Under the pieces are notes generated by a model. It was given only the letters and a program-made list of their open reading frames with translations. It was not told the DNA's origin and made no database searches. A DNA stretch of 64,000 nt from Deltaproteobacteria bacterium (lineage in GTDB: Bacteria; Myxococcota_A; Polyangia; DRWM01; JAAZOP01): positions 35,009 through 99,008 of the forward strand of contig JACRCX010000117.1 in assembly GCA_016218815.1 (NCBI GenBank), given 5' to 3'. Numbering within the stretch: position 1 is the stretch's first letter; the number at the start of each line of letters is the position of its first letter. The position numbers and the translations under genes were made by a program. Positions 1 through 64,000 of this stretch are shown piece after piece.

Positions 1-869
1 GGGACACGGCCGAGTACACGCTGCAGCAGGGCGACGTCCTGCAGTTCCTGTCGCAGATCCCGGACGACTGCCCGGGCACCAACTGGGGGACCACGATGGC
101 GGGCGTGCAGATCCACTATTGCGAGGTCGGACCCGAATACGATCTCACGGGCACGACGGTGTCGGCGAACAAGCCGGTGTCGGTGTTCGGCGGCCACGAC
201 TGCACGTTCGTGCCGCACGATCGCTGGGCCTGCGATCACCTGGAGGAGCAGATCTTCCCGGCCGAGTCGCTGGGGCGGCGCTACGTCGGCTCGGCACCGC
301 AATCGATCCGTGGCGAGGGCAGCATCTGGCGCATCGTCTCGGCGGCCGACGGCAACGAGGTGACCTTCACGCCGTCGTCGGTCCACGCGCCGATGACGCT
401 GGGTCACGGCGAACACCGCGAGTTCGAGTCGACCGACGACTTCCTGGTGACCGGCACGGGGCCGATGCTGCTGGTGCAGTACCTGACCGGCGAGGGCGAC
501 GACATGGACTCGATCGGCGATCCTTCGATGGGGCTGGCGGTGCCGATCGAGCAGTTCCGCAAGGACTACAACTTCCTCTCGCCGGAGGACTACCGCGACG
601 AGGGCCCGCGGCAGGTCGGACAGAACTGGCTCAACCTCATCGTGCCGACGGGAGCGACGACGTGGCTGGACGGCGTGGTGCAGACGGACTTCACGGCGAT
701 CGGCACGTCGGGCTACGGAGTCGCGCGCATCCAGGTCCCGGGCGGCTCGCACACTCTGACCGGCCCCGACAAGATCGGCGTCATGTGCTACGGCTACGGC
801 AACTACACGTCGTACCTCTACCCCGGCGGCCTGAACGTCGACCCGATCAACACCGTGATCATCTTCTGA
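1..869 (+). CDS. Hypothetical secreted protein, 5' end truncated by the window edge (the frame is open from base 3)
   Basis: The ORF 96..869 continues in frame without a stop back to the window start (DTAEYTLQQGDVLQF...). The composition is non-repetitive, aromatic and Gly-rich, typical of a real secreted protein. No confident family assignment. Confidence 0.55.
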   Translation, partial: DTAEYTLQQGDVLQFLSQIPDDCPGTNWGTTMAGVQIHYCEVGPEYDLTGTTVSANKPVSVFGGHDCTFVPHDRWACDHLEEQIFPAESLGRRYVGSAPQSIRGEGSIWRIVSAADGNEVTFTPSSVHAPMTLGHGEHREFESTDDFLVTGTGPMLLVQYLTGEGDDMDSIGDPSMGLAVPIEQFRKDYNFLSPEDYRDEGPRQVGQNWLNLIVPTGATTWLDGVVQTDFTAIGTSGYGVARIQVPGGSHTLTGPDKIGVMCYGYGNYTSYLYPGGLNVDPINTVIIF

Positions 870-1308
870 CGCTCCAGCGCATGCGCCGGTGCGGGATCCC
901 CGCGTCGAGGAATTCGCCGCCTTCCGCGGAAAACCCCAGACGTTCGTAGAAACCGATGGCGCGCACCTGCGCGTCCGCCACGACCTCGCGCATCCCGCGC
1001 TCGCGCGCCAGGTCGATCAGCCGGCGGACGAGCGCGGCCCCGACGCCGCGCTTGCGCCACGCCGCGACGACCGCGACGCGGCCGACGTGGCCGTCGTCGA
1101 GCAGCCTGCCGGTGCCGATCGGCCGGCCCGCCGCGTCCCGCGCCAGCACGTGGACGCAGGCGTCGTCGTGCTCGTCGATCTCCAGCTCCGGCGGCACCGC
1201 CTGCTCGACGATGTAGACCTCGCGGCGGATCTCGAACAGCTCCGTGCGGGACGTCGCCCAGTCGGTGACCGCGAGCGTGAAGGGGGAAGGGGAGGGTGGT
1301 TCGTCCAA
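859..1308 (-). CDS. GNAT family N-acetyltransferase
   Basis: The translation FTLAVTDWATSRTELFEIRREVYIVEQ...RRLIDLARERGMREVVADAQVRAIGFYERLGFSAEG has a GNAT acetyl-CoA-binding fold signature (Q/RxxGxG/A-like RKRGVGAAL). The maximal ORF extends to 1434, but its N-terminal 40 aa are Arg-rich. The likely start is TTG at about 1308, giving about 150 aa. Confidence 0.7.
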   Translation of the reverse strand: MDEPPSPSPFTLAVTDWATSRTELFEIRREVYIVEQAVPPELEIDEHDDACVHVLARDAAGRPIGTGRLLDDGHVGRVAVVAAWRKRGVGAALVRRLIDLARERGMREVVADAQVRAIGFYERLGFSAEGGEFLDAGIPHRRMRWSVRR

Positions 1309-1608
1309 GAGTGCCGTCCCATCGAAGCCCGCACGCCGCCGGCGAAGCGGGCACGCTGCGCGGGGCGGCTTCGTTCCGGATAGCTTCGACGAGTCCGAGG
1401 CTGGAGGCAATCGCTGGAAGGAGCCACTCGGCACGCATCACCGGCGCGGATCGTCGGCTCCGGCTTTCCACGCGAGGACGCTCCCTTCCACCCCCGACCG
1501 AGCCGGGACCGGACCGGGCCTCGTGCGCTCGGAACCCGCGGTCGGGCGGTGAATGCGGATTGCATGCACCTGCAAAACGAACGCTGGTAAATTGCATAGG
1601 TAGGCAAT

Positions 1609-2826
1609 TTGCTTGACGGTCGAACCTGGCGGACGCAGGATGGGTGCGTGGACCTGCGTCCCCGCTACCTGGAGGAACCCATCGTCGAGGATCTCGCCTC
1701 GAAGATGGTCTTCCTGGGCGGTCCCCGACAGGTGGGCAAGACGACCCTCGCCCGGGACATCGTCGGGAAGCGGTGGCCTTCCTCCTTCTTCTCGTGGGAC
1801 AAGCTGGTCCAGCGGAAGGCAGCCCTCAAGGGCGAGTGGCCGCCGGAGTCGCGGCTGATCGTCCTGGACGAGTTCCACAAGCAACCGAAGTGGAAGACGT
1901 GGCTCAAGGGCGAGCATGACACCTCGGAAGGGAGGCGGGTGTTCCTGCTCACCGGGAGCGCCCGGATGAACGTCTACCGGCGAGGCGGAGACTCGCTGCA
2001 GGGCAGGTACCACTACCGGACGCTCCACCCCTTCACGCTGGCAGAGCTGCGGGGCGACGGACTGCTCGCGAAGCCCGGCGCCGCGCTGGAGTTCCGCGAG
2101 CGGGACGACGGCGCCGGCGCGGATCTCGAGACGCTGCTTCGGGTGGGCGGCTTTCCGGAACCTCTCTTCAGGGGGGACGCGCGGTTCCACCGCAGATGGC
2201 AGGCCGAGAGGATGGAGCGGTTCTTCCGCGAGGACGTCCGGGACCTGACCCGGATCGCGGAGCTGGGCTCGCTCGCGCTGCTCGCGGATCTCCTTCCCGG
2301 AAGAGTGGCTTCCATCCTCTCCATCAACTCCCTGGCCGGGGACCTCGCCGTCAATTTCCGCACCGTCGCGGCCTGGCTGGTCTCCTTCGAGCTGCTGTAC
2401 CACAGCTTCCGGATCCCTCCCTTCCAGAGCAGGAAGGTCCCGGCGGTGAGGAAGGAACGGAAGCTGTACCTCTGGGATTGGTCGGCCGTGGACGGCGAGG
2501 GGGCGAGGTTCGAGAACCTCGTGGCGTCCCATCTCCTCAAGCTTTGCGACTACCTGCACGAGCACGAGGGCTGGAAGACCGAGCTCCACTACCTCCGCGA
2601 CACGACCGGCCGGGAGGTGGACTTTCTCGTCACGCACCAGGGCAAGCCGTGGTTCGCCGTGGAGGTGAAGCTCGACGACCGCGAAGTCTCGCGGAACCTC
2701 CTCTACTTCAGGGACAGGATCGGCATTCCCTTCTGCTACCAGGTCACCCGGACCGCGAACGCCGATTTCGAGAAGCTCGGCGTGCGGGTCGTTCCTGCCT
2801 CGCGGTTCCTGACCGCGTTCGGTTAG
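1609..2826 (+). CDS. AAA-family ATP-binding protein (COG1373 / DUF4143 type)
   Basis: Walker A GGPRQVGKTTL and Walker B-like LIVLDEFHK are present. The C-terminal region matches DUF4143-type ATPases, which are widespread in bacteria and archaea. TTG start at 1609. Confidence 0.8.
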   Translation: MLDGRTWRTQDGCVDLRPRYLEEPIVEDLASKMVFLGGPRQVGKTTLARDIVGKRWPSSFFSWDKLVQRKAALKGEWPPESRLIVLDEFHKQPKWKTWLKGEHDTSEGRRVFLLTGSARMNVYRRGGDSLQGRYHYRTLHPFTLAELRGDGLLAKPGAALEFRERDDGAGADLETLLRVGGFPEPLFRGDARFHRRWQAERMERFFREDVRDLTRIAELGSLALLADLLPGRVASILSINSLAGDLAVNFRTVAAWLVSFELLYHSFRIPPFQSRKVPAVRKERKLYLWDWSAVDGEGARFENLVASHLLKLCDYLHEHEGWKTELHYLRDTTGREVDFLVTHQGKPWFAVEVKLDDREVSRNLLYFRDRIGIPFCYQVTRTANADFEKLGVRVVPASRFLTAFG

Positions 2827-3109
2827 GGTCCTTCCTTCCCCTCCGTGCCCTCGGACCTTCCCCTCCGCGCGACACCCGGCCTCGTCCGCCGCCGCGGCCC
2901 GCCGCAGCCGAGCACCAGGATCCGGGCGACGCCGGCGATGGTGGCGGCCAGCTCGGCCGGCGGATTCTTCGTCGCCGCGACGATCAGTCGCGCGCATCGG
3001 CCTCGTCATCCTCCGGAGCCGCACGCATGTCGGCACCGTTGGAGGCGTGAAGATCATCGGTCGGAGCGGACGGCGTCGGCTCCGAGCCTACCGGGCGACG
3101 GCGACGCGG

Positions 3110-4435
3110 CTACCGCACGGGAGGCCCGTCCGGCAACCCGGGCACGCCCGTGCTCGGGCGCAGCAGGCCGATTCGTGTCAGCATCGACCGCCACTGCGTG
3201 AACGGCGCGCCCGGCACCGGCGGCAACGGCGGCGGATCGGCCCATGCCGCCGAGAACCGGCGCGGCGACGCGGCGGGGGCGAACCCGAGCGGTTCCTCTC
3301 GCGACGGGTACGGCAGGCCCGTCGGCTGCCCGACGAACGACCGGAACTCGAACCGGGAATTGTAGACGAGCGCTGCGCCGCCCTCGACGTCGAACGGAGC
3401 TTCCAGATCGACGGCGCCCGCTCCGTTCAAGCCGACGTACACGATGTCGAGGCCCGTCGTGGCGGAGTAGTCGAGCGGCGACGTCGCGCAAGTGACGAAG
3501 GTGCCGGCGAACGGTTCGAGCATCCGAGGCCCGGCGCCCGGACCGGCGATCCGCGGCGGCGGCCCTTCGGCGCTCAGGTCGATCATGTCGCCGTAGCCGT
3601 ACGTGCCGCTCGCCTCCTTCAGCCACAGGGCGATCAGGCTGTCGCGCTGGACGTCGTTGAAAGCGCCGAGCCGGCCGCGCAGGTACTCGTCGACCACGTC
3701 CGGCGAGCCGCTGGGGAGGTGGAACACGTCGGAGAAGGTCGACACGCCGTCGAGCTGCGCGGCGACGTAGCTCCAGAAGAGGTAGGCCAGGGCGTAGTTC
3801 TCGTATTGGTCGTACGACCAGTGGACCATCGAGAGCCCGCCGGCGATGATCCCGGAGCGGTCGTCGAAGTAGGCGCTCACGGCGTAGTCGTTCTCCCCGT
3901 TGACGGCGCGCACCGCGCACTCCGCCAGGCCCTCGTTGTGGTACGACCAGTCGTCCCAGATGTCGGGGTGCTCCTCGGCGTACAGCAGGTGCTGGTACTC
4001 GTGGGGCACGACGCTGCGCCAGTAGCCCCCGCCGTAGCCGACGATGTCGGCGTTGATGTACAGCAGCTCCATCTCGTTGGAGTGCGTGCCCCACAGCCGC
4101 CTCGCCTCCTCATCGGACATGCCGTCGGCGGGGTTGAAGTAGCCGGCGAAGCCGTCGCCGGTGACGACGGCGAAGACGACCTTCCCGTTGCCGTCCCGGT
4201 CCGGCGGCTCGCGGAACAACGAGGACTCCAGCGTGTAGACCTCGGAGTCGAAGTAGTCGAGCCACGACTGCGGGACGCGCGCGATGCGGTCCCCCTCCGT
4301 GTAGACCACGCACCGTTCGCCGATCGCCCCGCGCACGGTGTGCGCCAGCCGTTCCTCGAACGTCACCAGATCCGAGGTCCACAGATCGGCGGTGTCGGCG
4401 GAGAGGAACGACGCGCTCAGCTCGCCGCCGGGCAC
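3110..4435 (-). CDS. Putative HExxH zinc metallopeptidase-like protein (paralog of 11859..13538), with no signal peptide
   Basis: HEYQHLLY motif followed by NEGLAE. The protein aligns over about 250 aa with the lipoprotein at 11859..13538 (NExELxY, HExQHLxY, EGxAE). An in-frame stop lies immediately upstream of the GTG start, so this copy is N-terminally shorter and not secreted. Confidence 0.55.
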   Translation of the reverse strand: MPGGELSASFLSADTADLWTSDLVTFEERLAHTVRGAIGERCVVYTEGDRIARVPQSWLDYFDSEVYTLESSLFREPPDRDGNGKVVFAVVTGDGFAGYFNPADGMSDEEARRLWGTHSNEMELLYINADIVGYGGGYWRSVVPHEYQHLLYAEEHPDIWDDWSYHNEGLAECAVRAVNGENDYAVSAYFDDRSGIIAGGLSMVHWSYDQYENYALAYLFWSYVAAQLDGVSTFSDVFHLPSGSPDVVDEYLRGRLGAFNDVQRDSLIALWLKEASGTYGYGDMIDLSAEGPPPRIAGPGAGPRMLEPFAGTFVTCATSPLDYSATTGLDIVYVGLNGAGAVDLEAPFDVEGGAALVYNSRFEFRSFVGQPTGLPYPSREEPLGFAPAASPRRFSAAWADPPPLPPVPGAPFTQWRSMLTRIGLLRPSTGVPGLPDGPPVR

Positions 4436-4645
4436 TCCCGTGTCGACGACGAGAGTATGCTCGACGCCGAGCTTCTGCTTCGCCGTGGCCAGCGTGGCGG
4501 TCAGGCGTCCTCACCGCGGATCAGCGCGCCGTTCTGGACGCCCTGAAACCGCTCGGCTGCTCGGCAATGCGCTCGGCTGATCCCGCAAGCCTCCCCCACC
4601 CCGGGCGGGGGTACCCACGGTCGCGGAACCGTGTAGGATGTCCCC

Positions 4646-5806
4646 GTGACGCGGTTTCCAACCCGGCTGGTCGTGGCGGGCGTCGTGCTGGTTGCCGGCT
4701 GCGGCCTGTCCACCGGCGGGCTCGGCGAGCCCGACGACGGCGGCCCCGGGGATGCGGCGGATGTCCGGGAGACGGTCGATGTGCGCCCGGACACGGACGT
4801 GCGGGAGGACGGGCGGGACGGCGCCGACGCCGATGCGGATGTCGACGTGCCGCCGGACGCGGACTCCGACGCCGCCGACGACGGTGGCCCGGACGCGGAG
4901 GAAGACGGGGGCGGGCCCGAGGACGGGCCACCCGACGCCGACGACGACGGCGACGACGGTCTGCCCGACGTGGATGAGGTCGAGGACGCGGCGGCCGAGG
5001 ATGCAGCCGACGACGGCGCGGTCGAGGAGGTCGCGGAGGTCGCCGACGAGGGGACGGATACCGGCTGTCCCGCGGATTGCAGCGGCCACGGAACGTGCGT
5101 GGCGGGCACCTGCGCCTGCTTCGGGGGCTACGCGCCGCCGGCGTGCGATGCCTGCATGCCCGGCTTCGGCGGGTATCCGTCGTGCGCGCCGTGCGGCACG
5201 CCGACCCTGCCGTGCTGCGACGGCGGCGCGTGCTCGACGCCGGGCTACGAGTGCGTCGGGGGCACCTGCGCGCTGGCCTGTCCCGCCGACATGATCCGCG
5301 TCGGTGAGACCAGCGTCTGCATCGACCGCTACGAGGCGTCGCGCTCGGGCTCGCTCGCGGTCTCGGTCGCCGGCGGCGCGCCGTGGCGCAGCATCAACAG
5401 GTGGAACGCCGAGACCGGTTGCGTGGCGGCGGGGAAGCGCCTGTGCACGGCGGCCGAGTGGCAGTCGGCGTGCCGTGGGCCGGCGGTACGGGACTATCCC
5501 TACGGAGCCGCGTTCACTTCCGGGATCTGCAACGACCGCAACGGGATGAGCTGTCCGCGGGACGGCACGGGGGTCGTCGCGACCGGGACGTACCCGTTGT
5601 GCCAGGGGGGCTACCCCGGCATCTTCGACATGAGCGGCAACGTGTGGGAGTGGGTCTGGGACTACGTCTCCGGCCGCTGCGGCCTCCTGGGCGGCTCCGT
5701 CGATTGCTGCAGCGAGGCCGCGTGTCTTGCTTGCGCCAACCTGCAGTACCAGGACTGCGACCTCGAGTGGCCCGCGCTGGGCTTCCGCTGCTGTTTGACG
5801 AGGTAG
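4646..5806 (+). CDS. Lipoprotein with an FGE-sulfatase (SUMF1/formylglycine-generating enzyme-like) domain
   Basis: Lipobox signal MTRFPTRLVVAGVVLVAGCG, then an acidic low-complexity stretch and an EGF-like Cys-rich segment. The C-terminal domain has RVGETSVCIDRYEASR...GKRLCTAAEWQSAC...DMSGNVWEWVWD, a hallmark of the FGE-sulfatase/DUF323 family. Confidence 0.75.
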   Translation: MTRFPTRLVVAGVVLVAGCGLSTGGLGEPDDGGPGDAADVRETVDVRPDTDVREDGRDGADADADVDVPPDADSDAADDGGPDAEEDGGGPEDGPPDADDDGDDGLPDVDEVEDAAAEDAADDGAVEEVAEVADEGTDTGCPADCSGHGTCVAGTCACFGGYAPPACDACMPGFGGYPSCAPCGTPTLPCCDGGACSTPGYECVGGTCALACPADMIRVGETSVCIDRYEASRSGSLAVSVAGGAPWRSINRWNAETGCVAAGKRLCTAAEWQSACRGPAVRDYPYGAAFTSGICNDRNGMSCPRDGTGVVATGTYPLCQGGYPGIFDMSGNVWEWVWDYVSGRCGLLGGSVDCCSEAACLACANLQYQDCDLEWPALGFRCCLTR

Positions 5807-5890
5807 GGCGCGGCCGCGCGTCGGTTCTTGCGGAGAGCCGTCTCGTGCCGTACAAGAGACGGCCATGTTTGCTCTTGCAGAAGGCCCTCC

Positions 5891-7819
5891 GTGACCCTGC
5901 GCCTCCGCACGCTGATCGTCTTCACGGCCAGCCTCGCCGGGCTCGTGCTGGTCCTGTATTTCGTCGTTGCCGCGGTGCTCCACCGGAGCTACGCGGAGCT
6001 CGAGGACCGGGACGCACGGAAGAACCTGGCCCGCGTGCAGGCCGCCCTGCGCGAGCGCGTCGCGGCCCTGAATCTCGTGGTGGGCGACTGGGCGCCGTGG
6101 GACGACTCCTACGCGTTCGTGCAGGACGGGGATGCAGAGTTCGTCCGCTCCAACCTCGATGCGCCGACGCTGGCGAACCTGGCGGTGAGCGCGGTCGTCT
6201 ACGTCGCCGCCGACGGCCGGCTCGTCTTCGGCCGCGGCTTCGATCAGGAAAGCGAGACCCTTGGCGAGTTGCCGCGCGGCCTGGCCGAGCTCCTCGGTCC
6301 CGGCGGCGCGCTCCTCGGCCCGGCGTCCGCGTCCGGCGGGCTCTCCGGCGTGCTGGCCCTTCCCGACGGCCCCCTGCTCATTGCCGCGCAGCCGATCCTG
6401 CGCAGCGATCGCACCGGCCCGTCGCCCGGGGTGTTGGCGATGGCGCGGCCGCTCGCCGAGGCCCAGATTGCCGAGCTGACCGCCGCGTTGCACGTGGAGC
6501 TGGCGGTAGATGGCTGGGCGGCGCCGGCCGTCACCGCCACGGAAGAGCCCGCCCGGCGCGGTCTGTCGAGCGAGCGCCCCGACGCGGTCGTGCCGATCGG
6601 CGAGCAGCGGATGGCGGGCCTGACGCTGGTTGCGGACGTGTTCGGCCGGCCCGCGCTGGTCGTGCGGGCGCTGCTGCCCCGCGAGATCCACGAGCAGGGC
6701 CGCGCCGACCTGCGCTACCTGCTCTTCGCGATCATCGGAGTCGGCGTCGCGATCACGCTGATCGGCGTGCTGCTCCTGGACACGGTACTTCGCCGGCTGA
6801 CGAAGGTCTCGCGGCAGGTCGTCGAGGTCGGCTCGAGTGCCGACTCCTCGCGACGCCTGCCGCCGGGCGGCAAGGACGAGTTGGGCCGTCTCGCCGCGGC
6901 GATCAACGGCATGCTGGAGGCCCTGCAGCAGTCGCAGGCGAGGCTTCGCGAGCAGGACGAGGCGCACCGGAGGGACCTGGAGCTGAAGGTCCGCGAACGC
7001 ACGGCCGACCTGGCCCAGCTGAACGTGGCGCTCGAGGCGACCGTCGCGGAAATGCAGCGGGCCAGGGGCGAGGCCGAACGGGCCAACCGCGCCAAGAGCG
7101 AGTTCCTCTCGCGGATGAGCCACGAGCTGCGCACGCCCCTCAACGCCATCCTCGGGTTCGGCCAGCTGCTCCAGGGCGCCGGGCTTTCGCTCGAACAGCA
7201 CCGGAACGCGGATGACATCGTGAAGGCCGGGCGCCATCTGCTGCAGCTTGTGGACGAGGTGCTCGATCTGGCGCGGATCGAGTCCGGCCGTTCGCCGACC
7301 TCCTTGGAGCCGGTGCGAGCGGGCGACGTGCTCGCCCAGGCGCTCGAGCTGGTGCGGCCGACCGCCGAGCGGCATGAGGCGAAGGTGGAGGTCCCCGAGC
7401 CGGCTTCGTTCTCCCGCTGCGTGCTTGCCGATCGCCGCCGGCTGCTGCAGGTGCTGATCAACCTGCTGTCCAACGCGTTGAAGTACGGCGGTCGCGGCGG
7501 CACGGTGACCGCGGAGTGCCGGGAGGCGACGGCCGGCTGTTTGCGTCTTTCCGTGCGCGATAGCGGGCCGGGAATTCCGCCTGCGCTCCAGGAGCGACTG
7601 TTCGTGCCGTTCGAGCGGCTCGGCGCGGAGAAGGGAGAGATCGACGGCATCGGGCTGGGCCTGTCGCTGTCCAAGCGCTTCGTCGAGGCCATGGGTGGCA
7701 CGATCGGTCTGGACAGCCCGCCGGGGCAGGGGAGCACCTTCTGGGTCGAGCTGCCGGAGGCCGACGACCCGGAGCCGAGCCCCGCGCCGAATCCGGACGC
7801 GGGGAGGGAGTCGGCGTGA
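5891..7819 (+). CDS. Sensor histidine kinase (membrane sensor + HAMP-like + HisKA + HATPase_c)
   Basis: N-terminal TM helix (LIVFTASLAGLVLVLYFVVAAVL), HisKA H-box SEFLSRMSHELRTPLNAILGF, and HATPase G-boxes (RDSGPGIP, GIGLGLSLSKRFVEAMGG). Start set at GTG 5891; the maximal ORF from 5828 adds an Arg/Cys-rich leader. Confidence 0.8.
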   Translation: MTLRLRTLIVFTASLAGLVLVLYFVVAAVLHRSYAELEDRDARKNLARVQAALRERVAALNLVVGDWAPWDDSYAFVQDGDAEFVRSNLDAPTLANLAVSAVVYVAADGRLVFGRGFDQESETLGELPRGLAELLGPGGALLGPASASGGLSGVLALPDGPLLIAAQPILRSDRTGPSPGVLAMARPLAEAQIAELTAALHVELAVDGWAAPAVTATEEPARRGLSSERPDAVVPIGEQRMAGLTLVADVFGRPALVVRALLPREIHEQGRADLRYLLFAIIGVGVAITLIGVLLLDTVLRRLTKVSRQVVEVGSSADSSRRLPPGGKDELGRLAAAINGMLEALQQSQARLREQDEAHRRDLELKVRERTADLAQLNVALEATVAEMQRARGEAERANRAKSEFLSRMSHELRTPLNAILGFGQLLQGAGLSLEQHRNADDIVKAGRHLLQLVDEVLDLARIESGRSPTSLEPVRAGDVLAQALELVRPTAERHEAKVEVPEPASFSRCVLADRRRLLQVLINLLSNALKYGGRGGTVTAECREATAGCLRLSVRDSGPGIPPALQERLFVPFERLGAEKGEIDGIGLGLSLSKRFVEAMGGTIGLDSPPGQGSTFWVELPEADDPEPSPAPNPDAGRESA

Positions 7820-8919
7820 GAAACGAGTCCCGGAGGGCCGAGACGACGATGGACGAGCCGGGACCGATGATGCGCACGCCGCGCCTCGACGCGCGCATCC
7901 TGATCGTCGACGACCAGGATGTGAACGTGCGGCTGCTCGAGCAGGTCCTGCGCAAGGCCGGCTACTCGAAACTGCGCGGCACGACGGACTCGGCGCAGGC
8001 GCTCCCGATCTTCGAGGAGTTCCGGCCCGACGCCGTGATCCTCGACCTGCTGATGCCGCCGCCCGATGGCTACCAGGTACTCGAGCAGCTCCGCGGGCGG
8101 ATGCCGGAGGTCGAGGTGCCGATCGTCGTCATCACCGCCGATGTCACGTCCGGCGCCAGGCAGCGCGCGCTGTCGCTCGGCGCCATCGACTTCCTGACCA
8201 AGCCGTTCGACCATGTCGAGGTCCTGTTGCGCATCGCCAACGTCCTCGATGTCCGCTACTGCCACCTGCGCACCCGCGCCGACCGCATACTGCTGGCGGA
8301 GACGGTCCGCGAGCGGACGGGCGGCCTGGAATCGGCGCAGAACGAGATCCTCGACCGGCTCGCCCGGCTGGCCGAGTTCCGGGACGACGACACGGGGGAG
8401 CATACGCAGCGCGTGGGGCGCATCGCCGCCGCGCTCGCGCGGGCGCTGCAGGTCGACGAGCGGGAGGTGCGGCTGATCCGTCGCGCGGCACCGCTGCACG
8501 ACATCGGCAAGGTCGGCATTCCGGACGAGATCCTGCTGCGCAAGGGCCCGCTCGCGCCGGACGAGCGGCTGTTGATGCAGGGCCACACGCGCATCGGCGC
8601 GCGGATCCTCTCCGGCTCGCCGTTCCGCGTGCTGCAGCTCGCCGAGACGATCGCCCTGCGGCACCACGAGCGGTGGGACGGCACCGGCTACCCGGATCGA
8701 CTGGCCGCGGGCAGCGTGCCCGTGGCCGCCCGGATCACCGCGGTCGTCGACGTGTGGGACGCGCTGATCCACGAGCGGCCCTACAAGAAGGCCTGGCCCG
8801 CGGAACGGGCGGCGGAGGAGCTGTGCGGGCAGCGCGAACGGCAATTCGATCCGGAAGTCGTCGACGCCTTTCTCGAGCTGCTCCGCGCGGGAAGCCTGGG
8901 GCCGACCACCGCGGGTTGA
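7816..8919 (+). CDS. Response regulator with an HD-GYP domain (c-di-GMP phosphodiesterase, RpfG-like)
   Basis: REC domain (ILIVDDQDVNVRLL...DAVILDLLMP...FLTKPFD) followed by HD-GYP (HTQRVGRIAA...HDIGKVGIPDEIL...HHERWDGTGYP). The start overlaps the kinase stop by 4 bp, indicating translational coupling. Confidence 0.85.
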   Translation: MRNESRRAETTMDEPGPMMRTPRLDARILIVDDQDVNVRLLEQVLRKAGYSKLRGTTDSAQALPIFEEFRPDAVILDLLMPPPDGYQVLEQLRGRMPEVEVPIVVITADVTSGARQRALSLGAIDFLTKPFDHVEVLLRIANVLDVRYCHLRTRADRILLAETVRERTGGLESAQNEILDRLARLAEFRDDDTGEHTQRVGRIAAALARALQVDEREVRLIRRAAPLHDIGKVGIPDEILLRKGPLAPDERLLMQGHTRIGARILSGSPFRVLQLAETIALRHHERWDGTGYPDRLAAGSVPVAARITAVVDVWDALIHERPYKKAWPAERAAEELCGQRERQFDPEVVDAFLELLRAGSLGPTTAG

Positions 8920-9074
8920 GCGGGATCGGCGCTGCGGACGCGGGTGCTGGTGCACAGCGGGGGCCGGTCCACCGCCCCGGGAATGGGCGAGGGGTCTCGC
9001 GGGTTCGACCGCCGCGGGACTCCGTGCTATCCAGCGGATGATGGCGATGCGACGATGACGGGAACGCGCGGAAC

Positions 9075-10271
9075 ATGACGGGAGGCTCGAGCCGGCTGCT
9101 CGCCAGCTTCGGCGCCGCGACGCTCCTGCACCTGGCCCTGATTCCGCTGCTCGGCTGGGCCTTCGGCGGCGACGGCAGCCCCGGGGGAGGGGAGTGGCGC
9201 CGCGGCGTGGTCCTCGAGCTGATCCGTCCCGAGACGTCCGAGACCGAGGCCCTGCATCCGCCGGAGCCTCCGGCCCCCGCGGCGAAGGCGGCCGCCATGC
9301 CCGCGCCCGCGCATCCGAGCGTTCCCGCGCCGGCCGCCGTGGCCCGCGCCGACGTTCCACGGCGCGAGGATGGTGTGCCGCGAGGACGGCGCGTGCCGCC
9401 GCGGACCGGCCGCGGGACGACCGGTCGCGCCGTGCCGCCGGATCCGTCGCCGTCGGCGCTGGTGGCGGTGGCCGATCCGCGGGGAGTGGCATCGGACGTC
9501 GGTCTCCCGGTGACGGGCGGCATGAGCGGGCCGTCCGGTGCGGCGCCGGCGTCGGCGGCGGTCGAAGGAACGGCGCCGTCGGAGGCACCTTCGGAGTCGC
9601 AGCCCGGCACCGACGAGGCGCAGGCGGGGTGCACGCAGACTGCGGCCGGGGTGGTGTGCTCGGTCGAGCAATCGGACGTTCTCAATCGCCCGCAGTCGTT
9701 CATGGGAATGGTGGTCGACCCCGGTTACGAGGAGCGCGGGTACGTGCTGGAGCCCGAGAGCGGCGGGTACGTGTACCGCGCCGACTCGCACAACGCCGTA
9801 CACATCGCCCCGGACGGGTCGATCGACGTCGAGAGCGGGCCGAAGCCGTCCGACGCGCTGTGCATCCTGGGCGGCGCCCCGCTGCCGTGGGACATCCCCG
9901 AGCTGCCGCAGTACCAGTACGACGAGCTCGAGCAGGCGACGGCGGGGCTGCGCGCGGACATGGCCGATCGGCAGGATCGCTCGTGGCAGTACGACGCGCT
10001 CGACGGCCTGGCGGCGGAGCTGGAGGCGATCGTCTCGCGGGGCGACCGCACGCCTGCCGAGCAGCGGCGCTTCCTGTTCCAGCGCTGGGACGAGTGCACC
10101 GAGAGCGGCGGGGGGCTCGATGCGCGCCGCATCATCGAGGAGCTCATCCGCCGCCGCTATCCGCAGGGCGGCTCGCTCGGCTACGGCGACGCGGAGCTGG
10201 CGGAGCTGAACGGCGACCGCGACAGCTCGATGCGCTTCTGTCCGTACGGCTGTGCTTCGGCCGAGCCGTAG
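9075..10271 (+). CDS. Hypothetical membrane-anchored protein with a Pro/Ala-rich linker (TonB-like architecture)
   Basis: N-terminal TM helix LLASFGAATLLHLALIPLLGWAF, a Pro/Ala-rich low-complexity linker, and a C-terminal about 200 aa with normal globular composition. Overlapping alternative frames are pure Arg-rich antisense artefacts. Confidence 0.45.
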   Translation: MTGGSSRLLASFGAATLLHLALIPLLGWAFGGDGSPGGGEWRRGVVLELIRPETSETEALHPPEPPAPAAKAAAMPAPAHPSVPAPAAVARADVPRREDGVPRGRRVPPRTGRGTTGRAVPPDPSPSALVAVADPRGVASDVGLPVTGGMSGPSGAAPASAAVEGTAPSEAPSESQPGTDEAQAGCTQTAAGVVCSVEQSDVLNRPQSFMGMVVDPGYEERGYVLEPESGGYVYRADSHNAVHIAPDGSIDVESGPKPSDALCILGGAPLPWDIPELPQYQYDELEQATAGLRADMADRQDRSWQYDALDGLAAELEAIVSRGDRTPAEQRRFLFQRWDECTESGGGLDARRIIEELIRRRYPQGGSLGYGDAELAELNGDRDSSMRFCPYGCASAEP

Positions 10272-10301
10272 CGGCTCCGCGCGGGCGGCGGCGCCGCTTG
10301 C

Positions 10302-11714
10302 TCAGCCGCGGATGCGCCAGAGCTTGAGCACGTCGGTGCGGCCGGGGCCGCTCATGTCCTGCATGCCGAAGGTCACGGCGATGTCGTCGCCGGGGCGAAC
10401 CCAGCCCCTGGCGAGCAGCTCGCGTTCCGCCTGCTCCACCACCCCGGAGACGCCCTCCACCCAGTCGGCGTGCAGCGGCAGCACGCCCCAGCGCAGGGCG
10501 AGGCGCCGGAGCACGGCGGGGTGCCGCGAGAACGCGGCGATCCAGGCGCGGGGGCGGCAGGCGCTGACCAGGGCCGGCGAGTGCCCGGTCTCGGAGTAGA
10601 CCGCGAGCGCCTTGAGCCCGAGGTCCTCCGCGGCCGTCACCGCGGCGCGCGCGATGGCGTTGGAGAAGCTGTACTCCTTGAGCCGCAGCGGCCGGGTCGC
10701 GCCCTCGAACAACGCGCTCTTCTCGACCTCCTCGATCACGGTCGCCATCGTGCGCACCGCTTCCAGCGGGTACTTGCCGCTGGCCGTCTCGCCGGAGAGC
10801 ATCACGGCGTCCGTCCCGTCGAGCACCGCGTTGGCCACGTCCGAGACCTCGGCGCGCGTCGGCCGCGGGTTCTGGATCATCGAGTCCAGCATCTGGGTGG
10901 CCACGATCACGGGCAGCCCGCGGGCCGCGGCCATGCGGATCATCCGCTTCTGGATCAGCGGCACCTTCTCCGTGCCGGCCTCCACGCCCAGGTCCCCGCG
11001 GGCGACCATCACGCCGTCGGCCACGTCGAGGATCTCCTCGAGCCGCGCCACCGCGTCGGGCTTCTCGATCTTCGCGATCACCGGGATGTCGCCGGCCAGC
11101 GCCTTCGCCTCCGCGACGTCCTCGGGGCGCTGCACGAACGAGAGGGCGAAGTAGTCGACCCCCAGGCCGCGGGCGAACGCCAGGTCGGCGCGGTCCTTCT
11201 CCGTCAGCGCCGGCGTGGACAGCGGCGTGCCGGGGAGATTGAACCCCTTGTTGTTCTTGAGCGTGCCGCCCACGACGACCTCGCAGCGCACGTCGCTCCC
11301 GACCACCTCCCTGACGACCAGCTCGAGCAGCCCGTCGTCGAGCAGGACGCGGGCCCCGGGCCGCACGTCCCTGGGCAGGTCGGCGTAGGAGGTCGACACC
11401 AAGCCCGCGGTGCCCACGACGCTCCGGGTGGTGAGGGTGAGCGGTGCGCCGGGCACGAGCTCCACGGCGCCGCCCTCCATGGCGCCCACCCGGATCTTCG
11501 GTCCGCAGAGGTCGGCGAGCACGGCCACGTGCTGGCCCGCCGCCTCGGCCTGCGCGCGCACGATGTCGTAGAGCCGGCGGTGGTCCTCGTGCGTCCCGTG
11601 CGAGAAGTTCAACCGCACGACGTCCAGCCCGGCGCGGATCAGCCCGCCGATCATCTCGGGCGTCGAGCTGGCGGGCCCCAACGTGCCCACGATCTTCACC
11701 CTCTGCTGCATCAT
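10302..11714 (-). CDS. pyk: Pyruvate kinase
   Basis: MMQQRVKIVGTLGPASSTPEMIGGLIRAGLDVVRLNFSHG...MVARGDLGVE...ATQMLDSM: the canonical pyruvate kinase barrel and C-terminal domains. ATGATG start at 11714 is preceded by GGAGG. The maximal ORF to 11849 adds 45 Arg-rich residues. Confidence 0.9.
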   Translation of the reverse strand: MMQQRVKIVGTLGPASSTPEMIGGLIRAGLDVVRLNFSHGTHEDHRRLYDIVRAQAEAAGQHVAVLADLCGPKIRVGAMEGGAVELVPGAPLTLTTRSVVGTAGLVSTSYADLPRDVRPGARVLLDDGLLELVVREVVGSDVRCEVVVGGTLKNNKGFNLPGTPLSTPALTEKDRADLAFARGLGVDYFALSFVQRPEDVAEAKALAGDIPVIAKIEKPDAVARLEEILDVADGVMVARGDLGVEAGTEKVPLIQKRMIRMAAARGLPVIVATQMLDSMIQNPRPTRAEVSDVANAVLDGTDAVMLSGETASGKYPLEAVRTMATVIEEVEKSALFEGATRPLRLKEYSFSNAIARAAVTAAEDLGLKALAVYSETGHSPALVSACRPRAWIAAFSRHPAVLRRLALRWGVLPLHADWVEGVSGVVEQAERELLARGWVRPGDDIAVTFGMQDMSGPGRTDVLKLWRIRG

Positions 11715-11795
11715 CGCATCCTCCCCGTGCCGCCGCGGCGCCGCCGCCGGCGTCCGGGGACGGTACCGCCGATCGGGTCTCGCCGTCCACGCGCG

Positions 11796-11846
11796 GCGCG
11801 GGACCACGAGTCTACGAGTAGACTGTTTGGTATGCTCGAGTAGACT
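11796..11846. promoter_or_regulatory. Palindromic/direct-repeat element GAGTCTACGAGTAGACTG-TTTGGTATG-CTCGAGTAGACTC between the peptidase stop and the pyk start
   Basis: GAGTAGACT occurs twice directly, and GAGTCTAC/GTAGACTC form an inverted pair around an AT-rich centre. It lies about 90-130 bp upstream of the pyk start codon and may be an operator or terminator. Confidence 0.35.
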
Positions 11847-11858
11847 CAAGCGCGGACT

Positions 11859-13538
11859 TCAGCGCAGCCGCACCAGCCGCGCCCGCAACGACGACGCCTC
11901 GTCCCCCCGCACCGACACCGACATCGCGGGGCTCGTGCCGTCCCAGTCCAGCACCACCATCTCGTTGCCCGTCGTCCGCATCGTCCCGTCCGCCGTCGCC
12001 GGGGTCACCGTGTGCGGGCCGTTGAGCCGCATGAAGCCGAAGAAGTCGGCGTAGGGATCGAAGCCGCGGGGTTCCGTGGTCAACGGGTCCGTCGCCTGCG
12101 GCAGGTACGTGTAGCGCGGTTCGAGCGGCAGCGGCGCGCCCGCGGCGTCGGTGCGGCCGGTGAGGAACAGCGCCGTGTAGAAGTCGAACACGAGGTCGTC
12201 CATGTCCAGGCCCGTCGAGAACTCGAAATTCTGTCGCCCCTCCCGCGCCGAGTTGACCGCCCCGTAGGCCCAGGCGATGCCTCCCTCGTCGACGATCGAC
12301 TCGTCCGTCGCGATCGAGTCGCCCCCCATCCGATCGAAGACGTAGCGCGTCCAGATGTAGGCCGCCCCGTAGAGCATCCCGCTTCGCCCCGTGGTGTCGT
12401 AGCCCCCGCCGGAGTGCAGGATCTCCCACATGCCCCAGTCGTCCGAGTAGTCCAGCGTGTCGCCGAGCTGGAAGAACGTTCCGTAGCCGTAGCCGGTGAC
12501 GTCCGCGCCCAGCTCGGCCCACCCCTCCAGGACGTAGGCGTTCTCGCCGCCCGAGGCGCCGCCAAGGATCACCTTGCGGCCGAAGTAGATCAGATGCTGG
12601 ATCTCGTGCGCGATCGTCCCCAGCACCGCTTCCGGCCGGTCGGCCATGAAGCCTTCCGGCGGCATGGAGTACACCAGCTCCTGCTCGTTGGAGACCGTGC
12701 AGCCCAGCGGCATGTCGGTCGAATCGAACAGGTCGCAGGGGAAGAAGAAGGCCGACGCCCCGATCTCCCCCACGACGGGACTCCACAGCACGTTGATCAG
12801 GCCGTCCGTGTTGATGTCCGTCTCCTCGCCGAAGTATTGCCGCTCGCGCGGCATGAGGATCTCCTCCGAGCCGGCGAGCACGCCGCTGAGCAGCGCCGCC
12901 GACGGATCCGTCGTGCCTCCCGTCGTCCGGTCCATCCACAGCGCGAGGTCCGCGCCCACCGCGAGGCACTCCCCCTCGACCGTGTGGGCCGGCCCCGCGT
13001 CCCCCTGGATCTGGAACGTGCGCCGCTCGCCCACCGTCGGCGGAGGCATCGGATCGCGCGCGATGTGACTCGTCCCCTCGCGCAGCTCGCGGGCGAGCGA
13101 CGGGATCAGCTCGAGCCAATCGCGCGGGCGTCGCGCCGGCGGCCCCGGCAGCTCCTTGGTCGCCCCCTCCAGACGGCTGGCCGCCGCCCCCGTCACGGAC
13201 AGCTCGTAGCTCACCGTGCCGCTCGCCCAGCGGGCCGAGTACAGCACCAGCCCGTACTGGCGCGCCGGAGTGGGCGTGGCGAGGCTCGCCGTGAAGCTTC
13301 CGTCCTCGCCCGCGGTCAGCTCGAGCACCTCGCCCAGCGCCAGGTCGAGCGGCGGCGGACCGGACTCCTCTTCCGGCGCGTCGTCCGCCTCTTCCGCCGC
13401 GTCCGGCTCGACGTCCGCCGCGTCGGGCCCGGCGTCCCCCGCGCCGTCGTCTCCCGCTTCCCCGCCGCCCGAACTGCACCCCGCGACGGCCAACAGGACC
13501 GCCAGCCACAAGAATCGTCGCACGCTCGCCATCTCCAT
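11859..13538 (-). CDS. Putative HExxH zinc metallopeptidase lipoprotein (paralog of 3110..4435)
   Basis: Lipobox signal [24 protein letters not shown], an acidic linker, and HEIQHLIYF ... EGWAELG. This is the full-length, secreted version of the paralog family. Confidence 0.7.
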
Positions 13539-13718
13539 GCCTCCTCGCCCGGCCGGCGGGATCTGCCGTCGGCGGGGCGAGGATACGGCGCGCCCGAGCC
13601 GCGCGCCAGCCTCGCACCCGAGCCTGCGCCCCTCTCATTGCCCTCGACCGGCCGGGATGGTACCGTCCCGGTCGTCCTGGCCGGATCGACGGATCGAGGG
13701 GCGCCGCGGGCGTTGGAG

Positions 13719-16700
13719 ATGGATCCTCAACTTTCCGACAAGCGTGCCTCGCGTCGTCTGCCGGGGGGCCGCGGGGCCCTGTCGTGGGCCACCGCCATCT
13801 CGGCCTTCGTGCTGGTCGCCGGCTCGCTCCTCACCTGGTCGACCGTTCGACAGGCCGACGGCCGGATCCGGGAGGACCTGCTCCGGGAGGCTCGCACCGC
13901 CGCCCAGGCGCTCGATGCGGGTCTCCTGGAGGCGCTCTCGGGCGACGAAAGCGACCTGCGCAAGCCCGAGTACGTCCAGCTCAAGGATCAGCTCGCCGCC
14001 ATACGGCACGCCACGACCAACTGCCGCTTCGCCTACGTCTTCGGTCGTCGCCCCGGCGGAGCCGTGTTCTTCTATGCCGACAGCGAACCCTCCGACTCCG
14101 TGGATTGCTCGCCGGCGGGAACGGACTATCCCGAGGCATCCGGGGTCATCCGCGGGGTGTTCGACACGGGACTCGAGGCGACCGAGGGACCGATCTCCGA
14201 CCGCTGGGGCACTTGGGTCTCGTCGTTTGCTCCGGTGGGGCCACCCGGTGCGACCTCCGACAAGATCGTCGGCCTGGACATCGACGTGCGCAACTGGACG
14301 TGGGACCTCGTCCGCGCGGGCTTGCCGCCGGCCTTGCTGACCCTCGTCGTCATCGCCGTCCTCATGCTCGGCTCGACTCTCCTGGCGCGCCGCTCGCGCC
14401 GCGCCGACGCCTCCCCACGCTGGATGTGGCATGTCGAGCCGGTCATGGCGGTGGCGGTGGGAGTCGCCCTGAGCCTCTACGGCGGGAGCGTGATCCGCTC
14501 CTCCGCGCGGGAGGTTCGGAAGGAAGCCTTCCTCAGCCAGGCTACCCTCGAGATCGACCGGACGATCGGTGCGGTTCGACACCTCGGCAACGTCGAGCTG
14601 GAGGGGCTGGCGCGGTTGTTCGTCGCCTCGGAAGAAGTCGATGCGGAGGGGTTCCGGCTGTACGCCGCACCGCTGGCGGACAACCCCGTCGTCGAGACCT
14701 GGGAATGGAGTCCCGCCGTGCCCTCGGCCGACAGGGACCGCTTCGAAGAGAGCGCTCGCGCGGGCGGCGTGGGCGAGTTCTCGATCTGGCGGAACGACGA
14801 GATCGGAGCGCGCGTCGCTGCAGGGAACCTTGACGTCTACTATCCCGTGCTCCACGAGGCTTCCCGGGACGGCATCCTGAAACTGGCGGGCTACGATCTC
14901 GGCTCCGTGCCCGCCGTGCGATCCACCCTGGAGGAGGCGGCCCGCCGCCGGCAGGTGATGGCCTCCGAGCCCCTGGACTTCCCGCCGGGGAATGGCGGCG
15001 CGACGGAGCTGCTCGTCGTCCGGCCTGTCTTCGACTCGCATCGCCCCGCGAGCCTGCGTGGGTTCGCCGTGGCCGTCCTGGGCCTGGACAAGCTGCTGCA
15101 CGTCCAGGGCTCGGACGGGCTCACGAGGATGACGCTGTCCTATCCGCGCGCGTCCGGGGAGCTGAAGGTGATGGCCTCGGACTGGCCCGCGGGCTCCGCT
15201 CGGACCGGCGACTTCTCCCTGAACACCCTCGTCAACGTCTACGGCCGGATCTTCGTGATGCCCATCCAGGCGAGCGCGAAGTACCTGTCGTCCCATCCGC
15301 TCGTGACGGGCGTCGCGGGCGCGTCGCTGGGGGTCCTCCTTTCGTTGGCCGTGGGCCTCGCTCTTCATCTGCTGCTGCGCCGCCGCGTGGAGCTGCAGCG
15401 CCTCGTGACGGTGCGGACCCGCAGCCTGCAGGAGAGCGAGGCCGAGCTGCGCGTCATGAAGGAGCAGGCGGAATCCGCCAGCCGCGCCAAGAGCGATTTC
15501 CTGGCCAACATGTCCCACGAGATCCGCACTCCGATGAACGGCGTCATCGGTATGGCCGATATCCTCCTCGATACCGACCTGACCGACGCGCAGCGCGACT
15601 ACGCGGAGACGATCTCCAAGAGCGCCTCGTCCCTGCTCACGATCATCAACGACATCCTGGATTTCTCGAAGATCGAGGCCGGACGGATCGAGATCGTCAG
15701 CGAGCCCGTCGATCTCCGGGCGCTGGTGGAGGACGTCGGACAGGTGCTCGCCATGAGGGCCCAGCAGAAGGACGTCGAACTGGTGGTCCGGCTCGATCCC
15801 GCCGCGCCGGTGCACGTAATGGCCGATCCGCTCCGGGTGCGACAGGTGCTCATGAACTTCGCCGGCAACGCCGTGAAGTTCACCCAGCAGGGACACGTGC
15901 TCGTCGACGTGCGATGCACCGGCGTCGCGGATGGGAAGGGTTCCTTCCGCTTCGCCGTCGAGGACACGGGACTCGGCATACCGGAACATGCCAAGAAGAC
16001 CCTCTTCGAGAAGTTCACGCAGGTGGACGGGGCGTCGACGCGGAAGTTCGAGGGCACGGGGCTCGGGCTGGCGATCAACAAGCAGCTCGTGGCGCTCATG
16101 GGCGGCCGTTTCGGATTCGACAGCGTGCTCGGCAAGGGCTCGACCTTCTGGTTCGACCTGACACTCCCGATTGCCGCGGCGACTGCCGCAGACGGGGCCG
16201 CCGCCGGCCCGGATGGCGCCGCGGACACCCGCGACGTGGCCGGCGCGGACCTCACGAAGCTCAGGATCCTGGTCGTGGACGACCACGAGGTGAACCGGCG
16301 GGTCCTGGGCGAACAGCTCAGGGCCTGGGACCTCGCGAACGAGTGCGTGGAGTCCGCGCAGGCCGCGCTGCGGTCCCTCAAGGAGGCGGTCGCGCAGGGG
16401 ACACCGTTCGACCTCGCAATCCTGGACTACAACATGCCGGAGATCGACGGCATCGATCTGGGGCGCCTCGTGAAGGCGGACCCGCTCATCCGCGGCACGC
16501 GGATGATCCTGCTCAGCTCGGCCATGAGACCCACGGATCCGGCGCATCTCGCCGAGATCGGCTTCAGCTCCTGCCTGACCAAACCGGTCCGCTCGGGAAG
16601 CCTGTTGCAGGCGATCGCCGCAGCGGTCGGGGCGCGTCCCGGCCGCCGCGAAGGGTCGACGAGGCCGGGAGCGGGGCGGAGTCCGGCCGCGCAGGTCCCC

Positions 16701-17882
16701 GCGACCGGGGCCGTCGCCACCGCGAGCGAGTCCGCCGGGCTCTCCAAGGTGCTCCTCGTCGAGGACAACCCGGCGAACCAGAAGGTCGCGGGCATCATGC
16801 TCGAACGGTTCGGGTGCGAGGTCGTGCTGGCATCCGACGGCAAGGAGGCCGTCGAAACGGTCAGGTCCGGGTCCTTCGACCTCGTGTTCATGGACTGCCA
16901 GATGCCCGTGATGGACGGCTACGACGCCACGCGGGCCATTCGAGCCCTGGAGCAGCCGGCACGCGCCGTACCCATCATCGCCATGACCGCGCACGCGATG
17001 CAGGGCGACAAGGAGAAGTGCCTCGCCGCCGGCATGGACGACTACACGACGAAGCCGATCCAGAAGGCCGCCGTCCGCGAGATGCTGCGGAAGTACGCCG
17101 GGAAACAGCTCGGGGATGCGCCGGCCGTCGCGACGAAGATCCTGGTCGCGGTCCAGGATCCACCGGCGAGCGCCGCGCTGCGCAAAGCCCTTCGCGGAGT
17201 GTACCCGGGGGGAAAGATCCGGACGACGGCCGACGGTATCGAGGCCTGCACCATGCTGGGGAGCTTCCTGCCCGATCTGCTCGTCTGCGACGTGGCGCTC
17301 CCGCACGTGGACATGGCGGCCGTGGTGCGGTACCTGCGCGCGGCGGAGCGCTATGCCCGCACCAGGGCGGTCGTGATCCACGCGAGCGATCGTTCCGCCG
17401 ACCCGGGGCTCGCGGCATTGAGAGGGCTCGAGCACGTGAGAGTCGCCCAGTGGCCCGTGGACGCCGCGGAGCTGCGCGCGATCCTGGGCGGGACCGCCAC
17501 GGCTCCCGTCAAGGGGGTCGTCGCCGCCGGACCGGGCGAAGCGTTGCCGGTCTACGATCCCTCCGTCCTCCACGACTCGCTCGGCGACGATCCGGACGTC
17601 CTGCGGGAGGTTCTCGCGACCTATCGCGACACGTTGCCCGGGCAGCTCGAGAAACTTGAGCACGCGATGACAGCCCTGGACACCGCCGCGATCGCCGACG
17701 CCGCGCACGCCATCAAAGGGGCGGGCGCGAACGCGGGAGGAAAAAGGCTCTGGGCCGCGGCCGCCGAGCTGGAGAAGGCGGGGAAGGCCGGCGACGGGGA
17801 GAAATGCACGACATGCCTTCCCGCCGTGCGCGCGCACCTCCAGGACCTGGTGCAGGCGCTCGACGCGGCCTTGAAGGGCTGA
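13719..17882 (+). CDS. Hybrid sensor histidine kinase/response regulator (PBP-like + CHASE sensor, HisKA, HATPase_c, three REC domains, C-terminal HPt)
   Basis: ATG at 13719 is in frame with the giant ORF 12012..17882. The upstream 570 codons are Arg-rich antisense of the peptidase gene. A TM helix is followed by a periplasmic domain, a second TM and a CHASE-like region ([12 protein letters not shown]). H-box [18 protein letters not shown], HATPase [18 protein letters not shown] motifs ([12 protein letters not shown]; [12 protein letters not shown]...[10 protein letters not shown]...KPI), and HPt ([12 protein letters not shown]). Confidence 0.85.
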
Positions 17883-17989
17883 ACCGGCACGACCCCCGCA
17901 CGTCCCCGCCCGTCCGCTCGTCCGCTCGCCTTCCCACCCTTGCGCCTCCGCCTCTCCCACCGTAGCCTCTCCGGGATGGGAGGCTCGCC

Positions 17990-20900
17990 ATGAACCACCT
18001 GCTCCAGCCGGTTGCGCTCCTGACGGTGCTCGGTGGCCTGCTCGTGACGCCGCTCGGATGCGGCGACGACAGCGGCGGCGGGGGTGATGCCGACGTCGCC
18101 GGCGACGCGACGGGCGACGGAGACGGCGACGGCGGAGGGGAGGGGGGCGAGTGCCTGGCGCCCGCGGACTGCGACGACGACAACGCGTGCACGGTCGATC
18201 GCTGCGTCGGCGGCTCGTGCGCCCACGACATCGCGCTGGACGGAACGCCGTGCGGCAGCGATCCGTGCACCGGCGGCGAGGTCTGCAACGCGGGCGCCTG
18301 CGTGCCCGGCGTGCCCGTGCTGGACGCCGACGAGGACGGACACCTGACCCGCGTCTGCGGCGGCGACGATTGCGACGACTCCAACGCGGACGTGCACCCC
18401 GGCATCTTCGAGGGCGGGGGCAACTGCGCCGACGGGCTGGACAACGATTGCGACGGCGTCGCCGATGCGCTCGATGCCGCCTGCTCCGGCCGCGTCTGCG
18501 GCGGCGACGCCTGGTGCTGGGAGAACCCCCTGCCGTCGGGCCTCGCCCTGGCCGCCGTCTGGCCGGTCTCCGCGACCGAGGTCTGGGGCGGAGGCACGGG
18601 CGTCCTGCGCTGGGCCGGCGGGGACATGACGTGGCAGGCACTCTCGGCGGGCGCGTGGACCGCGCAGCTTACGCACATGTGGGGCAGCGCGTCCGACGAC
18701 GTCTGGGCCGTCGGCAACGGCGTCTGGCACTTCGACGGCTCGACCTGGACCCAGGACACGACCCTGGCCTTCTACGGCATCGGCGACGTCTACGGCACCT
18801 CGCGCACCGACGTCTGGGTCGCCGGCTCCGGCGTCATCAACCACTGGAACGGCACCGGCTGGCGCCCGACCCTGACCGGCTCCACCGACACCCTGAGCGC
18901 CGTCTGGGCCGCCTCGCCGACCGACGCCTGGGCCGTCGGCTACAACGGCGTCTCCATGCACTGGGACGGCTCGGGCTGGAACCGGGTCGAGACCGGCACC
19001 ACGTCGAACCTCATCGCCGTGTGGGGCGCCGCGCCCGACGACGTCTGGGCGTCCGCGTACGGCGCCGGCGAGTTCCTGCACTGGAACGGCACGAGCTGGT
19101 CCACCGTCGCGACGGGCTTCACGGTCGTGCCCTACGGGATCGCCGGGACCTCGCCCACCGACGTGTGGGCCGTGGCGGACGCCGGCACGATCCTCCACTG
19201 GGATGGTACGGAGTGGGTCGCCGTCGCGAGCGGCGTGCGGCAGTCGCTTCGCGCGATCCGCGCCAACGGCGGTCAGGTCGTGATCGCGGGAGACGCGGGC
19301 CTCCTCCTGCGCCGCACGGCCTCGGGCTGGGAGCGGCTGGCACCCACCGGCCCCACGCCCACGACGTTCTCCGACATCTGGGCCACCGGCGCCGGCGCAT
19401 CCCTGGACGCCTGGGCCGTGGGCTCCGAGGGCACGATCGCCCGTCGGCTCTCCGACGGTAGCTGGGAGGCGGCGACCAGCCCGGTGACGCAGACCCTCAC
19501 CGCGGTCGCCGGCGCCTCGCCGACCGACGTCTGGGCCGTGGGCCTGGCCGGCTCGGCCGCCCACTGGGACGGGACCTCGTGGACCACCCAGACCCTGCCC
19601 GGCGGCGGCACGGCGAACGACGTCTGCTCCAACGGCCCCGGCGAGACGTGGGCCGTTGGCGCCTCGATCTTCCATCACGACGGGACCGCGTGGCGCACCG
19701 AGCCGTATCCGCTCACGGCGGCCTGGACCACGCGCGTGTTCTGCACGGGCGGCGACGAGGCGTGGCTGTCGACGACCGACGTCCGCGGCGACGTCCAGGT
19801 CTTCCTGCACTACGACGGCACGTCGTGGGTCGCGACGGGCCCCGAGGCCCTCATGCCCAACCAACCCTCCGACGGCTGGGGCTCGTCGGACGACGACGTC
19901 TGGGCCGTCGCCTACGGCACGGGCACGTCCACCGTCGTGCACTTCAACGGCGTCGGCTGGACCGCCATGGACACCGACCCCGACGTCGAGCTGCACGGCG
20001 TCGGCGGCACCGGCCCCGACGATGTCTGGCTCGTGGGCGCCGCCGGCGACGTCCTGCACTGGGACGGGACGTCGTTCACGCGACGGGACGTCCCGACGAC
20101 CGACGACCTGATCCGGGTCCGCGCGCTGGCCGCGGGCGACGTCATCGCCGTCGGCAGCGGCGGCAGCCTGGAGCGCTGGAACGGCTCGGCCTGGTCCGAG
20201 CTCGTCGGGCCGATTGCCGACCGGCCGTTCCACGACGCCTACGTCGCCGCCGCCGACCAGGCGTGGGGCCTGAACGAGTACGAGGTCCAGGTGTGGGACG
20301 GGACGACGTGGACGCGCGACGCCGCCGCCAGCTCGTGCGGTCTGTCCCACCCGATGGCGATCGTCGGATTTGCGGCCGATGACCTGTGGGTCGCCGACGA
20401 CTACGGCGACCTCTGTCACTGGGACGGCACGGTCTGGACCAGTCACGAGGTGGCGGGCACCAGCGTGTGGAACCTCACCGACATCTGGGGCAGTGCGCCG
20501 AACGACATCTGGGCGCAGGACGACGACGGCGGGATGTACCACTGGAGCGGCTCGGCGTGGGTCGCCGCCGGCGACCTCGGCACCCACAACCCCGCCGTCC
20601 TGTTCGGCGGCGGTCCGCAGGTCTGGTCGTTCGTCTCCGACTTCTTCGAGGACACGATCCTCGCGCACGTCTGGGACGGCTCGTCGTGGGTCCGCTACAG
20701 CATGCTCGCCGCGCCCGTCGCGGTCGGCGGCGCCGGGCCCGACGATCTGGCCGCGCTGGATCGGACGGGCAATCTCTGGCGCTGGGAGGGCCTCGGCTGG
20801 GCGCCGTACGGCTCGCCGACCAGCGAGGACGATACCGTCAACGCCGCCTGGGTCTTCGGACCCGACGACGTCTGGGCCATCTCGCGCGGCGGCCCGACGC

Positions 20901-21031
20901 ACTGGGACGGCGCCGCGTGGACGCCCTCCACCCCGGGAATGCCCGTCTACTTCTCGGCGCTGGCAGGCGCCGCGGACGGCACCCTCTGGGGGCTCGGAGC
21001 CAACGGGGCCGTGCTTCGCCGCGGTCCGTGA
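17990..21031 (+). CDS. Lipoprotein with an N-terminal Cys-rich CxDxDNDCDG module and about 18 tandem Ycf48/BNR-like beta-propeller repeats
   Basis: Signal/lipobox LLTVLGGLLVTPLGCG, then Cys-rich modules. Repeats of about 40 aa of the form DVWAVGxxGxxxHWDGT(S/G)W occur about 18 times. This matches the photosystem II stability/assembly factor-like (Ycf48-like) repeat pattern. Confidence 0.75.
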   Translation: MNHLLQPVALLTVLGGLLVTPLGCGDDSGGGGDADVAGDATGDGDGDGGGEGGECLAPADCDDDNACTVDRCVGGSCAHDIALDGTPCGSDPCTGGEVCNAGACVPGVPVLDADEDGHLTRVCGGDDCDDSNADVHPGIFEGGGNCADGLDNDCDGVADALDAACSGRVCGGDAWCWENPLPSGLALAAVWPVSATEVWGGGTGVLRWAGGDMTWQALSAGAWTAQLTHMWGSASDDVWAVGNGVWHFDGSTWTQDTTLAFYGIGDVYGTSRTDVWVAGSGVINHWNGTGWRPTLTGSTDTLSAVWAASPTDAWAVGYNGVSMHWDGSGWNRVETGTTSNLIAVWGAAPDDVWASAYGAGEFLHWNGTSWSTVATGFTVVPYGIAGTSPTDVWAVADAGTILHWDGTEWVAVASGVRQSLRAIRANGGQVVIAGDAGLLLRRTASGWERLAPTGPTPTTFSDIWATGAGASLDAWAVGSEGTIARRLSDGSWEAATSPVTQTLTAVAGASPTDVWAVGLAGSAAHWDGTSWTTQTLPGGGTANDVCSNGPGETWAVGASIFHHDGTAWRTEPYPLTAAWTTRVFCTGGDEAWLSTTDVRGDVQVFLHYDGTSWVATGPEALMPNQPSDGWGSSDDDVWAVAYGTGTSTVVHFNGVGWTAMDTDPDVELHGVGGTGPDDVWLVGAAGDVLHWDGTSFTRRDVPTTDDLIRVRALAAGDVIAVGSGGSLERWNGSAWSELVGPIADRPFHDAYVAAADQAWGLNEYEVQVWDGTTWTRDAAASSCGLSHPMAIVGFAADDLWVADDYGDLCHWDGTVWTSHEVAGTSVWNLTDIWGSAPNDIWAQDDDGGMYHWSGSAWVAAGDLGTHNPAVLFGGGPQVWSFVSDFFEDTILAHVWDGSSWVRYSMLAAPVAVGGAGPDDLAALDRTGNLWRWEGLGWAPYGSPTSEDDTVNAAWVFGPDDVWAISRGGPTHWDGAAWTPSTPGMPVYFSALAGAADGTLWGLGANGAVLRRGP

Positions 21032-21032
21032 G

Positions 21033-21130
21033 GGATTTCGCGCAAAGACCGCAAAGAGGCAAAGGACGCCAAGGGGATTTCGCGCAAAGGACGCAAAGGG
21101 ACGCAAGGACCGCAAAGAGAGGACCAAGCG
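21033..21130. repeat. Purine-rich intergenic repeat region (GGGATTTCGCGCAAAG x2; CGCAAAG/GCAAAGG about 7 times), unusually AT-rich for this genome
   Basis: gagggatttcgcgcaaagaccgcaaagaggcaaaggacgccaaggggatttcgcgcaaaggacgcaaagggacgcaaggaccgcaaagagagg, between the Ycf48-like gene and the hydrolase gene. Confidence 0.6.
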
Positions 21131-21148
21131 GGAAGGGGCACGGGGTAG

Positions 21149-22660
21149 GTGAGGGTGAAGAGAATGAGCGGTGACCGTCAGCCCACCTGCGCGTGGGTAT
21201 GGGGCACCGCCATCCTGCTGGCGGCCGGTGCGTGCTCGGACGACCCGGGAGAGCCGGCGGATGCGGCGGACGAACGCTACGATGGGATCCTCGAGGACGG
21301 CTCCGACGACGGGGACGAACCGCTTGACGACGGCACCGGCGAGGGAGAAGACGTCGGCTTCGAGGAGGGGGGCGGGGACGACGGCGGCCCGCCGGAAGAC
21401 ATTCGCACGCTGCTCGGGCGCGTCCCCGGCCTCGACGTCATCGATGCGGGCGGCGCGGGAAGCGTGCGCTTCTTCGATCTGAGATATGACCAGCCGGTCG
21501 ATCACGCGGAACCGGGGCGTGCGACCTTCGGACAGGCGATGACGTTGACCTTCGTGTCGACGGAGGCGTCGACGGTCCTCATGACCGAGGGCTACGCGAA
21601 CATGTGGGGGTTCGAGCGGGCCGAGCTGGCGTTGCTGCTCGACGCCAACCAGCTCGTCGTCGAGCACCGCTTCTTCGGCGCCTCGCGACCGGAGCCGCCG
21701 GACTGGACGAAGCTCGACATCGAGCAGGCGGCCGGCGATCACCACCGCATCGTCGAGGCGCTGCGGCCGATCCTGACGGGGCCATGGGTCTCCACCGGCT
21801 ACAGCAAGGGCGGCATGACCGCGGTCTACCACCGGCGGTTCCATCCGGACGACGTCGTCGGAACGGTGGCCTACGTGGCGCCGATCTCCTTCGGGGCCCC
21901 CGACGCCCGGTACCTCGACTTTGTCGATGCCGCGGGCGAGCCGGATTGCCGCGCGCGCCTCGCCGCCGTCCAGCGCGAGGCGCTCGTGCGCGGCGACGCC
22001 CTGCGCGCGCGGCTGGACCCCTGGAGCTTCGCGCGCCTGGGGGGCGTCGAGCGTGCGTTCGAGTCGGTGGTGCTGGAAGTTCCATTCACGTTCTGGCAGT
22101 ACGCCGGCTACACGTACTGCGGGACGGTGCCCGTCGTCCCCGGCGCGAGCGACGACGCGCTCTTCTCGTTCATCGACCGCATCGTCGGCTTCGATTCCGC
22201 GGGCGACGCCGAGATGGACTGGTTCGCGCCGTACTACTACCAGGCGTGGGAGCAGCTCGGTTTCCCCGACGTGGACCACACGTCTCTGGCCGACCTGCTG
22301 CGCACCGGCGCCCCGTCGCTCGAGGAAGGCGTCCTGCCCGCCGGGGCGCCCGTGCCGGCCTACGACCCCGCCGCCATGATCGGCGTCGCGCGGTGGGTCG
22401 CCGAGGACGGGGCGCGGCTGATTTTCGTCTACGGCCAGTGGGATCCGTGGACCGCCGGCGCATTCGACGTCGGCGCCGCTGTCGACTCCTACCGCTTCGT
22501 CGCCGCCGGCGGCACGCACTCCTCGCAGCTCGCCGACCTCGCCGCCGCCGATCAGGCCGTCGCGCACGACGCCCTGGAGCGCTGGACCGGCGTCCACGTG
22601 CGCTCGCTGCCCAAATCGGCCGTCCCGCCTCCGCGCCTGCCCCGCCACCCGGTTTTTTGA
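21149..22660 (+). CDS. Secreted alpha/beta-hydrolase-fold serine peptidase-like lipoprotein (S28/S37-like)
   Basis: Lipobox AILLAAGACSDD, an acidic linker, and a nucleophile elbow GYSKGG (GxSxG). Overall similarity to the PS-10/S37-type and S28-type secreted peptidases is recalled from memory, not searched. Confidence 0.55.
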   Translation: MRVKRMSGDRQPTCAWVWGTAILLAAGACSDDPGEPADAADERYDGILEDGSDDGDEPLDDGTGEGEDVGFEEGGGDDGGPPEDIRTLLGRVPGLDVIDAGGAGSVRFFDLRYDQPVDHAEPGRATFGQAMTLTFVSTEASTVLMTEGYANMWGFERAELALLLDANQLVVEHRFFGASRPEPPDWTKLDIEQAAGDHHRIVEALRPILTGPWVSTGYSKGGMTAVYHRRFHPDDVVGTVAYVAPISFGAPDARYLDFVDAAGEPDCRARLAAVQREALVRGDALRARLDPWSFARLGGVERAFESVVLEVPFTFWQYAGYTYCGTVPVVPGASDDALFSFIDRIVGFDSAGDAEMDWFAPYYYQAWEQLGFPDVDHTSLADLLRTGAPSLEEGVLPAGAPVPAYDPAAMIGVARWVAEDGARLIFVYGQWDPWTAGAFDVGAAVDSYRFVAAGGTHSSQLADLAAADQAVAHDALERWTGVHVRSLPKSAVPPPRLPRHPVF

Positions 22661-22691
22661 CCCGGCCCCCCGTGTAGGACAAACTCCTACC

Positions 22692-23096
22692 ATGTCGGCC
22701 GCGACAAGACGCCGACCGGAGGACGTGATGGAGACCACCCAGGACCGACGGACGCGCATCAGGGTCCCGCTCGAGGTCGAGCTGTGCGAGCAGGCGCATC
22801 GGGGGGAGGCGCGGGTGCGGACGCGGAACATCTCCGAGCTGGGCTTGTGCTACGAGAACTCGACGCTCGCGCCGCGCCGGGACGGCGACGAGGTCATCCT
22901 CCAGTTCTGCCTGCCGGGCGATCCGCAGCCGATCCAGGTCCTGGGGGTGATCGCCGACGAGCGTTGCTTGGCGCGGACGAGCGCGACGTGCGTTTCGTTC
23001 GTCTGGCCGCGCGCCGCTGATGCGCAGCGCATCCGCGACTACGTCAAGTCGCGCAGTGTCCGCCTGTCCCGCCCCGGTCAGCTCCGCCTGCGCTGA
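22692..23096 (+). CDS. PilZ domain protein (c-di-GMP receptor)
   Basis: RRxxxR-like QDRRTRIRVPL plus NISELGLCY (D/NxSxGG motif). Size about 130 aa. Confidence 0.6.
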   Translation: MSAATRRRPEDVMETTQDRRTRIRVPLEVELCEQAHRGEARVRTRNISELGLCYENSTLAPRRDGDEVILQFCLPGDPQPIQVLGVIADERCLARTSATCVSFVWPRAADAQRIRDYVKSRSVRLSRPGQLRLR

Positions 23097-24589
23097 CGCC
23101 TCCGGCCCGCCAGCACAACAGCGACGAGCAGGGCGAGGAGGCCCGTCGGGGAGCCCCCGGCGGCGCGGCAGTCGCAGCCGGAGCCGCCGGCGATGCCGGG
23201 CGGCGCCTGGTACTCGCAGCGGCCGTCCGCCGTGCACTCGTGCTGGAGCGGGCAGTCGCCGCACGAGCCGCCGCAGCGGTCGTCGCCGCATTGGCGGCCG
23301 TCGCAGTCGGGCGGGCACGGGAGGCAGCCCGCCTCGTCACAGCCCCATTCGCACTCCCGGCATCCCGCGCCGTCCGCGACCAGCACGCACCCTGCCGTCG
23401 GCGCGCAGGTCTCCGACGCCGTCCACCCGCTCCACCCGACGTTGTCCTCCGTGCACTCGCCGCTCATTCCCGTGCAGCGTTTCGGGCCCTCGCGGCGCTC
23501 GATCGTCGCGCCGCAGCGCGCCGAGGTGCACCGTTCCTGGACCACGGTCCCCTCGCCGCACGGCGTGTCGGCCGGAAGGAAGCGGCAGCCGTCGCAGCAC
23601 TCGCCTTCCGCGCAATCGCAGCCGCAGACCGCGCCGCCCACGCAGCGCTCCTCGGTCGCCGTGCACGTCTCGGTGTCGCCGCAGTCCAGCAGGACCTCCC
23701 ACGGCTTCCAGGGCGCCAGCGCTCCGTCGCAGTCCGCGCTCTCGCCGGGGCACATGCGGTCGCGGGTGCGCACCGCCAGGTCCTGGCCGCAGGCGCGTCC
23801 CCACGGGCAGCCGACCTCGCGCTCGATGTCCACGTCGCAGGCGTACTCCGGCGGACGGAACGCCCCCAGCGCGCTGCAGCACGGTCCGGCGGAGCAGTCC
23901 GCGCCGCCCGGGACGCTGGTGACCGCGCAGTGGTTGAAGGCCTCGTCGAAGCCCTTCACGTGCACGGCGTAGTCCCAGGTGTTGTACAGGCGCATCGTGC
24001 GGTCGGCGTCGTCGTAGCCGATCACGAGGACGACGTGGTTGCCGCCGCCCTCCGGGTAATAGCCGTAGTACACCGGCCGCCAGCCGTTGATCTCGGTCAC
24101 CACGTCCTCGCTCCAGTCCAGCCAGTCGTGGTCGTAGAACGCGAACGAGTAGCCCAGGTCCGACGTGTACCCCTCGAGCAGGCCGCGATCCTCGGCGCAG
24201 AAGAACCAGAAGAACAGGCCGCTGCTGCTGCCCTCGCAGGAGTCCCCGCCGAACCGGTCGAACAACGCCTGCGTCACGGCGCGGTAGGCGGCCGGGTCGT
24301 CGGCGTCTCCCCCGGGCAGCAGGCGTTCCCACGGCCCGCCCCCGCCGTGGTCGTAGTCGTCCCAGAAACCCAGGAGCATCCCCATGCTCGTCGCCCAGGC
24401 GGTGCAGTCCGGGCAGGCGTCGTTCCCCGCGCACGAAGGGCAGCACGCGGAGCCCTGCGTGTGCGGCGGCAGGATCCCGGTGATCGTCGTCGAGTCCGCG
24501 TCGCGCAGGAAGCGCGGCGCCGCGCCGGCGGCGGCCGCGACGGACGCGGCCAGCAGCGCGGCGACGACGGCGACCGTTCGGGCCCTCAC
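23078..24589 (-). CDS. Secreted C39-like (papain-fold) peptidase domain + disintegrin-like Cys-rich region + MYXO-CTERM sorting signal
   Basis: GTG start at 24589 with GGAGG upstream and signal VRARTVAVVAALLAASVAAAAGA. Papain-like catalytic His context GGGNHVVLVIGYDDADRTMRLYNTWD. Cys-rich GECCDGCRFLPADTPCGEG is disintegrin-like. C-terminus GSGCDCRAAGG...LLALLVAVVLAGRRRQRRRS is a MYXO-CTERM signal. The upstream 1500 nt of the maximal ORF is Arg-rich artefact. Confidence 0.65.
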   Translation of the reverse strand: MRARTVAVVAALLAASVAAAAGAAPRFLRDADSTTITGILPPHTQGSACCPSCAGNDACPDCTAWATSMGMLLGFWDDYDHGGGGPWERLLPGGDADDPAAYRAVTQALFDRFGGDSCEGSSSGLFFWFFCAEDRGLLEGYTSDLGYSFAFYDHDWLDWSEDVVTEINGWRPVYYGYYPEGGGNHVVLVIGYDDADRTMRLYNTWDYAVHVKGFDEAFNHCAVTSVPGGADCSAGPCCSALGAFRPPEYACDVDIEREVGCPWGRACGQDLAVRTRDRMCPGESADCDGALAPWKPWEVLLDCGDTETCTATEERCVGGAVCGCDCAEGECCDGCRFLPADTPCGEGTVVQERCTSARCGATIERREGPKRCTGMSGECTEDNVGWSGWTASETCAPTAGCVLVADGAGCRECEWGCDEAGCLPCPPDCDGRQCGDDRCGGSCGDCPLQHECTADGRCEYQAPPGIAGGSGCDCRAAGGSPTGLLALLVAVVLAGRRRQRRRS

Positions 24590-25590
24590 GGCGCACCTCC
24601 GTCGAGCGTCCGCGTCCACAGCGCCGCCTGGGCCCGCACGGCCCCCGCGGGCTCGGACGCGTGCCGCACGACGACGCCGGTCCGCCACGCGCGCAGCGCT
24701 TCGGCCGGCTCGAACCGCCAGCCAAGCGACTCCGGCCCGACCGAGCGGCCCGCGTGATGGCTGAAGAGGAACGGTCCCGCAGGCCCATCGTAGGCCACGA
24801 CCTCGACCAGCCCGCCCGCATCCCCGGCCGGGTAGATCGCGACGGGCGCCAGCCGCTCCGCGGGCGGGTCGACCGGCAATCGTTCCGGCGTGAGGAGCCA
24901 GAAGGGCAGACCTCCCAGGCCGTCGCGGATCGGGTGCTGGAACGACCAGGCGGAGACCGCGAGCGTGAAGAAATGCGAGGCGCTGCGGCGGGTCCGTTCG
25001 CGCAGGACCGGCCCGTCCACGCGGCCCGCGGCGCCGATGGCCGTGTCGACGTCGTCCGCGATGCGCCGCGCCTCGGCGACGAGATCCGCGTACGAGCGGC
25101 AGGCGTCCAGATCCGTCAGCACGAACTCGTGGGCGACGACGCGCCCGCCGCCGTCCAGCCAGGGGAGGGCGAGGCAGACGTGCGCCGGTCCCGCCAATTC
25201 GCCGCTCTGGTCCACCCAGCGCACCGCGTAGCGTTCGGCCGTCGCCTCGGGCACGGCGAAGCGTTCGACGACGTCCGGGTCGGCCAGCGCGGCATCCGCG
25301 AGCGCCAGGACGCCGGGGTCGAGGCCGGCGAAGGAAGGTGCGGGAAGAGTTTCGCCCAGAGCCGCAGAGCCGCAGAGGGGCCGACCAGATCCGGTTACGG
25401 GTGAAGTCCCGGCGCGGTCGTCGGCAGGGCCTTCGGGCCTGCAAGCAACGGGCGCGAGGACCAACGCCGCCAGAACGGTCGTGGTGGCCGCGTTCCGGAG
25501 GTGCCGCCGTCCGCGCCGAACGTCGGCGCCTTCGCGTCGGTCCACCGGCGCCTTCTCGAGCTGCCACTTCGATTTCGGATGGAACCGCAC
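24586..25590 (-). CDS. Hypothetical lipoprotein, translationally coupled (GTGA overlap) to the downstream C39-like MYXO-CTERM protein
   Basis: The ORF 24586..25722 has an unbiased composition, unlike the overlapping 1012-aa Arg-rich frame. Candidate starts are GTG 25590 (GGAGGAACGC upstream) or GTG 25545. The n-region RRGRRHLRN is followed by AATTTVLAALVLAPVAC (lipobox). The stop TGA overlaps the next gene's GTG start. Confidence 0.55.
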   Translation of the reverse strand: MRFHPKSKWQLEKAPVDRREGADVRRGRRHLRNAATTTVLAALVLAPVACRPEGPADDRAGTSPVTGSGRPLCGSAALGETLPAPSFAGLDPGVLALADAALADPDVVERFAVPEATAERYAVRWVDQSGELAGPAHVCLALPWLDGGGRVVAHEFVLTDLDACRSYADLVAEARRIADDVDTAIGAAGRVDGPVLRERTRRSASHFFTLAVSAWSFQHPIRDGLGGLPFWLLTPERLPVDPPAERLAPVAIYPAGDAGGLVEVVAYDGPAGPFLFSHHAGRSVGPESLGWRFEPAEALRAWRTGVVVRHASEPAGAVRAQAALWTRTLDGGAP

Positions 25591-25778
25591 GCGTTCCTCC
25601 CGTGCCGTCACGGAAGATACCGGCGGCGAGGCCACCCGGCAAGGGCGTGTACTGCTTGACCGCGAGGAGCATAGCGGCCACGCTTGTGTCGCTCGGGGGC
25701 CCCGCGCAGCGGCCGATGGCACGGGCTTCCGGGCCGCATGGCTCGCGGGCGGGGCGGACGCGGTGGAAGGTGGATGGG

Positions 25779-28037
25779 ATGAGGGTCATTCGTGCGCTCT
25801 TGCGGTGGAACTTCGCGTCCGGCGCCGTCGCCCTGCTCGCGCTGGCGTTCGTCGCGGCCTGCGGCGGCTCGAGCGGCGATGCCGACGCGTTCGACGCGAC
25901 GTCCGACTCGCTCGGCGACGAGCCGATGGACGACGGATGGCCGCAGGACGAGGCGTCGTTGCCGGACGACGCGTCGCCGCCGGACGACGGGCCGGGCGCA
26001 GAGGACGCCACGAGCCCGCCCGACGTGCCCGTCGACACGGCGACGGCGATGCTCGAGATCCACGCCTTGGACCTGTGGGCCCAGCCGCTGGCGGATGACG
26101 CGACGCTCACGGTCACGCTCGGCGGAAGGACCGTGACGACCTCCGGCTTCCCGATCGCCTGGCTGCCGCTGGACTCCGCCGGCCGGTACGGCGTGCGGCT
26201 CGTCGCGCCCGACTTCGAGACGCTGGATGCCTCCTTCGTCTACGACGGCTCGGAGGGCCTCGACGGCGGCTCGGCCTACCTCGACGCCGCCAGCGAGGGG
26301 GCCGGCCTGTCGCTGACGCACGGCACGCGCGAGATCGGCGGCCGGGTGCTCGCCGTGCACACGCTGTTCCTCGGCCTTCGTCACCGGTGGTTCTCCGCCG
26401 AGGCGCGCCCGGCGCGGCGGGGCAACGTCCTGCGGCTGATGATGGACGGCGAGGAGGCCTGGAGCACGATCCACGACGCGATGGCGGCGGCCCGCAGCTC
26501 GATCCTCGCGGCGTCATGGTGGTGGGAGTCGGACTTCGAGATGGTGCGCGACCCGTGGCTGCACCCGTACCTGACCGAGGCCGAGCGGTGGGAGAACACG
26601 ATCCTGGGCACCCTCGCCTGGGACACTCCGGCGACCAAGCGCGTGCTGGTCGGCCAGTTCTGGGGCCAGGACAGCATCCTCTCGTGGATGACCACGGACC
26701 CGGAGCTGCGCGCGTTCGCCGAGGCGTCGGGCGACGGCTTCGAGTTCATGGGACAGGCGAACGAGACGTCGGGGGAGTTCTGGTTCGAGCCGACCCCGTT
26801 CGTGTTCGGCGACCGCGTGCGCACCGCGCACCCCGAGCTCGGCGGCTCGACGTTCGATCCGGAGAGCGAGATCGAATCGCGGCTGCCGCAACGCTGGGTC
26901 GACCTGACGGCCTGGCCGGTCGGTGTCGACGTCATGGCCGCGTCGTACCATCAGAAGTTCTCGGTAATCGACGACCGGCTCGCCTTCGTCGGCGGGATGA
27001 ACTACCAGGAGGTCGACTGGGACACGTCGGAACACCTCGTCTTCGAGGAGCGGCGGGTCCCGTTCGCCACCTCGGTGGCCGATCGCGAGGCGATCGCGGC
27101 GAAGGAGGAGCTGCCGTCCCTGTCCCCGCGCAAGGACTACTTCGTGCGCATCGACGGGCCGCTGGCGCAGGACGTCGCCGACGTGTTCCACGAGCGCTGG
27201 GCGTACAACCGCTCGATGGGCGTCGAGTACTCGGAGAACACCACCGACTTCACGGTGGAGCGGGACATCGATCCGGTCCCGGGCGGTGTTCAGGCGCAGC
27301 TCACGACGACGCTGCCCGATCCGTTCTGGGAGCACGGCATCGCCGAGACCTGGTTCAACGCCGTGGCCAACGCCCAGCGGTTCATCTACATCGAGGACCA
27401 GTATTTCCGCATCCCGCTGCTGGTCGACGCCATCGTCGCCCGCATGGAGGCGGTCCCCGACCTCCGCCTCGTGGTGATCACCGACCCGATCAGCGAGTGG
27501 ACCGATCCGGGCTGCTACTGGACCCGCGTCACCGACGACCGGATGCGCACCCGCTTCCCCGACCGCTACACGATGCTGCAGGTCCGCTCGTTCGACACCG
27601 CCGTCACCTGGGGCATCGACGAGACCGAGGGCTACTTCTCCGACATCTACATCCACGCCAAGATGATGATCGTCGACGACGTGTTCCTCTCGGTCGGCTC
27701 GTGCAACAAGAACAACCGCGGCATCCTCTACGAAGGCGAGATGAGCATCGCGGTGCTCGACCCGGCCTGGGTGCGGGAGGCGCGGCACCGCATCTTCGCC
27801 AACCTGATGCCCGGCGCGGCCGAGACCGACTCGGTCGACGAGTGGTGGACGCAGCTCCACGACTACTCCGTCTGGAACGACTACGTGTACTCCAACTGGG
27901 AGCTGGAAGACTGGGACATCAGCGTCGACGGCGCGCCGCTGCCCGACGAGTACGTGCCCTTCGGCTTCCTCTACACGTTGCCTTTCGGCCCGCCCGACGA
28001 CTGCCTCCTCGAGCCGATCGGCCCCGACGTGGCGTGA
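25779..28037 (+). CDS. Phospholipase D family lipoprotein (two HKD motifs)
   Basis: ATG at 25779 with signal MRVIRALLRWNFASGAVALLALAFVAACGG. HKD motif 1 is HQKFSVIDDRLAFVGGMN and HKD motif 2 is HAKMMIVDDVFLSVGSCNKNNRG. Confidence 0.8.
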   Translation: MRVIRALLRWNFASGAVALLALAFVAACGGSSGDADAFDATSDSLGDEPMDDGWPQDEASLPDDASPPDDGPGAEDATSPPDVPVDTATAMLEIHALDLWAQPLADDATLTVTLGGRTVTTSGFPIAWLPLDSAGRYGVRLVAPDFETLDASFVYDGSEGLDGGSAYLDAASEGAGLSLTHGTREIGGRVLAVHTLFLGLRHRWFSAEARPARRGNVLRLMMDGEEAWSTIHDAMAAARSSILAASWWWESDFEMVRDPWLHPYLTEAERWENTILGTLAWDTPATKRVLVGQFWGQDSILSWMTTDPELRAFAEASGDGFEFMGQANETSGEFWFEPTPFVFGDRVRTAHPELGGSTFDPESEIESRLPQRWVDLTAWPVGVDVMAASYHQKFSVIDDRLAFVGGMNYQEVDWDTSEHLVFEERRVPFATSVADREAIAAKEELPSLSPRKDYFVRIDGPLAQDVADVFHERWAYNRSMGVEYSENTTDFTVERDIDPVPGGVQAQLTTTLPDPFWEHGIAETWFNAVANAQRFIYIEDQYFRIPLLVDAIVARMEAVPDLRLVVITDPISEWTDPGCYWTRVTDDRMRTRFPDRYTMLQVRSFDTAVTWGIDETEGYFSDIYIHAKMMIVDDVFLSVGSCNKNNRGILYEGEMSIAVLDPAWVREARHRIFANLMPGAAETDSVDEWWTQLHDYSVWNDYVYSNWELEDWDISVDGAPLPDEYVPFGFLYTLPFGPPDDCLLEPIGPDVA

Positions 28038-28059
28038 CCGCGGTGTCGCCCCGGCCCCC

Positions 28060-28085
28060 GACCAACAACTCCTGAACCAACGACC
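28060..28085 (+). promoter_or_regulatory. Direct-repeat motif GACCAACAAC-N5-AACCAACGACC, 12 bp upstream of a TTGACA hexamer (YbjN-like gene upstream region)
   Basis: The motif recurs at 29831..29855 and 57680..57694. TTGACA lies at 28098-28103. Confidence 0.45.
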
Positions 28086-28167
28086 CCTCGCCGCCGTTTG
28101 ACATCCCTCCGTGCGTCCTGCCACCATCCCCGGGCGCCGGTCGGGGGGGCCGCACTGGGAGGTGCCG

Positions 28168-28554
28168 ATGCCGACATGGGGTGAGATCCAGGAGTACGCG
28201 CGCAGCAAGTACAAGCTGGCCAAGGACGAGGAGCACTGGTTCTCGCTTGTTTTCGCCTACGACAACGAGCGCCGGCAGCTCGTCCGGATCAAGCACTTCA
28301 AGGCCTTCGACCAGGACTGGCTCGACTTCGCCTCCGCCTGCTGCAAGCAGGACGAGATGTCCCCGGTCGTCGCGCTGAAGAAGAACAACGACTTCGCCGT
28401 CGGTTCCATCTGCCTGGACGGCGACGTCTACGTCTTCAAGTACACCGTCCCGCTCAAGAACCTCGATATTGAGGAGTTCGAGCTGCCCCTGCACGTCGTC
28501 GCTTCGACCGCCGACCAGCTCGAGAGCCAGTTCGCCGCACAGGACAAGTTCTAG
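28168..28554 (+). CDS. Small cytoplasmic YbjN-like (putative sensory transduction regulator / T3SS-chaperone-like fold) protein
   Basis: GGAGGT RBS 5 nt before ATG 28168. The 128-aa protein MPTWGEIQEYARSKYKLAKDEEHWFSLVFAYDNERRQ... has the alternating pattern typical of YbjN (PF10722-like). The family assignment is from memory. Confidence 0.5.
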   Translation: MPTWGEIQEYARSKYKLAKDEEHWFSLVFAYDNERRQLVRIKHFKAFDQDWLDFASACCKQDEMSPVVALKKNNDFAVGSICLDGDVYVFKYTVPLKNLDIEEFELPLHVVASTADQLESQFAAQDKF

Positions 28555-28613
28555 GACGGGCGGCCGAGCGGCCGAGCGGCCGAGCGGTCGCGGGGCCGGG
28601 CGCCCGGGCCGGC

Positions 28614-29774
28614 CTACGCGCGGTCGATCCCGAAGATCCGCCCTTCCAGCCGATCGGCCAGCGTGGCGACCTGGAAGACCAGCGCCGCGAGGTCCTGGTC
28701 GCGCACGCGCGCGATCGGGAGAAAACCCTGCACCACGATGCGCGGCATGTCCGTCCCGCTCTTGACCAGCACGACCCGCGCGTAGCCCGGCCCGCCGAAC
28801 CCCCCCAAGAGCGCCTGCGGCTCGACCACCGCCGTGATCTCGCCGACGTCCGACTCCGCCCCGAGCATCGGCTCTCCTTCGCAGTACGGCTCCGAGGACT
28901 CGACGACGAACACCTTCACGCTCTGCCAGCGCTGCTCCGACAGCGGCACGTCCACGTTCACCCAGTGCGGCTCCTGCTTCGTCTTCGCCCCGAGCATCTC
29001 GACCACGGTCCGCAGCCGGTCGGGGACGTTGCCGAGTCGCCCTGCCTCCGCCGCGTCCGCCACCGGAGCGTAGGCTGTGCCCGCCTCGCCCGGGATCGGC
29101 GTGTCCGTCAGGATGTAGCGTCGGATCAGATCGTCCAGGTCCGTCTCCGTGTCCGCGCGGCTCTGCAGGAACTCGACCGCGCGGTCGATCGTCACCGGAC
29201 GGCCCCAGCCGACGACCAGCGGCTTGCCGCCCAGCGCGTCGCGCCACTTGCGCGAGCGCGAGCCGACGTAGCACGACGCGAAGACCATCAGCCGCAGCCC
29301 CGGCGACACCTTCGCCGGGTCCAGGTCCTCGGGTACGACGTGGCCGCCGTCGCAGGTCTCGACCGATCCGTCCTCGCCGCCGTGCGCGCTCCAGTAGACG
29401 CCCGCCGGGACGAGCCCCTGGACCCCCTCGCCGTTGCCGGCCACCGCGTCCAGGAAGTCCTGTCGCGTGGCCTGCGGATCGACGACCACCTTGTAGCCGG
29501 CGTTGCGCAGCACCTCGATGTCGTCGTTGATCTGTTCCGTCTCGCGCTGCAGGAACCCCTGGTCGCGGTCGCTGTGGATCTTGAACCCGAACAGGAAGAG
29601 GAACGACTTGCCGGTGCCGATGCCCTGCGCCGCAGGCTCGTGCACGACCCGCTTCGTCGGATCGTCCGTCCTCGCGCCTTCCTTCCACACCTTCGGTCCG
29701 GGGCGGCCCTGCTTCCCCTTCGCTGCCCAGGCCGCCGGCATCTTCACCTCGGGCTTGTCCTGATCGTCCGCCAT
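28614..29774 (-). CDS. Caspase/CHAT-like (C14-fold) cysteine protease domain fused to a C-terminal YbjN-like domain
   Basis: ATG at 29774 with GGGAGGAA RBS. No signal peptide. Caspase-fold hallmarks: a hydrophobic strand SFLFLFGFK, His in VYWSAHGGEDG, and Cys in LMVFASCYVG (His-Cys dyad spacing about 45 aa). The C-terminal 150 aa resemble the adjacent standalone YbjN-like protein. Confidence 0.55.
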   Translation of the reverse strand: MADDQDKPEVKMPAAWAAKGKQGRPGPKVWKEGARTDDPTKRVVHEPAAQGIGTGKSFLFLFGFKIHSDRDQGFLQRETEQINDDIEVLRNAGYKVVVDPQATRQDFLDAVAGNGEGVQGLVPAGVYWSAHGGEDGSVETCDGGHVVPEDLDPAKVSPGLRLMVFASCYVGSRSRKWRDALGGKPLVVGWGRPVTIDRAVEFLQSRADTETDLDDLIRRYILTDTPIPGEAGTAYAPVADAAEAGRLGNVPDRLRTVVEMLGAKTKQEPHWVNVDVPLSEQRWQSVKVFVVESSEPYCEGEPMLGAESDVGEITAVVEPQALLGGFGGPGYARVVLVKSGTDMPRIVVQGFLPIARVRDQDLAALVFQVATLADRLEGRIFGIDRA

Positions 29775-29830
29775 CGCCGCTTCCTCCCTTCGCCGCCGTT
29801 GCACGGCCGGTCGGGATGGTAACGGGGCCC

Positions 29831-29855
29831 GGACCAACAACCAAGAACCAACGAC
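29831..29855 (+). promoter_or_regulatory. Direct-repeat motif GACCAACAAC-N4-AACCAACGACC in the divergent intergenic region between the caspase-like gene and nadA
   Basis: Near-identical to the site at 28060. It is followed by TTCGAC/TTGCAC -35-like hexamers. Confidence 0.45.
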
Positions 29856-29920
29856 CGACAACTTCGTCCCGTTCGACCGGGTCTTGCACCGCCCGACGCT
29901 CATGCCTATCTTCCGCCCCG

Positions 29921-30853
<933 letters not shown>

Positions 30854-30872
30854 GGAACGAGCGGTCAAGTGG

Positions 30873-30945
30873 TCGGAACCGAACCGCGCCCTTCAGGGCG
30901 CGGCTGAGTCGGTCGGGCCAGCCGCGGGCTGAAGCCCGCGGTTCT
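30873..30945 (+). repeat. REP/MITE-like double-hairpin intergenic element, copy 1 (between nadA and larE)
   Basis: GGAACCGAACCGCGCCCTTCAGGGCGCGGCTG-N12-GCCGCGGGCTGAAGCCCGCGGTTC, with two GC-rich hairpins (CGCGCCCT/AGGGCGCG and CCGCGGGC/GCCCGCGG). It shares 60+ identical nt with the copies at 41514 and 47281. Confidence 0.8.
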
Positions 30946-31032
30946 GGTACGGCAGCCCGGCAAACTGGCGGGTCGTCGACGACGAAACCAGGGGCACCGG
31001 AAGGGCCGACCGCCGAGTCGAAGTACGCCCGC

Positions 31033-31851
31033 GTGCTCGAGGCGCTGCGCGAGCTGCCCGGAGCCGTCGTCGCCTTCTCCGGCGGCGTCGACAGCTCGCT
31101 CCTGCTCCGCGCCGCCAAGGACGCGCTCGGCGAGAAGGTCCTCGCCGTCACCGCTCGCTCCCCGACCTACACCGCCTCCGAGGAGGAGTGCGCGCGCGAG
31201 GTCGCCCGGCTGCTCGGTGCCGCCCACCGCGTGGTCGAGACCGACGAGCTGGATGATCCCGAGTTCCGGAAGAACCCGCCGACCCGGTGCTTCGCGTGCA
31301 AGCGCGAGCTGTTCGCCAAGCTCCGCGCGCTCGCGGTCGCCCAGGGCGGCTGGGAAGTGCTCGAAGGCGCCAACGCCGACGACCGGCGCGACTACCGCCC
31401 CGGCCGGCGCGCGGCGCACGAAGCCCGCGTCCCGAGCCCGCTGGCCGCCGCCGGGCTCACGAAGGCCGAGATCCGCGAGCTGGCCCGCGCCCGCGGCCTG
31501 CCGAACTGGGACGCGCCCTCGCAAGCCTGTCTCGCCTCGCGCCTGCCCTACGGCGTCGAGATCACCGTCGAGCGCCTGGAGCGGATAGGCAAGGCGGAGG
31601 CGGCGCTGCGGGCGCTCGGCTTCGCCGTCGTCCGCGTCCGCGACCACGGCGAGGTCGCGCGGCTCGAGGTCGGGGTGGATGACCTGGCACGGTTGTTCGA
31701 CCCGGCCCTGAGGGATTCCGCCGTGCGCGCGGTGAAGGAAGCCGGCTTCGTCTACGTCGCGCTGGATCTCGAGGGCTACCGCACCGGCGCGATGAACGAG
31801 GTGCTGGCGGGGAAGATGAAACCACCGATGGACACCGATGGACACCGATAG
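31033..31851 (+). CDS. larE: ATP-dependent sacrificial sulfur transferase LarE (PP-loop ATP pyrophosphatase)
   Basis: PP-loop AFSGGVDSS and the conserved Cys context PTRCFACK. GTG start at 31033 lies downstream of the REP-like element that occupies 30873..30945. The maximal ORF from 30718 would run through the repeat and overlap nadA. Confidence 0.75.
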   Translation: MLEALRELPGAVVAFSGGVDSSLLLRAAKDALGEKVLAVTARSPTYTASEEECAREVARLLGAAHRVVETDELDDPEFRKNPPTRCFACKRELFAKLRALAVAQGGWEVLEGANADDRRDYRPGRRAAHEARVPSPLAAAGLTKAEIRELARARGLPNWDAPSQACLASRLPYGVEITVERLERIGKAEAALRALGFAVVRVRDHGEVARLEVGVDDLARLFDPALRDSAVRAVKEAGFVYVALDLEGYRTGAMNEVLAGKMKPPMDTDGHR

Positions 31852-32851
31852 GAGAGAAAACGGGAGGGGGACCGCGGGGCGCCGATTCCCATCCGGGATC
31901 TCGCGGCGCGAGGCGCTGGAGCTGCTGCGGGTCGAGGGGCCCGAGTTGTACGACCTGCTGGCGCGGGCGGGGAGGGTGAGGCACGAGCGGCGGGGGGATG
32001 AGGTCGCCCTGTGCTCGATCGTCAACGCGCGCAGCGGCCACTGCGGGGAGGATTGCGCGTTCTGCGCGCAGTCGTCGCGGGCGAAGGCCGCCATCGAGAC
32101 GTATCCGTTGCTCGGCGTCGAGCGGATGGTCGGCGCGGCACGCGACGCGGCGGCGAACGGCGCCGCCTGCTTCAGCATCGTGACCTCGGGCCGGGCGCTG
32201 GGGAAGAGGGACCTGGGCGCCGTCGCGAAGGCGCTCTCGAGGATCGGGCGCGAGCTGCCGGTCCGGCCGTCCGCGTCGCTCGGGTTGCTGGACGCGGGCG
32301 CGATCGAGCGGCTGCGGGACGCCGGTCTCCGGCGGTTGCACCACAACCTGGAGACGGCGGAGAGCTTCTTCCCGTCGATCTGCACGACGCGCCGGTGGTC
32401 GGACTCGATCGAAGCGATTCGTCGGGCCAAGGCCGCGGGGCTGGAGACGTGCTGCGGAGGGATCTTCGGCATGGGCGAGACGCCGGCGCAGCGGGTCGAG
32501 CTGCTGGCCGCGCTTCGCGAGGTCGACCCGGACTCGGTGCCGCTCAACTTCCTCAACCCGATCCCCGGCACGAGACTCGGACGTCTTGCCCCGATGCCGG
32601 CACTCGACGCGCTCAAGGTCGTCGCCGTCGCGCGCCTCATGATGCCGGCGAAGGAAATCCGGGTGTGCGGCGGGCGCGAGCGCGTGCTGGGCGATCTGCA
32701 GTCGTGGATCTTTCTCGCCGGCGCCGACGGGATGATGGTCGGCGGCTACCTGACGACGCTCGGACGGCCGGTCGAAGCCGATCTCCGCATGATCGCCGAC
32801 CTCGGCCTGCGCGTCGCGACTCCGCCCCGCGACGGTGCTCGAGACAGGTAG
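31838..32851 (+). CDS. bioB: Biotin synthase (radical SAM)
   Basis: CGEDCAFCAQSS (CxxxCxxC radical-SAM cluster) and ETCCGGIFGMGET (auxiliary cluster region). The start overlaps the larE end by 14 bp, within a 10-bp tandem duplication atggacaccg x2. Confidence 0.8.
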   Translation: MDTDRRENGRGTAGRRFPSGISRREALELLRVEGPELYDLLARAGRVRHERRGDEVALCSIVNARSGHCGEDCAFCAQSSRAKAAIETYPLLGVERMVGAARDAAANGAACFSIVTSGRALGKRDLGAVAKALSRIGRELPVRPSASLGLLDAGAIERLRDAGLRRLHHNLETAESFFPSICTTRRWSDSIEAIRRAKAAGLETCCGGIFGMGETPAQRVELLAALREVDPDSVPLNFLNPIPGTRLGRLAPMPALDALKVVAVARLMMPAKEIRVCGGRERVLGDLQSWIFLAGADGMMVGGYLTTLGRPVEADLRMIADLGLRVATPPRDGARDR

Positions 32852-32926
32852 GCGGGAAGCGTTCGTTCGGGTAGAGTCCGGCCCGCGCGGGGCACGGTCA
32901 CGGGGGCTTGGAAGGAAGGATCACGC

Positions 32927-33526
32927 ATGTCTCTCTCGTACCTGATTCATCGTCCTGCGACGTCGATCCAGGAGATCGCCGATTACCTCGATCGGCTGTC
33001 GCCCGATCACCGGTGGCACGAGGTGAGGCAACTCGGCGGGTCCGACCAGGCGCGGCTGTACGAGCTGGCCGAGTCCGCGCCGCCGATCACGCTGGAGCAC
33101 TTCGCGCCGCCCGATCGCCCGGACCTGCGCGAGGTGATCCACGACGGCAAGAACACGCTGCCGGTGTTCCAGACCTTCCAGAAGCGCTTCACGCGCCCCG
33201 GCGACGGCTCCGCCCGCCTCTTCGGCTACAACGAGGGCGTCACCCGCGCGCTGCTCGGCCCCGGCTACTTCGTCGTCCACGCGACCGCGGGCAACTTCGA
33301 CTGGGAGCGCCGCGGCGCGATCGTGGTCGACTACGTCCTCGAGCCGGACGGGCCCGTCGCTCCGGGCTGGCCGAAGGTCGTCCCCAACAGCCAGGGGTTG
33401 CAGATGCTCGTCTACCAGGGCACGCGCGACTTCATGCGCCGCGTCTCGAAACACGTCAGCATCGGTGCCGCGTACAAGGGCGAGAAGAAACTCGGCGCCT
33501 TCTTCGCACTCTGCCGCCAGGACTGA
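32927..33526 (+). CDS. Hypothetical protein (about 199 aa)
   Basis: Unbiased composition, ATG start, and the coding region is slightly lower in GC than its neighbours. No recognisable motif. Confidence 0.5.
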   Translation: MSLSYLIHRPATSIQEIADYLDRLSPDHRWHEVRQLGGSDQARLYELAESAPPITLEHFAPPDRPDLREVIHDGKNTLPVFQTFQKRFTRPGDGSARLFGYNEGVTRALLGPGYFVVHATAGNFDWERRGAIVVDYVLEPDGPVAPGWPKVVPNSQGLQMLVYQGTRDFMRRVSKHVSIGAAYKGEKKLGAFFALCRQD

Positions 33527-33559
33527 GCGCTTGAGCCCGTCCGCGCCGGTGCCGGAGCC

Positions 33560-34648
33560 GTGAGCGAGCCCCGCCGGCGCATCGTCGTCGCCATGAGCGG
33601 CGGGGTCGATTCCAGCGTCGCCGCCGCGATGCTCGCCCGCGGACCCGACGAGGTGATCGGCGTCACCCTCTGCCTGCGCCCGCCCGAGTGCACGGCACCG
33701 GCACGCTCCTGCTGCGGCACCGACGACCTCGCGATGGCCCGCCGCGTCGCCGACCGCCTCGGGATCCCGCACTACCTGATCGACGCGCGCGACGAGTTCG
33801 AGGCGCGGGTGCTGCAGCCGGCCTGGACGGCGTACGCGGCGGGCCGTACGCCGAATCCCTGCGTCCTGTGCAACCAACAGCTCAAGTTCGGCCGGCTCCT
33901 CGCCCAGGCCCGGACGCTCGGCGCCGAAGCCGTCGCCACCGGCCACCACGCCCGGATCGATCCGGCGGGGGAGGGGAGGCGTCCGGTGCTGCGCCGGGGG
34001 CACGACCGGCGCAAGGACCAGTCGTACTTCCTCTTCGCACTGACACCGGAACAGCTTCGCGCGGCGCGCACGCCGATCGGCGGCATGACGAAGGACGAGG
34101 TCCGGGCGCGGGCGGCCGAGCTGGGGCTGCCGAACGCGGCGCGGCCGGGCAGCCGCGACGCCTGCCTGGCGGCGCGCGACGGAAGCTTCGCCGAGGCGCT
34201 GCGCGAGCTGTTCGGCGGACCCCAGCGGCCGGGGCGTATCGTGGACGTCGAGGGGCGGGTGCTGGGCGAGCACCGCGGCTGCCATCGCTTCACCGTCGGA
34301 CAGCGCCATCGCCTCGGCGTCGCGCTCGGCCGTCGCGCCTACGTGGTGGAGCTGCGACCCGAGCGGGACGAGGTGGTGGTCGGCGGGTTCGCGGACCTGG
34401 AGTGCGACGGCGTCGTCGCGAGCGGCGTGCGGTGGCTGGTGGAGCCCCCGCGCGGGCCGCTGCGGGTCCTCGCGCAGACACGGTACCGCATGCCGGTGGT
34501 GGAGGCGGAGGTCCGGCCGGCGGATGGGGAGGGCGCCGAGGTGCTCTTCGAGCGCCGTGCCGCGGGCGTCGCTCCGGGTCAGGCCGTCGTGTTCTACGAG
34601 GGCGACCGGGTGCTCGGCGGGGGCTGGATCGAGCGGCGGATCGTCTAG
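33560..34648 (+). CDS. mnmA: tRNA 2-thiouridine(34) synthase
   Basis: PP-loop VAMSGGVDSS, plus NPCVLCN and GHHAR motifs. GTG start at 33560. Confidence 0.9.
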   Translation: MSEPRRRIVVAMSGGVDSSVAAAMLARGPDEVIGVTLCLRPPECTAPARSCCGTDDLAMARRVADRLGIPHYLIDARDEFEARVLQPAWTAYAAGRTPNPCVLCNQQLKFGRLLAQARTLGAEAVATGHHARIDPAGEGRRPVLRRGHDRRKDQSYFLFALTPEQLRAARTPIGGMTKDEVRARAAELGLPNAARPGSRDACLAARDGSFAEALRELFGGPQRPGRIVDVEGRVLGEHRGCHRFTVGQRHRLGVALGRRAYVVELRPERDEVVVGGFADLECDGVVASGVRWLVEPPRGPLRVLAQTRYRMPVVEAEVRPADGEGAEVLFERRAAGVAPGQAVVFYEGDRVLGGGWIERRIV

Positions 34649-34673
34649 CACGGCAGCGTTCTCGCGGCGTTCC

Positions 34674-34702
34674 TTGACCGCTCCCGGTCTGTGGCCTACC
34701 CT
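34674..34702 (+). promoter_or_regulatory. Sigma70-like promoter (-35 TTGACC, 17-bp spacer, -10 TACCCT) upstream of the cysteine-rich lipoprotein gene
   Basis: TTGACC at 34674-34679 and TACCCT at 34697-34702. The identical hexamers and the GTGGCCTACCCTGAA block recur upstream of the paralog at 37186..37214. Confidence 0.5.
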
Positions 34703-34748
34703 GAATTCGGCGCTTGCCGGGGGCCGTTGCGGTCTGGAGGAACGGATC

Positions 34749-37148
34749 ATGACGAAGATGTGCGTGCGAATCGGGTCGCTCCTTGGCCTGTTCCTCGCGG
34801 CACTGTCCTGCGCCAGCGGCGGCTCCGGCACGCCCGATTACGGCTTCGAATCGGCCGACGGCGACGACGGCGGCGGAGGAACGGATGCCGACGAGGGCGA
34901 CGGCGGGGACGCCGACGAGGACGCCGGCGAAGGCGGCGACGCGGATGCGGACGACGACGCCGGCGCGGATGCCGACGGCGACGCGGACGCCGACGGCGGC
35001 GAGCCGTGCACGTCGGCGACGGAGTGCGACGACGGGATCGACTGCACGCTCGACACCTGCGACGACCTCGCGCACCTCTGCGTCCACACCACCGACGACC
35101 TGGGATGCGACGACGGCAACCCGTGCACCACGGGAGAGTATTGCGATCCGGCGAGCGGGTGCGCGGCGGGCGAGCCGATCGACTGCGGCGACGGCATCGA
35201 CTGCACGCGGGACGAGTGCCAGCCGCTGACCGGCGAGTGCGTGAACACGCCGGCCCACGACCGGTGCACGCCGCCTGAGATGTGCCGCCCGGAAGACGGA
35301 GGCTGCGCCGTGCCGCCGCCGTGCGAGTCGACCTCCGATTGCGACGACGGCAACCCGTGCAACGGTGCCGAGCTCTGTGACCCCGAATTCGGGTGTCAGG
35401 CGGGCACGCCCGTGGATTGCGACGACGGTGTGCATTGCACGGCCGATCTCTGCAGTCCTTTGACGTCCGAGTGCACCCATGAGCCCGAGGACTGGCGCTG
35501 CGAGGACGGCAATGCGTGCAACGGGCACGAGGCATGCGATGCGGCTACCGGCTGCTCATCGGGCACTCCGGTCAACTGCTCCGACGGCATTCCGTGCACG
35601 GAGGATTCCTGCGCCATCGCGACGGGCGCCTGCTCGCACGTTGCCAACGATTCTCGCTGCGACGACAGCGCGTTCTGCAACGGATTCGAGCGCTGCGATT
35701 CGGCCCTGGGCTGCACCGGCGGGGCGGTGCCCGCGTGCTCCGACGGCATCGCTTGCACGGTGGACGCGTGCGACGCCGGGACGGACGCGTGCACACACAG
35801 CCCGAACAACGCGTTGTGCGGGGACGGCCTGTTCTGCAACGGCTCCGAGATCTGCTCGGGCGGCGTCGGCTGCGGCCCGGGCACGCCGCCCGTCTGTGCG
35901 GACGCCCTGGCGTGCACCACCGACCGCTGCGATCCCGCTGCCGCGGGCGGCGCGGGCGCGTGCGTCGGCGACTCGCCCGACCGCGACGGCGACACCTACG
36001 GCGATGCCGCGTGTACCGGCACCGACTGCAACGACGGGTCGGCCGGCATCCACCCCGGGGCGACCGAGTCGTGCAACGGCATCGACGACGACTGCGACGG
36101 CACCACCGACGAGACCTTCACCTGCCCGGCCGGCTCCACGCGGAGCTGCTCGCTCGGAAGCTGCACCGGCTCGCAGACCTGCAGCTCGGGCTGCACCTGG
36201 GGAAGCTGCGTCGTCTCGGGCGCCGAGATCTGCAACGGGCTCGACGACAATTGCAACGGAGCCTCGGACGAGGGCTTCACCTGCCGGCTTGGCGCCGTCC
36301 AGGCCTGTAGCGTCGGCTCGTGTCCCGGCTTCCAGACCTGCGCGGCGGGCTGCACGTGGGGCTCGTGCACGGCGTCGGCGAGCGAGGTGTGCAACGGCGT
36401 CGACGACGATTGCGACGGCATGACCGACGAGGGCTTCGGCTGCGTCCTGGGACGGACCCAGTCCTGCACGGTCGGCTCGTGCGGCGGCTCGCAGACCTGC
36501 CAGGCGGGCTGCTTCTGGGGTTCCTGCACCGTCGGAACGCCCGAGTCGTGCAACGGCGTCGACGACAACTGCAACGGGGCGACCGACGAGACCTTCACCT
36601 GCCGACTCGGGAGCACGGTCGGGTGCACGAACACGTGCGGCGTCGGCGGGTCGCAAACCTGCACCGGGCCGTCGTGCTCCTGGGGCTCCTGCTGCTCCGC
36701 GTCGGAAGTGTGCGGCAACTCGTGCGACGACAACTGCAGCGGCGGCATCGACGAGGGATGCTGCGTCGGCGGAACGGCGAACTTCACCTTCCCCAACAGT
36801 TCGGATTCGGTGTACATGCCCGACTACCCCTGGATGTGGCGAAACGGGGATTACTTCCAGGGGACGCGCGTGACTTCCGTGCCATGTGCCACGTCCATCA
36901 CGCTCACTCTTTATGCATATAGCAACAGTCTCGCTTGCGACATGCTCAGCGGGAGGTTCCTCCTCAACGGCACCCCGATCGGTACCTTCGACCTGACGCC
37001 GGGGTACGGGGGGATTTCCGGCACGCTGTCCTTCGCGCCCATCTACGGTCCGACCTACACCCTACGCATGGAGGTGACCCGGACCGTTGCGACGGGGTGT
37101 GGCTCGGTCTGGTGGGAGGAGAACTACTCGCCCTGGACGATCCACTGA
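34749..37148 (+). CDS. Large cysteine-rich secreted lipoprotein (Myxococcus-type CxDGxxC repeats + CNGxDDDCDG putative metal-binding motifs + unique C-terminal domain)
   Basis: Lipobox MTKMCVRIGSLLGLFLAALSCASGG and an acidic Asp/Gly/Ala linker. Then about 12 CxxDxDC(T/N)xDxC modules, followed by 5 modules of CNGxDD(D/N)C(D/N)GxxDE...SC..GSC.G.Q.C...C.WG.C. The C-terminal approximately 130 aa are non-repetitive. Confidence 0.75.
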   Translation: MTKMCVRIGSLLGLFLAALSCASGGSGTPDYGFESADGDDGGGGTDADEGDGGDADEDAGEGGDADADDDAGADADGDADADGGEPCTSATECDDGIDCTLDTCDDLAHLCVHTTDDLGCDDGNPCTTGEYCDPASGCAAGEPIDCGDGIDCTRDECQPLTGECVNTPAHDRCTPPEMCRPEDGGCAVPPPCESTSDCDDGNPCNGAELCDPEFGCQAGTPVDCDDGVHCTADLCSPLTSECTHEPEDWRCEDGNACNGHEACDAATGCSSGTPVNCSDGIPCTEDSCAIATGACSHVANDSRCDDSAFCNGFERCDSALGCTGGAVPACSDGIACTVDACDAGTDACTHSPNNALCGDGLFCNGSEICSGGVGCGPGTPPVCADALACTTDRCDPAAAGGAGACVGDSPDRDGDTYGDAACTGTDCNDGSAGIHPGATESCNGIDDDCDGTTDETFTCPAGSTRSCSLGSCTGSQTCSSGCTWGSCVVSGAEICNGLDDNCNGASDEGFTCRLGAVQACSVGSCPGFQTCAAGCTWGSCTASASEVCNGVDDDCDGMTDEGFGCVLGRTQSCTVGSCGGSQTCQAGCFWGSCTVGTPESCNGVDDNCNGATDETFTCRLGSTVGCTNTCGVGGSQTCTGPSCSWGSCCSASEVCGNSCDDNCSGGIDEGCCVGGTANFTFPNSSDSVYMPDYPWMWRNGDYFQGTRVTSVPCATSITLTLYAYSNSLACDMLSGRFLLNGTPIGTFDLTPGYGGISGTLSFAPIYGPTYTLRMEVTRTVATGCGSVWWEENYSPWTIH

Positions 37149-37185
37149 GCCCGGTCGCACCCCCCCGCTCGCCCTGCCCCCCCGC

Positions 37186-37214
37186 CTTGACCGTTCGAAT
37201 CGCGTGGCCTACCC
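37186..37214 (+). promoter_or_regulatory. Sigma70-like promoter, duplicated copy (-35 TTGACC, 17-bp spacer, -10 TACCCT)
   Basis: TTGACC at 37186-37191 and TACCCT at 37209-37214. The flanking block GTGGCCTACCCTGAAC is identical to the one at 34691. Confidence 0.5.
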
Positions 37215-37254
37215 TGAACCTCGCGCTCGCGGAGAACGCAGGGAGGTCGCGAAC

Positions 37255-39888
37255 ATGGCAAAGGCGCACCGAAGCTTCGGTCTGCTCGTCGCCGTCCTCT
37301 GGTCCCTGGGCGGGTGCGCCACGGGCAGCTCCGGCATGCCCGATTACGGCTCCGAATCGACCCACGGCGACGACGGCGGCGGAGGAACCGACGCCGACGA
37401 GGGCGGCGCCGAGGACGCCGGCGAGGACGCCGGCGAGGTCGACGACGAGGGCGACTCGGCCGCCGACGCCGAGGCGGACGGCGACACGCCGTGTACGACG
37501 GCCGTCGAGTGCGACGACGGGATCGACTGCACCTTCGACTCCTGCGACAACCTGCGTCACGTCTGCGTCCACACCCCCGAGGACGCCGCCTGCGACGACG
37601 GCAGCCCGTGCACCACGGGCGAGCACTGCGACCCCGCCCTCGGCTGCGACCCCGGCACGACCATCGATTGCGGGGACGGCATCGCCTGCACCCGCGACGA
37701 GTGCCTGTCGCTGACCGGCGAGTGCACCAGCACGCCCGACGACACGCTGTGCGCGGCGACCGAGCGCTGCCGCCCTGCCCTCGGCGGCTGTGTCGTGCCC
37801 CCGCCCTGCGGCTCCGACGCGGAGTGCGACGACGGCAACCGCTGCAACGGCGTCGAGACCTGCGGCGGCGACCTCGGCTGCGAGGACGGGACGCCCGTCG
37901 ATTGCCGCGACGCCGTCGACTGCACCGACGACGTTTGCGAGCCCGCGAGCGGCGCCTGTTCCCACCCGCCCGACGACGCGCGGTGCGACGACGGCAACGC
38001 GTGCAACGGCGCCGAGACCTGCGATGCCGTCGCCGGCTGCCGCTCCGGCACGCCCCTCGACTGCTCCGACGGCGTGGACTGCACCGAGGACTCCTGCAGC
38101 GCCCTGACCGGTGCCTGCTCGCACGCCGCCAACGACTCCCGCTGCGACGACCGGGTCTACTGCAACGGCCCCGAGCGCTGCGACCCGGTCTCCGGCTGTT
38201 CCGGCGGCACGGCACCCTCGTGCAGCGACGGCATCGCCTGCACCTCGGACTCCTGCGACGGCACGACCGACAGTTGCACGCACACGCCGAACAACGCGCT
38301 CTGCTCGGACGGCCGCTTCTGCAACGGCGTCGAGCTCTGCTCCGGCGGCGTCGGCTGCGGCCCCGGCACTCCCGCGGTCTGCTCGGACGGCCTGGCGTGC
38401 ACCACCGATCGTTGCGATCCCGCGGCGGCCGGCGGCGCCGGCGCCTGCGTCGGCGAATCGCCCGACCGCGACGGCGATACCTACGGCGACGCCGCCTGCA
38501 CCGGCACCGACTGCAACGACGGGGCGGCCGGCGTCCACCCCGGCGCCGCCGAGCTGTGCAATGGCGGGGACGACGATTGCGACGGTGCGACCGACGAGGG
38601 CTACGTGTGTCCGGCCGGCACCTCGCGGAGCTGCACGGTGGGCGGCTGCACCGGCTCGCAGGCGTGCAGCGCGAGCTGCACGTGGGGAAGCTGCGTCGTG
38701 TCGGGCACCGAGGTGTGCAACGGCCTGGACGACGACTGCGACGGGCTCTCCGACGAGGTCTTCGCCTGCCGCTTCGGCGCCGTCCAGGCGTGCAGCGTCG
38801 GGTCGTGCCCGGGCACGCAGAGCTGCGTCGCCGGCTGCACCTGGGGCGCTTGCACCGCCTCCGCCTCCGAGGCGTGCAACGGGCTGGACGACAACTGCAA
38901 CGGCGTCACGGACGAGGGCTACTCCTGCATCATGGGCCGGGCGCAGTCCTGCACGATCGGGGCCTGCTCCGGGAGCCAGACGTGCCAGCCGGGCTGCTAC
39001 TGGGGCGCCTGCACCGCCGGCTCGCCGGAGTCGTGCAACGGCCTGGACGACGACTGCAACGGGGCGACCGACGAGATCTTCCCCTGCCGCCTGGGCACCA
39101 CGATCGGCTGCACCAACGCCTGCGGCGTCGCCGGCTCGCAGTCCTGTGCCTCGCCCTCGTGCACCTGGGGCTCCTGCTGCGCGGCTGCCGAGGTCTGCGG
39201 CAACGGGTGCGACGACAACTGCGCCGGCGGGGTCGATGAGGGATGCGTGTCCCGGCGCATCCTCTTTCTGCTCGATCTCTGCCCTGGCTCCTCCGGATAC
39301 GGGATCGACCACGTCACCCCGGCGCTGACCAACCTCGGGTACTACGGGTCCACCACGTTCGTGTACAACGACGCGTCGTTGTCCGCGCAGCTCTCCTCCG
39401 GCACCTGGGACCTGGTCATCGTCGACGAGTACTACTACGACCTCACTCCGACGACGATGGACCAACTCAACGCCCACGTCCTGGCCGGGCGCGCCCTCAT
39501 CTTCTCGTACTGGGACCTGTTCCTCTACTCGGGCCACGCCCTCCTATCGACCGCGGGCGTCGCCCTCTCGCTCTCCTACTCCTCCCCGCCGCCGATCTAC
39601 CGCTGGATCACCTCGCCCCTGTTCACGACCCCCAACGCCGTTCCGGACATCTCCGGCTACACCGACACCTGCAACACCGACGGCCAGTACCTGATCGTCA
39701 GCTCGGCGACCGCCCACGCCGGCTACGCGCCCTTCCCGTTCCCCAGCCAGGCGGCGCTCACGGTCAATTCCAGCTCCCGCATGATCCTCAACGGCTTCAT
39801 GCCGCAGATCGTGAGCCAGAACGCCGACGGCGACGGCAAGCCGGACATGGTCGAGCTGTACGAGAACGAGATCGACTTCCTGCTGTAG
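37255..39888 (+). CDS. Large cysteine-rich secreted lipoprotein, tandem paralog of 34749..37148 with a different C-terminal domain
   Basis: GGGAGG RBS and ATG 37255. Lipobox MAKAHRSFGLLVAVLWSLGGCATG. Same module order as the upstream gene; many modules are near-identical in sequence. The C-terminal about 230 aa (ILFLLDLCPGSSGYGIDHV...) are unrelated to the upstream paralog's tail. Confidence 0.75.
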   Translation: MAKAHRSFGLLVAVLWSLGGCATGSSGMPDYGSESTHGDDGGGGTDADEGGAEDAGEDAGEVDDEGDSAADAEADGDTPCTTAVECDDGIDCTFDSCDNLRHVCVHTPEDAACDDGSPCTTGEHCDPALGCDPGTTIDCGDGIACTRDECLSLTGECTSTPDDTLCAATERCRPALGGCVVPPPCGSDAECDDGNRCNGVETCGGDLGCEDGTPVDCRDAVDCTDDVCEPASGACSHPPDDARCDDGNACNGAETCDAVAGCRSGTPLDCSDGVDCTEDSCSALTGACSHAANDSRCDDRVYCNGPERCDPVSGCSGGTAPSCSDGIACTSDSCDGTTDSCTHTPNNALCSDGRFCNGVELCSGGVGCGPGTPAVCSDGLACTTDRCDPAAAGGAGACVGESPDRDGDTYGDAACTGTDCNDGAAGVHPGAAELCNGGDDDCDGATDEGYVCPAGTSRSCTVGGCTGSQACSASCTWGSCVVSGTEVCNGLDDDCDGLSDEVFACRFGAVQACSVGSCPGTQSCVAGCTWGACTASASEACNGLDDNCNGVTDEGYSCIMGRAQSCTIGACSGSQTCQPGCYWGACTAGSPESCNGLDDDCNGATDEIFPCRLGTTIGCTNACGVAGSQSCASPSCTWGSCCAAAEVCGNGCDDNCAGGVDEGCVSRRILFLLDLCPGSSGYGIDHVTPALTNLGYYGSTTFVYNDASLSAQLSSGTWDLVIVDEYYYDLTPTTMDQLNAHVLAGRALIFSYWDLFLYSGHALLSTAGVALSLSYSSPPPIYRWITSPLFTTPNAVPDISGYTDTCNTDGQYLIVSSATAHAGYAPFPFPSQAALTVNSSSRMILNGFMPQIVSQNADGDGKPDMVELYENEIDFLL

Positions 39889-39893
39889 GTCGA

Positions 39894-41510
39894 TCAGGTT
39901 CCCATCACGAACTCCAGGTACGCCTCCACCGACAGCTCCTCGCCCGTCGCCTCGCGCACCCGCACCGTCCACTCCCGCGTCTCGCCGTCCGACCACAGCG
40001 CCTCGCGCAGGAACGCGCCGACGGCCGGGTCGTCCAGCCACCCCTCGCCGAATCGCTCCCGGACCGCGCGCAGGACCTGCGCCGCGATCAGATCCGCCAG
40101 CACGTAGTTCTGCATGTAGCACGGGTACGCCGCGAGAAATGCGGTCGCCGCCCACGTCGCCGGCGCGTCCAACGGGAGCGCAAGACCCAGATACCGTTCC
40201 GCGACCTCGTGCTCGACGGCGTCGACGTCGGTCCCCTCCTCGTACAGCGCCCGCTCCAACGCCACGTCGGCCAGGCGCGAACGCACCGAAACCAGCGAGC
40301 GGGCGCGCCACAGCGCCAGGAAGCGCTCGATCTCCTCCGTCGACAGGTCGGTCCGCCGCTCGAGGAACGCGCGGTCGCCGACGAGCAGCCCGAGCAGCTC
40401 GGCCATCCCCTCCGCGTACGCCGGCACGCTCGCGCCGGCCAGCCATTCGTAGCCCTTCAGGATTGGCGAGGCGACGGTCGTCGAGACGCCCTGGAGCGCG
40501 TGGCCCGTCTCGTGGAACAGGGTCCCCCACACGCGCCAGCCGGGCAGGGGGTTGATCATCATGCGCACGTCGTCGGGGATCGAGACGGCCAGAGTCTGGC
40601 CGCCATAGCCGAAATCACCCTCCCGGCGGCGGATGGGCAGCGCCTCCAGCTCGACGCCGATCCCCCGCAGCGTCTCCGACAGCGCCGGCAGCGCCTGCTC
40701 CTTCGGCCAACGCTCGTCCGGGATCGTGCCGAGCTTCTCGATCAGCCACGGCACGTCCCAGGGGGCGAGCGTCGCGGCGGGGTCGCCGCCCGCCTCGCGC
40801 CCGCGCCGCAGCACCTCCGCCCACGCCTCCGCCGTCCGCTCGTCCAGCTCGCGCAGCAGCGGATCGAGCAGCTCCGGCGGCAGCCCCTCGGCCCCCAGCA
40901 TCGCGTCGGCGTAGGTGCCGGCCCCCCCCAGCCCGGCCGCGGCTTCCTTCCGCAGCGAGACCAGCCGCAGCGTGTCCTCCAGAACCTCGCCGTGCAGGTC
41001 GCCGCGAAGCTCCACGACGAGCCGCCGCTCGGCCGGGTCGTCCGAGCGCGACAAACGCGAGAGGTCGGAGCGCGACCAGGTCCGGTCGCCCCGCACGAAC
41101 GCGTGCTCGTTGACCCGGCGCTCCAGGTCGGTGCGCAGCCGGACGGCCTCCGGGTCCGCGTCGAGCCGCCAGGCGCCCTCGCAGCGACGCCAGACCTCGG
41201 CCCGCCGGGCGATGATCGGATCGCCGCCGGACCCGCGGCAGGCGTCGAGCACCGGGCGCGCCCGGTCGAAGAGGCGGCCGAACTCGGCGCGCACCGCCGC
41301 CGGATCCTCGGCCGTCTCGCCTTCTTCCTCCCCGACGTACGACAGCCAGGTCGCGGCGCCCAGTCGCCGCGCGAGCGCTTCGTAGTCGGCTTCGAGCGCG
41401 TCGAGTGCGCCGCACGAGTCGTTCACGGCCGGAACTCCTTCCGCGGGGCGCGTCCCTTCCGGACCGCCGCAGGCGACGAGCAGCAGAAGACAGGAACCAC
41501 CGATGGACAC
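39894..41510 (-). CDS. Zinc metallopeptidase lipoprotein, M3/M2-like (HETGH motif)
   Basis: GTG at 41510 gives MSIGGSCLLLLVACGG (lipobox). The HExxH site is LFHETGHALQG, with a downstream EGMAELLG region. The maximal ORF to 42956 is antisense of the M20 gene. Confidence 0.65.
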   Translation of the reverse strand: MSIGGSCLLLLVACGGPEGTRPAEGVPAVNDSCGALDALEADYEALARRLGAATWLSYVGEEEGETAEDPAAVRAEFGRLFDRARPVLDACRGSGGDPIIARRAEVWRRCEGAWRLDADPEAVRLRTDLERRVNEHAFVRGDRTWSRSDLSRLSRSDDPAERRLVVELRGDLHGEVLEDTLRLVSLRKEAAAGLGGAGTYADAMLGAEGLPPELLDPLLRELDERTAEAWAEVLRRGREAGGDPAATLAPWDVPWLIEKLGTIPDERWPKEQALPALSETLRGIGVELEALPIRRREGDFGYGGQTLAVSIPDDVRMMINPLPGWRVWGTLFHETGHALQGVSTTVASPILKGYEWLAGASVPAYAEGMAELLGLLVGDRAFLERRTDLSTEEIERFLALWRARSLVSVRSRLADVALERALYEEGTDVDAVEHEVAERYLGLALPLDAPATWAATAFLAAYPCYMQNYVLADLIAAQVLRAVRERFGEGWLDDPAVGAFLREALWSDGETREWTVRVREATGEELSVEAYLEFVMGT

Positions 41511-41513
41511 GGT

Positions 41514-41586
41514 GCGGAACCGAACCGCGCCCTTCAGGGCGCGGCTGTGTCGGGACAAGCCGCGGGCTGAAGCCCGCGGTTCGGTT
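41514..41586 (+). repeat. REP/MITE-like double-hairpin element, copy 2 (between the M20 peptidase stop and the M3-like peptidase start)
   Basis: Same consensus as copy 1. The outer arms GGAACCGAACCGCG...CGCGGTTCGGTTGC form terminal inverted repeats. Confidence 0.8.
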
Positions 41587-41611
41587 GCGGGCAGGAGCAC
41601 CGCGCCGGTAC

Positions 41612-42850
41612 CTACACCTGGAGCATGACGTGGGTCATGACCTTGGCGTCGCCCAGGATGTTGGAGAGGATGACGTACTCGTTCGGCCCGTGCATCGTCT
41701 CGTCCATGCGGGCCCAGACGGCGGCCGGGGCGCCGCCGCGGCGGAGGTGGGCCGCGACCGTGCCGCCGCCGATGCCCATCGGCTTCGCGGCCACGCCGTA
41801 CACCTTCTGCACCGCCTTGATCAGCGAGGTGACGACGGGGGCGTCGACGGGGGTCGGCGGGGCGGCGTTGTCGCGCTGCACGATGTCGACCGTCGTCTTC
41901 GTGCCCATCTTGCGGTCGGTCTGGCCGCAGATCGTCTTGACGCGCCGGAGCACCTTCGTGATGTCGTACTCGGGCAGCACGCGGCAGTCGACGTAGAACA
42001 CGTCCTCTCCCGGGATCGTGTTCACGTTGGGCACGTTCGCCTCGTGCTTCGTCGGCTCGAAGGTGGAGATCGGCGGGTCGAACACCTCGTTGCGCGCCCC
42101 GAACTTCTTGTACAGCGAGCCCAGCTTGACGATCGTGTGCGCCGCGGCCACGTGCGCGTTGATCCCCTTCTCCGGGGTCGAGCCGTGGCACTGCTTGCCC
42201 TGCGTCGTGATCTTCAGCCAGATGATCCCCTTCTCCGCTACCTCGACCATCGATCCGTCCGGCAGCCCGCCGTCCGGAACGATGACGATGTCCTCGGCGC
42301 GGAACATCCCCTTGTTCTTCTTGAGCAGGTACTGGATGCCGAACTCGCTCCCCGTCTCCTCGTCCGCGACGAACAGCAGGGCGACGTCGAACGCCGGGAC
42401 CGTCTTCGTCTCCAGAAGCGCCTTGGCCGCCAGAAGCGAGGCCACGATGCCCTGCTGGTTGTCCTCCACGCCGCGCCCGTAGACCTTGTCGCCGTCCACC
42501 CGCGCCTCGAACGGCGGAGAGTCCCACTTCTTGAGATCGCCCTCCGGGACGATGTCCAGGTGGCTCATGATCCACACCGTGCGGTCGTGTGACGCCCCGG
42601 GGATCCGCGCGATGAGGTTCGGCCGCACGCCGCCGTCCGCCTCCGCGTCCGGCGCGTCGATCCGCTCGAGCTGCGTGATGCCGAGCCCGCGCAGGACCTC
42701 CTCCACCGCGAGACACCGGGCCAGCTCGCCCTTGCCCCCGCTCTTCGGGCAGACCGCCGGGATCGCCGTCAGCTTCTTCTCCAGCGCGATCGCCTCGTCC
42801 CGGTACCCGTCGATCTTCGCCGCCACGGTCTCGAATGCGGTTCCGTTCAT
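41612..42850 (-). CDS. M20 family metallopeptidase (ArgE/DapE/acetylornithine deacetylase-like)
   Basis: ATG at 42850 with GGAGGAGGAA RBS. MSHLDIVPEGD (metal-binding His/Asp), VADEETGSEFG (the catalytic Glu-Glu/Asp pair context) and GGGTVAAHLR are present. 412 aa. Confidence 0.8.
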   Translation of the reverse strand: MNGTAFETVAAKIDGYRDEAIALEKKLTAIPAVCPKSGGKGELARCLAVEEVLRGLGITQLERIDAPDAEADGGVRPNLIARIPGASHDRTVWIMSHLDIVPEGDLKKWDSPPFEARVDGDKVYGRGVEDNQQGIVASLLAAKALLETKTVPAFDVALLFVADEETGSEFGIQYLLKKNKGMFRAEDIVIVPDGGLPDGSMVEVAEKGIIWLKITTQGKQCHGSTPEKGINAHVAAAHTIVKLGSLYKKFGARNEVFDPPISTFEPTKHEANVPNVNTIPGEDVFYVDCRVLPEYDITKVLRRVKTICGQTDRKMGTKTTVDIVQRDNAAPPTPVDAPVVTSLIKAVQKVYGVAAKPMGIGGGTVAAHLRRGGAPAAVWARMDETMHGPNEYVILSNILGDAKVMTHVMLQV

Positions 42851-42982
42851 TTCCTCCTCCTTCCTCGCTCCTCGAGCGCGACTTTCCAGCCGGCGGGCGC
42901 GACGATAGCGCCGGGGTGGGACCGGCGGCAACCCCCTTCCGTTCCTGTTGATCCACGGATCGCCGCCGCGTAGGCTCGGGGC

Positions 42983-43606
42983 ATGTTCCACGTCGTCGAG
43001 CATCCCCTGGTGCAGCACAAGCTCGGCATCCTGCGGGCCGCGGATACGAGCACCGCGAAGTTCCGCGAGGTGACGCGCGAGATCACCAACCTCCTCAGCT
43101 ACGAGGCGACCAAGGACCTGGACACGGAAGAGGCGACGGTCCAGGGCTGGGCCGGCCCGGTCCGCGTCCGCCAGATCGTGGGCAAGAAGGTCGCCGTCGT
43201 CCCGATCCTGCGTGCCGGCATCGGCATGCTCCAGGGCGTCCTGGACCTCATCCCCGCCGCCCGCGTCAATGTCGTCGGCCTCTACCGCAACGAGGAAACC
43301 CTGGAGCCCGTGCAGTACTACAAGAAGTTCAACGTCGACATCGCCGAGCGGCTGGCGATCGTCCTGGACCCGATGCTCGCCACGGGTCACTCGTTCGCCG
43401 CCACGGTCGACATGCTCCGCGCCGCGGGGTGCGCGACCATCCGCGGGCTCTGCCTGGTCGGCGCGCCGGAAGGCATCGGGCTCCTGGAGCGCACGCACCC
43501 CGAGGTCGAGATCTTCGCGGCGTCGCGCGACGAGCGGCTGAACGACCGCGGGTACATCCTCCCGGGGCTCGGCGACGCCGGCGACCGGCTGTTCGGCACG
43601 AAGTGA
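42983..43606 (+). CDS. upp: Uracil phosphoribosyltransferase
   Basis: [18 protein letters not shown]...PILRAGIGM...[11 protein letters not shown]...[17 protein letters not shown]: the textbook Upp. Confidence 0.9.
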
Positions 43607-44238
43607 TGCGCCGAAGCTGGCGGCTCGTCGCCGCCTGGCTCGTCTCGCTGCTCGCCCGCCTCATCGTCCGCACCCTGCGCGTCCGCTTCCTGGGCCCGCC
43701 TCCCGCGTCGCTGCCGCATCCGTGCATCTACGCCTTTGCGCACGGACGGCAGGTACCGCTGTTGCTCTTCCCCAGGCCGCGCACGGCGATCGTCGCCAGC
43801 CTGAGCGAGGATGGGCGGCTGCAGGCGCGGGTGATGCGGCGGTTCGGGTTCGACGTGATCGACGGCTCCAGCTCGCACGGCGGGCCGGCGGTGCTGGCCG
43901 CGGCGCTCGGGCGCCTCGCCGGCGGCAGGGATCTCGCGGTCGCCGTCGACGGTCCGCGCGGCCCCCGCGCCGTGGTCAAGCCGGGCGTCGTCTTCCTCGC
44001 CGCCCGCTCGGGCGCGCCGATCGTCCCGTTGTCCGCTGCCTGCACGCGGGCCTGGCGCTTTCGCCGCTCCTGGGACGGCTTCCTCCTGCCCAAGCCCTTC
44101 GCGCGCGTCATCGTCGTGTCCGGCAAGCCGATCCCCGTGCCGCCCGACCTGCCGCTGGATTCGTTGGAGGGTCCGCGCGCGCGGCTGGAGGCCGAGCTGG
44201 GCCGCTTGGCGACGGCGGCCGAGGACCACGCGGCCTGA
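43606..44238 (+). CDS. Lysophospholipid acyltransferase-like protein (DUF374 family)
   Basis: ATG overlaps the upp stop (TGATG). The N-terminal TM helix is followed by FAHGRQ (HxxxxD/Q acyltransferase-like) and a DUF374-like core. The long upstream extension from 43429 is Arg-rich. Confidence 0.65.
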   Translation: MRRSWRLVAAWLVSLLARLIVRTLRVRFLGPPPASLPHPCIYAFAHGRQVPLLLFPRPRTAIVASLSEDGRLQARVMRRFGFDVIDGSSSHGGPAVLAAALGRLAGGRDLAVAVDGPRGPRAVVKPGVVFLAARSGAPIVPLSAACTRAWRFRRSWDGFLLPKPFARVIVVSGKPIPVPPDLPLDSLEGPRARLEAELGRLATAAEDHAA

Positions 44239-44242
44239 TCCG

Positions 44243-44352
44243 GCCGACCGCTCGCCCGCTCGCCCGCTCGCCTCCCCCCGGCCGCTCGACCGCTCGCCTC
44301 CCCCCCCGGCCGCTCGGCCGCTCGCCTCCCCCCGGCCGCTCGCTTCCTCGCT
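44243..44352. repeat. Intergenic minisatellite, about 29-bp unit x3.5 (GGCCGCTCGRCCGCTCGCCTCCCCCC)
   Basis: Direct tandem repeats are visible between the acyltransferase stop (44238) and the Cys-rich lipoprotein stop (44351). Confidence 0.75.
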
Positions 44353-47185
44353 AGCGCGTGGAGCGCGAGGTCGTGTCGCTGATCACGGTGTTGAGCGGGG
44401 TGACCGAGCAGGTGTCGGGGCCGCTCCAGTAGACGTCGACGACGCGCCACATGTCGCGCGCGCCTCCGCCGCCGTTGGCGCAGACGGTGCGGGTGTAGGT
44501 CCCGACCGGCGTGTAGCTGATGTCGCCGCAGTAGATGCGCACCGTGGCCGTGCGACAGCCGTCCGAACGGTAGTGGTGGACGCCGACCCGGTAGGTGTTG
44601 CCGACGACCGGCGAATCGATGTTGATGTTCTCCGGCCCGTCCCCGGGGATGTCGTCGTAGTCCAGCCGTGGGTCGTCGAGCGTGCCGCCGCCGTCCCAGG
44701 ACGGCCGGGTGTTGGCGTAGTAGCAGTCGTACGGCGAGTTGAACCACGCGGGCGAGCTGGGGTGCAGCAGGTGCAAGTCGACGTCGCCCGGGATGTCCCA
44801 GACCAGCTCGACCCGCAGCCCTAGACCCGTGACGTGCACCTCCACCGTGCAGCTCGCCGTCCGCCCGCCGCTGTCGGTCACCGTGTAGCGCAGCATGTAC
44901 ACGCCGGCGATGTCGGCGCGGAAGGTCGTGGAGGCGCAGATCGTGCAGCCGAAGCTGTAGATCATGCCGGCGGGGCCGGACGTGACCTCCCAGCGGCGGG
45001 AGACGATGTCGCCGTCGGGGTCGCCGTCCGAGGCGGTCAGCGTGACCGTCGCGCGGGCGACCATCGTGACCGGGGACGCCGGACAGGTCGTCCACGGCGG
45101 CCCGAAACAGCCCTCGTCGACCGAGCCGTCGCAGTCCTCGTCGCGCCCCGTGCTGCAGGCCTCGGTGCCGGGCAGCCGCTCGCCCGAACACGCGCCCCAG
45201 GTGGAGCCGGAGCCGGGGATTTCCACGCAGACCTGGCTGCCGTCGCGGCACTCGCCGACCAGGCGCGTGGCCGGCGGGCCGGTGTAGCACGAGCGCGTCG
45301 CGCCGGGCGTGCAGGTGCATCCTTCGTCGGTGCCGTAGTCGCAGTCGTTGTCCAGCCCGTCCGCGCAGACCTCGATCCCGGGGAGCACCTCGCCGCCGCA
45401 GGCCGTCCAGGTGCTGCCGCCGCCCGGGATCGTCACGCAGCTCTGCGAGCCCTGCCGGCAGACGCCGACGCCGGCCGTGCCGGCCGGCCCGGAGTAGCAG
45501 TTGCGGGTGGTGCCCGGCGTGCAGACGCACAGCTCATCGCGCGTGCCGTCGCAGTCGTTGTCGACGGAGTCGCCGCAGACCTCCGTCGCCGGAACGACCT
45601 CGCCCACGCACGCGCCCCAGGACGCCGTCCCGCCGCTGCCGCTCACGCAGGTCTGGGTCCCGTTGCGGCAGGGACCGACGCCCGCGGTGCCGGCCGGTCC
45701 GGAGTAGCACGAGCGCGTCGCGCCGGGCGTGCACGTGCACCCCTCGTCGATGGCGTGGTCGCAGTCGTTGTCGATCGCGTCGCAGATCTCCGTGTCGGGT
45801 CCGTGCCAGCCCGCGCAGGCGGTCCACGTGGAGCTGGTCGAGCCGCTGTCCCACAGGCACTCGCGGCGCCCGTCGACGCAGACGCCGACCCCTCGCGTGC
45901 CGGCCGGCCCCGGGTAGCAGGCTTCCTCCGCCAGCGGCGGACATTCGCAGCCCGCGTCGGGCTCGCCGTCGCAGTCGTTGTCCAGACCGTCGCACACGTC
46001 GGGCGCGGGAAGGACGCTGCCGGTGCAGGGGCCCCATTCCGTGCCGCCGCCCGAGGTCGCGACGCAGGTCTGACCTCCCGCCAGACACGTGCCCTCGCCC
46101 TCGGTCCCCGCCGGGCCCGTGTAGCAGCTCCGGACGTCCCCCAGCACGCAGCCGCAGCCCTCGTCCGTCAACGCGTCGCAGTCGTCGTCGATGCCGTTGT
46201 CGCACAGCTCGAATCCCGGACCGGTCCAGCCCAGGCACAGGCCCCAGGAAGAGAGCGCGCCGCCGGGATCGACCACGCAGCTCTGGTCGCCGTCGGAACA
46301 GAGGCCCCGGCCGCGCGTGTCCGCAGGGCCCTCGTAGCAGACCCGCGTCGTACCGGGCGGGCAGACGCAACCCGCATCGACGGCGCCGTCACAGTCGTTG
46401 TCGACCCCGTCGCACAGGTCGATGCCCGGCAACGTCTGCCCGCGGCACTCGCCCCATTCCGTGCCGCCATCGGCCGTCTCCTGGCAGTACTGGTTGCCCC
46501 CCGTGCAGGTGCCGACGCCGTCGGTGCCGGCCGGACCCGTGTAGCACGGACGCCGGTCGCCGGTGTCGCAGACGCATCCTTCGTCCGCCGAGCCGTCGCA
46601 GTCGTTGTCGGTCCCGTCCCCGCAGGCCTCGCTGCCGGGCAGCACCGAGCCGGTGCAGTCGCCCCACGAGCCGAACTCGCCCACGGCGATGCAGGTCTGC
46701 GAGCCCATGTCGCAGATGCCGACTCCCGCCGCCGGCTCCGGCCCGACGTAGCACGGCTGCACCTCGCCGATCGCGCACGCGCAGCCCTCGTCGGCCGTCG
46801 TGTCCCCGTCGTTGTCGATGCCGTCGCCGCAGCGCTCCTCGCCCGGCGTCCACTCCGCCGGCGCATCGTCCGCGTCCGCGCCGGTGTCCGCGTCGCCGTC
46901 GCCCCCCTCGGGGTCCGCGTCGGCGTCGCCGTCCGCCGCGGCGTCCGGATCCCCATCGATCGTGCCGTCGGGAATCGGGGCGTCGGCGTCGCCGCCCGGG
47001 ACGTCCCATCCATCGCCCATCCCGTCGAAGAACCGGCACGTGCCGTCGACGCAGATGCCGCCGGGGCAGTCCGCGTTGCCCGAGCAGCGGGTGTCGTCGC
47101 CGCCCGAGGAGTCCGCCCCGGAGCCGCAGCCGGCCAGGGCCAGCGCGATACCCGCGAGCACGATACAAAACACCCTTTGCCGCAT
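44351..47185 (-). CDS. Large cysteine-rich lipoprotein with about 10 CxDGxDNDCDG putative metal-binding repeats and a C-terminal PKD/Ig-like region
   Basis: ATG 47185 with lipobox MRQRVFCIVLAGIALALAGCGSG. The repeats have the form CDxxDNDCDGxxDEGCxCxPGxTRxCYxGPAGTxGVGxCxxGxQxC. The C-terminal approximately 250 aa are beta-rich and non-repetitive. Confidence 0.75.
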   Translation of the reverse strand: MRQRVFCIVLAGIALALAGCGSGADSSGGDDTRCSGNADCPGGICVDGTCRFFDGMGDGWDVPGGDADAPIPDGTIDGDPDAAADGDADADPEGGDGDADTGADADDAPAEWTPGEERCGDGIDNDGDTTADEGCACAIGEVQPCYVGPEPAAGVGICDMGSQTCIAVGEFGSWGDCTGSVLPGSEACGDGTDNDCDGSADEGCVCDTGDRRPCYTGPAGTDGVGTCTGGNQYCQETADGGTEWGECRGQTLPGIDLCDGVDNDCDGAVDAGCVCPPGTTRVCYEGPADTRGRGLCSDGDQSCVVDPGGALSSWGLCLGWTGPGFELCDNGIDDDCDALTDEGCGCVLGDVRSCYTGPAGTEGEGTCLAGGQTCVATSGGGTEWGPCTGSVLPAPDVCDGLDNDCDGEPDAGCECPPLAEEACYPGPAGTRGVGVCVDGRRECLWDSGSTSSTWTACAGWHGPDTEICDAIDNDCDHAIDEGCTCTPGATRSCYSGPAGTAGVGPCRNGTQTCVSGSGGTASWGACVGEVVPATEVCGDSVDNDCDGTRDELCVCTPGTTRNCYSGPAGTAGVGVCRQGSQSCVTIPGGGSTWTACGGEVLPGIEVCADGLDNDCDYGTDEGCTCTPGATRSCYTGPPATRLVGECRDGSQVCVEIPGSGSTWGACSGERLPGTEACSTGRDEDCDGSVDEGCFGPPWTTCPASPVTMVARATVTLTASDGDPDGDIVSRRWEVTSGPAGMIYSFGCTICASTTFRADIAGVYMLRYTVTDSGGRTASCTVEVHVTGLGLRVELVWDIPGDVDLHLLHPSSPAWFNSPYDCYYANTRPSWDGGGTLDDPRLDYDDIPGDGPENINIDSPVVGNTYRVGVHHYRSDGCRTATVRIYCGDISYTPVGTYTRTVCANGGGGARDMWRVVDVYWSGPDTCSVTPLNTVISDTTSRSTR

Positions 47186-47280
47186 GGCCTCGCCTCCACC
47201 CTCCGCGCCGCAAGTCGGAACCGGCGCCAACTGTATTCTGACGGGGCGGACGCATCGGGTCAAGGCGCGATCTTCTCCCA

Positions 47281-47350
47281 TCCGAACCGCGGGCTTCAGC
47301 CCGCGGCTGAATCGCGTCGCAGCCGCGCCCTGAAGGGCGCGGTTCCGTTG
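47281..47350 (-). repeat. REP/MITE-like double-hairpin element, copy 3 (inverted orientation; divergent intergenic region between the Cys-rich lipoprotein and the STPK)
   Basis: The reverse complement matches GGAACCGCGCCCTTCAGGGCGCGGCTG...GCCGCGGGCTGAAGCCCGCGGTTCGG. Confidence 0.8.
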
Positions 47351-47491
47351 CCGGCTTCCGCATGGGACATCGATTCGAATACCCTGTCCGTAAGAATGCG
47401 GCCCGTGTGCGGTTCGTCAGTAGCCCGCCATGATCCGTTTGACCGGGCGTTGGCGATGGGTCATGATGCCGGGCGAGCGGGAGGCGATAGC

Positions 47492-49645
<2,154 letters not shown>

Positions 49646-49700
49646 CGCCCGCTGCGATGGATGGAGCCTATGGCGGCCGCGCCGCAAGGGAGGTAGACCG

Positions 49701-50780
49701 ATGCGTTCCTTGGCAGTCCTGGTCCTGGGCTCGGCCGTGATGCTGGCCACGCCGGCCGCGACGGCGCAGACCGACGCGGAGTTCGAGATCGCCCGGCAGT
49801 CCTACATGACCGGCCAGCAGCTCTTCGACGAAGGCCGCTTCCAGGAAGCCGCCGCGGCCTTCCAGCAGTCGTACGACATCGTCCAGTTCGCCGACACGCT
49901 GTTCAACCTCGCCGCCTGCCACGAGGCCATCGGGAACGTCGACCAGGCGCGGGCGGAGTACCAGGCCCTCGTCGCCTCGCCGGACGTCCCGGACGATCTG
50001 CGGTCGCAGGCGCAGGAGTCGTTGACGCGCATCGGCGCCGCTCCCGGCCCCGGCCCCGGTCCGGGTCCCGGCCCCGGCCCCGGTCCGGGTCCCGGTCCCG
50101 GTCCCGGCCCCGCGCCGGCTCCCGCCACCCTCTCGCGGCGCGGCGTCACCACGATCTGGGATGTCGTCGACCGCGACCAGCCGCACCGCGGCCCTGGCGT
50201 CTACCTCTTCGTCGGCGGCGGCGGACCGGTCGGCGGCGGCCAGTACGCGGAAGGCTCGCCCGGCGTCGGCGGCGGCGGCGGCTTCCTCTGGCGCGTCATC
50301 CCCAACCTCTCCGTTCTGGCCGAGATCGGCTTCATCCTCCCCGACCTCGACTACGCCGACTCGGTCGGCAGCACGTCGTCGAAATCGACCTTCCTCATCG
50401 ATCTCATGTTCGGCGTGCGCTACCACATCCTCGGCAGCGGCTTCTGGGATCCGTGGGTCGACGCCGCCGCCGGATGGGCCCGCTGGGCCGGCGCCGCCAA
50501 CCCCAGCTCCAGTTCGGACAGCTCCTACGACGCCGCGCTCGTCCGCCTCGCCGCCGGCCTCGACCTCTTCGTGACCCAGTTCATCGCCCTCGGCGGCCGC
50601 TTCGATTTCGGCATTCCCATCTGGTACCAGTCCGATCCCGCTCTCTGTTCCAACGGGAAGCTGTGCTACCAGGGATACGATTCGACCGGGACCTCGATCA
50701 ACCGGGACATCGCCCGCGAGGATCTCCCCTTCTTCTGGAACTTCACCGTCGGCGGCACGCTGTACTTCACCGCGATCTAG
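49701..50780 (+). CDS. Secreted TPR-like protein with a (PG)n linker and a C-terminal beta-rich, possibly outer-membrane-barrel-like, domain
   Basis: AAGGGAGG RBS and ATG 49701. Signal MRSLAVLVLGSAVMLATPAATAQ. N-terminal helical TPR-like region, then 13 PG dipeptides, then an aromatic/Gly-rich region ending in YFTAI. Confidence 0.6.
   Translation: MRSLAVLVLGSAVMLATPAATAQTDAEFEIARQSYMTGQQLFDEGRFQEAAAAFQQSYDIVQFADTLFNLAACHEAIGNVDQARAEYQALVASPDVPDDLRSQAQESLTRIGAAPGPGPGPGPGPGPGPGPGPGPGPAPAPATLSRRGVTTIWDVVDRDQPHRGPGVYLFVGGGGPVGGGQYAEGSPGVGGGGGFLWRVIPNLSVLAEIGFILPDLDYADSVGSTSSKSTFLIDLMFGVRYHILGSGFWDPWVDAAAGWARWAGAANPSSSSDSSYDAALVRLAAGLDLFVTQFIALGGRFDFGIPIWYQSDPALCSNGKLCYQGYDSTGTSINRDIAREDLPFFWNFTVGGTLYFTAI
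50040..50112 (+). repeat. Coding (CCCGGN)n microsatellite encoding (PG)13 inside the TPR secreted-protein gene
   Basis: ggccccggccccggtccgggtcccggccccggccccggtccgggtcccggtcccggtcccggcccc. Confidence 0.8.
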
Positions 50781-52736
50781 TCACGGCGCCCCTTCCACCG
50801 GAACCGGACGCCCGTCGTGCACGACCGCCGTGCGCACGGGATGCCGCGCCTCGCCGTCCGCGCCGAAGCCCGAGAAGGGCGCCGCCGTGTCCGCCGACTC
50901 CACCGTCCCCAGCGCCCGGCACAGCGCGGGGCGGTTCGTCGCCCCCAGGTCGATCAGCGTCGCCGCAATCCGCGCCGCGTCGTGCGCGAAGGCGTCCAGC
51001 GCCGACGGGCCGGACGGGTAGCGCGCGTCGAAGGCCGTCTCGAACGCCGATCGCTCCGCCGCCGTCGCCGCGGGCACGAATCCCACCGCCGCCACCGCTC
51101 CCTCCACGTAGCGCTTCGCCTCGCCCAGTGCCGCCGGATCTGCCGCGGCCGACGGCAGCAGGTACAGCGCCTCGCGACGCGGCCCGCCGGGCGTCGGCGA
51201 CGCCCCGTCGTGTGGCGCCGGCTGCGGCCACAGGTCCTCGTAGGCCAACGCCGGCGCGATCAAGGCGACCCGCGCGGCCGAGTCGGCGAAGACGATGACG
51301 TCCGGCCGCGCCCGCCGCACGGCCTGCGCCAGCTCCAGGAACTCCGTCTGCGCCGACGTGTAGGACGGCACGTCGATCATCTCCCCGCCCCGCCGGCCCA
51401 CTTCCTCCCCCACCGCCTGCGCGATCAGCTCCCCGTAATGCCCCTCGCCCCGCAGCACGGCGAAGCGGTGCCCCCGGGCGTGCCCCCAGGCGTAGTCCAC
51501 CAGCGCCGCGATCTCGGCCCCGAACGTCGGGTAGTCGCGGAACAGGCACGACGCCGCGTCGCCGACGTCCCGCTGCCCGTTGAGCGAGATCAGCGGCACG
51601 CCCAGCGCCGCCGCCTCCTCGGCCGCCGCCTGCGCGACCCGCGCCTCCACCGGTCCCACGATGGCGATCGCGCGCGAGTCGTCGACCAGCTCCTGCACCG
51701 CCTCCCGCGTCGTCGCCTCGTCGCCTCCGGTGTCCCGCGCCTCGATCACGAAGCGGTCGCCGTACGGGGCGAGGGCGATCTCCACGGCCGCCAGCACCCG
51801 CTCGCCGATCGCCGCCGCGCTCCCGCTCGTCGGGACCAGCACCCCGATGCGCCCGGCGTCGACGTTCGCCGTCTCCGCAATCCGCTCGCGCAACCCCCGC
51901 ACCCACGTCTCGCCCGGACGCGTCGCGTCCACGCGGTCGAGGATCGACGCGGCGGCGACCAGGTCGCCCGCGGCGATCGCCGTCTCCGCGCGCCGCCGCG
52001 CCACCGCCGGCCACAACGGCGACGCCGCGTCGACCGACGCCATCAAGGATTGGATCTCCAGCTCCGTCAGCGCCGAGGGATCGTCCAGCACCGCGGCCGC
52101 CTCGTCCTGCCACCGCCGCGCCTCGGCCGGCTCGCACAACGGCAGGATCTCGGCGACGTGCCGCACCAACGCCTCGCGCATGCCCAGCGCCCGGTCGAGC
52201 CGGATCTGCAGCTCGAGGCGGATGGCCTCGATCAGCGAGTCGCCGGGCAGGAGCGTCAGCCCCTCCAGCCGTCGGGCCGCGGCCCGGCGCTCATCCTCCC
52301 CCGCCGCCGCCAGCGTTCCGTCCGCCTCGGACGACAGGAGGTCGACCAGCTCCGAGTAGCCCGGCACGTACTTCGCCTGCCCGCCCCCGACCTCGGCCAG
52401 CCGCGCCTGCGCCTCCTCCCACCGCCCTTCCGCTACCGCGACGCGCGCCAGGACCAGCCGCGCGGAGTCCGCGGTTTCCCCGTCGCCCGGCGCCGCGAGG
52501 GCATCGGTCGCCGCCCCCGCCGCCTCGTCCAGACGGCCGGCGTCGTAGGCCGCGAGCGCGAGGTCGAGCGGCGTCGGCTCCGGCGGAATGCCGGTCGCGG
52601 CGTCGCCCGCGAGCGATCCGGCCGACGCGTCGGCCTCGGCGCCCAGCGCCGAAGCGGGGCCGTGGACGGAGCCCGGGCCGCAGGCCACCGCGGCGAGGAC
52701 GGGGAGCAACACGGGAAACCGTCGAGGTTTGCGCAT
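50781..52736 (-). CDS. LpoA/LppC-like lipoprotein (N-terminal TPR + type I periplasmic-binding-protein fold)
   Basis: Lipobox MRKPRRFPVLLPVLAAVACG. The N-terminal helical repeats and the C-terminal PBP-like region (IGVLVPTSGSAAAIGERVLAAVEIA...IAIVGPVEARVAQAAAEEAAALGVPLISL) resemble penicillin-binding-protein activator LpoA and Leu/Ile/Val-binding-protein-like folds. Confidence 0.55.
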   Translation of the reverse strand: MRKPRRFPVLLPVLAAVACGPGSVHGPASALGAEADASAGSLAGDAATGIPPEPTPLDLALAAYDAGRLDEAAGAATDALAAPGDGETADSARLVLARVAVAEGRWEEAQARLAEVGGGQAKYVPGYSELVDLLSSEADGTLAAAGEDERRAAARRLEGLTLLPGDSLIEAIRLELQIRLDRALGMREALVRHVAEILPLCEPAEARRWQDEAAAVLDDPSALTELEIQSLMASVDAASPLWPAVARRRAETAIAAGDLVAAASILDRVDATRPGETWVRGLRERIAETANVDAGRIGVLVPTSGSAAAIGERVLAAVEIALAPYGDRFVIEARDTGGDEATTREAVQELVDDSRAIAIVGPVEARVAQAAAEEAAALGVPLISLNGQRDVGDAASCLFRDYPTFGAEIAALVDYAWGHARGHRFAVLRGEGHYGELIAQAVGEEVGRRGGEMIDVPSYTSAQTEFLELAQAVRRARPDVIVFADSAARVALIAPALAYEDLWPQPAPHDGASPTPGGPRREALYLLPSAAADPAALGEAKRYVEGAVAAVGFVPAATAAERSAFETAFDARYPSGPSALDAFAHDAARIAATLIDLGATNRPALCRALGTVESADTAAPFSGFGADGEARHPVRTAVVHDGRPVPVEGAP

Positions 52737-52915
52737 GATTGCAGGGAATATACGTTCGGCGTCGCCGGAGCTTCAACTTTGCGGCCTGGCCACGGGCCGC
52801 GGGGCCTCGGGGGCCAAGCCCCGGGACCTCCCCACCTCCCCAGCCGACCTCTCCACCTCTCCTCAACCGGTCCGGAAAAGGCTGACGCGTCGCTACGAGC
52901 CCCGGGATTGCTCGC

Positions 52916-53284
52916 TCACGGCACGAACGTAGCGCCCGAATCCTCGTTCTCCCGCACCACGATGCGGGCGACGCGGGCGGAGGACTCGGCGAGCTTCTCC
53001 GAAAGTCGCTCGAAGACCCAGCGGGCGAGGTTCTCCGCGCTGGGGTTCATCTTGTCGAAGGGCGGCGTCGCGTTGAGGTCTTGGTGGTCCAGCGCCGCGA
53101 GGATCTCGCGCAGTCGCGTCCGGAGCGCCTTGAAGTCGTATCCGATGCCGATGGCGTCGAGCTTCTCGCAACGGACGACGGCGATGACCTTCCAGTTGTG
53201 GCCGTGGACGTTCTCGCACGGCTGGCCGTAGCCGCACAGCCGATGGGCCGCCGAGAACGACGACGAGACTTCCAATTCCCACAT
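52916..53284 (-). CDS. queD: 6-carboxy-5,6,7,8-tetrahydropterin synthase
   Basis: MWELEVSSSFSAAHRLCGYGQPCENVHGHNW has the CxxxHGH motif, and the protein is about 122 aa. The rest of the maximal ORF to 53947 is Arg-rich artefact. Confidence 0.85.
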   Translation of the reverse strand: MWELEVSSSFSAAHRLCGYGQPCENVHGHNWKVIAVVRCEKLDAIGIGYDFKALRTRLREILAALDHQDLNATPPFDKMNPSAENLARWVFERLSEKLAESSARVARIVVRENEDSGATFVP

Positions 53285-53292
53285 GACGGACC

Positions 53293-54801
53293 TCACGCGC
53301 GCAACGCGGAGCGCACCGACGCGAAGGCGTCCTTGCCGCAGGCCAGCAACGCCGTCGCGGGGGCCGCGCGGCGGGCGAGGGCGGTGATCGAGGCCGTGAC
53401 GTCGCGGATGTCCCACTGCGCGTGCTTGTCCATCCGCAGCCGGGCCATGTGGTGGATCTCGCGCAGGTTGATCACCGCCAGGGCCCTCCGGCGGTGCGCG
53501 TTGGTCAGCACGTACTCCGCCGCGCGCGGCTGGGTCGACGCCAGCCGCGCGAACGTCCCGGCCGACCGCTCGGCCAGCTCTCGCAGCTCGCCCGCCAGCC
53601 CGGCCTCGCGCACGGCCTCGGGTATGGTGATGCCCAGCGCCGGGTCGTAGGGCTGCGCGACCAGCGTCATCATGCGGTGCCGCTTGAGCTGCCCGAAGCA
53701 CGCGGCCGACAGCGCGATCTCGAAGGTGAACGCCGCCGCCTCGAACTCCCGCGGCAGCGCGTCGAACTCGGACAGCTCGGCCAGCGCGTCGCACACGAAA
53801 CCCCGGCGCTCGCCGGACGACATCGCCTTTGCGCGCGCCGAGCAGTTCGCGTACGGCAGCCCGGAGCCCGAGTGCAGCAGCGCGGCGATCACGGCCGCGT
53901 CGGGGTCCGCGGCGCCTCCGAGCAGCGTGACGTCGCCCTCGGTCCATCCGACGGACGCGGCTTCGGGCGCTGCGGAAGCCATCGTCTCCCGCGCCAGGCG
54001 CTCGATCGTGGCTCGGCCGCGGGCGACGAAGCCGTCCGAGACGTCCCGGCCGAATGCCTCGCGGAACCGCTCCGGGTCGGACAGGATGATCAGCGACGGC
54101 GCGACCTCCGAGGCCGCGTCGAACAGTCCCCGCGACAGCGCCCGCACCTCGGCCAGCGGATGATGCCGCAGCTTGCGCACGACGTGCTCCAGGTTGCGCG
54201 CGTTGCCGGAGAATCCGAGCTGCGTCTCGGTGGCCAGGCCCAGCGCGTAGCGCGCGTCCTCCTTGGCCCAGCCCTCGACGGTCTCCACGCCGGTCTTCGT
54301 CCCCAGCATGTCCGAATTACGCTTGCGCTGCAGCTCGAGCAGCTTCTCGAAGGCGCGGCGATAGAACGCGATCTGCTCCGCCGCCGCGGCCTCGAACAGC
54401 TCCCGCTCCGCCGGTCCGAACTCCTCCGGCACGACGTGCTCGCCGCCGAAGGTGACGTAGCGCTGGGACTTCTCCGTGTAGGAGCAGAGGCGGGCGTCCT
54501 CCAGCGCCTCGAGCGCCAGGCGGGAGACGCCGAGGATGTCGAAATTGAGCTGGACGTGCTCGGCGACCGAGTGGTGGCCCATGCGGAAGACGATGGTGCG
54601 GTTGGACTTGCGGGACGCGGGCACGTCGCGCCGCGCCTGCGCCCGCAGCTCCGGAATCGGCTCGGGGAAGCGGCTGATCCGCGCGTAGGCCGCCGAGATC
54701 GTCTCCGGCGTCGGCTCGACGTCCGCCGGCAGCTCGCCGCGCCGCATCGACTGCACGAACTCGCGGTCCAGGGTGTGTCCGGCCAGGATGACCCGCAGCA
54801 T
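53293..54801 (-). CDS. thyX: FAD-dependent thymidylate synthase ThyX, tandem-domain long form
   Basis: ATG 54801 with GGGGAGG RBS. Two ThyX-like halves; the C-terminal half carries the RHR motif (GQLKRHRMMTLVAQ). 502 aa. Confidence 0.7.
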   Translation of the reverse strand: MLRVILAGHTLDREFVQSMRRGELPADVEPTPETISAAYARISRFPEPIPELRAQARRDVPASRKSNRTIVFRMGHHSVAEHVQLNFDILGVSRLALEALEDARLCSYTEKSQRYVTFGGEHVVPEEFGPAERELFEAAAAEQIAFYRRAFEKLLELQRKRNSDMLGTKTGVETVEGWAKEDARYALGLATETQLGFSGNARNLEHVVRKLRHHPLAEVRALSRGLFDAASEVAPSLIILSDPERFREAFGRDVSDGFVARGRATIERLARETMASAAPEAASVGWTEGDVTLLGGAADPDAAVIAALLHSGSGLPYANCSARAKAMSSGERRGFVCDALAELSEFDALPREFEAAAFTFEIALSAACFGQLKRHRMMTLVAQPYDPALGITIPEAVREAGLAGELRELAERSAGTFARLASTQPRAAEYVLTNAHRRRALAVINLREIHHMARLRMDKHAQWDIRDVTASITALARRAAPATALLACGKDAFASVRSALRA

Positions 54802-54869
54802 CGCACCTCCCCGCCGCCCGCCCCCGGCCGCGGCGGACCGTTCGTAGGGCGGGTGCTGTGGCATGTCAA

Positions 54870-54972
54870 GGAGTGGGTCGATCGGAGGAGTGGGTCGATC
54901 GGAGGAGTGCGTTGATCGGAGAAGTTGGTCGATCGGAGGAGTTGGTCGTTTGGAGGAGTTATTGGTGGCCAT
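54870..54972. repeat. Intergenic tandem repeat, about 17-bp unit x6 (GGAGGAGTKGGTCGATC) upstream of thyX
   Basis: ggagtgggtcgatc ggaggagtgggtcgatc ggaggagtgcgttgatc ggagaagttggtcgatc ggaggagttggtcgttt ggaggagttattggtgg. Confidence 0.75.
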
Positions 54973-55051
54973 CCGGACGTGCGCGCCATGCTGCACGAGG
55001 AATTGGCGTCGTGGCTCAACGTACGGGGCACGTAGGGCGCGCAGCACCCCG

Positions 55052-56218
55052 TCAGCCGCCGAGAAGGGGCGGACGCGGCGCGTCATCCCAGACCGGCACC
55101 CATTCATCCGCGAGCGTGCCGTCGAAAAACAGGATCCAGGCGCGCCGCGGGAGCTTGCCGCCACGCAAGACCGGAAGCAACACATCGAGCGCGCCCTGGA
55201 CGTCGACGAGCGCCATGTCCACGTACGAGTAGCGCCTGCCCGTTCCGCCGCCGACGTGGCATCCCAACCCTCGCGGAACGAGGACCTCGTCGACGGCGTC
55301 CTCGATCGCCGTCTTGTCGCGGAAGCCGTCGGCAGGAAGTCTCTGGCTGCCATCAACCTTGAGATAGCAGAACGTTTCACCGCATCGCGAGAAGCGACGG
55401 GAGTCGAAGATCCACCTCGAGTGAGCCGCCTGCCACATCGGAGGGTCCATCGACTTGGCGACTCCCAGATCGAACTGTCCCGGGTAGTCATCAGCTTCAA
55501 CCGGGTTCAGCCGCCACAGGGTCCAGCCGGATGTCTTGTGCCGGCGCCAGCAGGGTTCCGCCGGCAGCCCGCCTTGCCAGGCTTCGATCAGTGCGGCGAC
55601 CCGCGCCGGCAGCTCCGCCAGCGGTGTGCATGGTGATCGGCGCTCGATGGCAACTTCGCCGATCCACAGGTCGAGCACGTCCTCGCCCAGGAGAGTCTCC
55701 GCGGCAAGGAACGAAGCGTCGAGGTCCTTGCCACCGTTGCGGGGGGATCCGGGCGGCGGGCCGAAGGCGAGGTGGACGAGTCCCTCGCCGGGACGAGCGC
55801 TGACTTCGAACGCGCTGATGTCCACGCCGGTCCGCCCCTGCACGGTGAACAGCGCGGACTCCATGCCCTCGGCGAGCCGGTGGGGATAGAACTCCCAGCC
55901 CGGGATCCGTGGGGCCCGCGAGAGGACGACGTCGACAAGCGGACGCAGCCGCCGCTCTGCCTCAGGCGTCAGGACGAGACGCCAGCGCCCCCCGGCCACG
56001 CCGGGAGCGAACTCCCACATGATTCGTTCGTCGATCGCGCCGAGGTTGCGGCCCATCCACTCGGCCAGGTCCCAGTCCGCGGCGCGTGAAAACAGCGCCA
56101 CGATCTGTGGCGCCTGCGCCTCGAACGCCCTCCACCACGTGTCGATCCGGCCCAACATCGCCTGTCGCGCGCGGTCCTCGCTCGGATGAGGGAAACGCCA
56201 TCGCATGGCGGGTCCCAT
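55052..56218 (-). CDS. Hypothetical protein (about 380 aa, Trp-rich), function unknown
   Basis: Unbiased composition, with no signal peptide and no recognisable catalytic motif. It lies 126 bp downstream of the VapB-like antitoxin gene on the same strand. Confidence 0.5.
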   Translation of the reverse strand: MGPAMRWRFPHPSEDRARQAMLGRIDTWWRAFEAQAPQIVALFSRAADWDLAEWMGRNLGAIDERIMWEFAPGVAGGRWRLVLTPEAERRLRPLVDVVLSRAPRIPGWEFYPHRLAEGMESALFTVQGRTGVDISAFEVSARPGEGLVHLAFGPPPGSPRNGGKDLDASFLAAETLLGEDVLDLWIGEVAIERRSPCTPLAELPARVAALIEAWQGGLPAEPCWRRHKTSGWTLWRLNPVEADDYPGQFDLGVAKSMDPPMWQAAHSRWIFDSRRFSRCGETFCYLKVDGSQRLPADGFRDKTAIEDAVDEVLVPRGLGCHVGGGTGRRYSYVDMALVDVQGALDVLLPVLRGGKLPRRAWILFFDGTLADEWVPVWDDAPRPPLLGG

Positions 56219-56343
56219 GAAACCATTGGGGACGGCGGACCGTCAACGTGGCTCCCAACCGCTCCCATCTGGCCTCGATCCTGTGGCTGAGGTCCGGCGG
56301 CCGCGATGGGGGAGGGACTTCCATACCGAGGCAGCGACAACGA

Positions 56344-56595
56344 TCACGCGTTCCGTCCCCGCGGACGCGGCTGTCCCGTTCGTGGCCGCCGTCGCGATCT
56401 CGGAACGTCCACGTCGAGCTCGATGGCGCCCAAGAGGCCCATCATCTCCTTCACGCGGTGGCGCCGGACCGACTCGCGCAGGGAGACGAGCACCGTGTGG
56501 ATCTTGGACTTGAAGCCCAACAGGCGCTGGGCCTCCTCCATCAGCTCGTCCGGAATGTCCAGCGTCGTGCACACACGACGGACACTGCGACCCAT
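56344..56595 (-). CDS. Type II toxin-antitoxin VapB-family (DUF2191-like) antitoxin
   Basis: TTLDIPDELMEEAQRLLGFKSKIHTVLVSLRESVRRHRVKEMMGLLGAIELDVDV matches the MRTTLDIDDELL...A..LTG.KTKTE...ALRELVRR pattern of VapB/DUF2191 antitoxins. Start ATG 56595, or GTG 9 codons downstream. Confidence 0.5.
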   Translation of the reverse strand: MGRSVRRVCTTLDIPDELMEEAQRLLGFKSKIHTVLVSLRESVRRHRVKEMMGLLGAIELDVDVPRSRRRPRTGQPRPRGRNA

Positions 56596-56744
56596 GCCGT
56601 GGAATGTCAATTCCGGTGCGGCAGGTGCGCTGCGTGCGCTGGGAAACCGGCGACTCGCGCCGCCGGCGGCATCATCCTCGCTCGACCTGAAGGCCGGTCG
56701 GATGTACGGTCGCATCCATCGTCCGGGAGAGAGGATCGCGGCCC

Positions 56745-57620
56745 ATGAAGAACCCATCCGTCGGCATCCTGATCGCGTTCCTGGCCGCAACCACGGCCTG
56801 CCGAAGCGGCGGCGCCGGGGGAAGAGGCGCGCGGGACGGCGCCGGCGAAGCGGCCGTTGCCGTCGGGACGACAAGTTCGGCAGCGGCAGAAGCGACGGAA
56901 GCGTCGGCGGACGTGGTGGCGGCGGAAACGTCGGCGGCAGCCGAGGCGTCGCCGACGATCGAGCTGCCGTCGCTGCCGTTCGACCGCATCGCCGTCATCG
57001 GCGCCAGCGTCTCGGCCGGCTTCGGCTCCATCCGTGTCGCCAAGGCGCTCGAGGAGATGATCCGCACGCCGCACCAGACCGGCGACTTCGCCCAGGTCTT
57101 CTTCTTCCAGGATCCGTTCGGCGAGGGCACGCGGCAGGTCGACCGCGCGCTCGAGTTCCGCCCCACCGTCGTCTACGCGCTCGACTTCCTGTTCTGGTAC
57201 GCCTACGGCTCCGGATGGACTCTGGCCGACCGCGAACACAACGTCGACCTCGGCCTGCGGCAGTTGGAACGGCTGGACGCACCCCTCCTTGTCGGCGACG
57301 TCCCGGACATGACCGGCGCGGCCGATTGGATGCTTGACCCCGGCCAGATCCCGCCGCCGCCGGAGCTGGCCGCGCTCAACGCACGCATCCGCCGCTGGGC
57401 CGAAACACACCCGAACGCGATCCTGCTCCCGCTCTCGGAGTGGACCGCGCCCCTGCACGCCACCGCCCCCGTCGTCGTCGACGACACGGGCCGGACCGTT
57501 GCGCCGCGCGAGCTGATGGCCCCTGACGGCCTCCACCCCAACGCCGCCGGCGTGCGCTACCTCCTGCGCCAGATCCACTTCCGGGCAAGCGCCCAGTTTC
57601 CCGGCTCGCTTCCCCGCTGA
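56745..57620 (+). CDS. SGNH/GDSL-type hydrolase lipoprotein
   Basis: Lipobox MKNPSVGILIAFLAATTACRSG. Block I IAVIGASVSAGFG (Ser nucleophile) and block V DGLHPNAAG (DxxH). Confidence 0.65.
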   Translation: MKNPSVGILIAFLAATTACRSGGAGGRGARDGAGEAAVAVGTTSSAAAEATEASADVVAAETSAAAEASPTIELPSLPFDRIAVIGASVSAGFGSIRVAKALEEMIRTPHQTGDFAQVFFFQDPFGEGTRQVDRALEFRPTVVYALDFLFWYAYGSGWTLADREHNVDLGLRQLERLDAPLLVGDVPDMTGAADWMLDPGQIPPPPELAALNARIRRWAETHPNAILLPLSEWTAPLHATAPVVVDDTGRTVAPRELMAPDGLHPNAAGVRYLLRQIHFRASAQFPGSLPR

Positions 57621-57679
57621 ACTGCCGCCTCCCCACCTCTCCAGCCGACCTCCCCACCTCTCCACTTCCGGCTTCGGCC

Positions 57680-57694
57680 CAAGAACCAACAACC
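57680..57694 (+). promoter_or_regulatory. Half-site CAAGAACCAACAACC, 10 bp upstream of TTGACA (NfeD/flotillin operon upstream region)
   Basis: 14 of 15 nt match the 3' half of the site at 29841..29855. TTGACA lies at 57704-57709. Confidence 0.4.
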
Positions 57695-57739
57695 GCTCCC
57701 CTATTGACACCGACCCCCGTTCCGCCCCAGGAAGGGCAC

Positions 57740-58456
57740 ATGACCGGCGCCGAGTTGTTCTCCTGGTACGGGATCGGCTTCGTTGCCGTCTTCGTCCTCG
57801 GCCTCGTCATGCTCGTCATCGGCGTCATGGGCCTCGGCCACGACGGCGACGCGGGTGGCGGCGGGGACCACGACGCGGGCGGGGGAGGGGACCACGACGC
57901 CGGCGCGGCCGATGCCAAGAGCGCGCTGGGCGAGGCCCATGGCGCCGAAGGCGGCGCCGATCATCCCGATGCCGGCCACTCCGTGCTGCTCGACTTCCTC
58001 GGCGTCGGCCGCTGCCCGATGTCGATCCTGCTCATGGTGCTCTGCTTCCTCTTCTCGCTGGTCGGCGTCGCCTCGATCATCATCCTGCGCTCGTTCCTGC
58101 CGCCCGGCGCCCTCGTCGGCGCGCTGGCCTACGCCCTGGCGCTCGTCGGCGGCTTCACGCTCACCGGCGTCGTGGCCCGCGCGATCGGCCGCGTGCTCCC
58201 GTCGACGGAGACGTACGTCGAGCCGGAAGGGCGCCACGTCGGCGCGCTGGGCAAGGCGGTCTACGCCTTCGACGGCGGACAGGGCTTCATCCAGGTGCGG
58301 GACCGCAGCGGCACGATCCACGAGCTGCGCGCGGTCTCCGAGGGGAACGATCCCATCGCAGCCGGGGAATCGGTGCTGGTGCTCGACTACGATCCCGGAA
58401 ACCGAATGTTCCGCGTGCAGAAGGCCCCGGCCGAGCTGACCCGCGGCGGAAGCTGA
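57740..58456 (+). CDS. NfeD/YqiJ-like membrane protein (OB-fold C-terminus), partner of flotillin
   Basis: GGAAGGG RBS and ATG 57740. Two to three TM helices plus a His/Asp/Gly-rich loop. The C-terminal OB-fold is GESVLVLDYDPGNRMFRVQ. Located immediately upstream of the SPFH protein. Confidence 0.7.
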   Translation: MTGAELFSWYGIGFVAVFVLGLVMLVIGVMGLGHDGDAGGGGDHDAGGGGDHDAGAADAKSALGEAHGAEGGADHPDAGHSVLLDFLGVGRCPMSILLMVLCFLFSLVGVASIIILRSFLPPGALVGALAYALALVGGFTLTGVVARAIGRVLPSTETYVEPEGRHVGALGKAVYAFDGGQGFIQVRDRSGTIHELRAVSEGNDPIAAGESVLVLDYDPGNRMFRVQKAPAELTRGGS

Positions 58457-58518
58457 CGGGCATTCCGCCGGGCGGACGTCCCGCGCCGCCGCGAGCGGCG
58501 CGGAAGGAGGGAGACTCG

Positions 58519-60666
58519 ATGGCACAGCAACAGGAAATCGTGCGCTCGTCGCGCGACGACGGGCGCGGCTCGCGGGCCGGGGCCGTCGGGGGCTACTTCC
58601 TCTGGCTCCTCGTCTCGCTCACCCTGATCGTCGGGCCGTTCGTCCTGCCCGTCTTCTCCGCCGTCAAGATGAGCAGCCTGGCGCAGCTCATCTGCCTCTG
58701 CGTCGGCGTCTTCTCGCTGATCCTGATGAGCGTCATCGTCGTCATCACCAAGCTGTACCAGAAGGCCAGCGCCAACCGCTCCCTCGTCCGCACCGGCATG
58801 GGCGGCATCAAGGTCATCCTCGACGGCGGCGTGTTCAACATCCCCGTCCTGCACAAGCTCCTGTCGATCAACCTCGAGACCATGCGGCTCGACGTCGAGC
58901 GCAAGGGCAAGGACGCCCTCATCACCGCGGACTTCCTCCGCTCCGACCTCAGCGCCCAGTTCTACCTCAAGGTCCAGCCCACCACCGAGGACATCACCAA
59001 CGCCGCCCGGTCGCTGGGCGAACGCTCGGTGGACGAGGTCGGGGTCAAGGAGCTGATCTTCGACAAGCTGGTCAGCGCGCTGCGCACCGTCGCCGCCAAG
59101 TCCACCCTCTTCGACTTGAACAGCGAGCGCGAGCGGTTCGCGCGCGACGTCAAGGCCGCCGTCGAGGCCGACCTCAAGCACAACGGCCTCACCCTCGAGT
59201 CGGTCACCATCTCCAGCCTCGACCAGACGGACGTGACGCAGCTCAACGAGCGCAACGTCTTCGACGCGCAAGGGCGCAAGCGCATCGCCGAGGTCACGCA
59301 GGCGGCCAACGTCGAGCGCAACCGCCTGGAGCGCGAGGCCGAGCAGCAGATCGCCACCAAGGACGTCTCCACCCGCAAGAGCATCCTGACGCTCGACCTG
59401 GAGAAGCAGAAGGCCGAGGCCGAGCAGGCCCGCGACGTCGCCAACTCCAAGGCCGAAGCCGGCCGACGCGCGGCCGAGTTCAAGATCGAGCAGGAACAGG
59501 CCGTCGCCCAGCGCGAGGTCGAGAAGCTGCGCGCCGTCGAGGCGGCCAAGATCGACGCGCAGAAGAAGCTCGTCCTCACCAACCAGGAGCGCGAGCTGGC
59601 CGAGGTCCAGAAGCAGCAGGCGGTCGAGACGGCCAACGTCAGCCGCAACAAGGTCGTCGAGGTCGCCATGCGCGATCAGCAGATCGCCGTCGCCGCCAAG
59701 GAGCAGGAACGCGCCAAGGCCGACGCCGCGCGCTTCGCCGCGGAGGCCGAGCGCGAGGGCCAGGCGCAGGCGGTCAAGACCGTCGAGGCCGTCCGGACGG
59801 CCGAGCGTGTCAAGGAACAGGGCGTCATCGCCGCTCAGGCCGACGCCGAGAAGCGCTACGTCCAGCAGCAGCGCGAGGCGGACGGCGAGGCCTACCGCTT
59901 GAAGGCTTTGGCCGACGGCAAGAAGGCCGCCGCCGAGGCCGAGGCCTACGCCAAAATCCGCGGTGCCGACGCCGACAAGGAGTCCGCCGAGAAGCGCGCG
60001 CAGGGCGATTTGGCCGCGCAGTCCGTCCCCGTCAACGTCGCCGCCAAGCAGGTCGACGTCGACAAGGCGCGGCAGCTCATCGGCGTCCAGGTCGCCGAGA
60101 AGCAGGTCGAGGTCGACCGCAAGTCGGTCGAGGTCACCCAGGCGCGCGTCAACGTCGAACGCCAGGAGCTGGAGCAGCGCCAGCAGTTCTCCCGCGCGGC
60201 GCTCGACTTCGAGTTGGGCAAGCTGCGCATCTCGAAGTCCGCCGAGGTCCAGATCGAGAGCGCTCGCGCCATCGGCAGCTTCATGGCCAAGGGCCAGATG
60301 ACCATCTTCGGCGACCCGGCCACGATGGCGACGATGACCGAGCGCTTCATGTCCTCGATGGCGATGGGCCGCCAGCTCGACGGCTTCTTCCAGGGCCTGG
60401 GCGACGGCCCCGCGCGCGAAGCCGTGGGCGACGTCCTGGGCGCCGTGACCGGCCTCGCCCAGGGCGCCGCGGCCCTGATGAAGGGCAAGGCCGAAGGCGC
60501 GCGGGCCGAGGGCGAGGCGCGAATCGCCGAGGCCGAGGCCAAGGTGATCGAGGCGAAGTCGCCGGCGTCGTCGCAGCCTTCCTCCAGGCCCGCGCCCGCG
60601 CCGGCCGCTCCGGCACCGGGCTCCGGCCGTCCGCCCGGGACCCCCGACAAGCCGCGCGGGACGTAG
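58519..60666 (+). CDS. Flotillin-like SPFH/band-7 family protein (YqiK-like)
   Basis: GGAAGGAGGG RBS. N-terminal TM, an SPFH domain (RSLVRTGMGGIKVILDGGVFNIPVLHKLLSINLETMRLDV), and a long Ala/Glu/Lys/Gln coiled-coil. 715 aa. Confidence 0.85.
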   Translation: MAQQQEIVRSSRDDGRGSRAGAVGGYFLWLLVSLTLIVGPFVLPVFSAVKMSSLAQLICLCVGVFSLILMSVIVVITKLYQKASANRSLVRTGMGGIKVILDGGVFNIPVLHKLLSINLETMRLDVERKGKDALITADFLRSDLSAQFYLKVQPTTEDITNAARSLGERSVDEVGVKELIFDKLVSALRTVAAKSTLFDLNSERERFARDVKAAVEADLKHNGLTLESVTISSLDQTDVTQLNERNVFDAQGRKRIAEVTQAANVERNRLEREAEQQIATKDVSTRKSILTLDLEKQKAEAEQARDVANSKAEAGRRAAEFKIEQEQAVAQREVEKLRAVEAAKIDAQKKLVLTNQERELAEVQKQQAVETANVSRNKVVEVAMRDQQIAVAAKEQERAKADAARFAAEAEREGQAQAVKTVEAVRTAERVKEQGVIAAQADAEKRYVQQQREADGEAYRLKALADGKKAAAEAEAYAKIRGADADKESAEKRAQGDLAAQSVPVNVAAKQVDVDKARQLIGVQVAEKQVEVDRKSVEVTQARVNVERQELEQRQQFSRAALDFELGKLRISKSAEVQIESARAIGSFMAKGQMTIFGDPATMATMTERFMSSMAMGRQLDGFFQGLGDGPAREAVGDVLGAVTGLAQGAAALMKGKAEGARAEGEARIAEAEAKVIEAKSPASSQPSSRPAPAPAAPAPGSGRPPGTPDKPRGT

Positions 60667-60668
60667 GC

Positions 60669-60706
60669 CCCGCCCTTCCCGCCCTTCCCGCCCTTCCCGC
60701 CCTTGC
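60669..60706. repeat. Microsatellite GCCCTTCCC x4 just after the flotillin stop
   Basis: ccgcccttcccgcccttcccgcccttcccgcccttgcttccc. Confidence 0.7.
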
Positions 60707-60749
60707 TTCCCGGTTGTTGCCCGCCCGCCGCTGTGCCAAGCTTCGGAGC

Positions 60750-62297
60750 ATGAAGCGCATCATCACGGCGGCGGGGTTGGCGGCGGCCGTTCTCGGCTGC
60801 GCGCAGTCGGATGGACCGGTGGGTGTCCCGGGAGCGGGCGAGGCTCCGCTGGGCACGTGGCAGGGGGCCGTCGTCGTCTGCGCCGACGGGCCGACGCTCC
60901 AGGGCATCGACATCTCCTACTACCAGGGGACGATCGATTGGGATGCCGTCGCCGCGGACGGCATCGACTTCGCCTTCATCCGCGTCAGCGACGGCGTCGG
61001 CTTCGAGGACCCGGAGTTCGACCGCAACTGGGCCGAGGCGGCGCGCGTCGGCATCGCCCGCGGCGTCTACCAGTTCTTCCGCCCCGGCCAGGACCCCGTC
61101 GCCCAGGCCGATCTCCTGATCTCGCGCATGGGCGCGCTGGGTCCCGGCGACATGCCCCCGGTCGCCGACGTCGAGGATGCGGACGGCGAATCCGCGGCGA
61201 CCATCGCCGCCAACCTCGCGATCTGGATGGACCGCGTCGAGGCCGCGATCGGCCGGCCGCCGATCATCTATACCGGCCTCTATTTCTGGCGCGACTCGGT
61301 CGGCGGCGCCGACTTCGCCGAGCACCCGCTGTGGATCGCCAATTGGGGCGTCTCCTGCCCCAATATCCCCGACCCGTGGACCGACTGGCTCTTCTGGCAG
61401 GACAGCGCCTCGGGCAGCATCGCCGGCATCTCCGGCGACGTCGACACCGACATCTTCAACGGCGACATGGCCGCCCTCCTCGCCTACGCCTCCAATACCC
61501 CCGTCTGCGGCGACGGCTGGTGTACCGGCGACGAGACGTACGATACCTGCCCCGCAGACTGCCCGCGCTGCGAGCCGATCCCGCCGCCGGGACGCGCCGT
61601 CGAGGAGACCGAGGTCTGCTTCGAGGCCGGCGGTCCCGCGGAGTACTGGCACGCCGAAAGCGCCGGCTCGGGCGGCTCGCTCCTGCATACGGGAACCACG
61701 GACCATGACTACGTCGTCAACTACGCCGTCTGGAACCTCGATTTCGAGGAGGCCGGCAACTACCGCGTCGAGGCGTATACCGACGCCGCCTGGGCCCAGT
61801 CCCGGACCGCGCCGTATCAGGTGCGCCACGACGGCGTGGTCGCCCCCGTCACCGTGGACCAGACGCTCGCCGATGGCTGGAACCTCGTCGGCGAGTTCGC
61901 CTTCGCCGCGGGCGGCGACCAGTGGGTGCGAGTGGACGACAACACCGGCGAGCCGGGCTCGACCGGCACGCAACTCGTCGCCGACGCTGTCCGTCTCACC
62001 CGCCTCGATCCGCCCGCCGCTGATGCGGACGCGGACGCCGACGCGGATGCGGGCGCGGATGCGGATTCGGACGGGGATGCAGCAGCGGATGCCGACGCCG
62101 ACGCCGGTGCCGACGGCGCGGGCGACGTGCCGACCTTCGACTACGGCGCCGAGGCGGGGGACGGGGGCGGCGGATCCGGCGACGAGGGGGACGGCTGCGG
62201 TTGTGCGGTGCCCGGCTCGCGTCCCGCGGCCGGCGTGTTCCTCGCCGCCTTCGTGCTGGGCCTCGCCTCGTTCCGCCGCCGGCTCCGACGGTCGTGA
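60750..62297 (+). CDS. GH25 family lysozyme (muramidase) lipoprotein with a C-terminal MYXO-CTERM sorting signal
   Basis: Lipobox MKRIITAAGLAAAVLGCAQSD. GH25 core GIDISYYQGTIDWDAVAADGIDFAFIRVSDG. Asp-Ala-rich linker. C-terminus GDGCGCAVPGS...VFLAAFVLGLASFRRRLRRS is MYXO-CTERM. Confidence 0.8.
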   Translation: MKRIITAAGLAAAVLGCAQSDGPVGVPGAGEAPLGTWQGAVVVCADGPTLQGIDISYYQGTIDWDAVAADGIDFAFIRVSDGVGFEDPEFDRNWAEAARVGIARGVYQFFRPGQDPVAQADLLISRMGALGPGDMPPVADVEDADGESAATIAANLAIWMDRVEAAIGRPPIIYTGLYFWRDSVGGADFAEHPLWIANWGVSCPNIPDPWTDWLFWQDSASGSIAGISGDVDTDIFNGDMAALLAYASNTPVCGDGWCTGDETYDTCPADCPRCEPIPPPGRAVEETEVCFEAGGPAEYWHAESAGSGGSLLHTGTTDHDYVVNYAVWNLDFEEAGNYRVEAYTDAAWAQSRTAPYQVRHDGVVAPVTVDQTLADGWNLVGEFAFAAGGDQWVRVDDNTGEPGSTGTQLVADAVRLTRLDPPAADADADADADAGADADSDGDAAADADADAGADGAGDVPTFDYGAEAGDGGGGSGDEGDGCGCAVPGSRPAAGVFLAAFVLGLASFRRRLRRS

Positions 62298-62337
62298 CAC
62301 CCGGCCGGGAGGCGCGCCGGGCCGCGGTCGCAGGTCT

Positions 62338-62607
62338 CTACTCCTCCGACGGGTGGCAGATGCCCCACCCCGGGTTCGCCGGGTCGGCGGCTGGCTCGCA
62401 GACCCACTCGGGTCCGTTGACCTCCTGGCAGTCCACGTCGTCCTGACACCGCACGCTGCCGTCGGGCTCCGGCTGGACGCGGGTCGGCGCCGGACCGTAG
62501 ACCGTCGAGATCGGCGCCGGACCGTAGTAGACCGGGCATCCTGCGGCGAGAAACGCCCCGGAGCACAGGCCCACGGCCACGACCCACGGTCGAACCTTCC
62601 GTCCCAT
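62338..62607 (-). CDS. Small putative lipoprotein (about 89 aa, Cys-containing)
   Basis: MGRKVRPWVVAVGLCSGAFLAAGCPVYYGP... has a lipobox-like LAAGC and four additional Cys. Convergent with the GH25 gene. Support is weak. Confidence 0.35.
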   Translation of the reverse strand: MGRKVRPWVVAVGLCSGAFLAAGCPVYYGPAPISTVYGPAPTRVQPEPDGSVRCQDDVDCQEVNGPEWVCEPAADPANPGWGICHPSEE

Positions 62608-63312
62608 ACGCAACCACCAACCCAGCATGTCGAGTCCCTCCTTCCCCGTCCGGACGCCGGAGTCGACCACGTTTCCGGGCTCCGCGGCAACCCTGCGTGT
62701 GCATCCCCCCGGACAAGGTCCCGGTCGGGGTCGTCGGCGATCCGACCGGCGTGGACGAAGGGGCCCACGCGGGCGGCGATACCTCCGCGACCTGGAACGG
62801 CTCGAGCTGGGGCCTGACCTGGGGCGCTTGGTGGGACGTCGTCCGCTTCCGCAACCTCGACGCCGACGGCGTGCCGCTCACCCCGGCCACCGCGCTGCCC
62901 TTCATGGGCGGCCCGGGAGGGCTCGAGTGGAACGGCTCCGTCTACGGCTTCGCCGCCGACGACTGGACGGACGAGGTGATCGTCGGCGTGCTCGACACCG
63001 TGGGCGCGATGCGCGCGGGACCCACCTGGGTGTCGGGCACCGCGCAGGCCCCCGACGTCTCGTGGTCCGAGGCCCTCGGGAGTTGGGTGGCCGCATGGAC
63101 CGTCTGCACCGGCGGGAGCGGCACGGCCGAGATCCTTGCGGCGCGTGTCGATGATGAACGCGGCGCCGGACCAGCAGATCGAGAAGGAACTGACCGCCCA
63201 CATCCCGGACGTGGTGGTCCCCCAGAGGTCCTGATCGGCGGCCGAGGCGCGGTTGACCTGACGGGAGTCGTGCCTAGAGATGGGGCGGCGCAGGTGAAAG
63301 GGGGCGCCCCGC

Positions 63313-63726
63313 ATGGCGGTTACGCGGATTCTTGCGAAGTGGTCGAGCAGCGGGCCGGAGTTGCAGAGCGTGCTGCGTATCGTCGCCGCACTCATGTTCC
63401 TGCTCGCGGGCTCGACGAAGCTCCTCGGCTTCCCGACCGGGATCCCCCCGCACGGCGGCACCGTTCCGCTCCTGTCCCAGATGGGGATCGGGGCCATCCT
63501 CGAGGCACTCGGCGGGGTTCTGCTCCTGCTCGGCCTGTTCACACGTCCGGTCGCCTTCCTGCTCGCGGGCGAGATGGCCGTGGCGTACTTCCAGTTCCAC
63601 TTTCCCAAGGGCTTCTGGCCGACCGTGAACGGCGGGACAGCCGCCGTGCTGTACTGCTTCGTCTGGCTCTACTTCTCGGCCGCGGGCCCCGGACCGTGGA
63701 GCCTCGACGCCCGGCGCAAGAAGTAG
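63313..63726 (+). CDS. DoxX family membrane protein
   Basis: Four TM helices with DoxX-like spacing (LRIVAALMFLLAGSTKL...GIGAILEALGGVLLLLGLFTRPVAFLLAGEMAVAYF...). Confidence 0.8.
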   Translation: MAVTRILAKWSSSGPELQSVLRIVAALMFLLAGSTKLLGFPTGIPPHGGTVPLLSQMGIGAILEALGGVLLLLGLFTRPVAFLLAGEMAVAYFQFHFPKGFWPTVNGGTAAVLYCFVWLYFSAAGPGPWSLDARRKK

Positions 63727-64000
63727 CTCCAACCCGCCGCGCGCGAATCCGGATCCGGTCGCGAGGATGGGTGGTCCAAGTACGAACCACCAGCGACCGG
63801 CCGCGCAGGCTACGGCGCGCTCCGGGACGCCGTCCGCCCCTTTGCACCCGCCCGCGCCTCGCCTAGAACACCGACCGGTTTGACCGCGTCGTGATCTCAA
63901 GGAGTTGCGGGCGAGCATGCCAGGAAGTGGAGCGGTTGACGGTGGGGTGGTTTCCTGCGCTCCCAGAGCGAGTCGAGGTTCGCTTCGGGAGGTGTGGGAT

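Follow-up and report, generated by a model that had tools for sequence, protein, structure and literature searches.

The window, that is, the whole 64-kb stretch of DNA that was analysed, contains several intergenic occurrences of a short ACCAAC-bearing motif. It is found upstream of a ybjN-like gene (site 1), between nadA and a divergently transcribed gene (site 2) and upstream of the NfeD/YqiJ and flotillin genes (site 3). A fourth, related site upstream of thyX was overlooked in the initial annotation and was found via the list of ACCAAC hexamers. The sites are as follows:

Site 1: 28060-28085, + strand, GACCAACAACtcctgAACCAACGACC
Site 2, motif: 29832-29856, + strand, GACCAACAACCAAGAACCAACGACC
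Site 2, 7-nt tandem array: 29832-29862, + strand, GACCAAC AACCAAG AACCAAC GACCGAC AAC
Site 3: 57680-57694 (the feature extends to 57700), + strand, CAAGAACCAACAACC
Fourth, related site: 54959-54869, - strand, 5.4 copies of the 17-nt unit tcctccgatcgaccMac (Tandem Repeats Finder, period 17)

Site 1 lies just 3' of the stop codon (28037) of a PLD-family gene, at approximately -75 to -50 relative to the inferred start of the ybjN-like transcript. Site 2 is situated in a 146-nt divergent region between the gene of a 386-amino-acid protein (minus strand, ATG at 29774) and nadA (ATG at 29921), spanning roughly positions -89 to -65 relative to the nadA start. Site 3 is 45 nt upstream of the NfeD/YqiJ ATG (57740), and the array of the fourth site directly adjoins the TTGACA at 54869-54864, upstream of thyX (ATG at 54801). 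The genes downstream of these sites have no obvious functional link. Their labels in the initial annotation could be checked in part: in Pfam, a 238-amino-acid protein matches YqiJ_N, a 128-amino-acid protein has only a sub-threshold match to CesT_Tir_1 and the 386-amino-acid protein, labelled 'caspase-like', has no match.

The motif sequences were present where the initial annotation had placed them at sites 1, 2 and 3, but its description of them as AACCAACNACC in two copies was loose, the first half of site 1 being GACCAACAACT. The layout of site 1 is GACCAACAAC-tcctg-AACCAACGACC. Sites 1 and 2 match exactly over 10+11 nt, with every difference inside the 4-5-nt linker, and the half-sites are spaced 15 nt apart at site 1 versus 14 nt at site 2; site 3 carries a single half-site. 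Exact 12-mers are common to sites 1 and 2 and to sites 2 and 3, and the similarity between sites is limited to 12-26 nt. Site 2 is a tandem array with a period of 7 and 4.3 copies (29833-29862; Tandem Repeats Finder). Site 1 matches the heptad register of site 2, plus one extra base, and site 3 amounts to roughly two units; sites 1 and 3 can be described as degenerate forms with one to two units. In the thyX array, two units hold CGACCAAC, with ACCAAC at 54946-54941 and 54929-54924 on the minus strand.

The initial annotation held that such recurrence was unlikely by chance, and the counts bear this out. Allowing at most one mismatch, AACCAACRACC has six matches in the 64-kb window against 0.80 expected, a number reached in 0 of 100 dinucleotide-preserving shuffles, and the expected count of the full 26-mer is 0.00. 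The hexamer ACCAAC occurs 21 times in the window against 12 expected. On a GC3-based gene map, intergenic DNA makes up 8.6% of the window and contains 7 of these 21 hexamers, where 1.45 would be predicted from composition (binomial p=0.0014), and the ACCAAC-bearing intergenic regions number four within the window. The sole in-gene match to the 11-mer, at 62612, is preserved as coding sequence in the closest relative (L123). Exact TTGACA is present in 4 of 31 intergenic regions, among them three of the four that bear ACCAAC (hypergeometric p ~0.0035). Tandem repeats in general cover 5.1% of intergenic versus 0.9% of coding DNA. The motif is thus real, non-random, intergenic and located upstream of promoters.

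A consensus promoter scan called no promoter near any of the sites, and the promoter assignments used here therefore rest on conservation between genomes. The assigned promoters are as follows:

ybjN-like core promoter: 28098-28127, + strand, TTGACA (28098-28103), 18-nt spacer, CACCAT (28122-28127)
nadA promoter: 29884-29923, + strand, TTGCAC (29884-29889), 17-nt spacer, TATCTT (29907-29912), 8 nt, ATG (29921)
Putative promoter of the divergent 386-amino-acid protein gene: 29816-29844, - strand, -35 TTGGTT (29844-29839), 17-nt spacer, -10 TACCAT (29821-29816)
thyX promoter: 54869-54841, - strand, TTGACA (54869-54864), 17-nt spacer, TACGAA (54846-54841)

The core promoter of the ybjN-like gene is followed by the Shine-Dalgarno sequence GGGAGG and then by ATG 28168, and its form TTGACW-N17/18-c(A/G)(C/G)CAT is kept in at least eight related lineages. 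The nadA promoter, TTGCAC-N17-TATCTT followed after 7-8 nt by ATG, is common to the window and to L121, L141, L143-145 and L122. As the -10 element TATCTT ends 8 nt before the ATG, and no Shine-Dalgarno sequence was found before that ATG, the nadA mRNA is probably leaderless. The NfeD/YqiJ promoter TTGACA-N17-CCAGGA-N7-ATG (TTGACA at 57704-57709) and the thyX promoter TTGACM-N17-TACGAA are both kept in the sister genome, as the closest relative is called below. L121, L142 and L143 share with the window both the -10 of the divergent promoter (TAGCAT/TACCAT) and a TTG that precedes it by 17-18 nt. The -35 of this promoter in the window, TTGGTT, is the reverse complement of the AACCAA inside the site 2 array, and relatives have TTGAAG, TTGCCC or TTGCCG exactly at its place. 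The supply of a -35 element by the site 2 array would be the only concrete effect on function to be read from the sequence.

The distance from the motif to the conserved -35 element is 12 nt at site 1, 27 nt at site 2 and 9 nt at site 3. A gap of 10-15 bp to a TTGACA-like hexamer, as the initial annotation proposed for all three, was found at site 1 (TTGACA 28098-28103) and nearly so at site 3, where it is 9 nt (57704-57709). At site 2, there is a TTCGAC (29872-29877) 15 nt from the motif, but this hexamer is not at that place in the relatives, in which the -35 conserved over five lineages is the TTGCAC at 29884-29889, 27 nt off. Measured from the centre of the proximal half-site to the centre of the -35 element, the distances are 20.5 nt (site 1), 35.5 nt (site 2) and 17.5 nt (site 3), and the sites are therefore not on one face of the helix. 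Overall, sites 1-3 have neither a fixed spacing nor a helical phase nor a fixed arrangement of half-sites relative to the core promoter.

The closest relative, GCA_016218765.1, has a NadA 91% and a flotillin 94% identical to those of the window and is syntenic at both stretches compared (L121 and L123). The sequence compared amounted to 64 kb for the source genome and ~43 kb for its sister. Relatives of nadA (L122, L141 and L142-L145) and of the ybjN-like gene (L128-L140, from metagenomes) were also included, and about ten more distant relatives were compared besides the sister genome. Nearby NadA homologues are labelled Myxococcales or Myxococcota. Flotillin relatives L124-L127 (67-68% identity) were dropped because they occur in phage-like contexts and are not orthologous. 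The contigs on which they lie carry flotillin and YqiJ_N gene pairs 67% identical to the pair of the window, together with a UvrD helicase with a Hint domain, AAA_24, a DNA methylase and many small ORFs.

The motif was described as conserved in the initial annotation, which is true within the window only, since the orthologous sites 1-3 of the examined relatives are without ACCAAC. At the orthologous promoter of site 1, the motif was not found in more than ten relatives (L121, L122, L128-L134 and L142-L145). The motif of site 2 was likewise not found in five lineages (L121, L122, L141 and L143-145), nor that of site 3 in the one relative available (L123). All of these relatives, though they lack the motif, have kept the -35 and -10 boxes.

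Upstream of the same genes, the sister genome has arrays of other sequence. Its ybjN-like gene is preceded by cgacttcgg in two copies and cttgtcYccgt in two copies, and its nadA (L121) by three copies of CACTCCCCCG adjoining the -35 element. No array was found at the site 2 position in L141, L143-145 or L122, and the more distant relatives have no arrays at the places of sites 1-3. At site 3, the intergenic region aligns near-perfectly with that of L123 except for a 16-nt indel, ACCAACAACCGCTCCC (57685-57700), which is in the window only. The thyX array is the only array with an ACCAAC unit that is common to the sister genome. Its distal unit is AAACGACCAACTCCTCCGATCGACCAAC in the window versus CAACCAACAACTCCTCCGATCGACCCCC in the sister genome; the homologous array in L123 starts with ccAACCAACAACtcctccgatcgac, and its promoter-proximal units differ, being two copies of tcctccgctcttcccgcac. 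Elsewhere in the sister genome, the tcctccgctcttcccgcac unit is found in two more intergenic regions (L121 384-411 and 18825-18905), and a 13-mer, ACCAACAACTCCT, is common to site 1 and the thyX array of the sister genome. Because upstream segments have been replaced while the promoters were kept at ybjN, nadA, NfeD and thyX, the same conserved promoters are flanked by a different dispersed repeat family in each of the two lineages.

Several other repeats occur in the window, one of them next to site 3:

Neighbouring repeat of another family: 57626-57664, + strand, CCTCCCCACCTCTCCA(gccga) x2, in the intergenic region that also contains site 3

The sequence CCTCCCCACCTCTCCAGCCGA is common to this intergenic region and to the one at 52825-52862. 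In both places (52825-52862 and 57626-57664), a 40-nt element, CCTCCCCACCTCTCCAGCCGACCTC(C/T)CCACCTCTCC, lies on the + strand and the genes run opposite ways; the copy at 57.6 kb is kept in L123 and the copy at 52.8 kb is absent from it. Another intergenic family, comprising GCGGCCGA and CCGCTCGG (complements of each other), is found at 28560-28606 and ~44307. A REP/BIME-like element, built from two 27-nt hairpin modules in inverted orientation to each other, occurs three times (30879-30946, 41520-41584 and 47282-47347), with one copy directly 3' of the nadA stop codon; its six modules have 0-1 mismatch, against 0.00 expected. This hairpin family is unrelated to the ACCAAC motif. An origin of the motif itself from a MITE or REP element was considered and rejected, as the motif has no inverted repeats, the segments shared between sites are just 12-26 nt and the motif is predicted to be unpaired. 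No Rfam family was found at the gathering threshold within the window.

There are also repeats of a different character. Two near-identical promoter-like stretches, TTGACCg(c/t)tc...gtggcctaccctgaa, at 34674-34720 and 37187-37235 precede two adjacent large cysteine-rich repeat genes and look like paralogous promoters; the L121 counterpart of one of these genes matches Cu-binding_MopE. A purine-rich repeat of CGCAAAGGA (3.8 copies, 21083-21117), ~30 nt upstream of a start codon, is kept in the sister genome (L121 3523-3557), unlike the other arrays, and could give several Shine-Dalgarno-like AAGGA sites. Four perfect copies of CCCGCCCTT (60669-60704) are located in the 47-nt gap after the flotillin gene, before a gene that is a Ser/Thr kinase by synteny with L123. 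The sister genome has a gap of 14 nt at this place and does not carry the CCCGCCCTT repeat.

A scan of a genome collection with ACCAACRAC-N3-6-AACCAACRACC returned at least 120 loci (L001-L120). Among the matches listed, Cyanobacteria contribute most often, ahead of Bacteroidota and other phyla. Long intergenic (AACCAAC)n arrays are found, again among the matches listed, in Cyanobacteria, Bacteroidota, Acidobacteriota, Planctomycetota, Gemmatimonadota, Chloroflexota and others; examples include L002 6701-6806 (minus strand), L112 7284-7431 and L068 3097-3132. Some of them are arranged as inverted pairs (L044 and L112), which could form long hairpins. In ~32 of 130 arrays among the matches listed, a same-strand ORF start lies at most 45 nt downstream, and the divergent orientation was seen in 6. 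As intergenic arrays of this kind occur in many phyla, AACCAAC is a repeat unit that recurs among bacteria rather than a signal specific to Myxococcota. Among the papers listed by a literature search, none was found to describe an AACCAAC repeat unit.

There are several reports concerning repeats of comparable size in bacteria. Heptamers are reported to be over-represented among bacterial simple-sequence repeats and, when closely related genomes are compared, to show 'extensive length and sequence variation' (PMC4692102). Heptamer repeats, including the STRRs of Cyanobacteria, are described as intergenic and as varying between close relatives (PMC4692102; PMC4679880; STRR, PMC2670836). GGGNATC repeats have been reported from Xanthomonas and Nostoc (Rehm et al. 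2015, PMC4692102), and TAACTGA repeats from Beggiatoaceae, Cyanobacteria and Bacteroidetes (MacGregor 2015, PMC4679880). The (AACCAAC)n arrays before ORF starts resemble the TAACTGA repeats of MacGregor. The repeats of the window share with heptamer repeats and STRRs the head-to-tail arrangement of ~7-nt units in 2-5 copies per site, the recurrence of the unit across intergenic regions together with its exclusion from coding DNA, and differences in copy number and sequence between close relatives in which the flanking genes are kept. Some features differ. Just three or four short, degenerate sites were seen here in 64 kb, and they lie upstream of -35 boxes, whereas TAACTGA repeats lie within ~50 nt of the start codon and GGGNATC repeats between aligned ORFs. 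In addition, the ACCAAC unit is not G-rich and thus has no G-quadruplex potential on the motif strand, and the host is a 71% GC Myxococcota-like MAG, unlike the hosts of the published repeats.

A further parallel is offered by contingency-locus repeats such as the heptanucleotides of Haemophilus influenzae, which are also short tandem repeats next to promoters or leaders. Their copy number shifts by slipped-strand mispairing, which can alter expression (PMC2651432; PMC12721329). The tracts at contingency loci are long and perfect, and in populations of host-adapted pathogens they are demonstrably hypervariable, whereas those of the window are short and imperfect.

Taken together, these observations suggest, with a probability of roughly 55%, that the ACCAAC motif is a fast-evolving family of dispersed short tandem repeats and not a conserved regulator-binding site. 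It is best filed with the known dispersed intergenic short tandem repeats, here in a promoter-adjacent form. The repeats are best read as lineage-specific, with a ~7-nt unit RACCAAS that is sometimes fused with TCCTCC modules, and the family as one of several intergenic short-repeat families in this genome and in the sister genome. The initial annotation had itself named two findings that would speak against a regulatory motif, namely random occurrence in coding regions and membership of a larger dispersed repeat unrelated to promoters. The motif is not scattered through coding DNA, but it does appear to be a dispersed short tandem repeat, yet one that is adjacent to promoters. What stands of the original interpretation is that the motif is non-random, intergenic and upstream of promoters; its reading as a conserved class I activator operator or UP element does not. 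A role as a dedicated operator is not likely, and any effect on expression is probably generic or incidental.

A mechanism for the origin of such a family can be proposed. Repeat units would arise and expand by replication slippage, as the tandem structure (period 7 in 4.3 copies and period 17 in 5.4 copies) suggests. Patches of 12-26 nt may then be copied from one intergenic region to another, through ectopic conversion or template switching, and the older array upstream of thyX may be the source. Such short-patch copying is suggested by the exact 12-mers (sites 1-2 and 2-3), the 13-mer ACCAACAACTCCT and the clean indel at site 3. The copies would persist if the DNA just upstream of -35 boxes is little constrained, and the repeats would otherwise act as G-poor spacer DNA upstream of promoters. 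Both slippage with copying and the lack of a specific binding protein are what we infer from these patterns.

A recently evolved, lineage-specific regulon is an unlikely alternative for which several features of the sites nevertheless speak. According to this explanation, the direct repeats ACCAAC-N8/9-ACCAAC would be putative transcription factor sites, at which a factor such as a response regulator recognizing direct repeats would activate the adjacent sigma-70-type promoters or, at site 2, repress and co-ordinate them; in another variant, the motif would make a UP-like contact with the alpha subunit of RNA polymerase. The strong over-representation of the motif is consistent with such a regulon, as is its association with the rare exact TTGACA promoters (in 3 of 4 regions). 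All sites are intergenic, in the orientation of the downstream gene and at most ~30 nt upstream of a -35-like box, and in most arrays the sense strand of the downstream gene is the one poor in G, which hints at an orientation-dependent role. Moreover, the half-sites are identical at sites 1 and 2 while the linker varies, as selection on two half-sites would give.

Operators of the OmpR/PhoB type have direct repeats spaced 10-11 nt apart, and UP elements have a consensus of A/T tracts. The motif is like them in being a direct repeat or a relatively A-rich tract upstream of the -35 element in the orientation of the gene. It is unlike them in its spacing of 14-15 nt or 7 nt, in a distance to the -35 element that is not fixed and in lacking both orthologous conservation and an A/T tract. 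The class I activator operator of the initial annotation fares poorly because the motif is absent from the orthologous promoters of relatives in which the -35 and -10 boxes are kept, and because the geometry varies. The suggested UP element finds no counterpart in a sequence of A and C without T runs, which has no similarity to the A/T-tract consensus. The same absence from orthologous promoters despite kept core promoters counts against a regulon of any kind, as do the unequal distances of the half-site centres from the -35 element (20.5, 35.5 and 17.5 nt) and the single half-site of site 3. Likewise, a spacing of 14 or 15 nt between half-sites does not match the helical repeat, site 2 is a plain 7-nt tandem array and the downstream genes have no evident common function.

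A role at the level of RNA is distinctly improbable. Here, the motif would be a C/A-rich, G-poor and unstructured tract that is read through from the upstream gene and acts as a putative rut site or leader, either by loading Rho and so insulating the downstream promoter or as a CA-rich leader that aids translation. The latter variant would be akin to the heptamer arrays just before start codons in other phyla, and the ~32 of 130 (AACCAAC)n arrays (among the matches listed) at most 45 nt before a same-strand ORF start, versus 6 in divergent orientation, fit it. Upstream of site 1, of site 3 and of the thyX array lies in each case a co-directional gene with no predicted intrinsic terminator, and the intergenic regions have a sense-strand excess of C over G of +0.20, +0.53 and +0.22. 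The motif is predicted to be unpaired, and the intergenic RNAs of sites 1 and 3 fold worse than their shuffles (z +1.76 and +0.93). However, site 2 lies between back-to-back promoters, upstream of both, and is therefore not expected in either mRNA, so that an RNA-level role does not apply to it. The motif copies of sites 1 and 3 and of thyX precede the conserved -35 element and are not part of the main leader, and other repeat families are antisense (52825-52862 in the window; L121 18825-18905). A rut site needs no specific sequence, which leaves the exact recurrence of an 11-mer unexplained. The C-minus-G skew is mixed across intergenic regions, several tandem ones being G-rich on the sense strand, and the rut idea is for that reason kept only as a rival.

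A bolder proposal, to be regarded as a long shot, is that promoter-upstream DNA in this clade is actively colonized by functional, lineage-specific short-repeat families, with RACCAAS/TCCTCC units here and CCGCACTYC/CACTCCCCC units in the sister genome. The repeats would then serve as arrays recognized by a global regulator that binds repeats and whose specificity evolves together with its sites or, alternatively, would be the products of a dedicated short-patch copying mechanism that rewires promoters. If so, the ybjN-like gene, nadA with the divergent 386-amino-acid protein gene, NfeD-flotillin and thyX would constitute a newly born regulon. Finally, chance recurrence of a low-complexity word in a small intergenic sample, which the mere three or four sites and the generally low-complexity intergenic DNA might invite, is effectively refuted by the shuffle controls, in which the observed count never appeared (0/100), by the 26-mer expectation of 0.00 and by the exact 12-mers common to sites.

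If the ACCAAC motif is indeed a dispersed short tandem repeat, it offers a caution for motif discovery in GC-rich genomes, in that exact, AT-richer words that recur before promoters can turn out to be dispersed slippage-type repeats instead of operators. A single comparison with a sister genome separates operators from dispersed repeats. If, instead, the sites belong to a young regulon, they would offer a view of a regulon being born. The site 2 repeat that appears to supply a -35 element would be a small but concrete example of promoter remodelling. Overall, the dispersed-repeat reading would mean that short-repeat families turn over quickly beside conserved core promoters in this uncultured Myxococcota-like lineage.

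Follow-up and report, generated by a model that had tools for sequence, protein, structure and literature searches.

The three twin-hairpin sequences in the 64,000-nucleotide stretch of DNA considered here (the window), taken from a deltaproteobacterium, are probably bare REP doublets, similar to REPINs or BIMEs, that belong to a lineage-specific family and are mobilised in trans by a RAYT-like Y1 enzyme. The hosts of the family are uncultured, Myxococcota-like deltaproteobacteria of groundwater and sediment, and the element is of a known kind in a new lineage. The first-pass annotation of the window had already proposed a REP-like miniature mobile element. The proposal is borne out by a family that extends over multiple genomes, by spacers that vary and flanks that are unrelated, by stems in which changes are compensated, by the absence of the element from relatives, and by its linkage to a Y1 gene.

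Exactly three doublets, each of about 75 bp, lie in the window. They had been placed at 30873, 41514, and 47281 (the last inverted), and their number and orientation stand, with spans refined as follows (bit scores are from the covariance model described below):

30875-30945, plus strand: REP doublet copy 1, with hairpin 1 at 30884-30903, spacer at 30904-30921, and hairpin 2 at 30922-30941; left arm GGAACCGAA, right arm degenerate, TTCTG; 84 bits
41516-41588, plus strand: REP doublet copy 2, the most complete, with hairpin 1 at 41525-41544, spacer at 41545-41559, and hairpin 2 at 41560-41579; left arm GGAACCGAA, right arm TTCGGTTGC; 87 bits
47280-47351, minus strand: REP doublet copy 3, inverted, with hairpin 2 at 47287-47306, a spacer, and hairpin 1 at 47323-47342; arms, read on the plus strand, ATCCGAA and TTCCGTTGC; 78 bits

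Exact 24-25-mers taken from each half are found three times, against none expected from 100 shuffles of the window. A covariance model made from 23 members of the family and run with its filters off returned these three sites only, at 78-87 bits, the next-best match in the window scoring 16 bits. A degenerate search for the hairpin found the six hairpins of the doublets and one chance match with 3 mismatches. By the covariance model, then, the density of copies is 3 in 64 kb, within DNA whose GC content is 69-73%.

All three copies share the same layout: an arm (GG)AACCGAA, hairpin 1 (CCGCGCCC-TTCA-GGGCGCGG), a spacer of about 14-17 nt whose sequence differs in each copy, hairpin 2 (CCGCGGGC-TGAA-GCCCGCGG), and an arm TTCGG(T/A)T. 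REPs and BIMEs are dispersed, extragenic sequences of 20-40 nt, typically present in more than 100 copies per genome. The window hairpins, with stems of 8 bp and loops of 4 nt, are likewise short, GC-rich, imperfect palindromes, and in all three copies they form an inverted pair with a short spacer. The two hairpins of a doublet had been described as near mirror images; they are reverse complements except at two stem positions, and the differences are compensated inside each hairpin (CCC/GGG versus GGC/GCC at the top of the stem). The description of the element as ending in inverted arms holds in part. Full arms (GGAACCGAACC and GGTTCGGTTgC) are found in copy 2 only, while the right arm of copy 1 is GGTTCTGG and the arms of copy 3 are GCAACGGAACC and GGTTCGGATGG.

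It had been foreseen that the reading would fail if these three copies were the only ones in existence. They are not: members of the family turned up in two MAGs and in 32 stretches of metagenomic DNA. The MAGs came from a scan of one genome per species with a degenerate 20-mer, a pattern that proved too loose, as, of the 107 stretches listed, about 100 were unrelated hairpins or coding matches from other phyla. True copies with AACCGAA flanks, again among the matches listed, were seen in two related MAGs: JACRCZ01 ("Deltaproteobacteria bacterium", from groundwater), with at least five sites (L014, L081, L089 twice, and L098), and JAFGHH01, with at least one (L039). Their similarity to the window is confined to about 75 nt. 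Synteny between the window and REP-bearing loci was considered for L014 and discarded, tblastn with the window neighbours having found none. The 32 metagenomic stretches, 14 of them from a single metagenome, were found with a pattern consisting of hairpin 2 followed by TTC.

Of 43 sites with hairpin 2, 23-25 are doublets, in which the spacer measures 5-30 nt and the flanks are unrelated; among the remainder, some are decayed and some are single hairpins. The sequence of the hairpin is strongly conserved between genomes, and every copy keeps the flank (A/T)(A/T)CCGAA. The tetranucleotides GTAG and CGTC, which define the catalogued REP superfamilies (PMC3733652), are absent.

Which structure is conserved was judged from covariation. 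The energies of the RNA folds range from -44 to -48 kcal/mol (z from -3.8 to -5.3), and folding, one of the checks proposed at the outset, leaves two forms energetically possible: two local hairpins, or a single long hairpin interrupted by two 2x2 internal loops. The minimum-energy structures include both. Copy 1 folds in the first way and copy 2 in the second (z = -6.7). Across 23 doublets, hairpin 1 is paired at 99.5%, with three stem pairs changed on both sides and none changed on one side only. The variants are CCGCACCC/GGGTGCGG, CCGCACGC/GCGTGCGG, and CCGCAGCC/GGCTGCGG, and hairpin 1 lay outside the search pattern; the invariance of hairpin 2 is an effect of ascertainment. In the same 23-sequence alignment, the long hairpin is paired at 79.8% and has no covarying pairs, and it was rejected as the conserved structure in favor of the two local hairpins. 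The pairing and covariation of hairpin 1 thus point to the local REP hairpin as the conserved unit.

A search for a cognate RAYT gene had also been proposed. The window has no Y1 gene, but one was found flanked by REPs in metagenome contigs. Two metagenome loci (L130 and L139), retrieved by means of the hairpin alone, carry next to the hairpin a gene for a protein of 170-200 amino acids. The protein used as query scores 21.8 bits on Pfam PF01797 (Y1_Tnp), just below the cut-off of 23, and it scores weakly on the NCBIfam models for IS200 and REP_Tyr_transpos. Many of its 940 homologues match PF01797, and many bear the COG-level label "REP element-mobilizing transposase RayT" assigned by JGI. 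An HxH motif and a C-terminal tyrosine (H125, H127, and Y185) are invariant in 36 sequences. An AlphaFold (AF2) model of the protein has a pLDDT of 89, and the 30 best matches to it in the PDB are all IS200/IS605 TnpA proteins together with the E. coli RAYT-REP complex 4ER8 (rank 9, at 10% sequence identity), so that the search by fold does not discriminate between RAYT and IS200/IS605 TnpA. Searches of the PDB by sequence only were weak (best E 0.02). The candidate transposase has, in sum, the HUH motif, the catalytic tyrosine, and the fold of a Y1 enzyme.

The hairpin and the gene keep close company. In all eight contigs examined that carry the closest homologues, a hairpin lies within about 100 nt of the start of the gene, and a REP stands upstream of the Y1 gene in L130, L139, and L140-L143. 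In two contigs (L144 and L145), the Y1 gene sits between perfect inverted copies of a 28-nt sequence comprising hairpin 2 and its flank (TCCGAACCGCGGGCTTCAGCCCGCGGGG ... CCCCGCGGGCTGAAGCCCGCGGTTCGGA); the gene starts about 11 nt past the 5' hairpin, and its stop codon, TGA, falls inside the loop of the 3' hairpin. Neither unit has a DDE gene, and that of L145 is bounded in addition by 16-nt inverted repeats, CCTGGGATTCGGAGTA. The arrangement matches the REP-RAYT-REP order described by Nunvar et al. (PMC2817692) and by Bertels & Rainey (PMC3337134). A further contig (L146), from an organism of 65% GC, encodes a Y1 homologue that is 52% identical and flanked by a hairpin family of its own, whose flank, ATCCGAGCC, is similar; this cluster of hairpins scores 36.7 bits with the doublet model. 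That this enzyme is accompanied by its own hairpins suggests that enzyme and hairpins co-vary.

The contigs with the Y1 gene have a GC fraction of 0.70-0.72, the same as that of the window. Searches by tblastn with the Y1 protein gave no match in the 64-kb window or in all the loci fetched from the two related MAGs, and close homologues came from NCBI MAGs in 0 of 7 cases. We infer that a Y1 enzyme of this sort moves the doublets and exists in the source genome. One trait expected of a RAYT gene, that of being single-copy, vertically inherited, and non-mobile, does not describe the Y1 gene in the contigs seen: there it lies in units bounded by terminal inverted repeats (TIRs) and set in different flanks, often beside an IS1182 DDE gene.

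These units call for a closer look. In L130, L139, and L140-L143, a gene for a DDE transposase of the IS1182 family (338 bits) comes after the Y1 gene, and the pair is enclosed by ends of about 80 nt that finish in 20-nt inverted repeats, CTSAGAGCGTGAGCA.... The REP hairpins lie in these ends, at about 50 nt from the tips, and so are not target duplications. What adjoins the ends differs from contig to contig, over several metagenomes. Related loci hold a MITE with ends of the same type. The sites are:

L140, 12-2522: complete composite IS of 2.5 kb, with both hairpins near the left end and a further hairpin 2 near the right
L130, 580-3114, and also L139, L142, and L143: further sites of the composite IS
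L115, 925-1094: 170-bp MITE with IS1182-type ends and a central REP doublet, lying between copies of a 17-nt direct repeat, CCTCCGTACGGGCCCGT, whose core is palindromic
L122, 524-689 and 1-115: copy of the MITE interrupting a DDE transposase gene

One might therefore suppose that the doublets are cores or remnants of IS1182-derived MITEs spread by a DDE transposase, with the Y1 gene a mere passenger. The complete IS in L140, having at once TIRs, REP hairpins, and both the Y1 and the DDE genes, is what this supposition leads one to expect, as are the MITE of L115, with the same TIRs around its central doublet and a direct repeat outside them, and the copy that interrupts the DDE gene in L122. 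Moreover, members of the IS1182 family have been reported to interact with stem-loops (PMC5678879). It follows from the MITEs of L115 and L122 that DDE-type MITEs can serve as a further vehicle for doublets. The window copies, however, do not resemble them. A search of the window for IS1182 TIRs gave nothing above chance, the flanks of its three copies and of six other bare doublets are no more similar to the arms of the MITE than are shuffled controls, and no flanking direct repeats were seen at the window copies. From the stop of nadA to the REP of copy 1 there are 22 nt, where an arm of the MITE needs 44. About 20 of the 25 doublets lack TIRs, and the REP-Y1-REP units of L144 and L145 do without a DDE gene. 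A MITE origin of the window copies was rejected on the strength of the TIR search and the alignment of the arms, both at chance level, and as an account of the family as a whole it is unlikely. The label of MITE-like with terminal inverted repeats, given in the first-pass annotation, does not suit the window copies: their outer arms are the flanks of the REPs, and IS1182-type ends are absent.

A different connection between the two kinds of element may be entertained, tentatively and with less than even confidence. TIR-bounded packaging of REP and Y1 has been observed in short metagenome contigs only. Perhaps REP-RAYT in this clade is packaged in TIR-bounded transposons, either a 0.74-kb REP-Y1-REP unit or a 2.5-kb element of the IS1182 family with DDE and Y1 genes and REP hairpins in its ends. 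The doublets would then have two routes, one as MITEs moved by the DDE transposase and one as bare doublets moved by the Y1 enzyme, as well as a vehicle for horizontal transfer.

The surroundings of the three copies bear on whether the host has selected them. The layout of genes, drawn from plots of third-position GC and from Pfam scans, is as follows:

29816-30853, plus strand: nadA (quinolinate synthase; Pfam NadA, 412 bits), whose stop codon TGA at 30851-30853 overlaps the ATG at 30850
30850-31851, plus strand: gene for a larE-like PP-loop ATPase, with a coupled start at ATG 30850 and an alternative start at GTG 31033
39894-41510, minus strand: gene for an HExxH metallopeptidase lipoprotein with weak, sub-threshold similarity to M32/M3 peptidases; likely start GTG 41510
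41612-43498, minus strand: M20/M28 peptidase gene, with 23 nt between its stop and copy 2
44351-47185, minus strand: gene for a MopE/PKD Cys-repeat lipoprotein; likely start ATG 47185 (MRQRVFCIVLAGIALALAGC), about 95 nt from copy 3
47456-49645, plus strand: Ser/Thr protein kinase gene, transcribed divergently from the MopE gene, with copy 3 in the upstream region that they share

This layout, supported by Pfam, agrees with the original placement of copy 1 between nadA and the larE-like gene, both on the plus strand. Copy 2 lies in a minus-strand operon, after the stop (41612) of the gene for the M20 peptidase and before the start of the HExxH peptidase gene; it had been said to lie directly upstream of the start of an M3-like peptidase, and GTG 41510 is indeed 5 nt away, the similarity to M32/M3 being weak. 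Relative to transcription, the orientation of copy 1 differs from that of copy 2. Copy 3 was rightly assigned to a divergent region, a spacer of about 270 nt between the MopE/PKD gene and the kinase gene.

The same junctions can be compared in relatives. The window NadA is 100% identical to a protein from a "Deltaproteobacteria bacterium" MAG and 91% identical to that of JACRCZ01. Three loci were pertinent:

L149 (JACRCZ010000147): syntenic at 84-89% nucleotide identity, with the order nadA-larE-bioB-mnmA-MopE-peptidase-M20; two copies of a different small palindrome at nadA/larE and a C/T-rich simple repeat at peptidase/M20
L151 (JAFGHH01): genes in the same order; an ATGA overlap joins nadA and larE, and the element is absent at peptidase/M20
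L150 (metagenome contig with a NadA of 87% identity): extends over nadA and no further than the start of larE; the two genes overlap as ATGA

The element is absent at both junctions in L149 and L151 and at nadA/larE in L150, and the doublet model found none anywhere in the three loci. Homology between the window and the relatives stops exactly around the element, which implies that doublets were gained or lost within about 10-15% nucleotide divergence. Related genomes are thus polymorphic for insertion of doublets. The sites are not cleanly empty ones, and because other sequence fills the orthologous sites of L149, gain is not separable from loss or replacement.

The sequences found in place of the doublets are of some interest in themselves. 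At nadA/larE, L149 has (10922-11018) two in-frame copies of another palindromic repeat, CCCTGAGCC(T/C)GTCGAAGGG, and small repeats seem to have a hot spot at this junction. C/T-rich simple repeats occur in intergenic spacers, of the CCGCACTCCCCGCTCTT type in L149 (18800-18900) and of the CCGCTCGCCCGCTCGCC type in the window (44240-44351); those of L149 occupy the site equivalent to that of REP copy 2.

The doublets might alternatively be structural modules selected by the host, such as hairpins that stabilise or attenuate mRNA, or BIME-like sites for IHF or gyrase, kept at operon junctions. The positions of the copies, the first two between co-directional genes and the third in a divergent regulatory region, are in keeping with such a role, as are the very stable RNA folds and the strong conservation of the hairpin between genomes, and REPs of E. 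coli are reported to be 3'UTR regulators (10.64898/2026.03.23.713779). A module kept for its function at a junction ought not to be missing from that junction in relatives, at 84-89% identity, nor to be placed in opposite ways relative to transcription in copies 1 and 2, and the neighbouring genes are unrelated to one another. The linkage of the family to transposase genes likewise speaks against selection by the host as the explanation, as do the following results: a reading of the sequence found no run of T after any of the three copies, a scan for terminators and promoters around copy 1 found nothing, with no terminator-like site in 30700-31100, and Rfam has no family that matches at gathering thresholds, offering generic hairpin matches only (15-21 bits, E<1). 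This explanation is accordingly judged quite improbable. The suggestion in the first-pass annotation of a termination module reused at operon junctions is not supported, there being no T-run, no constant orientation, and no element at the same junctions in relatives. Secondary co-option of doublets by the host is possible, and side effects on the genes nearby are likely.

Whether copies 1 and 2 are translated is a separate matter. The frame of larE is open from ATG 30850 through copy 1 into the conserved body of LarE, which has, by that start, 47 extra N-terminal codons compared with L150 and L151. It had been claimed that copy 1 forces larE to start at a downstream GTG. This is possible, GTG 31033 being the first start codon after the element, but the ancestral ATG 30850 survives, and its frame runs on unbroken through the element. 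Similarly, the frame through copy 2 is open up to GTG 41600, but GTG 41510, followed by SIGGSCLLLLVAC and 5 nt from the copy, is a more plausible start for a lipoprotein. Copies 1 and 2 are therefore either translated as N-terminal extensions or displace the starts of genes. The statement that the element is always intergenic holds for copy 3 and is unproven for the other two, which lie at the 5' ends of genes with frames open to upstream start codons. That the repeats are conserved coding sequence, encoding a shared N-terminal peptide motif, is most improbable: copies 1 and 2 do lie in open frames that run on into the genes downstream, but copy 3 is inverted and non-coding, the frames of copies 1 and 2 read opposite strands of the element, the relatives lack the residues encoded by the REP, third-position GC is about 72% in the larE extension against more than 90% in genes, and covariation in the stems preserves pairing rather than codons.

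If the window copies are bare doublets moved by a Y1 enzyme, their behaviour might be pictured on the model of IS608, ISDra2, and the TnpA-REP of E. coli (PMC3479197). A doublet is taken to consist of two inverted units, each made up of AACCGAA, a hairpin with an 8-bp GC stem and a TTCA loop, and a final C, with a short free spacer between them. On single-stranded DNA, for example the template of the lagging strand, each REP would form a separate hairpin. Hairpin and flank would be recognised by a RAYT-like Y1 HUH tyrosine transposase, which would cut and rejoin. Doublets would in this way be excised and copied, and their insertions at new sites would fall mostly at gene boundaries. Insertion could affect neighbouring genes: it could have broken the translational coupling of nadA and larE, added 47 codons to LarE, supplied the 5' region of the peptidase gene, and placed hairpins in mRNA.

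The closest parallel is with the REPINs and RAYTs of Pseudomonas fluorescens SBW25 (Bertels & Rainey 2011, PMC3116915, PMC3337134), which are also inverted pairs of REPs with a short spacer, capable of forming a long hairpin, dispersed at gene boundaries, and accompanied by a Y1 HUH gene flanked by inverted REPs. The differences are that the host here belongs to an uncultured Myxococcota-like lineage, that the flank of the REP is AACCGAA rather than GTAG, and that the two REPs of a doublet are of fixed, distinct types (CCC/GGG and GGC/GCC at the top of the stem). Also, the Y1 gene is found here in TIR-bounded, apparently mobile units, whereas that of SBW25 is single and vertically inherited. 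REPIN-RAYT systems are argued, in two reports (10.1101/2022.05.22.493013, 10.1101/2021.07.10.451892), to be long-lived, vertically inherited intragenomic replicators.

With the REPs and BIMEs of E. coli and their TnpA-REP (4ER8; PMC2817692, PMC3479197) the family shares GC-rich imperfect palindromes in alternating orientation, and the Y1 model matches 4ER8, with the HUH and Tyr motifs in common; the GTAG tetranucleotide of E. coli is absent here. Elements of the IS200/IS605 group (IS608, ISDra2) have the same Y1 HUH fold and use subterminal DNA hairpins as recognition elements. Their left and right ends are distinct, whereas the hairpins that flank the Y1 gene here are perfect inverted copies of one REP, and here the hairpins are also dispersed alone as doublets. 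The IS1182 family, which includes IS1272 with its stem-loop-directed transposition (PMC5678879), is represented in the related loci by the DDE element and the MITE, and the L115 MITE lies in a duplicated palindromic target; the window copies differ in having no IS1182 ends.

REPIN-RAYT systems have been studied mainly in Gammaproteobacteria. The present case offers a well-defined family of REP doublets and a candidate Y1 enzyme in an uncultured Myxococcota-like lineage of 71% GC. Its flank, neither GTAG nor CGTC, broadens the range of where and in what form REP systems exist and gives a hairpin-enzyme pair open to test. The linkage of Y1 with the IS1182 DDE gene suggests that REP-RAYT modules could ride on conventional transposons, which matters only if true. 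In a practical vein, elements at the starts of genes can break ATGA coupling or add in-frame codons, so in annotating gene starts in these MAGs they should be treated as insertions.

Several other repeats were noticed along the way. A second short repeat, GAAACCAC(C/A)GATGGACAC(C/G)GATG(G/A)ACAC(C/A)GATAGG(A/G)G, lies at the larE/bioB junction of the window (31818-31853), and a truncated version (41493-41512) abuts REP copy 2 and overlaps the start codon of the peptidase gene. It is kept at the orthologous sites of L149 (11844 and 18778) and missing in L151, whose larE and bioB overlap. In L014 (3291-3335) it lies 13 nt from a REP doublet, and the 45-nt match between L014 and the window at 31809-31853 proved to be this different short repeat. 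In an unrelated MAG (L079, about 400-430), a CCGCGGGCTTCAGCCCGCGG hairpin has a similar sequence, AACCACAGATTAACACAGATTTACACGGATAA, before it.

DPANN archaea, CPR bacteria, Planctomycetes, and an unclassified MAG (L003, L006, L011, L015, L022, L025, L033, L042, L050, L079, L082, L096, L104, and L106) have the identical 20-nt hairpins CCGCGGGCTTCAGCCCGCGG and CCGCGCCCTTCAGGGCGCGG. There the hairpins have recurring flanks of their own, AAR before and RTAGTTYA, ATGTT, or ATAAGT after, and in these other phyla they may be separate families of repeats or RNAs that use the same stem-loop.

Within the window, most of the long direct and inverted repeats are accounted for by three large paralogous lipoprotein genes (34800-39900 and 44351-47185) with Cys-rich repeats of the MopE type (C-x-DDDCDG) and PKD repeats. 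At 54852-54959, a 17-nt unit, AGGAGTGGGTCGATCGG, is repeated in tandem about six times.

What the first reader, a model, noticed from the sequence alone, without database searches (positions are those of the whole stretch)
34674..39888. Tandem duplication of a giant cysteine-rich lipoprotein gene, including its promoter and leader, with swapped C-terminal domains
Genes 34749..37148 and 37255..39888 share lipobox, acidic linker and an identical order of about 12 CxxDxDC modules plus 5 CNGxDDDCDG modules. Many modules are near-identical, yet the C-terminal domains are unrelated: a 130-aa beta-rich tail versus a 230-aa ILFLLDLCPGSSGYGIDHV... domain.

Both genes are preceded by the same -35 TTGACC / 17 bp / -10 TACCCT and the same GTGGCCTACCCTGAA block. 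The duplication therefore copied the regulatory region while the cargo domain diversified, which is consistent with a polymorphic surface or effector family.

A third family member (44351..47185) lies 4.5 kb downstream on the other strand, with a copy of the REP-like element in its upstream region.
Basis: seen in the sequence. Interest (0 to 1): 0.6.

Follow-up and report, generated by a model that had tools for sequence, protein, structure and literature searches.

The report
Paired stalked lipoproteins with different heads
Two neighbouring genes in an uncultured myxobacterium-like genome encode the same long, cysteine-rich, lipid-anchored stalk with two unrelated end domains; this is a real but fairly ordinary case of gene duplication followed by domain swapping in a large, uncharacterised family of probable surface-binding proteins.

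Summary
Genes A (34749..37148, 799 aa) and B (37255..39888, 877 aa) share a lipobox Cys21, an acidic linker and a 585-residue stalk with no indels and all 88 cysteines in register (72% aa, 77% nt). The stalk is 6 Dicty_CTDC double units plus 5 MopE motifs. Similarity stops right after the last DEGC.

Both genes carry TTGACC-17-TACCCT inside a shared GTGGCCTACCCTGAA block. The single A-type gene of two syntenic relatives (L170, L004) has the same blocks.

Those relatives have no B, so window 37151..39893 is lineage-specific. B branched from the A lineage at about the window/L170 split (dS 0.58 vs 0.49). Its stalk has diverged about twice as much at non-synonymous sites.

B's head has a GATase1-like fold without a conserved nucleophile. 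Its nearest relatives (58-64%) sit on stalks only 43-48% identical to B's. A's head is an orphan beta-sandwich with a CBM6/35/36-like or P-domain-like fold.

Related stalks mostly carry lectin-like heads. No immunity gene and no toxin fold were found.

Best reading: paralogous outer-membrane stalk lipoproteins displaying different binding heads, not effectors. This is a new member of a known kind, and interest is modest.

The parts
34674..34705 (+). Promoter-like element of gene A. The -35 TTGACC is at 34674-34679, followed by a 17-nt spacer and the -10 TACCCT at 34697-34702. Both lie within the conserved block GTGGCCTACCCTGAA (34691-34705).
   Evidence: Searches show two copies only in the window, against a chance expectation of 0.03-0.05. 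The same blocks precede the orthologues in L004 and L170. The generic sigma-70 scan does not call it, because TACCCT matches only 3 of 6 positions of TATAAT.
34736..34741 (+). Shine-Dalgarno sequence GGAGGA, 7 nt before the ATG of gene A.
   Evidence: Read from the sequence. A GAGG is conserved at this position in B, L004 and L170.
34749..37148 (+). Gene A, a 799-aa lipoprotein precursor (NCBI MBI5490069.1, 'putative metal-binding motif-containing protein').
34749..34811 (+). Gene A signal peptide with lipobox (..LAALS|C). The lipidated Cys21 codon is at 34809-34811, and residue +2 is Ala.
   Evidence: Read from the sequence. A Cys after the hydrophobic region is invariant in 10 family members. 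This is a pattern-level inference only.
34812..35006 (+). Gene A acidic linker, residues 22-86. It has 25 D+E, 19 G, 12 A and no K or R.
35007..35975 (+). Gene A stalk, part 1: 12 four-Cys modules forming 6 double units of 53 aa. CTxDxC (Dicty_CTDC) modules alternate with CNGxExC-type modules.
   Evidence: Pfam PF00526 scores 43.6 bits against a cut-off of 27, in 6 stretches. See also and the 159-nt periodicity.
35976..36761 (+). Gene A stalk, part 2: the highly conserved junction DPAAAGGAGAC..SPDRDGDTYGD followed by 5 MopE-type motifs in 53-aa, 8-Cys units.
   Evidence: Pfam PF11617 scores 107.7 bits in 5 stretches. The junction window is 97% aa identical between A and B while dS is 0.49.
36762..37145 (+). 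Gene A head, 128 aa: an orphan beta-sandwich.
37151..39893 (+). Segment present in the window but absent from the syntenic loci L170 and L004. It holds gene B with its own promoter, inserted between the stop of A (plus GC) and the stop of the convergent gene.
37187..37218 (+). Promoter-like element of gene B. The -35 TTGACC is at 37187-37192, followed by a 17-nt spacer and the -10 TACCCT at 37210-37215. The conserved block spans 37204-37218.
37255..39888 (+). Gene B, an 877-aa lipoprotein precursor (NCBI MBI5490070.1). Lipobox ..SLGG|C with the Cys21 codon at 37315-37317. Acidic linker 37318-37491. Dicty_CTDC part 37492-38460. MopE part 38461-39246.
39247..39885 (+). Gene B head, 213 aa: a GATase1-like alpha/beta domain without a conserved catalytic nucleophile.
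44351..47185 (-). Gene C, a 944-aa lipoprotein with an acidic linker, about 8 MopE-type 70-aa units, a PKD domain and an unassigned tail. It is a distant superfamily member and is not part of the duplication.
   Evidence: It is conserved in position in L004 and L170.

Best explanation
A and B are paralogous lipoproteins built as anchor, tether, stalk and head.

Build and display (inferred unless marked):
- Each gene has its own sigma-70-type promoter (TTGACC-17-TACCCT) and Shine-Dalgarno site. This is inferred from phylogenetic footprinting.
- After Sec export the precursor is lipidated at Cys21. Residue +2 is Ala rather than Lys. By the Myxococcus sorting rule, recalled from memory, that would send it to the outer membrane.
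- A 58-65-residue acidic, disordered tether follows.
- Next comes a 585-residue rod of 12 Dicty_CTDC-type four-Cys modules plus 5 MopE-motif units. It holds 88 cysteines, presumably about 44 disulfides, and its Asp-rich loops probably bind Ca2+.
- The rod holds a C-terminal head away from the membrane.

Heads (folds shown with moderate-confidence models, ligands unknown):
- A carries a small beta-sandwich with a CBM6/35/36-like or P-domain-like fold.
- B carries a GATase1-like domain that lacks a catalytic nucleophile.
- The heads most likely bind ligands such as glycans or surface proteins of matrix, prey or neighbouring cells. The pair would then give one cell two specificities on the same scaffold.

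Evolution (shown by comparison):
- An A-type gene was copied together with its promoter into the 2-nt gap behind its own stop. This happened at about the time this lineage split from its nearest sampled relative.
- The copy's stalk then diverged about twice as much at non-synonymous sites.
- Its head was replaced by one that otherwise sits on distantly related stalks, on stalkless lipoproteins or on IPTL-CTERM proteins.
- The break lies right after the last conserved MopE motif (..C.DDNC.GG.DEGC). That motif is the likely recombination site (inferred).
For: Architecture:
- Searches show collinear stalks with every cysteine in register.
- One search shows every stalk cysteine invariant in 10 family members.
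- One search gives PF00526 at 43.6 bits and PF11617 at 107.7 bits.

Promoter:
- Searches show the motif is unique to the two genes in the window.
- Searches show only the -35 block, the -10 block and the Shine-Dalgarno site are conserved across A, B, L004 and L170.

Lineage-specific copy:
- L170 (GCA_016218765.1) is collinear at 84-89% nt on both sides but lacks 37151-39893.
- L004 shows the same absence.

Timing and rates:
- The four genes form a clade, and A groups with L170, both at 100% bootstrap.
- dS is 0.58 for A-B, 0.49 for A-L170 and 0.65 for A-L004. dN is 0.19 for A-B against 0.095 for A-L170.
- Overall omega is 0.32-0.36, which indicates purifying selection.

Head mosaicism:
- B's head is 58-64% identical to the heads of P0027, P0056 and P0106. 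Their stalks are only 43-48% identical to B's stalk.
- The same head sits directly on a lipobox plus (DA)n linker in L001.
- It also occurs on a protein with an IPTL-CTERM tag: P0005 scores 23.3 bits against a cut-off of 20.5.

Binding-type heads:
- Among 54 related stalk proteins, 22 carry PPC or galactose-binding-domain-like heads. Others carry legume-lectin, C-type-lectin or DUF5648 heads.
- In one locus a B-head protein lies between GH57 and alpha-amylase/CBM48 genes.
Against: - No experiment exists on any member of the family.
- Surface exposure, outer-membrane sorting, disulfide formation and Ca2+ binding are all inferred.
- The head models have only moderate confidence (pLDDT 68 and 74) and come from very shallow alignments of 3 and 6 sequences. 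Beta-sandwich and GATase1-like folds also occur in non-binding roles.
- The genomic context is not consistent between loci.
- The in-situ duplication model cannot be told apart from one clean loss of B in L170. The dS difference of 0.58 against 0.49 is about 1.3 of my own rough standard errors.
- The protein tree places B outside all A genes in 60% of bootstraps and inside in 40%.
- Patches where A and B are closer to each other than A is to its orthologues point to gene conversion, which blurs the dating.
Confidence: 0.6

Rival explanations
1. Polymorphic lipoprotein toxins or effectors of the SitA type. A conserved N-terminal delivery region would carry interchangeable C-terminal toxic cargo, delivered to neighbours by outer-membrane exchange.
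For: The proteins have a lipobox, a disordered stretch right after it, a conserved N-terminal region and unrelated C-termini. SitA proteins are described in the same terms in PMC8546572. Heads have been exchanged between stalks.
Against: sitAI loci are always operons with an immunity gene (PMC8546572). Here there is no ORF between A and B, and B ends 5 nt from a convergent gene. Neither head has a nuclease or toxin fold, and neither hits a Pfam or NCBIfam toxin family. Heads on related stalks are lectin-type. The 585-aa disulfide rod is unlike the roughly 375-aa SitA escort domains.
Confidence: 0.05
2. Metal-handling proteins, for example copper or calcium capture at the cell surface. The 'putative metal-binding motif / MopE-related' annotation implies this.
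For: Five PF11617 motifs per protein. A weak sequence match to MopE* (PDB 2vov), E=0.005. The linker and motifs are very rich in Asp.
Against: The 2vov match covers only chain residues 5-45, which is the short N-terminal motif and not the rest of the 336-residue chain. From memory, MopE's copper ligands lie outside this motif. The variable folded heads, and the lectin-type heads on related stalks, are not explained by a metal-scavenging role. Ca2+ bound structurally in the stalk is compatible with the main explanation.
Confidence: 0.1
3. B did not arise by duplication in place. It would be a diverged homologue from another locus or another species, carrying the family promoter, that was inserted behind A. 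Later local gene conversion would have homogenised parts of A and B.
For: Two syntenic relatives have clean junctions without B. Protein bootstraps place B outside all three A orthologues 60% of the time. A and B share an 89% identical tract (86 of 97 nt) after the lipobox that the orthologues lack. Other A-B-closest patches alternate with A-orthologue-closest patches. A B-type gene in L005 has a different downstream neighbour.
Against: B carries the same promoter blocks as the A genes at this locus. dS for A-B (0.58) is lower than dS for A-L004 (0.65) and B-L004 (0.74), and close to A-L170 (0.49). That fits an origin within this lineage. No mobile-element gene, target-site duplication or tRNA flanks the segment. 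L005's stalk is only about 55% identical to B's, so it is not a donor-like sequence.
Confidence: 0.2

Closest known systems
TraA of Myxococcus xanthus, the kin-recognition receptor for outer-membrane exchange
   Same: Both are cell-envelope proteins of a myxobacterium in which a variable, lectin-type recognition domain is proposed to be held out on a rigid stalk of tandem cysteine-rich repeats. The TraA authors note that its repeats resemble Pfam PF00526 (PMC3325183). PF00526 is the family that matches the N-terminal half of the A and B stalks.
   Different: The topology is reversed. TraA has an N-terminal PA14 head and a C-terminal MYXO-CTERM anchor. A and B have an N-terminal lipid anchor and a C-terminal head. 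No TIGR04201 repeat, PA14 domain or MYXO-CTERM tag was detected. A and B also have no traB-like partner gene next to them.
SitA polymorphic lipoprotein toxins of Myxococcus
   Same: Both have a lipobox, a disordered region after it, a conserved N-terminal region that defines the family, and modular C-termini that differ between members (PMC8546572).
   Different: A and B have no immunity gene, no nuclease or toxin fold, and a disulfide-rich repeat stalk instead of an escort domain.
Same-family stalk lipoproteins with two PPC or galactose-binding-domain-like heads (P0010-P0016; Sandaracinus amylolyticus I5071_83940 has a related head)
   Same: P0010-P0016 have the identical architecture up to the last DEGC. 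They share the lipobox, the acidic linker, the 12 plus 5 modules and every cysteine, and are 58-64% identical.
   Different: Their heads are two PPC/GBD domains (PF04151, PF23759). Profile comparison finds no relation between these heads and A's head (hhalign probability 0.3%). B's head has a different fold altogether.
MopE of Methylococcus capsulatus (PDB 2vov) and the PF11617 motif
   Same: The short C.DG.D.DCDG..D motif is shared.
   Different: Only the motif is shared. There is no similarity to the rest of MopE.
Dictyostelium CTDC-repeat extracellular proteins (PsiA, DicA1)
   Same: Both have tandem PF00526 repeats in secreted signalling or adhesion proteins combined with a lectin-type domain (PMC3325183).
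   Different: The Dictyostelium proteins are eukaryotic, have no lipid anchor and no MopE units, and carry PA14 heads.

Membership tests
PF11617 (Cu-binding_MopE / putative metal-binding motif) proteins | At least one motif match above the Pfam gathering score of 27 bits | tested here: met
   A scores 66.3 bits and B 52.6 bits on the whole proteins. The C-half of the A stalk alone scores 107.7 bits in 5 stretches.
MopE copper-binding protein proper | Homology to the copper-binding body of MopE* (PDB 2vov), beyond the N-terminal motif | tested here: not met
   The only PDB sequence hit is 2vov at E=0.005, limited to chain residues 5-45.
PF00526 Dicty_CTDC repeat proteins | Repeat matches above the gathering score of 27 bits | tested here: met
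   The N-half of the A stalk scores 43.6 bits in 6 stretches. On the whole proteins the score is below the cut-off (20.2 and 16.1 bits).
TraA-like receptors | TIGR04201 cysteine-rich repeats | tested here: not met
   NCBIfam, which includes TIGRFAM models such as TIGR04174 seen, gives no hit for A, B or their stalk halves, even at E up to 10.
TraA-like receptors | PA14 head and MYXO-CTERM sorting tag | tested here: not met
   There is no PA14 hit in Pfam. The proteins end in folded domains without a hydrophobic, Arg-rich tail. NCBIfam gives no hit.
SitA polymorphic lipoprotein toxins | Lipoprotein with a disordered region after the lipobox and a family-defining conserved N-terminal region | tested here: inconclusive
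   The lipobox pattern, the acidic linker and a conserved stalk are present. The stalk was not compared with the six escort-domain families, because no models for them are in the libraries.
SitA polymorphic lipoprotein toxins | C-terminal nuclease toxin domain | tested here: not met
   The predicted head folds are a CBM/P-domain-like beta-sandwich and a GATase1-like domain. There are no toxin family hits.
SitA polymorphic lipoprotein toxins | Cognate immunity gene in the same operon | tested here: not met
   The 106-nt A-B spacer has no ORF on the plus strand other than the two genes. B's stop lies 5 nt from a convergent gene.
Class I glutamine amidotransferases | GATase1 alpha/beta fold | tested here: met
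Class I glutamine amidotransferases | Conserved Cys nucleophile after the central strand, with the His/Glu triad | tested here: not met
   In the 6-sequence alignment the residues after the strand ..LIFSYW.. vary (S/A/N, Y/F/S/V, W/G). The 14 invariant columns include no Cys or His. The two partly conserved Cys residues lie elsewhere and probably form a disulfide (inference).
Carbohydrate-binding modules of the galactose-binding-domain-like fold (CBM6/35/36) or the P-domain | Beta-jelly-roll fold and sequence membership in a CBM family | tested here: inconclusive
Bacterial lipoproteins (Lgt/LspA substrates) | Signal peptide ending in a lipobox with an invariant Cys | tested here: met
   B has LGG|C and A has ALS|C, which fits only the permissive pattern as I recall it. 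The Cys is invariant in 10 family members. No dedicated predictor or experiment was available.

The most novel reading that the evidence does not exclude
The Dicty_CTDC+MopE stalk lipoproteins could be a recognition-receptor system of uncultured Myxococcota, analogous to TraA. Head exchange at the conserved last MopE motif would create new partner or prey specificities. Lineage-specific extra copies such as B, a chimera found once among about 15 billion proteins, would be the raw material of such diversification. Its GATase1-like head and the four-member orphan beta-sandwich would then be new ligand-recognition domain families.
Probability: 0.12. Interest if true: 0.6.

Novelty: new member of a known kind. 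Interest (0 to 1): 0.3.

Why it matters
Myxococcota genomes encode very many cysteine-rich repeat proteins annotated only as 'putative metal-binding motif-containing'. A profile that included this stalk matched more than 24,000 50%-identity clusters. This locus gives a clean, dated example of how such proteins diversify. The stalk and promoter are copied, the head is swapped at a fixed junction, and the copy then diverges faster at non-synonymous sites. The locus also points to two unmodelled head domains that could be expressed and tested for ligands. If the heads prove to be lectins or receptors, the family would be a candidate for adhesion or prey or kin recognition in uncultured myxobacteria. 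As it stands, this is ordinary gene-family evolution in an uncharacterised family.

Tried and rejected
- Exact-sequence look-ups of A and P0010 found no contig.
- The genome contigs and metagenome-contig scans returned only relatives at 45% identity or less, with one short fragment at 51%. They gave no syntenic loci. Synteny came instead from contigs of P0008 and of cluster member P0257.
- The single exhaustive HMM search was meant for A's head. All 768 columns of alignment A3 became profile positions, so the stalk swamped the result. It says nothing about how rare the head is.
- The afdb50 fold library was unavailable.
- Rfam found nothing meaningful in 34400-40100, only sub-threshold IRES_Bip noise inside the repeats.
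- The generic sigma-70 scan calls no promoter here, because TACCCT is a weak -10. It also finds no terminator between A and B.
- A profile comparison of A's head with the PPC heads of relatives was negative, with probability 0.3%. I therefore dropped the idea that A's head is a diverged PPC domain.
- I first took P0257 to be at least 90% identical to A because the two share a cluster. BLASTP gives 73% over the full length and 84% over the stalk. I re-dated the duplication with dS.
- I looked for a target-site duplication or microhomology at the edges of 37151-39893. The only candidate is a 5-nt GGTCG near both ends, and it does not fit a deletion product.
- The weak resemblance between the mnmA end and the sequence upstream of B's promoter is too slight to fix the left boundary of the duplication.
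Full report
OBSERVATION

The window has about 71% G+C. Two same-strand ORFs lie behind mnmA. Gene A is 34749..37148 (799 aa) and gene B is 37255..39888 (877 aa). NCBI already models both with these lengths, as 'putative metal-binding motif-containing protein' of a Deltaproteobacteria MAG (MBI5490069.1 and MBI5490070.1).

BLASTP aligns A and B at E=0. The shared region is 70% identical at the protein level and 77% at the DNA level. The stalk alone is 72% identical. All 88 stalk cysteines are offset by exactly 7 residues, so there is not a single indel in 585 residues. Similarity stops directly after the last ..DEGC, and the tails give no significant alignment.

TTGACC-N17-TACCCT and the 15-mer GTGGCCTACCCTGAA each occur exactly twice in 64 kb, at 34674-34705 and 37187-37218. 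The chance expectation is 0.03-0.05. The rest of the two spacers has diverged, apart from a GGAGG ribosome-binding site.

ANATOMY

Both proteins start with a signal peptide that ends in a lipobox cysteine (Cys21). An acidic linker of 58-65 residues follows, with 20-25 Asp+Glu and no Lys or Arg.

Next come twelve four-cysteine modules of 26-27 residues. CTxDxC modules alternate with CNGxExC-type modules, giving six 53-aa double units. The DNA shows the matching 159-nt periodicity. Scanned alone, this half passes Pfam PF00526 (Dicty_CTDC) at 43.6 bits against a cut-off of 27, in six stretches.

A junction, DPAAAGGAGAC..SPDRDGDTYGD, is 97% conserved between A and B although dS there is 0.49. It is therefore under strong purifying selection. 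Five MopE-type motifs in 53-aa, eight-cysteine units complete the stalk (PF11617, 107.7 bits).

NCBIfam gives nothing for the stalk, so it is not made of the TraA-type TIGR04201 repeat. In ten family members every stalk cysteine is invariant.

THE TWO HEADS

Neither tail hits Pfam, NCBIfam or PDB sequences.

A's 128-residue tail is known from only four sequences: A, P0006, P0008 and P0257.
- Its AlphaFold model is a beta-sandwich of moderate confidence (pLDDT 68).
- It shows no profile relation to the PPC heads of relatives.

B's 213-residue tail models better (pLDDT 74, pTM 0.80).
- The position of the catalytic nucleophile is not conserved, and none of the 14 invariant columns is Cys or His. 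I take it to be non-catalytic.
- The same domain occurs directly behind a lipobox and a (DA)n linker in a 369-aa protein of L001.
- It also occurs behind ordinary signal peptides on proteins that end in an IPTL-CTERM-type tag. P0005 is above the model cut-off and P0004 is below it.
- It is therefore an extracytoplasmic module displayed away from an anchor.

FAMILY

The stalk query found 2,750 proteins at E below 1e-10, mostly from Myxococcota MAGs. A profile containing the stalk matched more than 24,000 50%-identity clusters.

The closest full-length relatives, P0010-P0016, are 58-64% identical in the stalk. They have the identical architecture but end in two PPC or galactose-binding-domain-like domains.

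I clustered the tails of 54 related stalk proteins. The result was:
- 22 with PPC-type tails;
- 8 with a cysteine-rich tail;
- 4 with the B head;
- 3 with a weak SO2946-like match;
- 2 with the A head;
- singletons that include a legume lectin, a C-type lectin and DUF5648.

Most identifiable heads are therefore lectin-like or CBM-like.

The head and stalk histories disagree. B's head is 58-64% identical to the heads of P0027, P0056 and P0106, whose stalks are only 43-48% identical to B's. B's stalk is 72% identical to A's. This is domain shuffling, with the break at the conserved last MopE motif.

COMPARATIVE LOCI AND HISTORY

Two syntenic contigs were recovered.
- L170 (GCA_016218765.1) is collinear with the window at 84-89% nt from upstream of mnmA to the Ser/Thr kinase. 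It has one A-type gene whose stop lies 2 nt from the convergent gene.
- L004 is more distant (75-85% nt) and shows the same arrangement with a 7-nt spacer.

Relative to both, the window carries an extra 37151..39893, which is B plus its promoter.

Both relatives keep CTTGACCG..N..GT(G/A)GCCTACC(C/T)TGA and the ribosome-binding site upstream of their gene. In L004 the upstream neighbour is different. This four-way footprint is the best evidence that the blocks are functional, and that B was copied together with them.

In a stalk tree, A, B and the two orthologues form a clade, and A pairs with L170, both at 100% bootstrap. B falls outside all A genes in 60% of bootstraps and inside L004 in 40%. 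Pairwise divergence over 585 aligned stalk codons was:

| Pair | dS | dN |
|---|---|---|
| A - L170 | 0.49 | 0.095 |
| A - B | 0.58 | 0.19 |
| B - L170 | 0.57 | 0.20 |
| A - L004 | 0.65 | 0.18 |
| B - L004 | 0.74 | 0.21 |

B therefore branched at about the window/L170 split. The A-B pair has diverged about twice as much at non-synonymous sites as the A-L170 orthologue pair. Omega is 0.32-0.35 for pairs involving B, against 0.19 for A-L170.

Alternating patches complicate the dating. In some, A and B are closest to each other. One is an 86/97-nt tract right after the lipobox that the orthologues lack. In others, A is closest to its orthologue. This pattern indicates some gene conversion.

The simplest history is an in-situ duplication in this lineage followed by head replacement. 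A slightly older duplication with one clean loss in L170, or insertion of a diverged homologue, cannot be excluded.

B in this form, an A-clade stalk with this head, has no other member in its 90% cluster.

FUNCTION

No immunity-like ORF exists between A and B or after B. The heads have no toxin fold.

SitA toxins, the known polymorphic lipoproteins of myxobacteria, always come with sitI and carry nuclease C-termini (PMC8546572). I therefore reject the effector reading.

The copper-protein annotation rests on a 40-residue motif match to MopE.

The closest functional analogue is TraA, where a cysteine-rich repeat stalk is proposed to present a lectin-type PA14 domain (PMC3325183). However, the orientation, repeat family, head and anchor all differ.

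I conclude, by inference, that A and B are outer-membrane stalk lipoproteins that display different ligand-binding heads. One B-head relative lies among alpha-glucan-degrading genes. Other contexts differ, so the ligand is unknown.

VERDICT

It is wrong or unsupported about 'leader', 'near-identical', 'effector' and the third 'family member'.

This is a new member of a known kind: a modular, cysteine-rich surface protein family that diversifies by duplication and domain shuffling. It carries two unmodelled head domains. Interest is modest.

Noticed in passing
window 41518-41594, 47272-47349, 30877-30911: A REP-like element made of two GC-rich hairpins (CCGCGCCCTTCAGGGCGCGG and CCGCGGGCTGAAGCCCGCGG). 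Two full copies lie in opposite orientation, one of them upstream of gene C. A half copy lies at 30.9 kb. All are in intergenic positions.
   Followed up: partly
window 17990..21031 (+): A 1013-aa lipoprotein (LGC lipobox) with an acidic Gly/Asp linker, a few cysteine-rich modules and one MopE motif (18424-18471). About 15 'DVWAVG...HWDG..W' repeats follow, which looks like a beta-propeller. It is another acidic-linker lipoprotein of the same broad style.
   Followed up: no
window 4795-5069 and 21149..22660 (+): Further Asp/Ala/Gly-rich acidic linker stretches. The second lies behind a lipobox (AGAC) in a 503-aa protein. Acidic tethers after lipoboxes seem to be a habit of this genome.
   Followed up: no
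window 54852-54959: A tandem array of 5-6 copies of a 17-nt unit (AGGAGTGGGTCGATCGG), 88-100% identical.
   Followed up: no
window 44240-44351: A C-rich run of short CCGCTCGC / CCCCCCGGCCGCTCG repeats, immediately 3' of the stop of gene C.
   Followed up: no
window 34809-34905 vs 37315-37411: The tract right after the lipobox Cys is 89% identical (86 of 97 nt) between A and B, with dS about 0.09. The stalk average is 77%. The orthologues in L004 and L170 have different sequence there, so this is probably a gene-conversion tract.
   Followed up: partly
L169 8001-10136 and neighbours: A stalk lipoprotein with the B-type head (P0056) lies between a GH57+Big_7 gene and alpha-amylase/CBM48 and esterase/CBM48 genes. 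This is the only hint of a glycan-related context for the GATase1-like head.
   Followed up: no
L001 4462..5571: A 369-aa lipoprotein consisting of a lipobox, a short Cys motif, a pure (Asp-Ala) linker of about 45 repeats, and the B-type head, with no stalk. The gene caller split it into two overlapping ORFs.
   Followed up: partly
window 39894..~41430 (-): The convergent neighbour of B is a roughly 510-aa lipoprotein with an HExxH motif (FHETGHAL) and no precomputed Pfam hit on record for its L004 and L170 orthologues. Its position is conserved in both.
   Followed up: no
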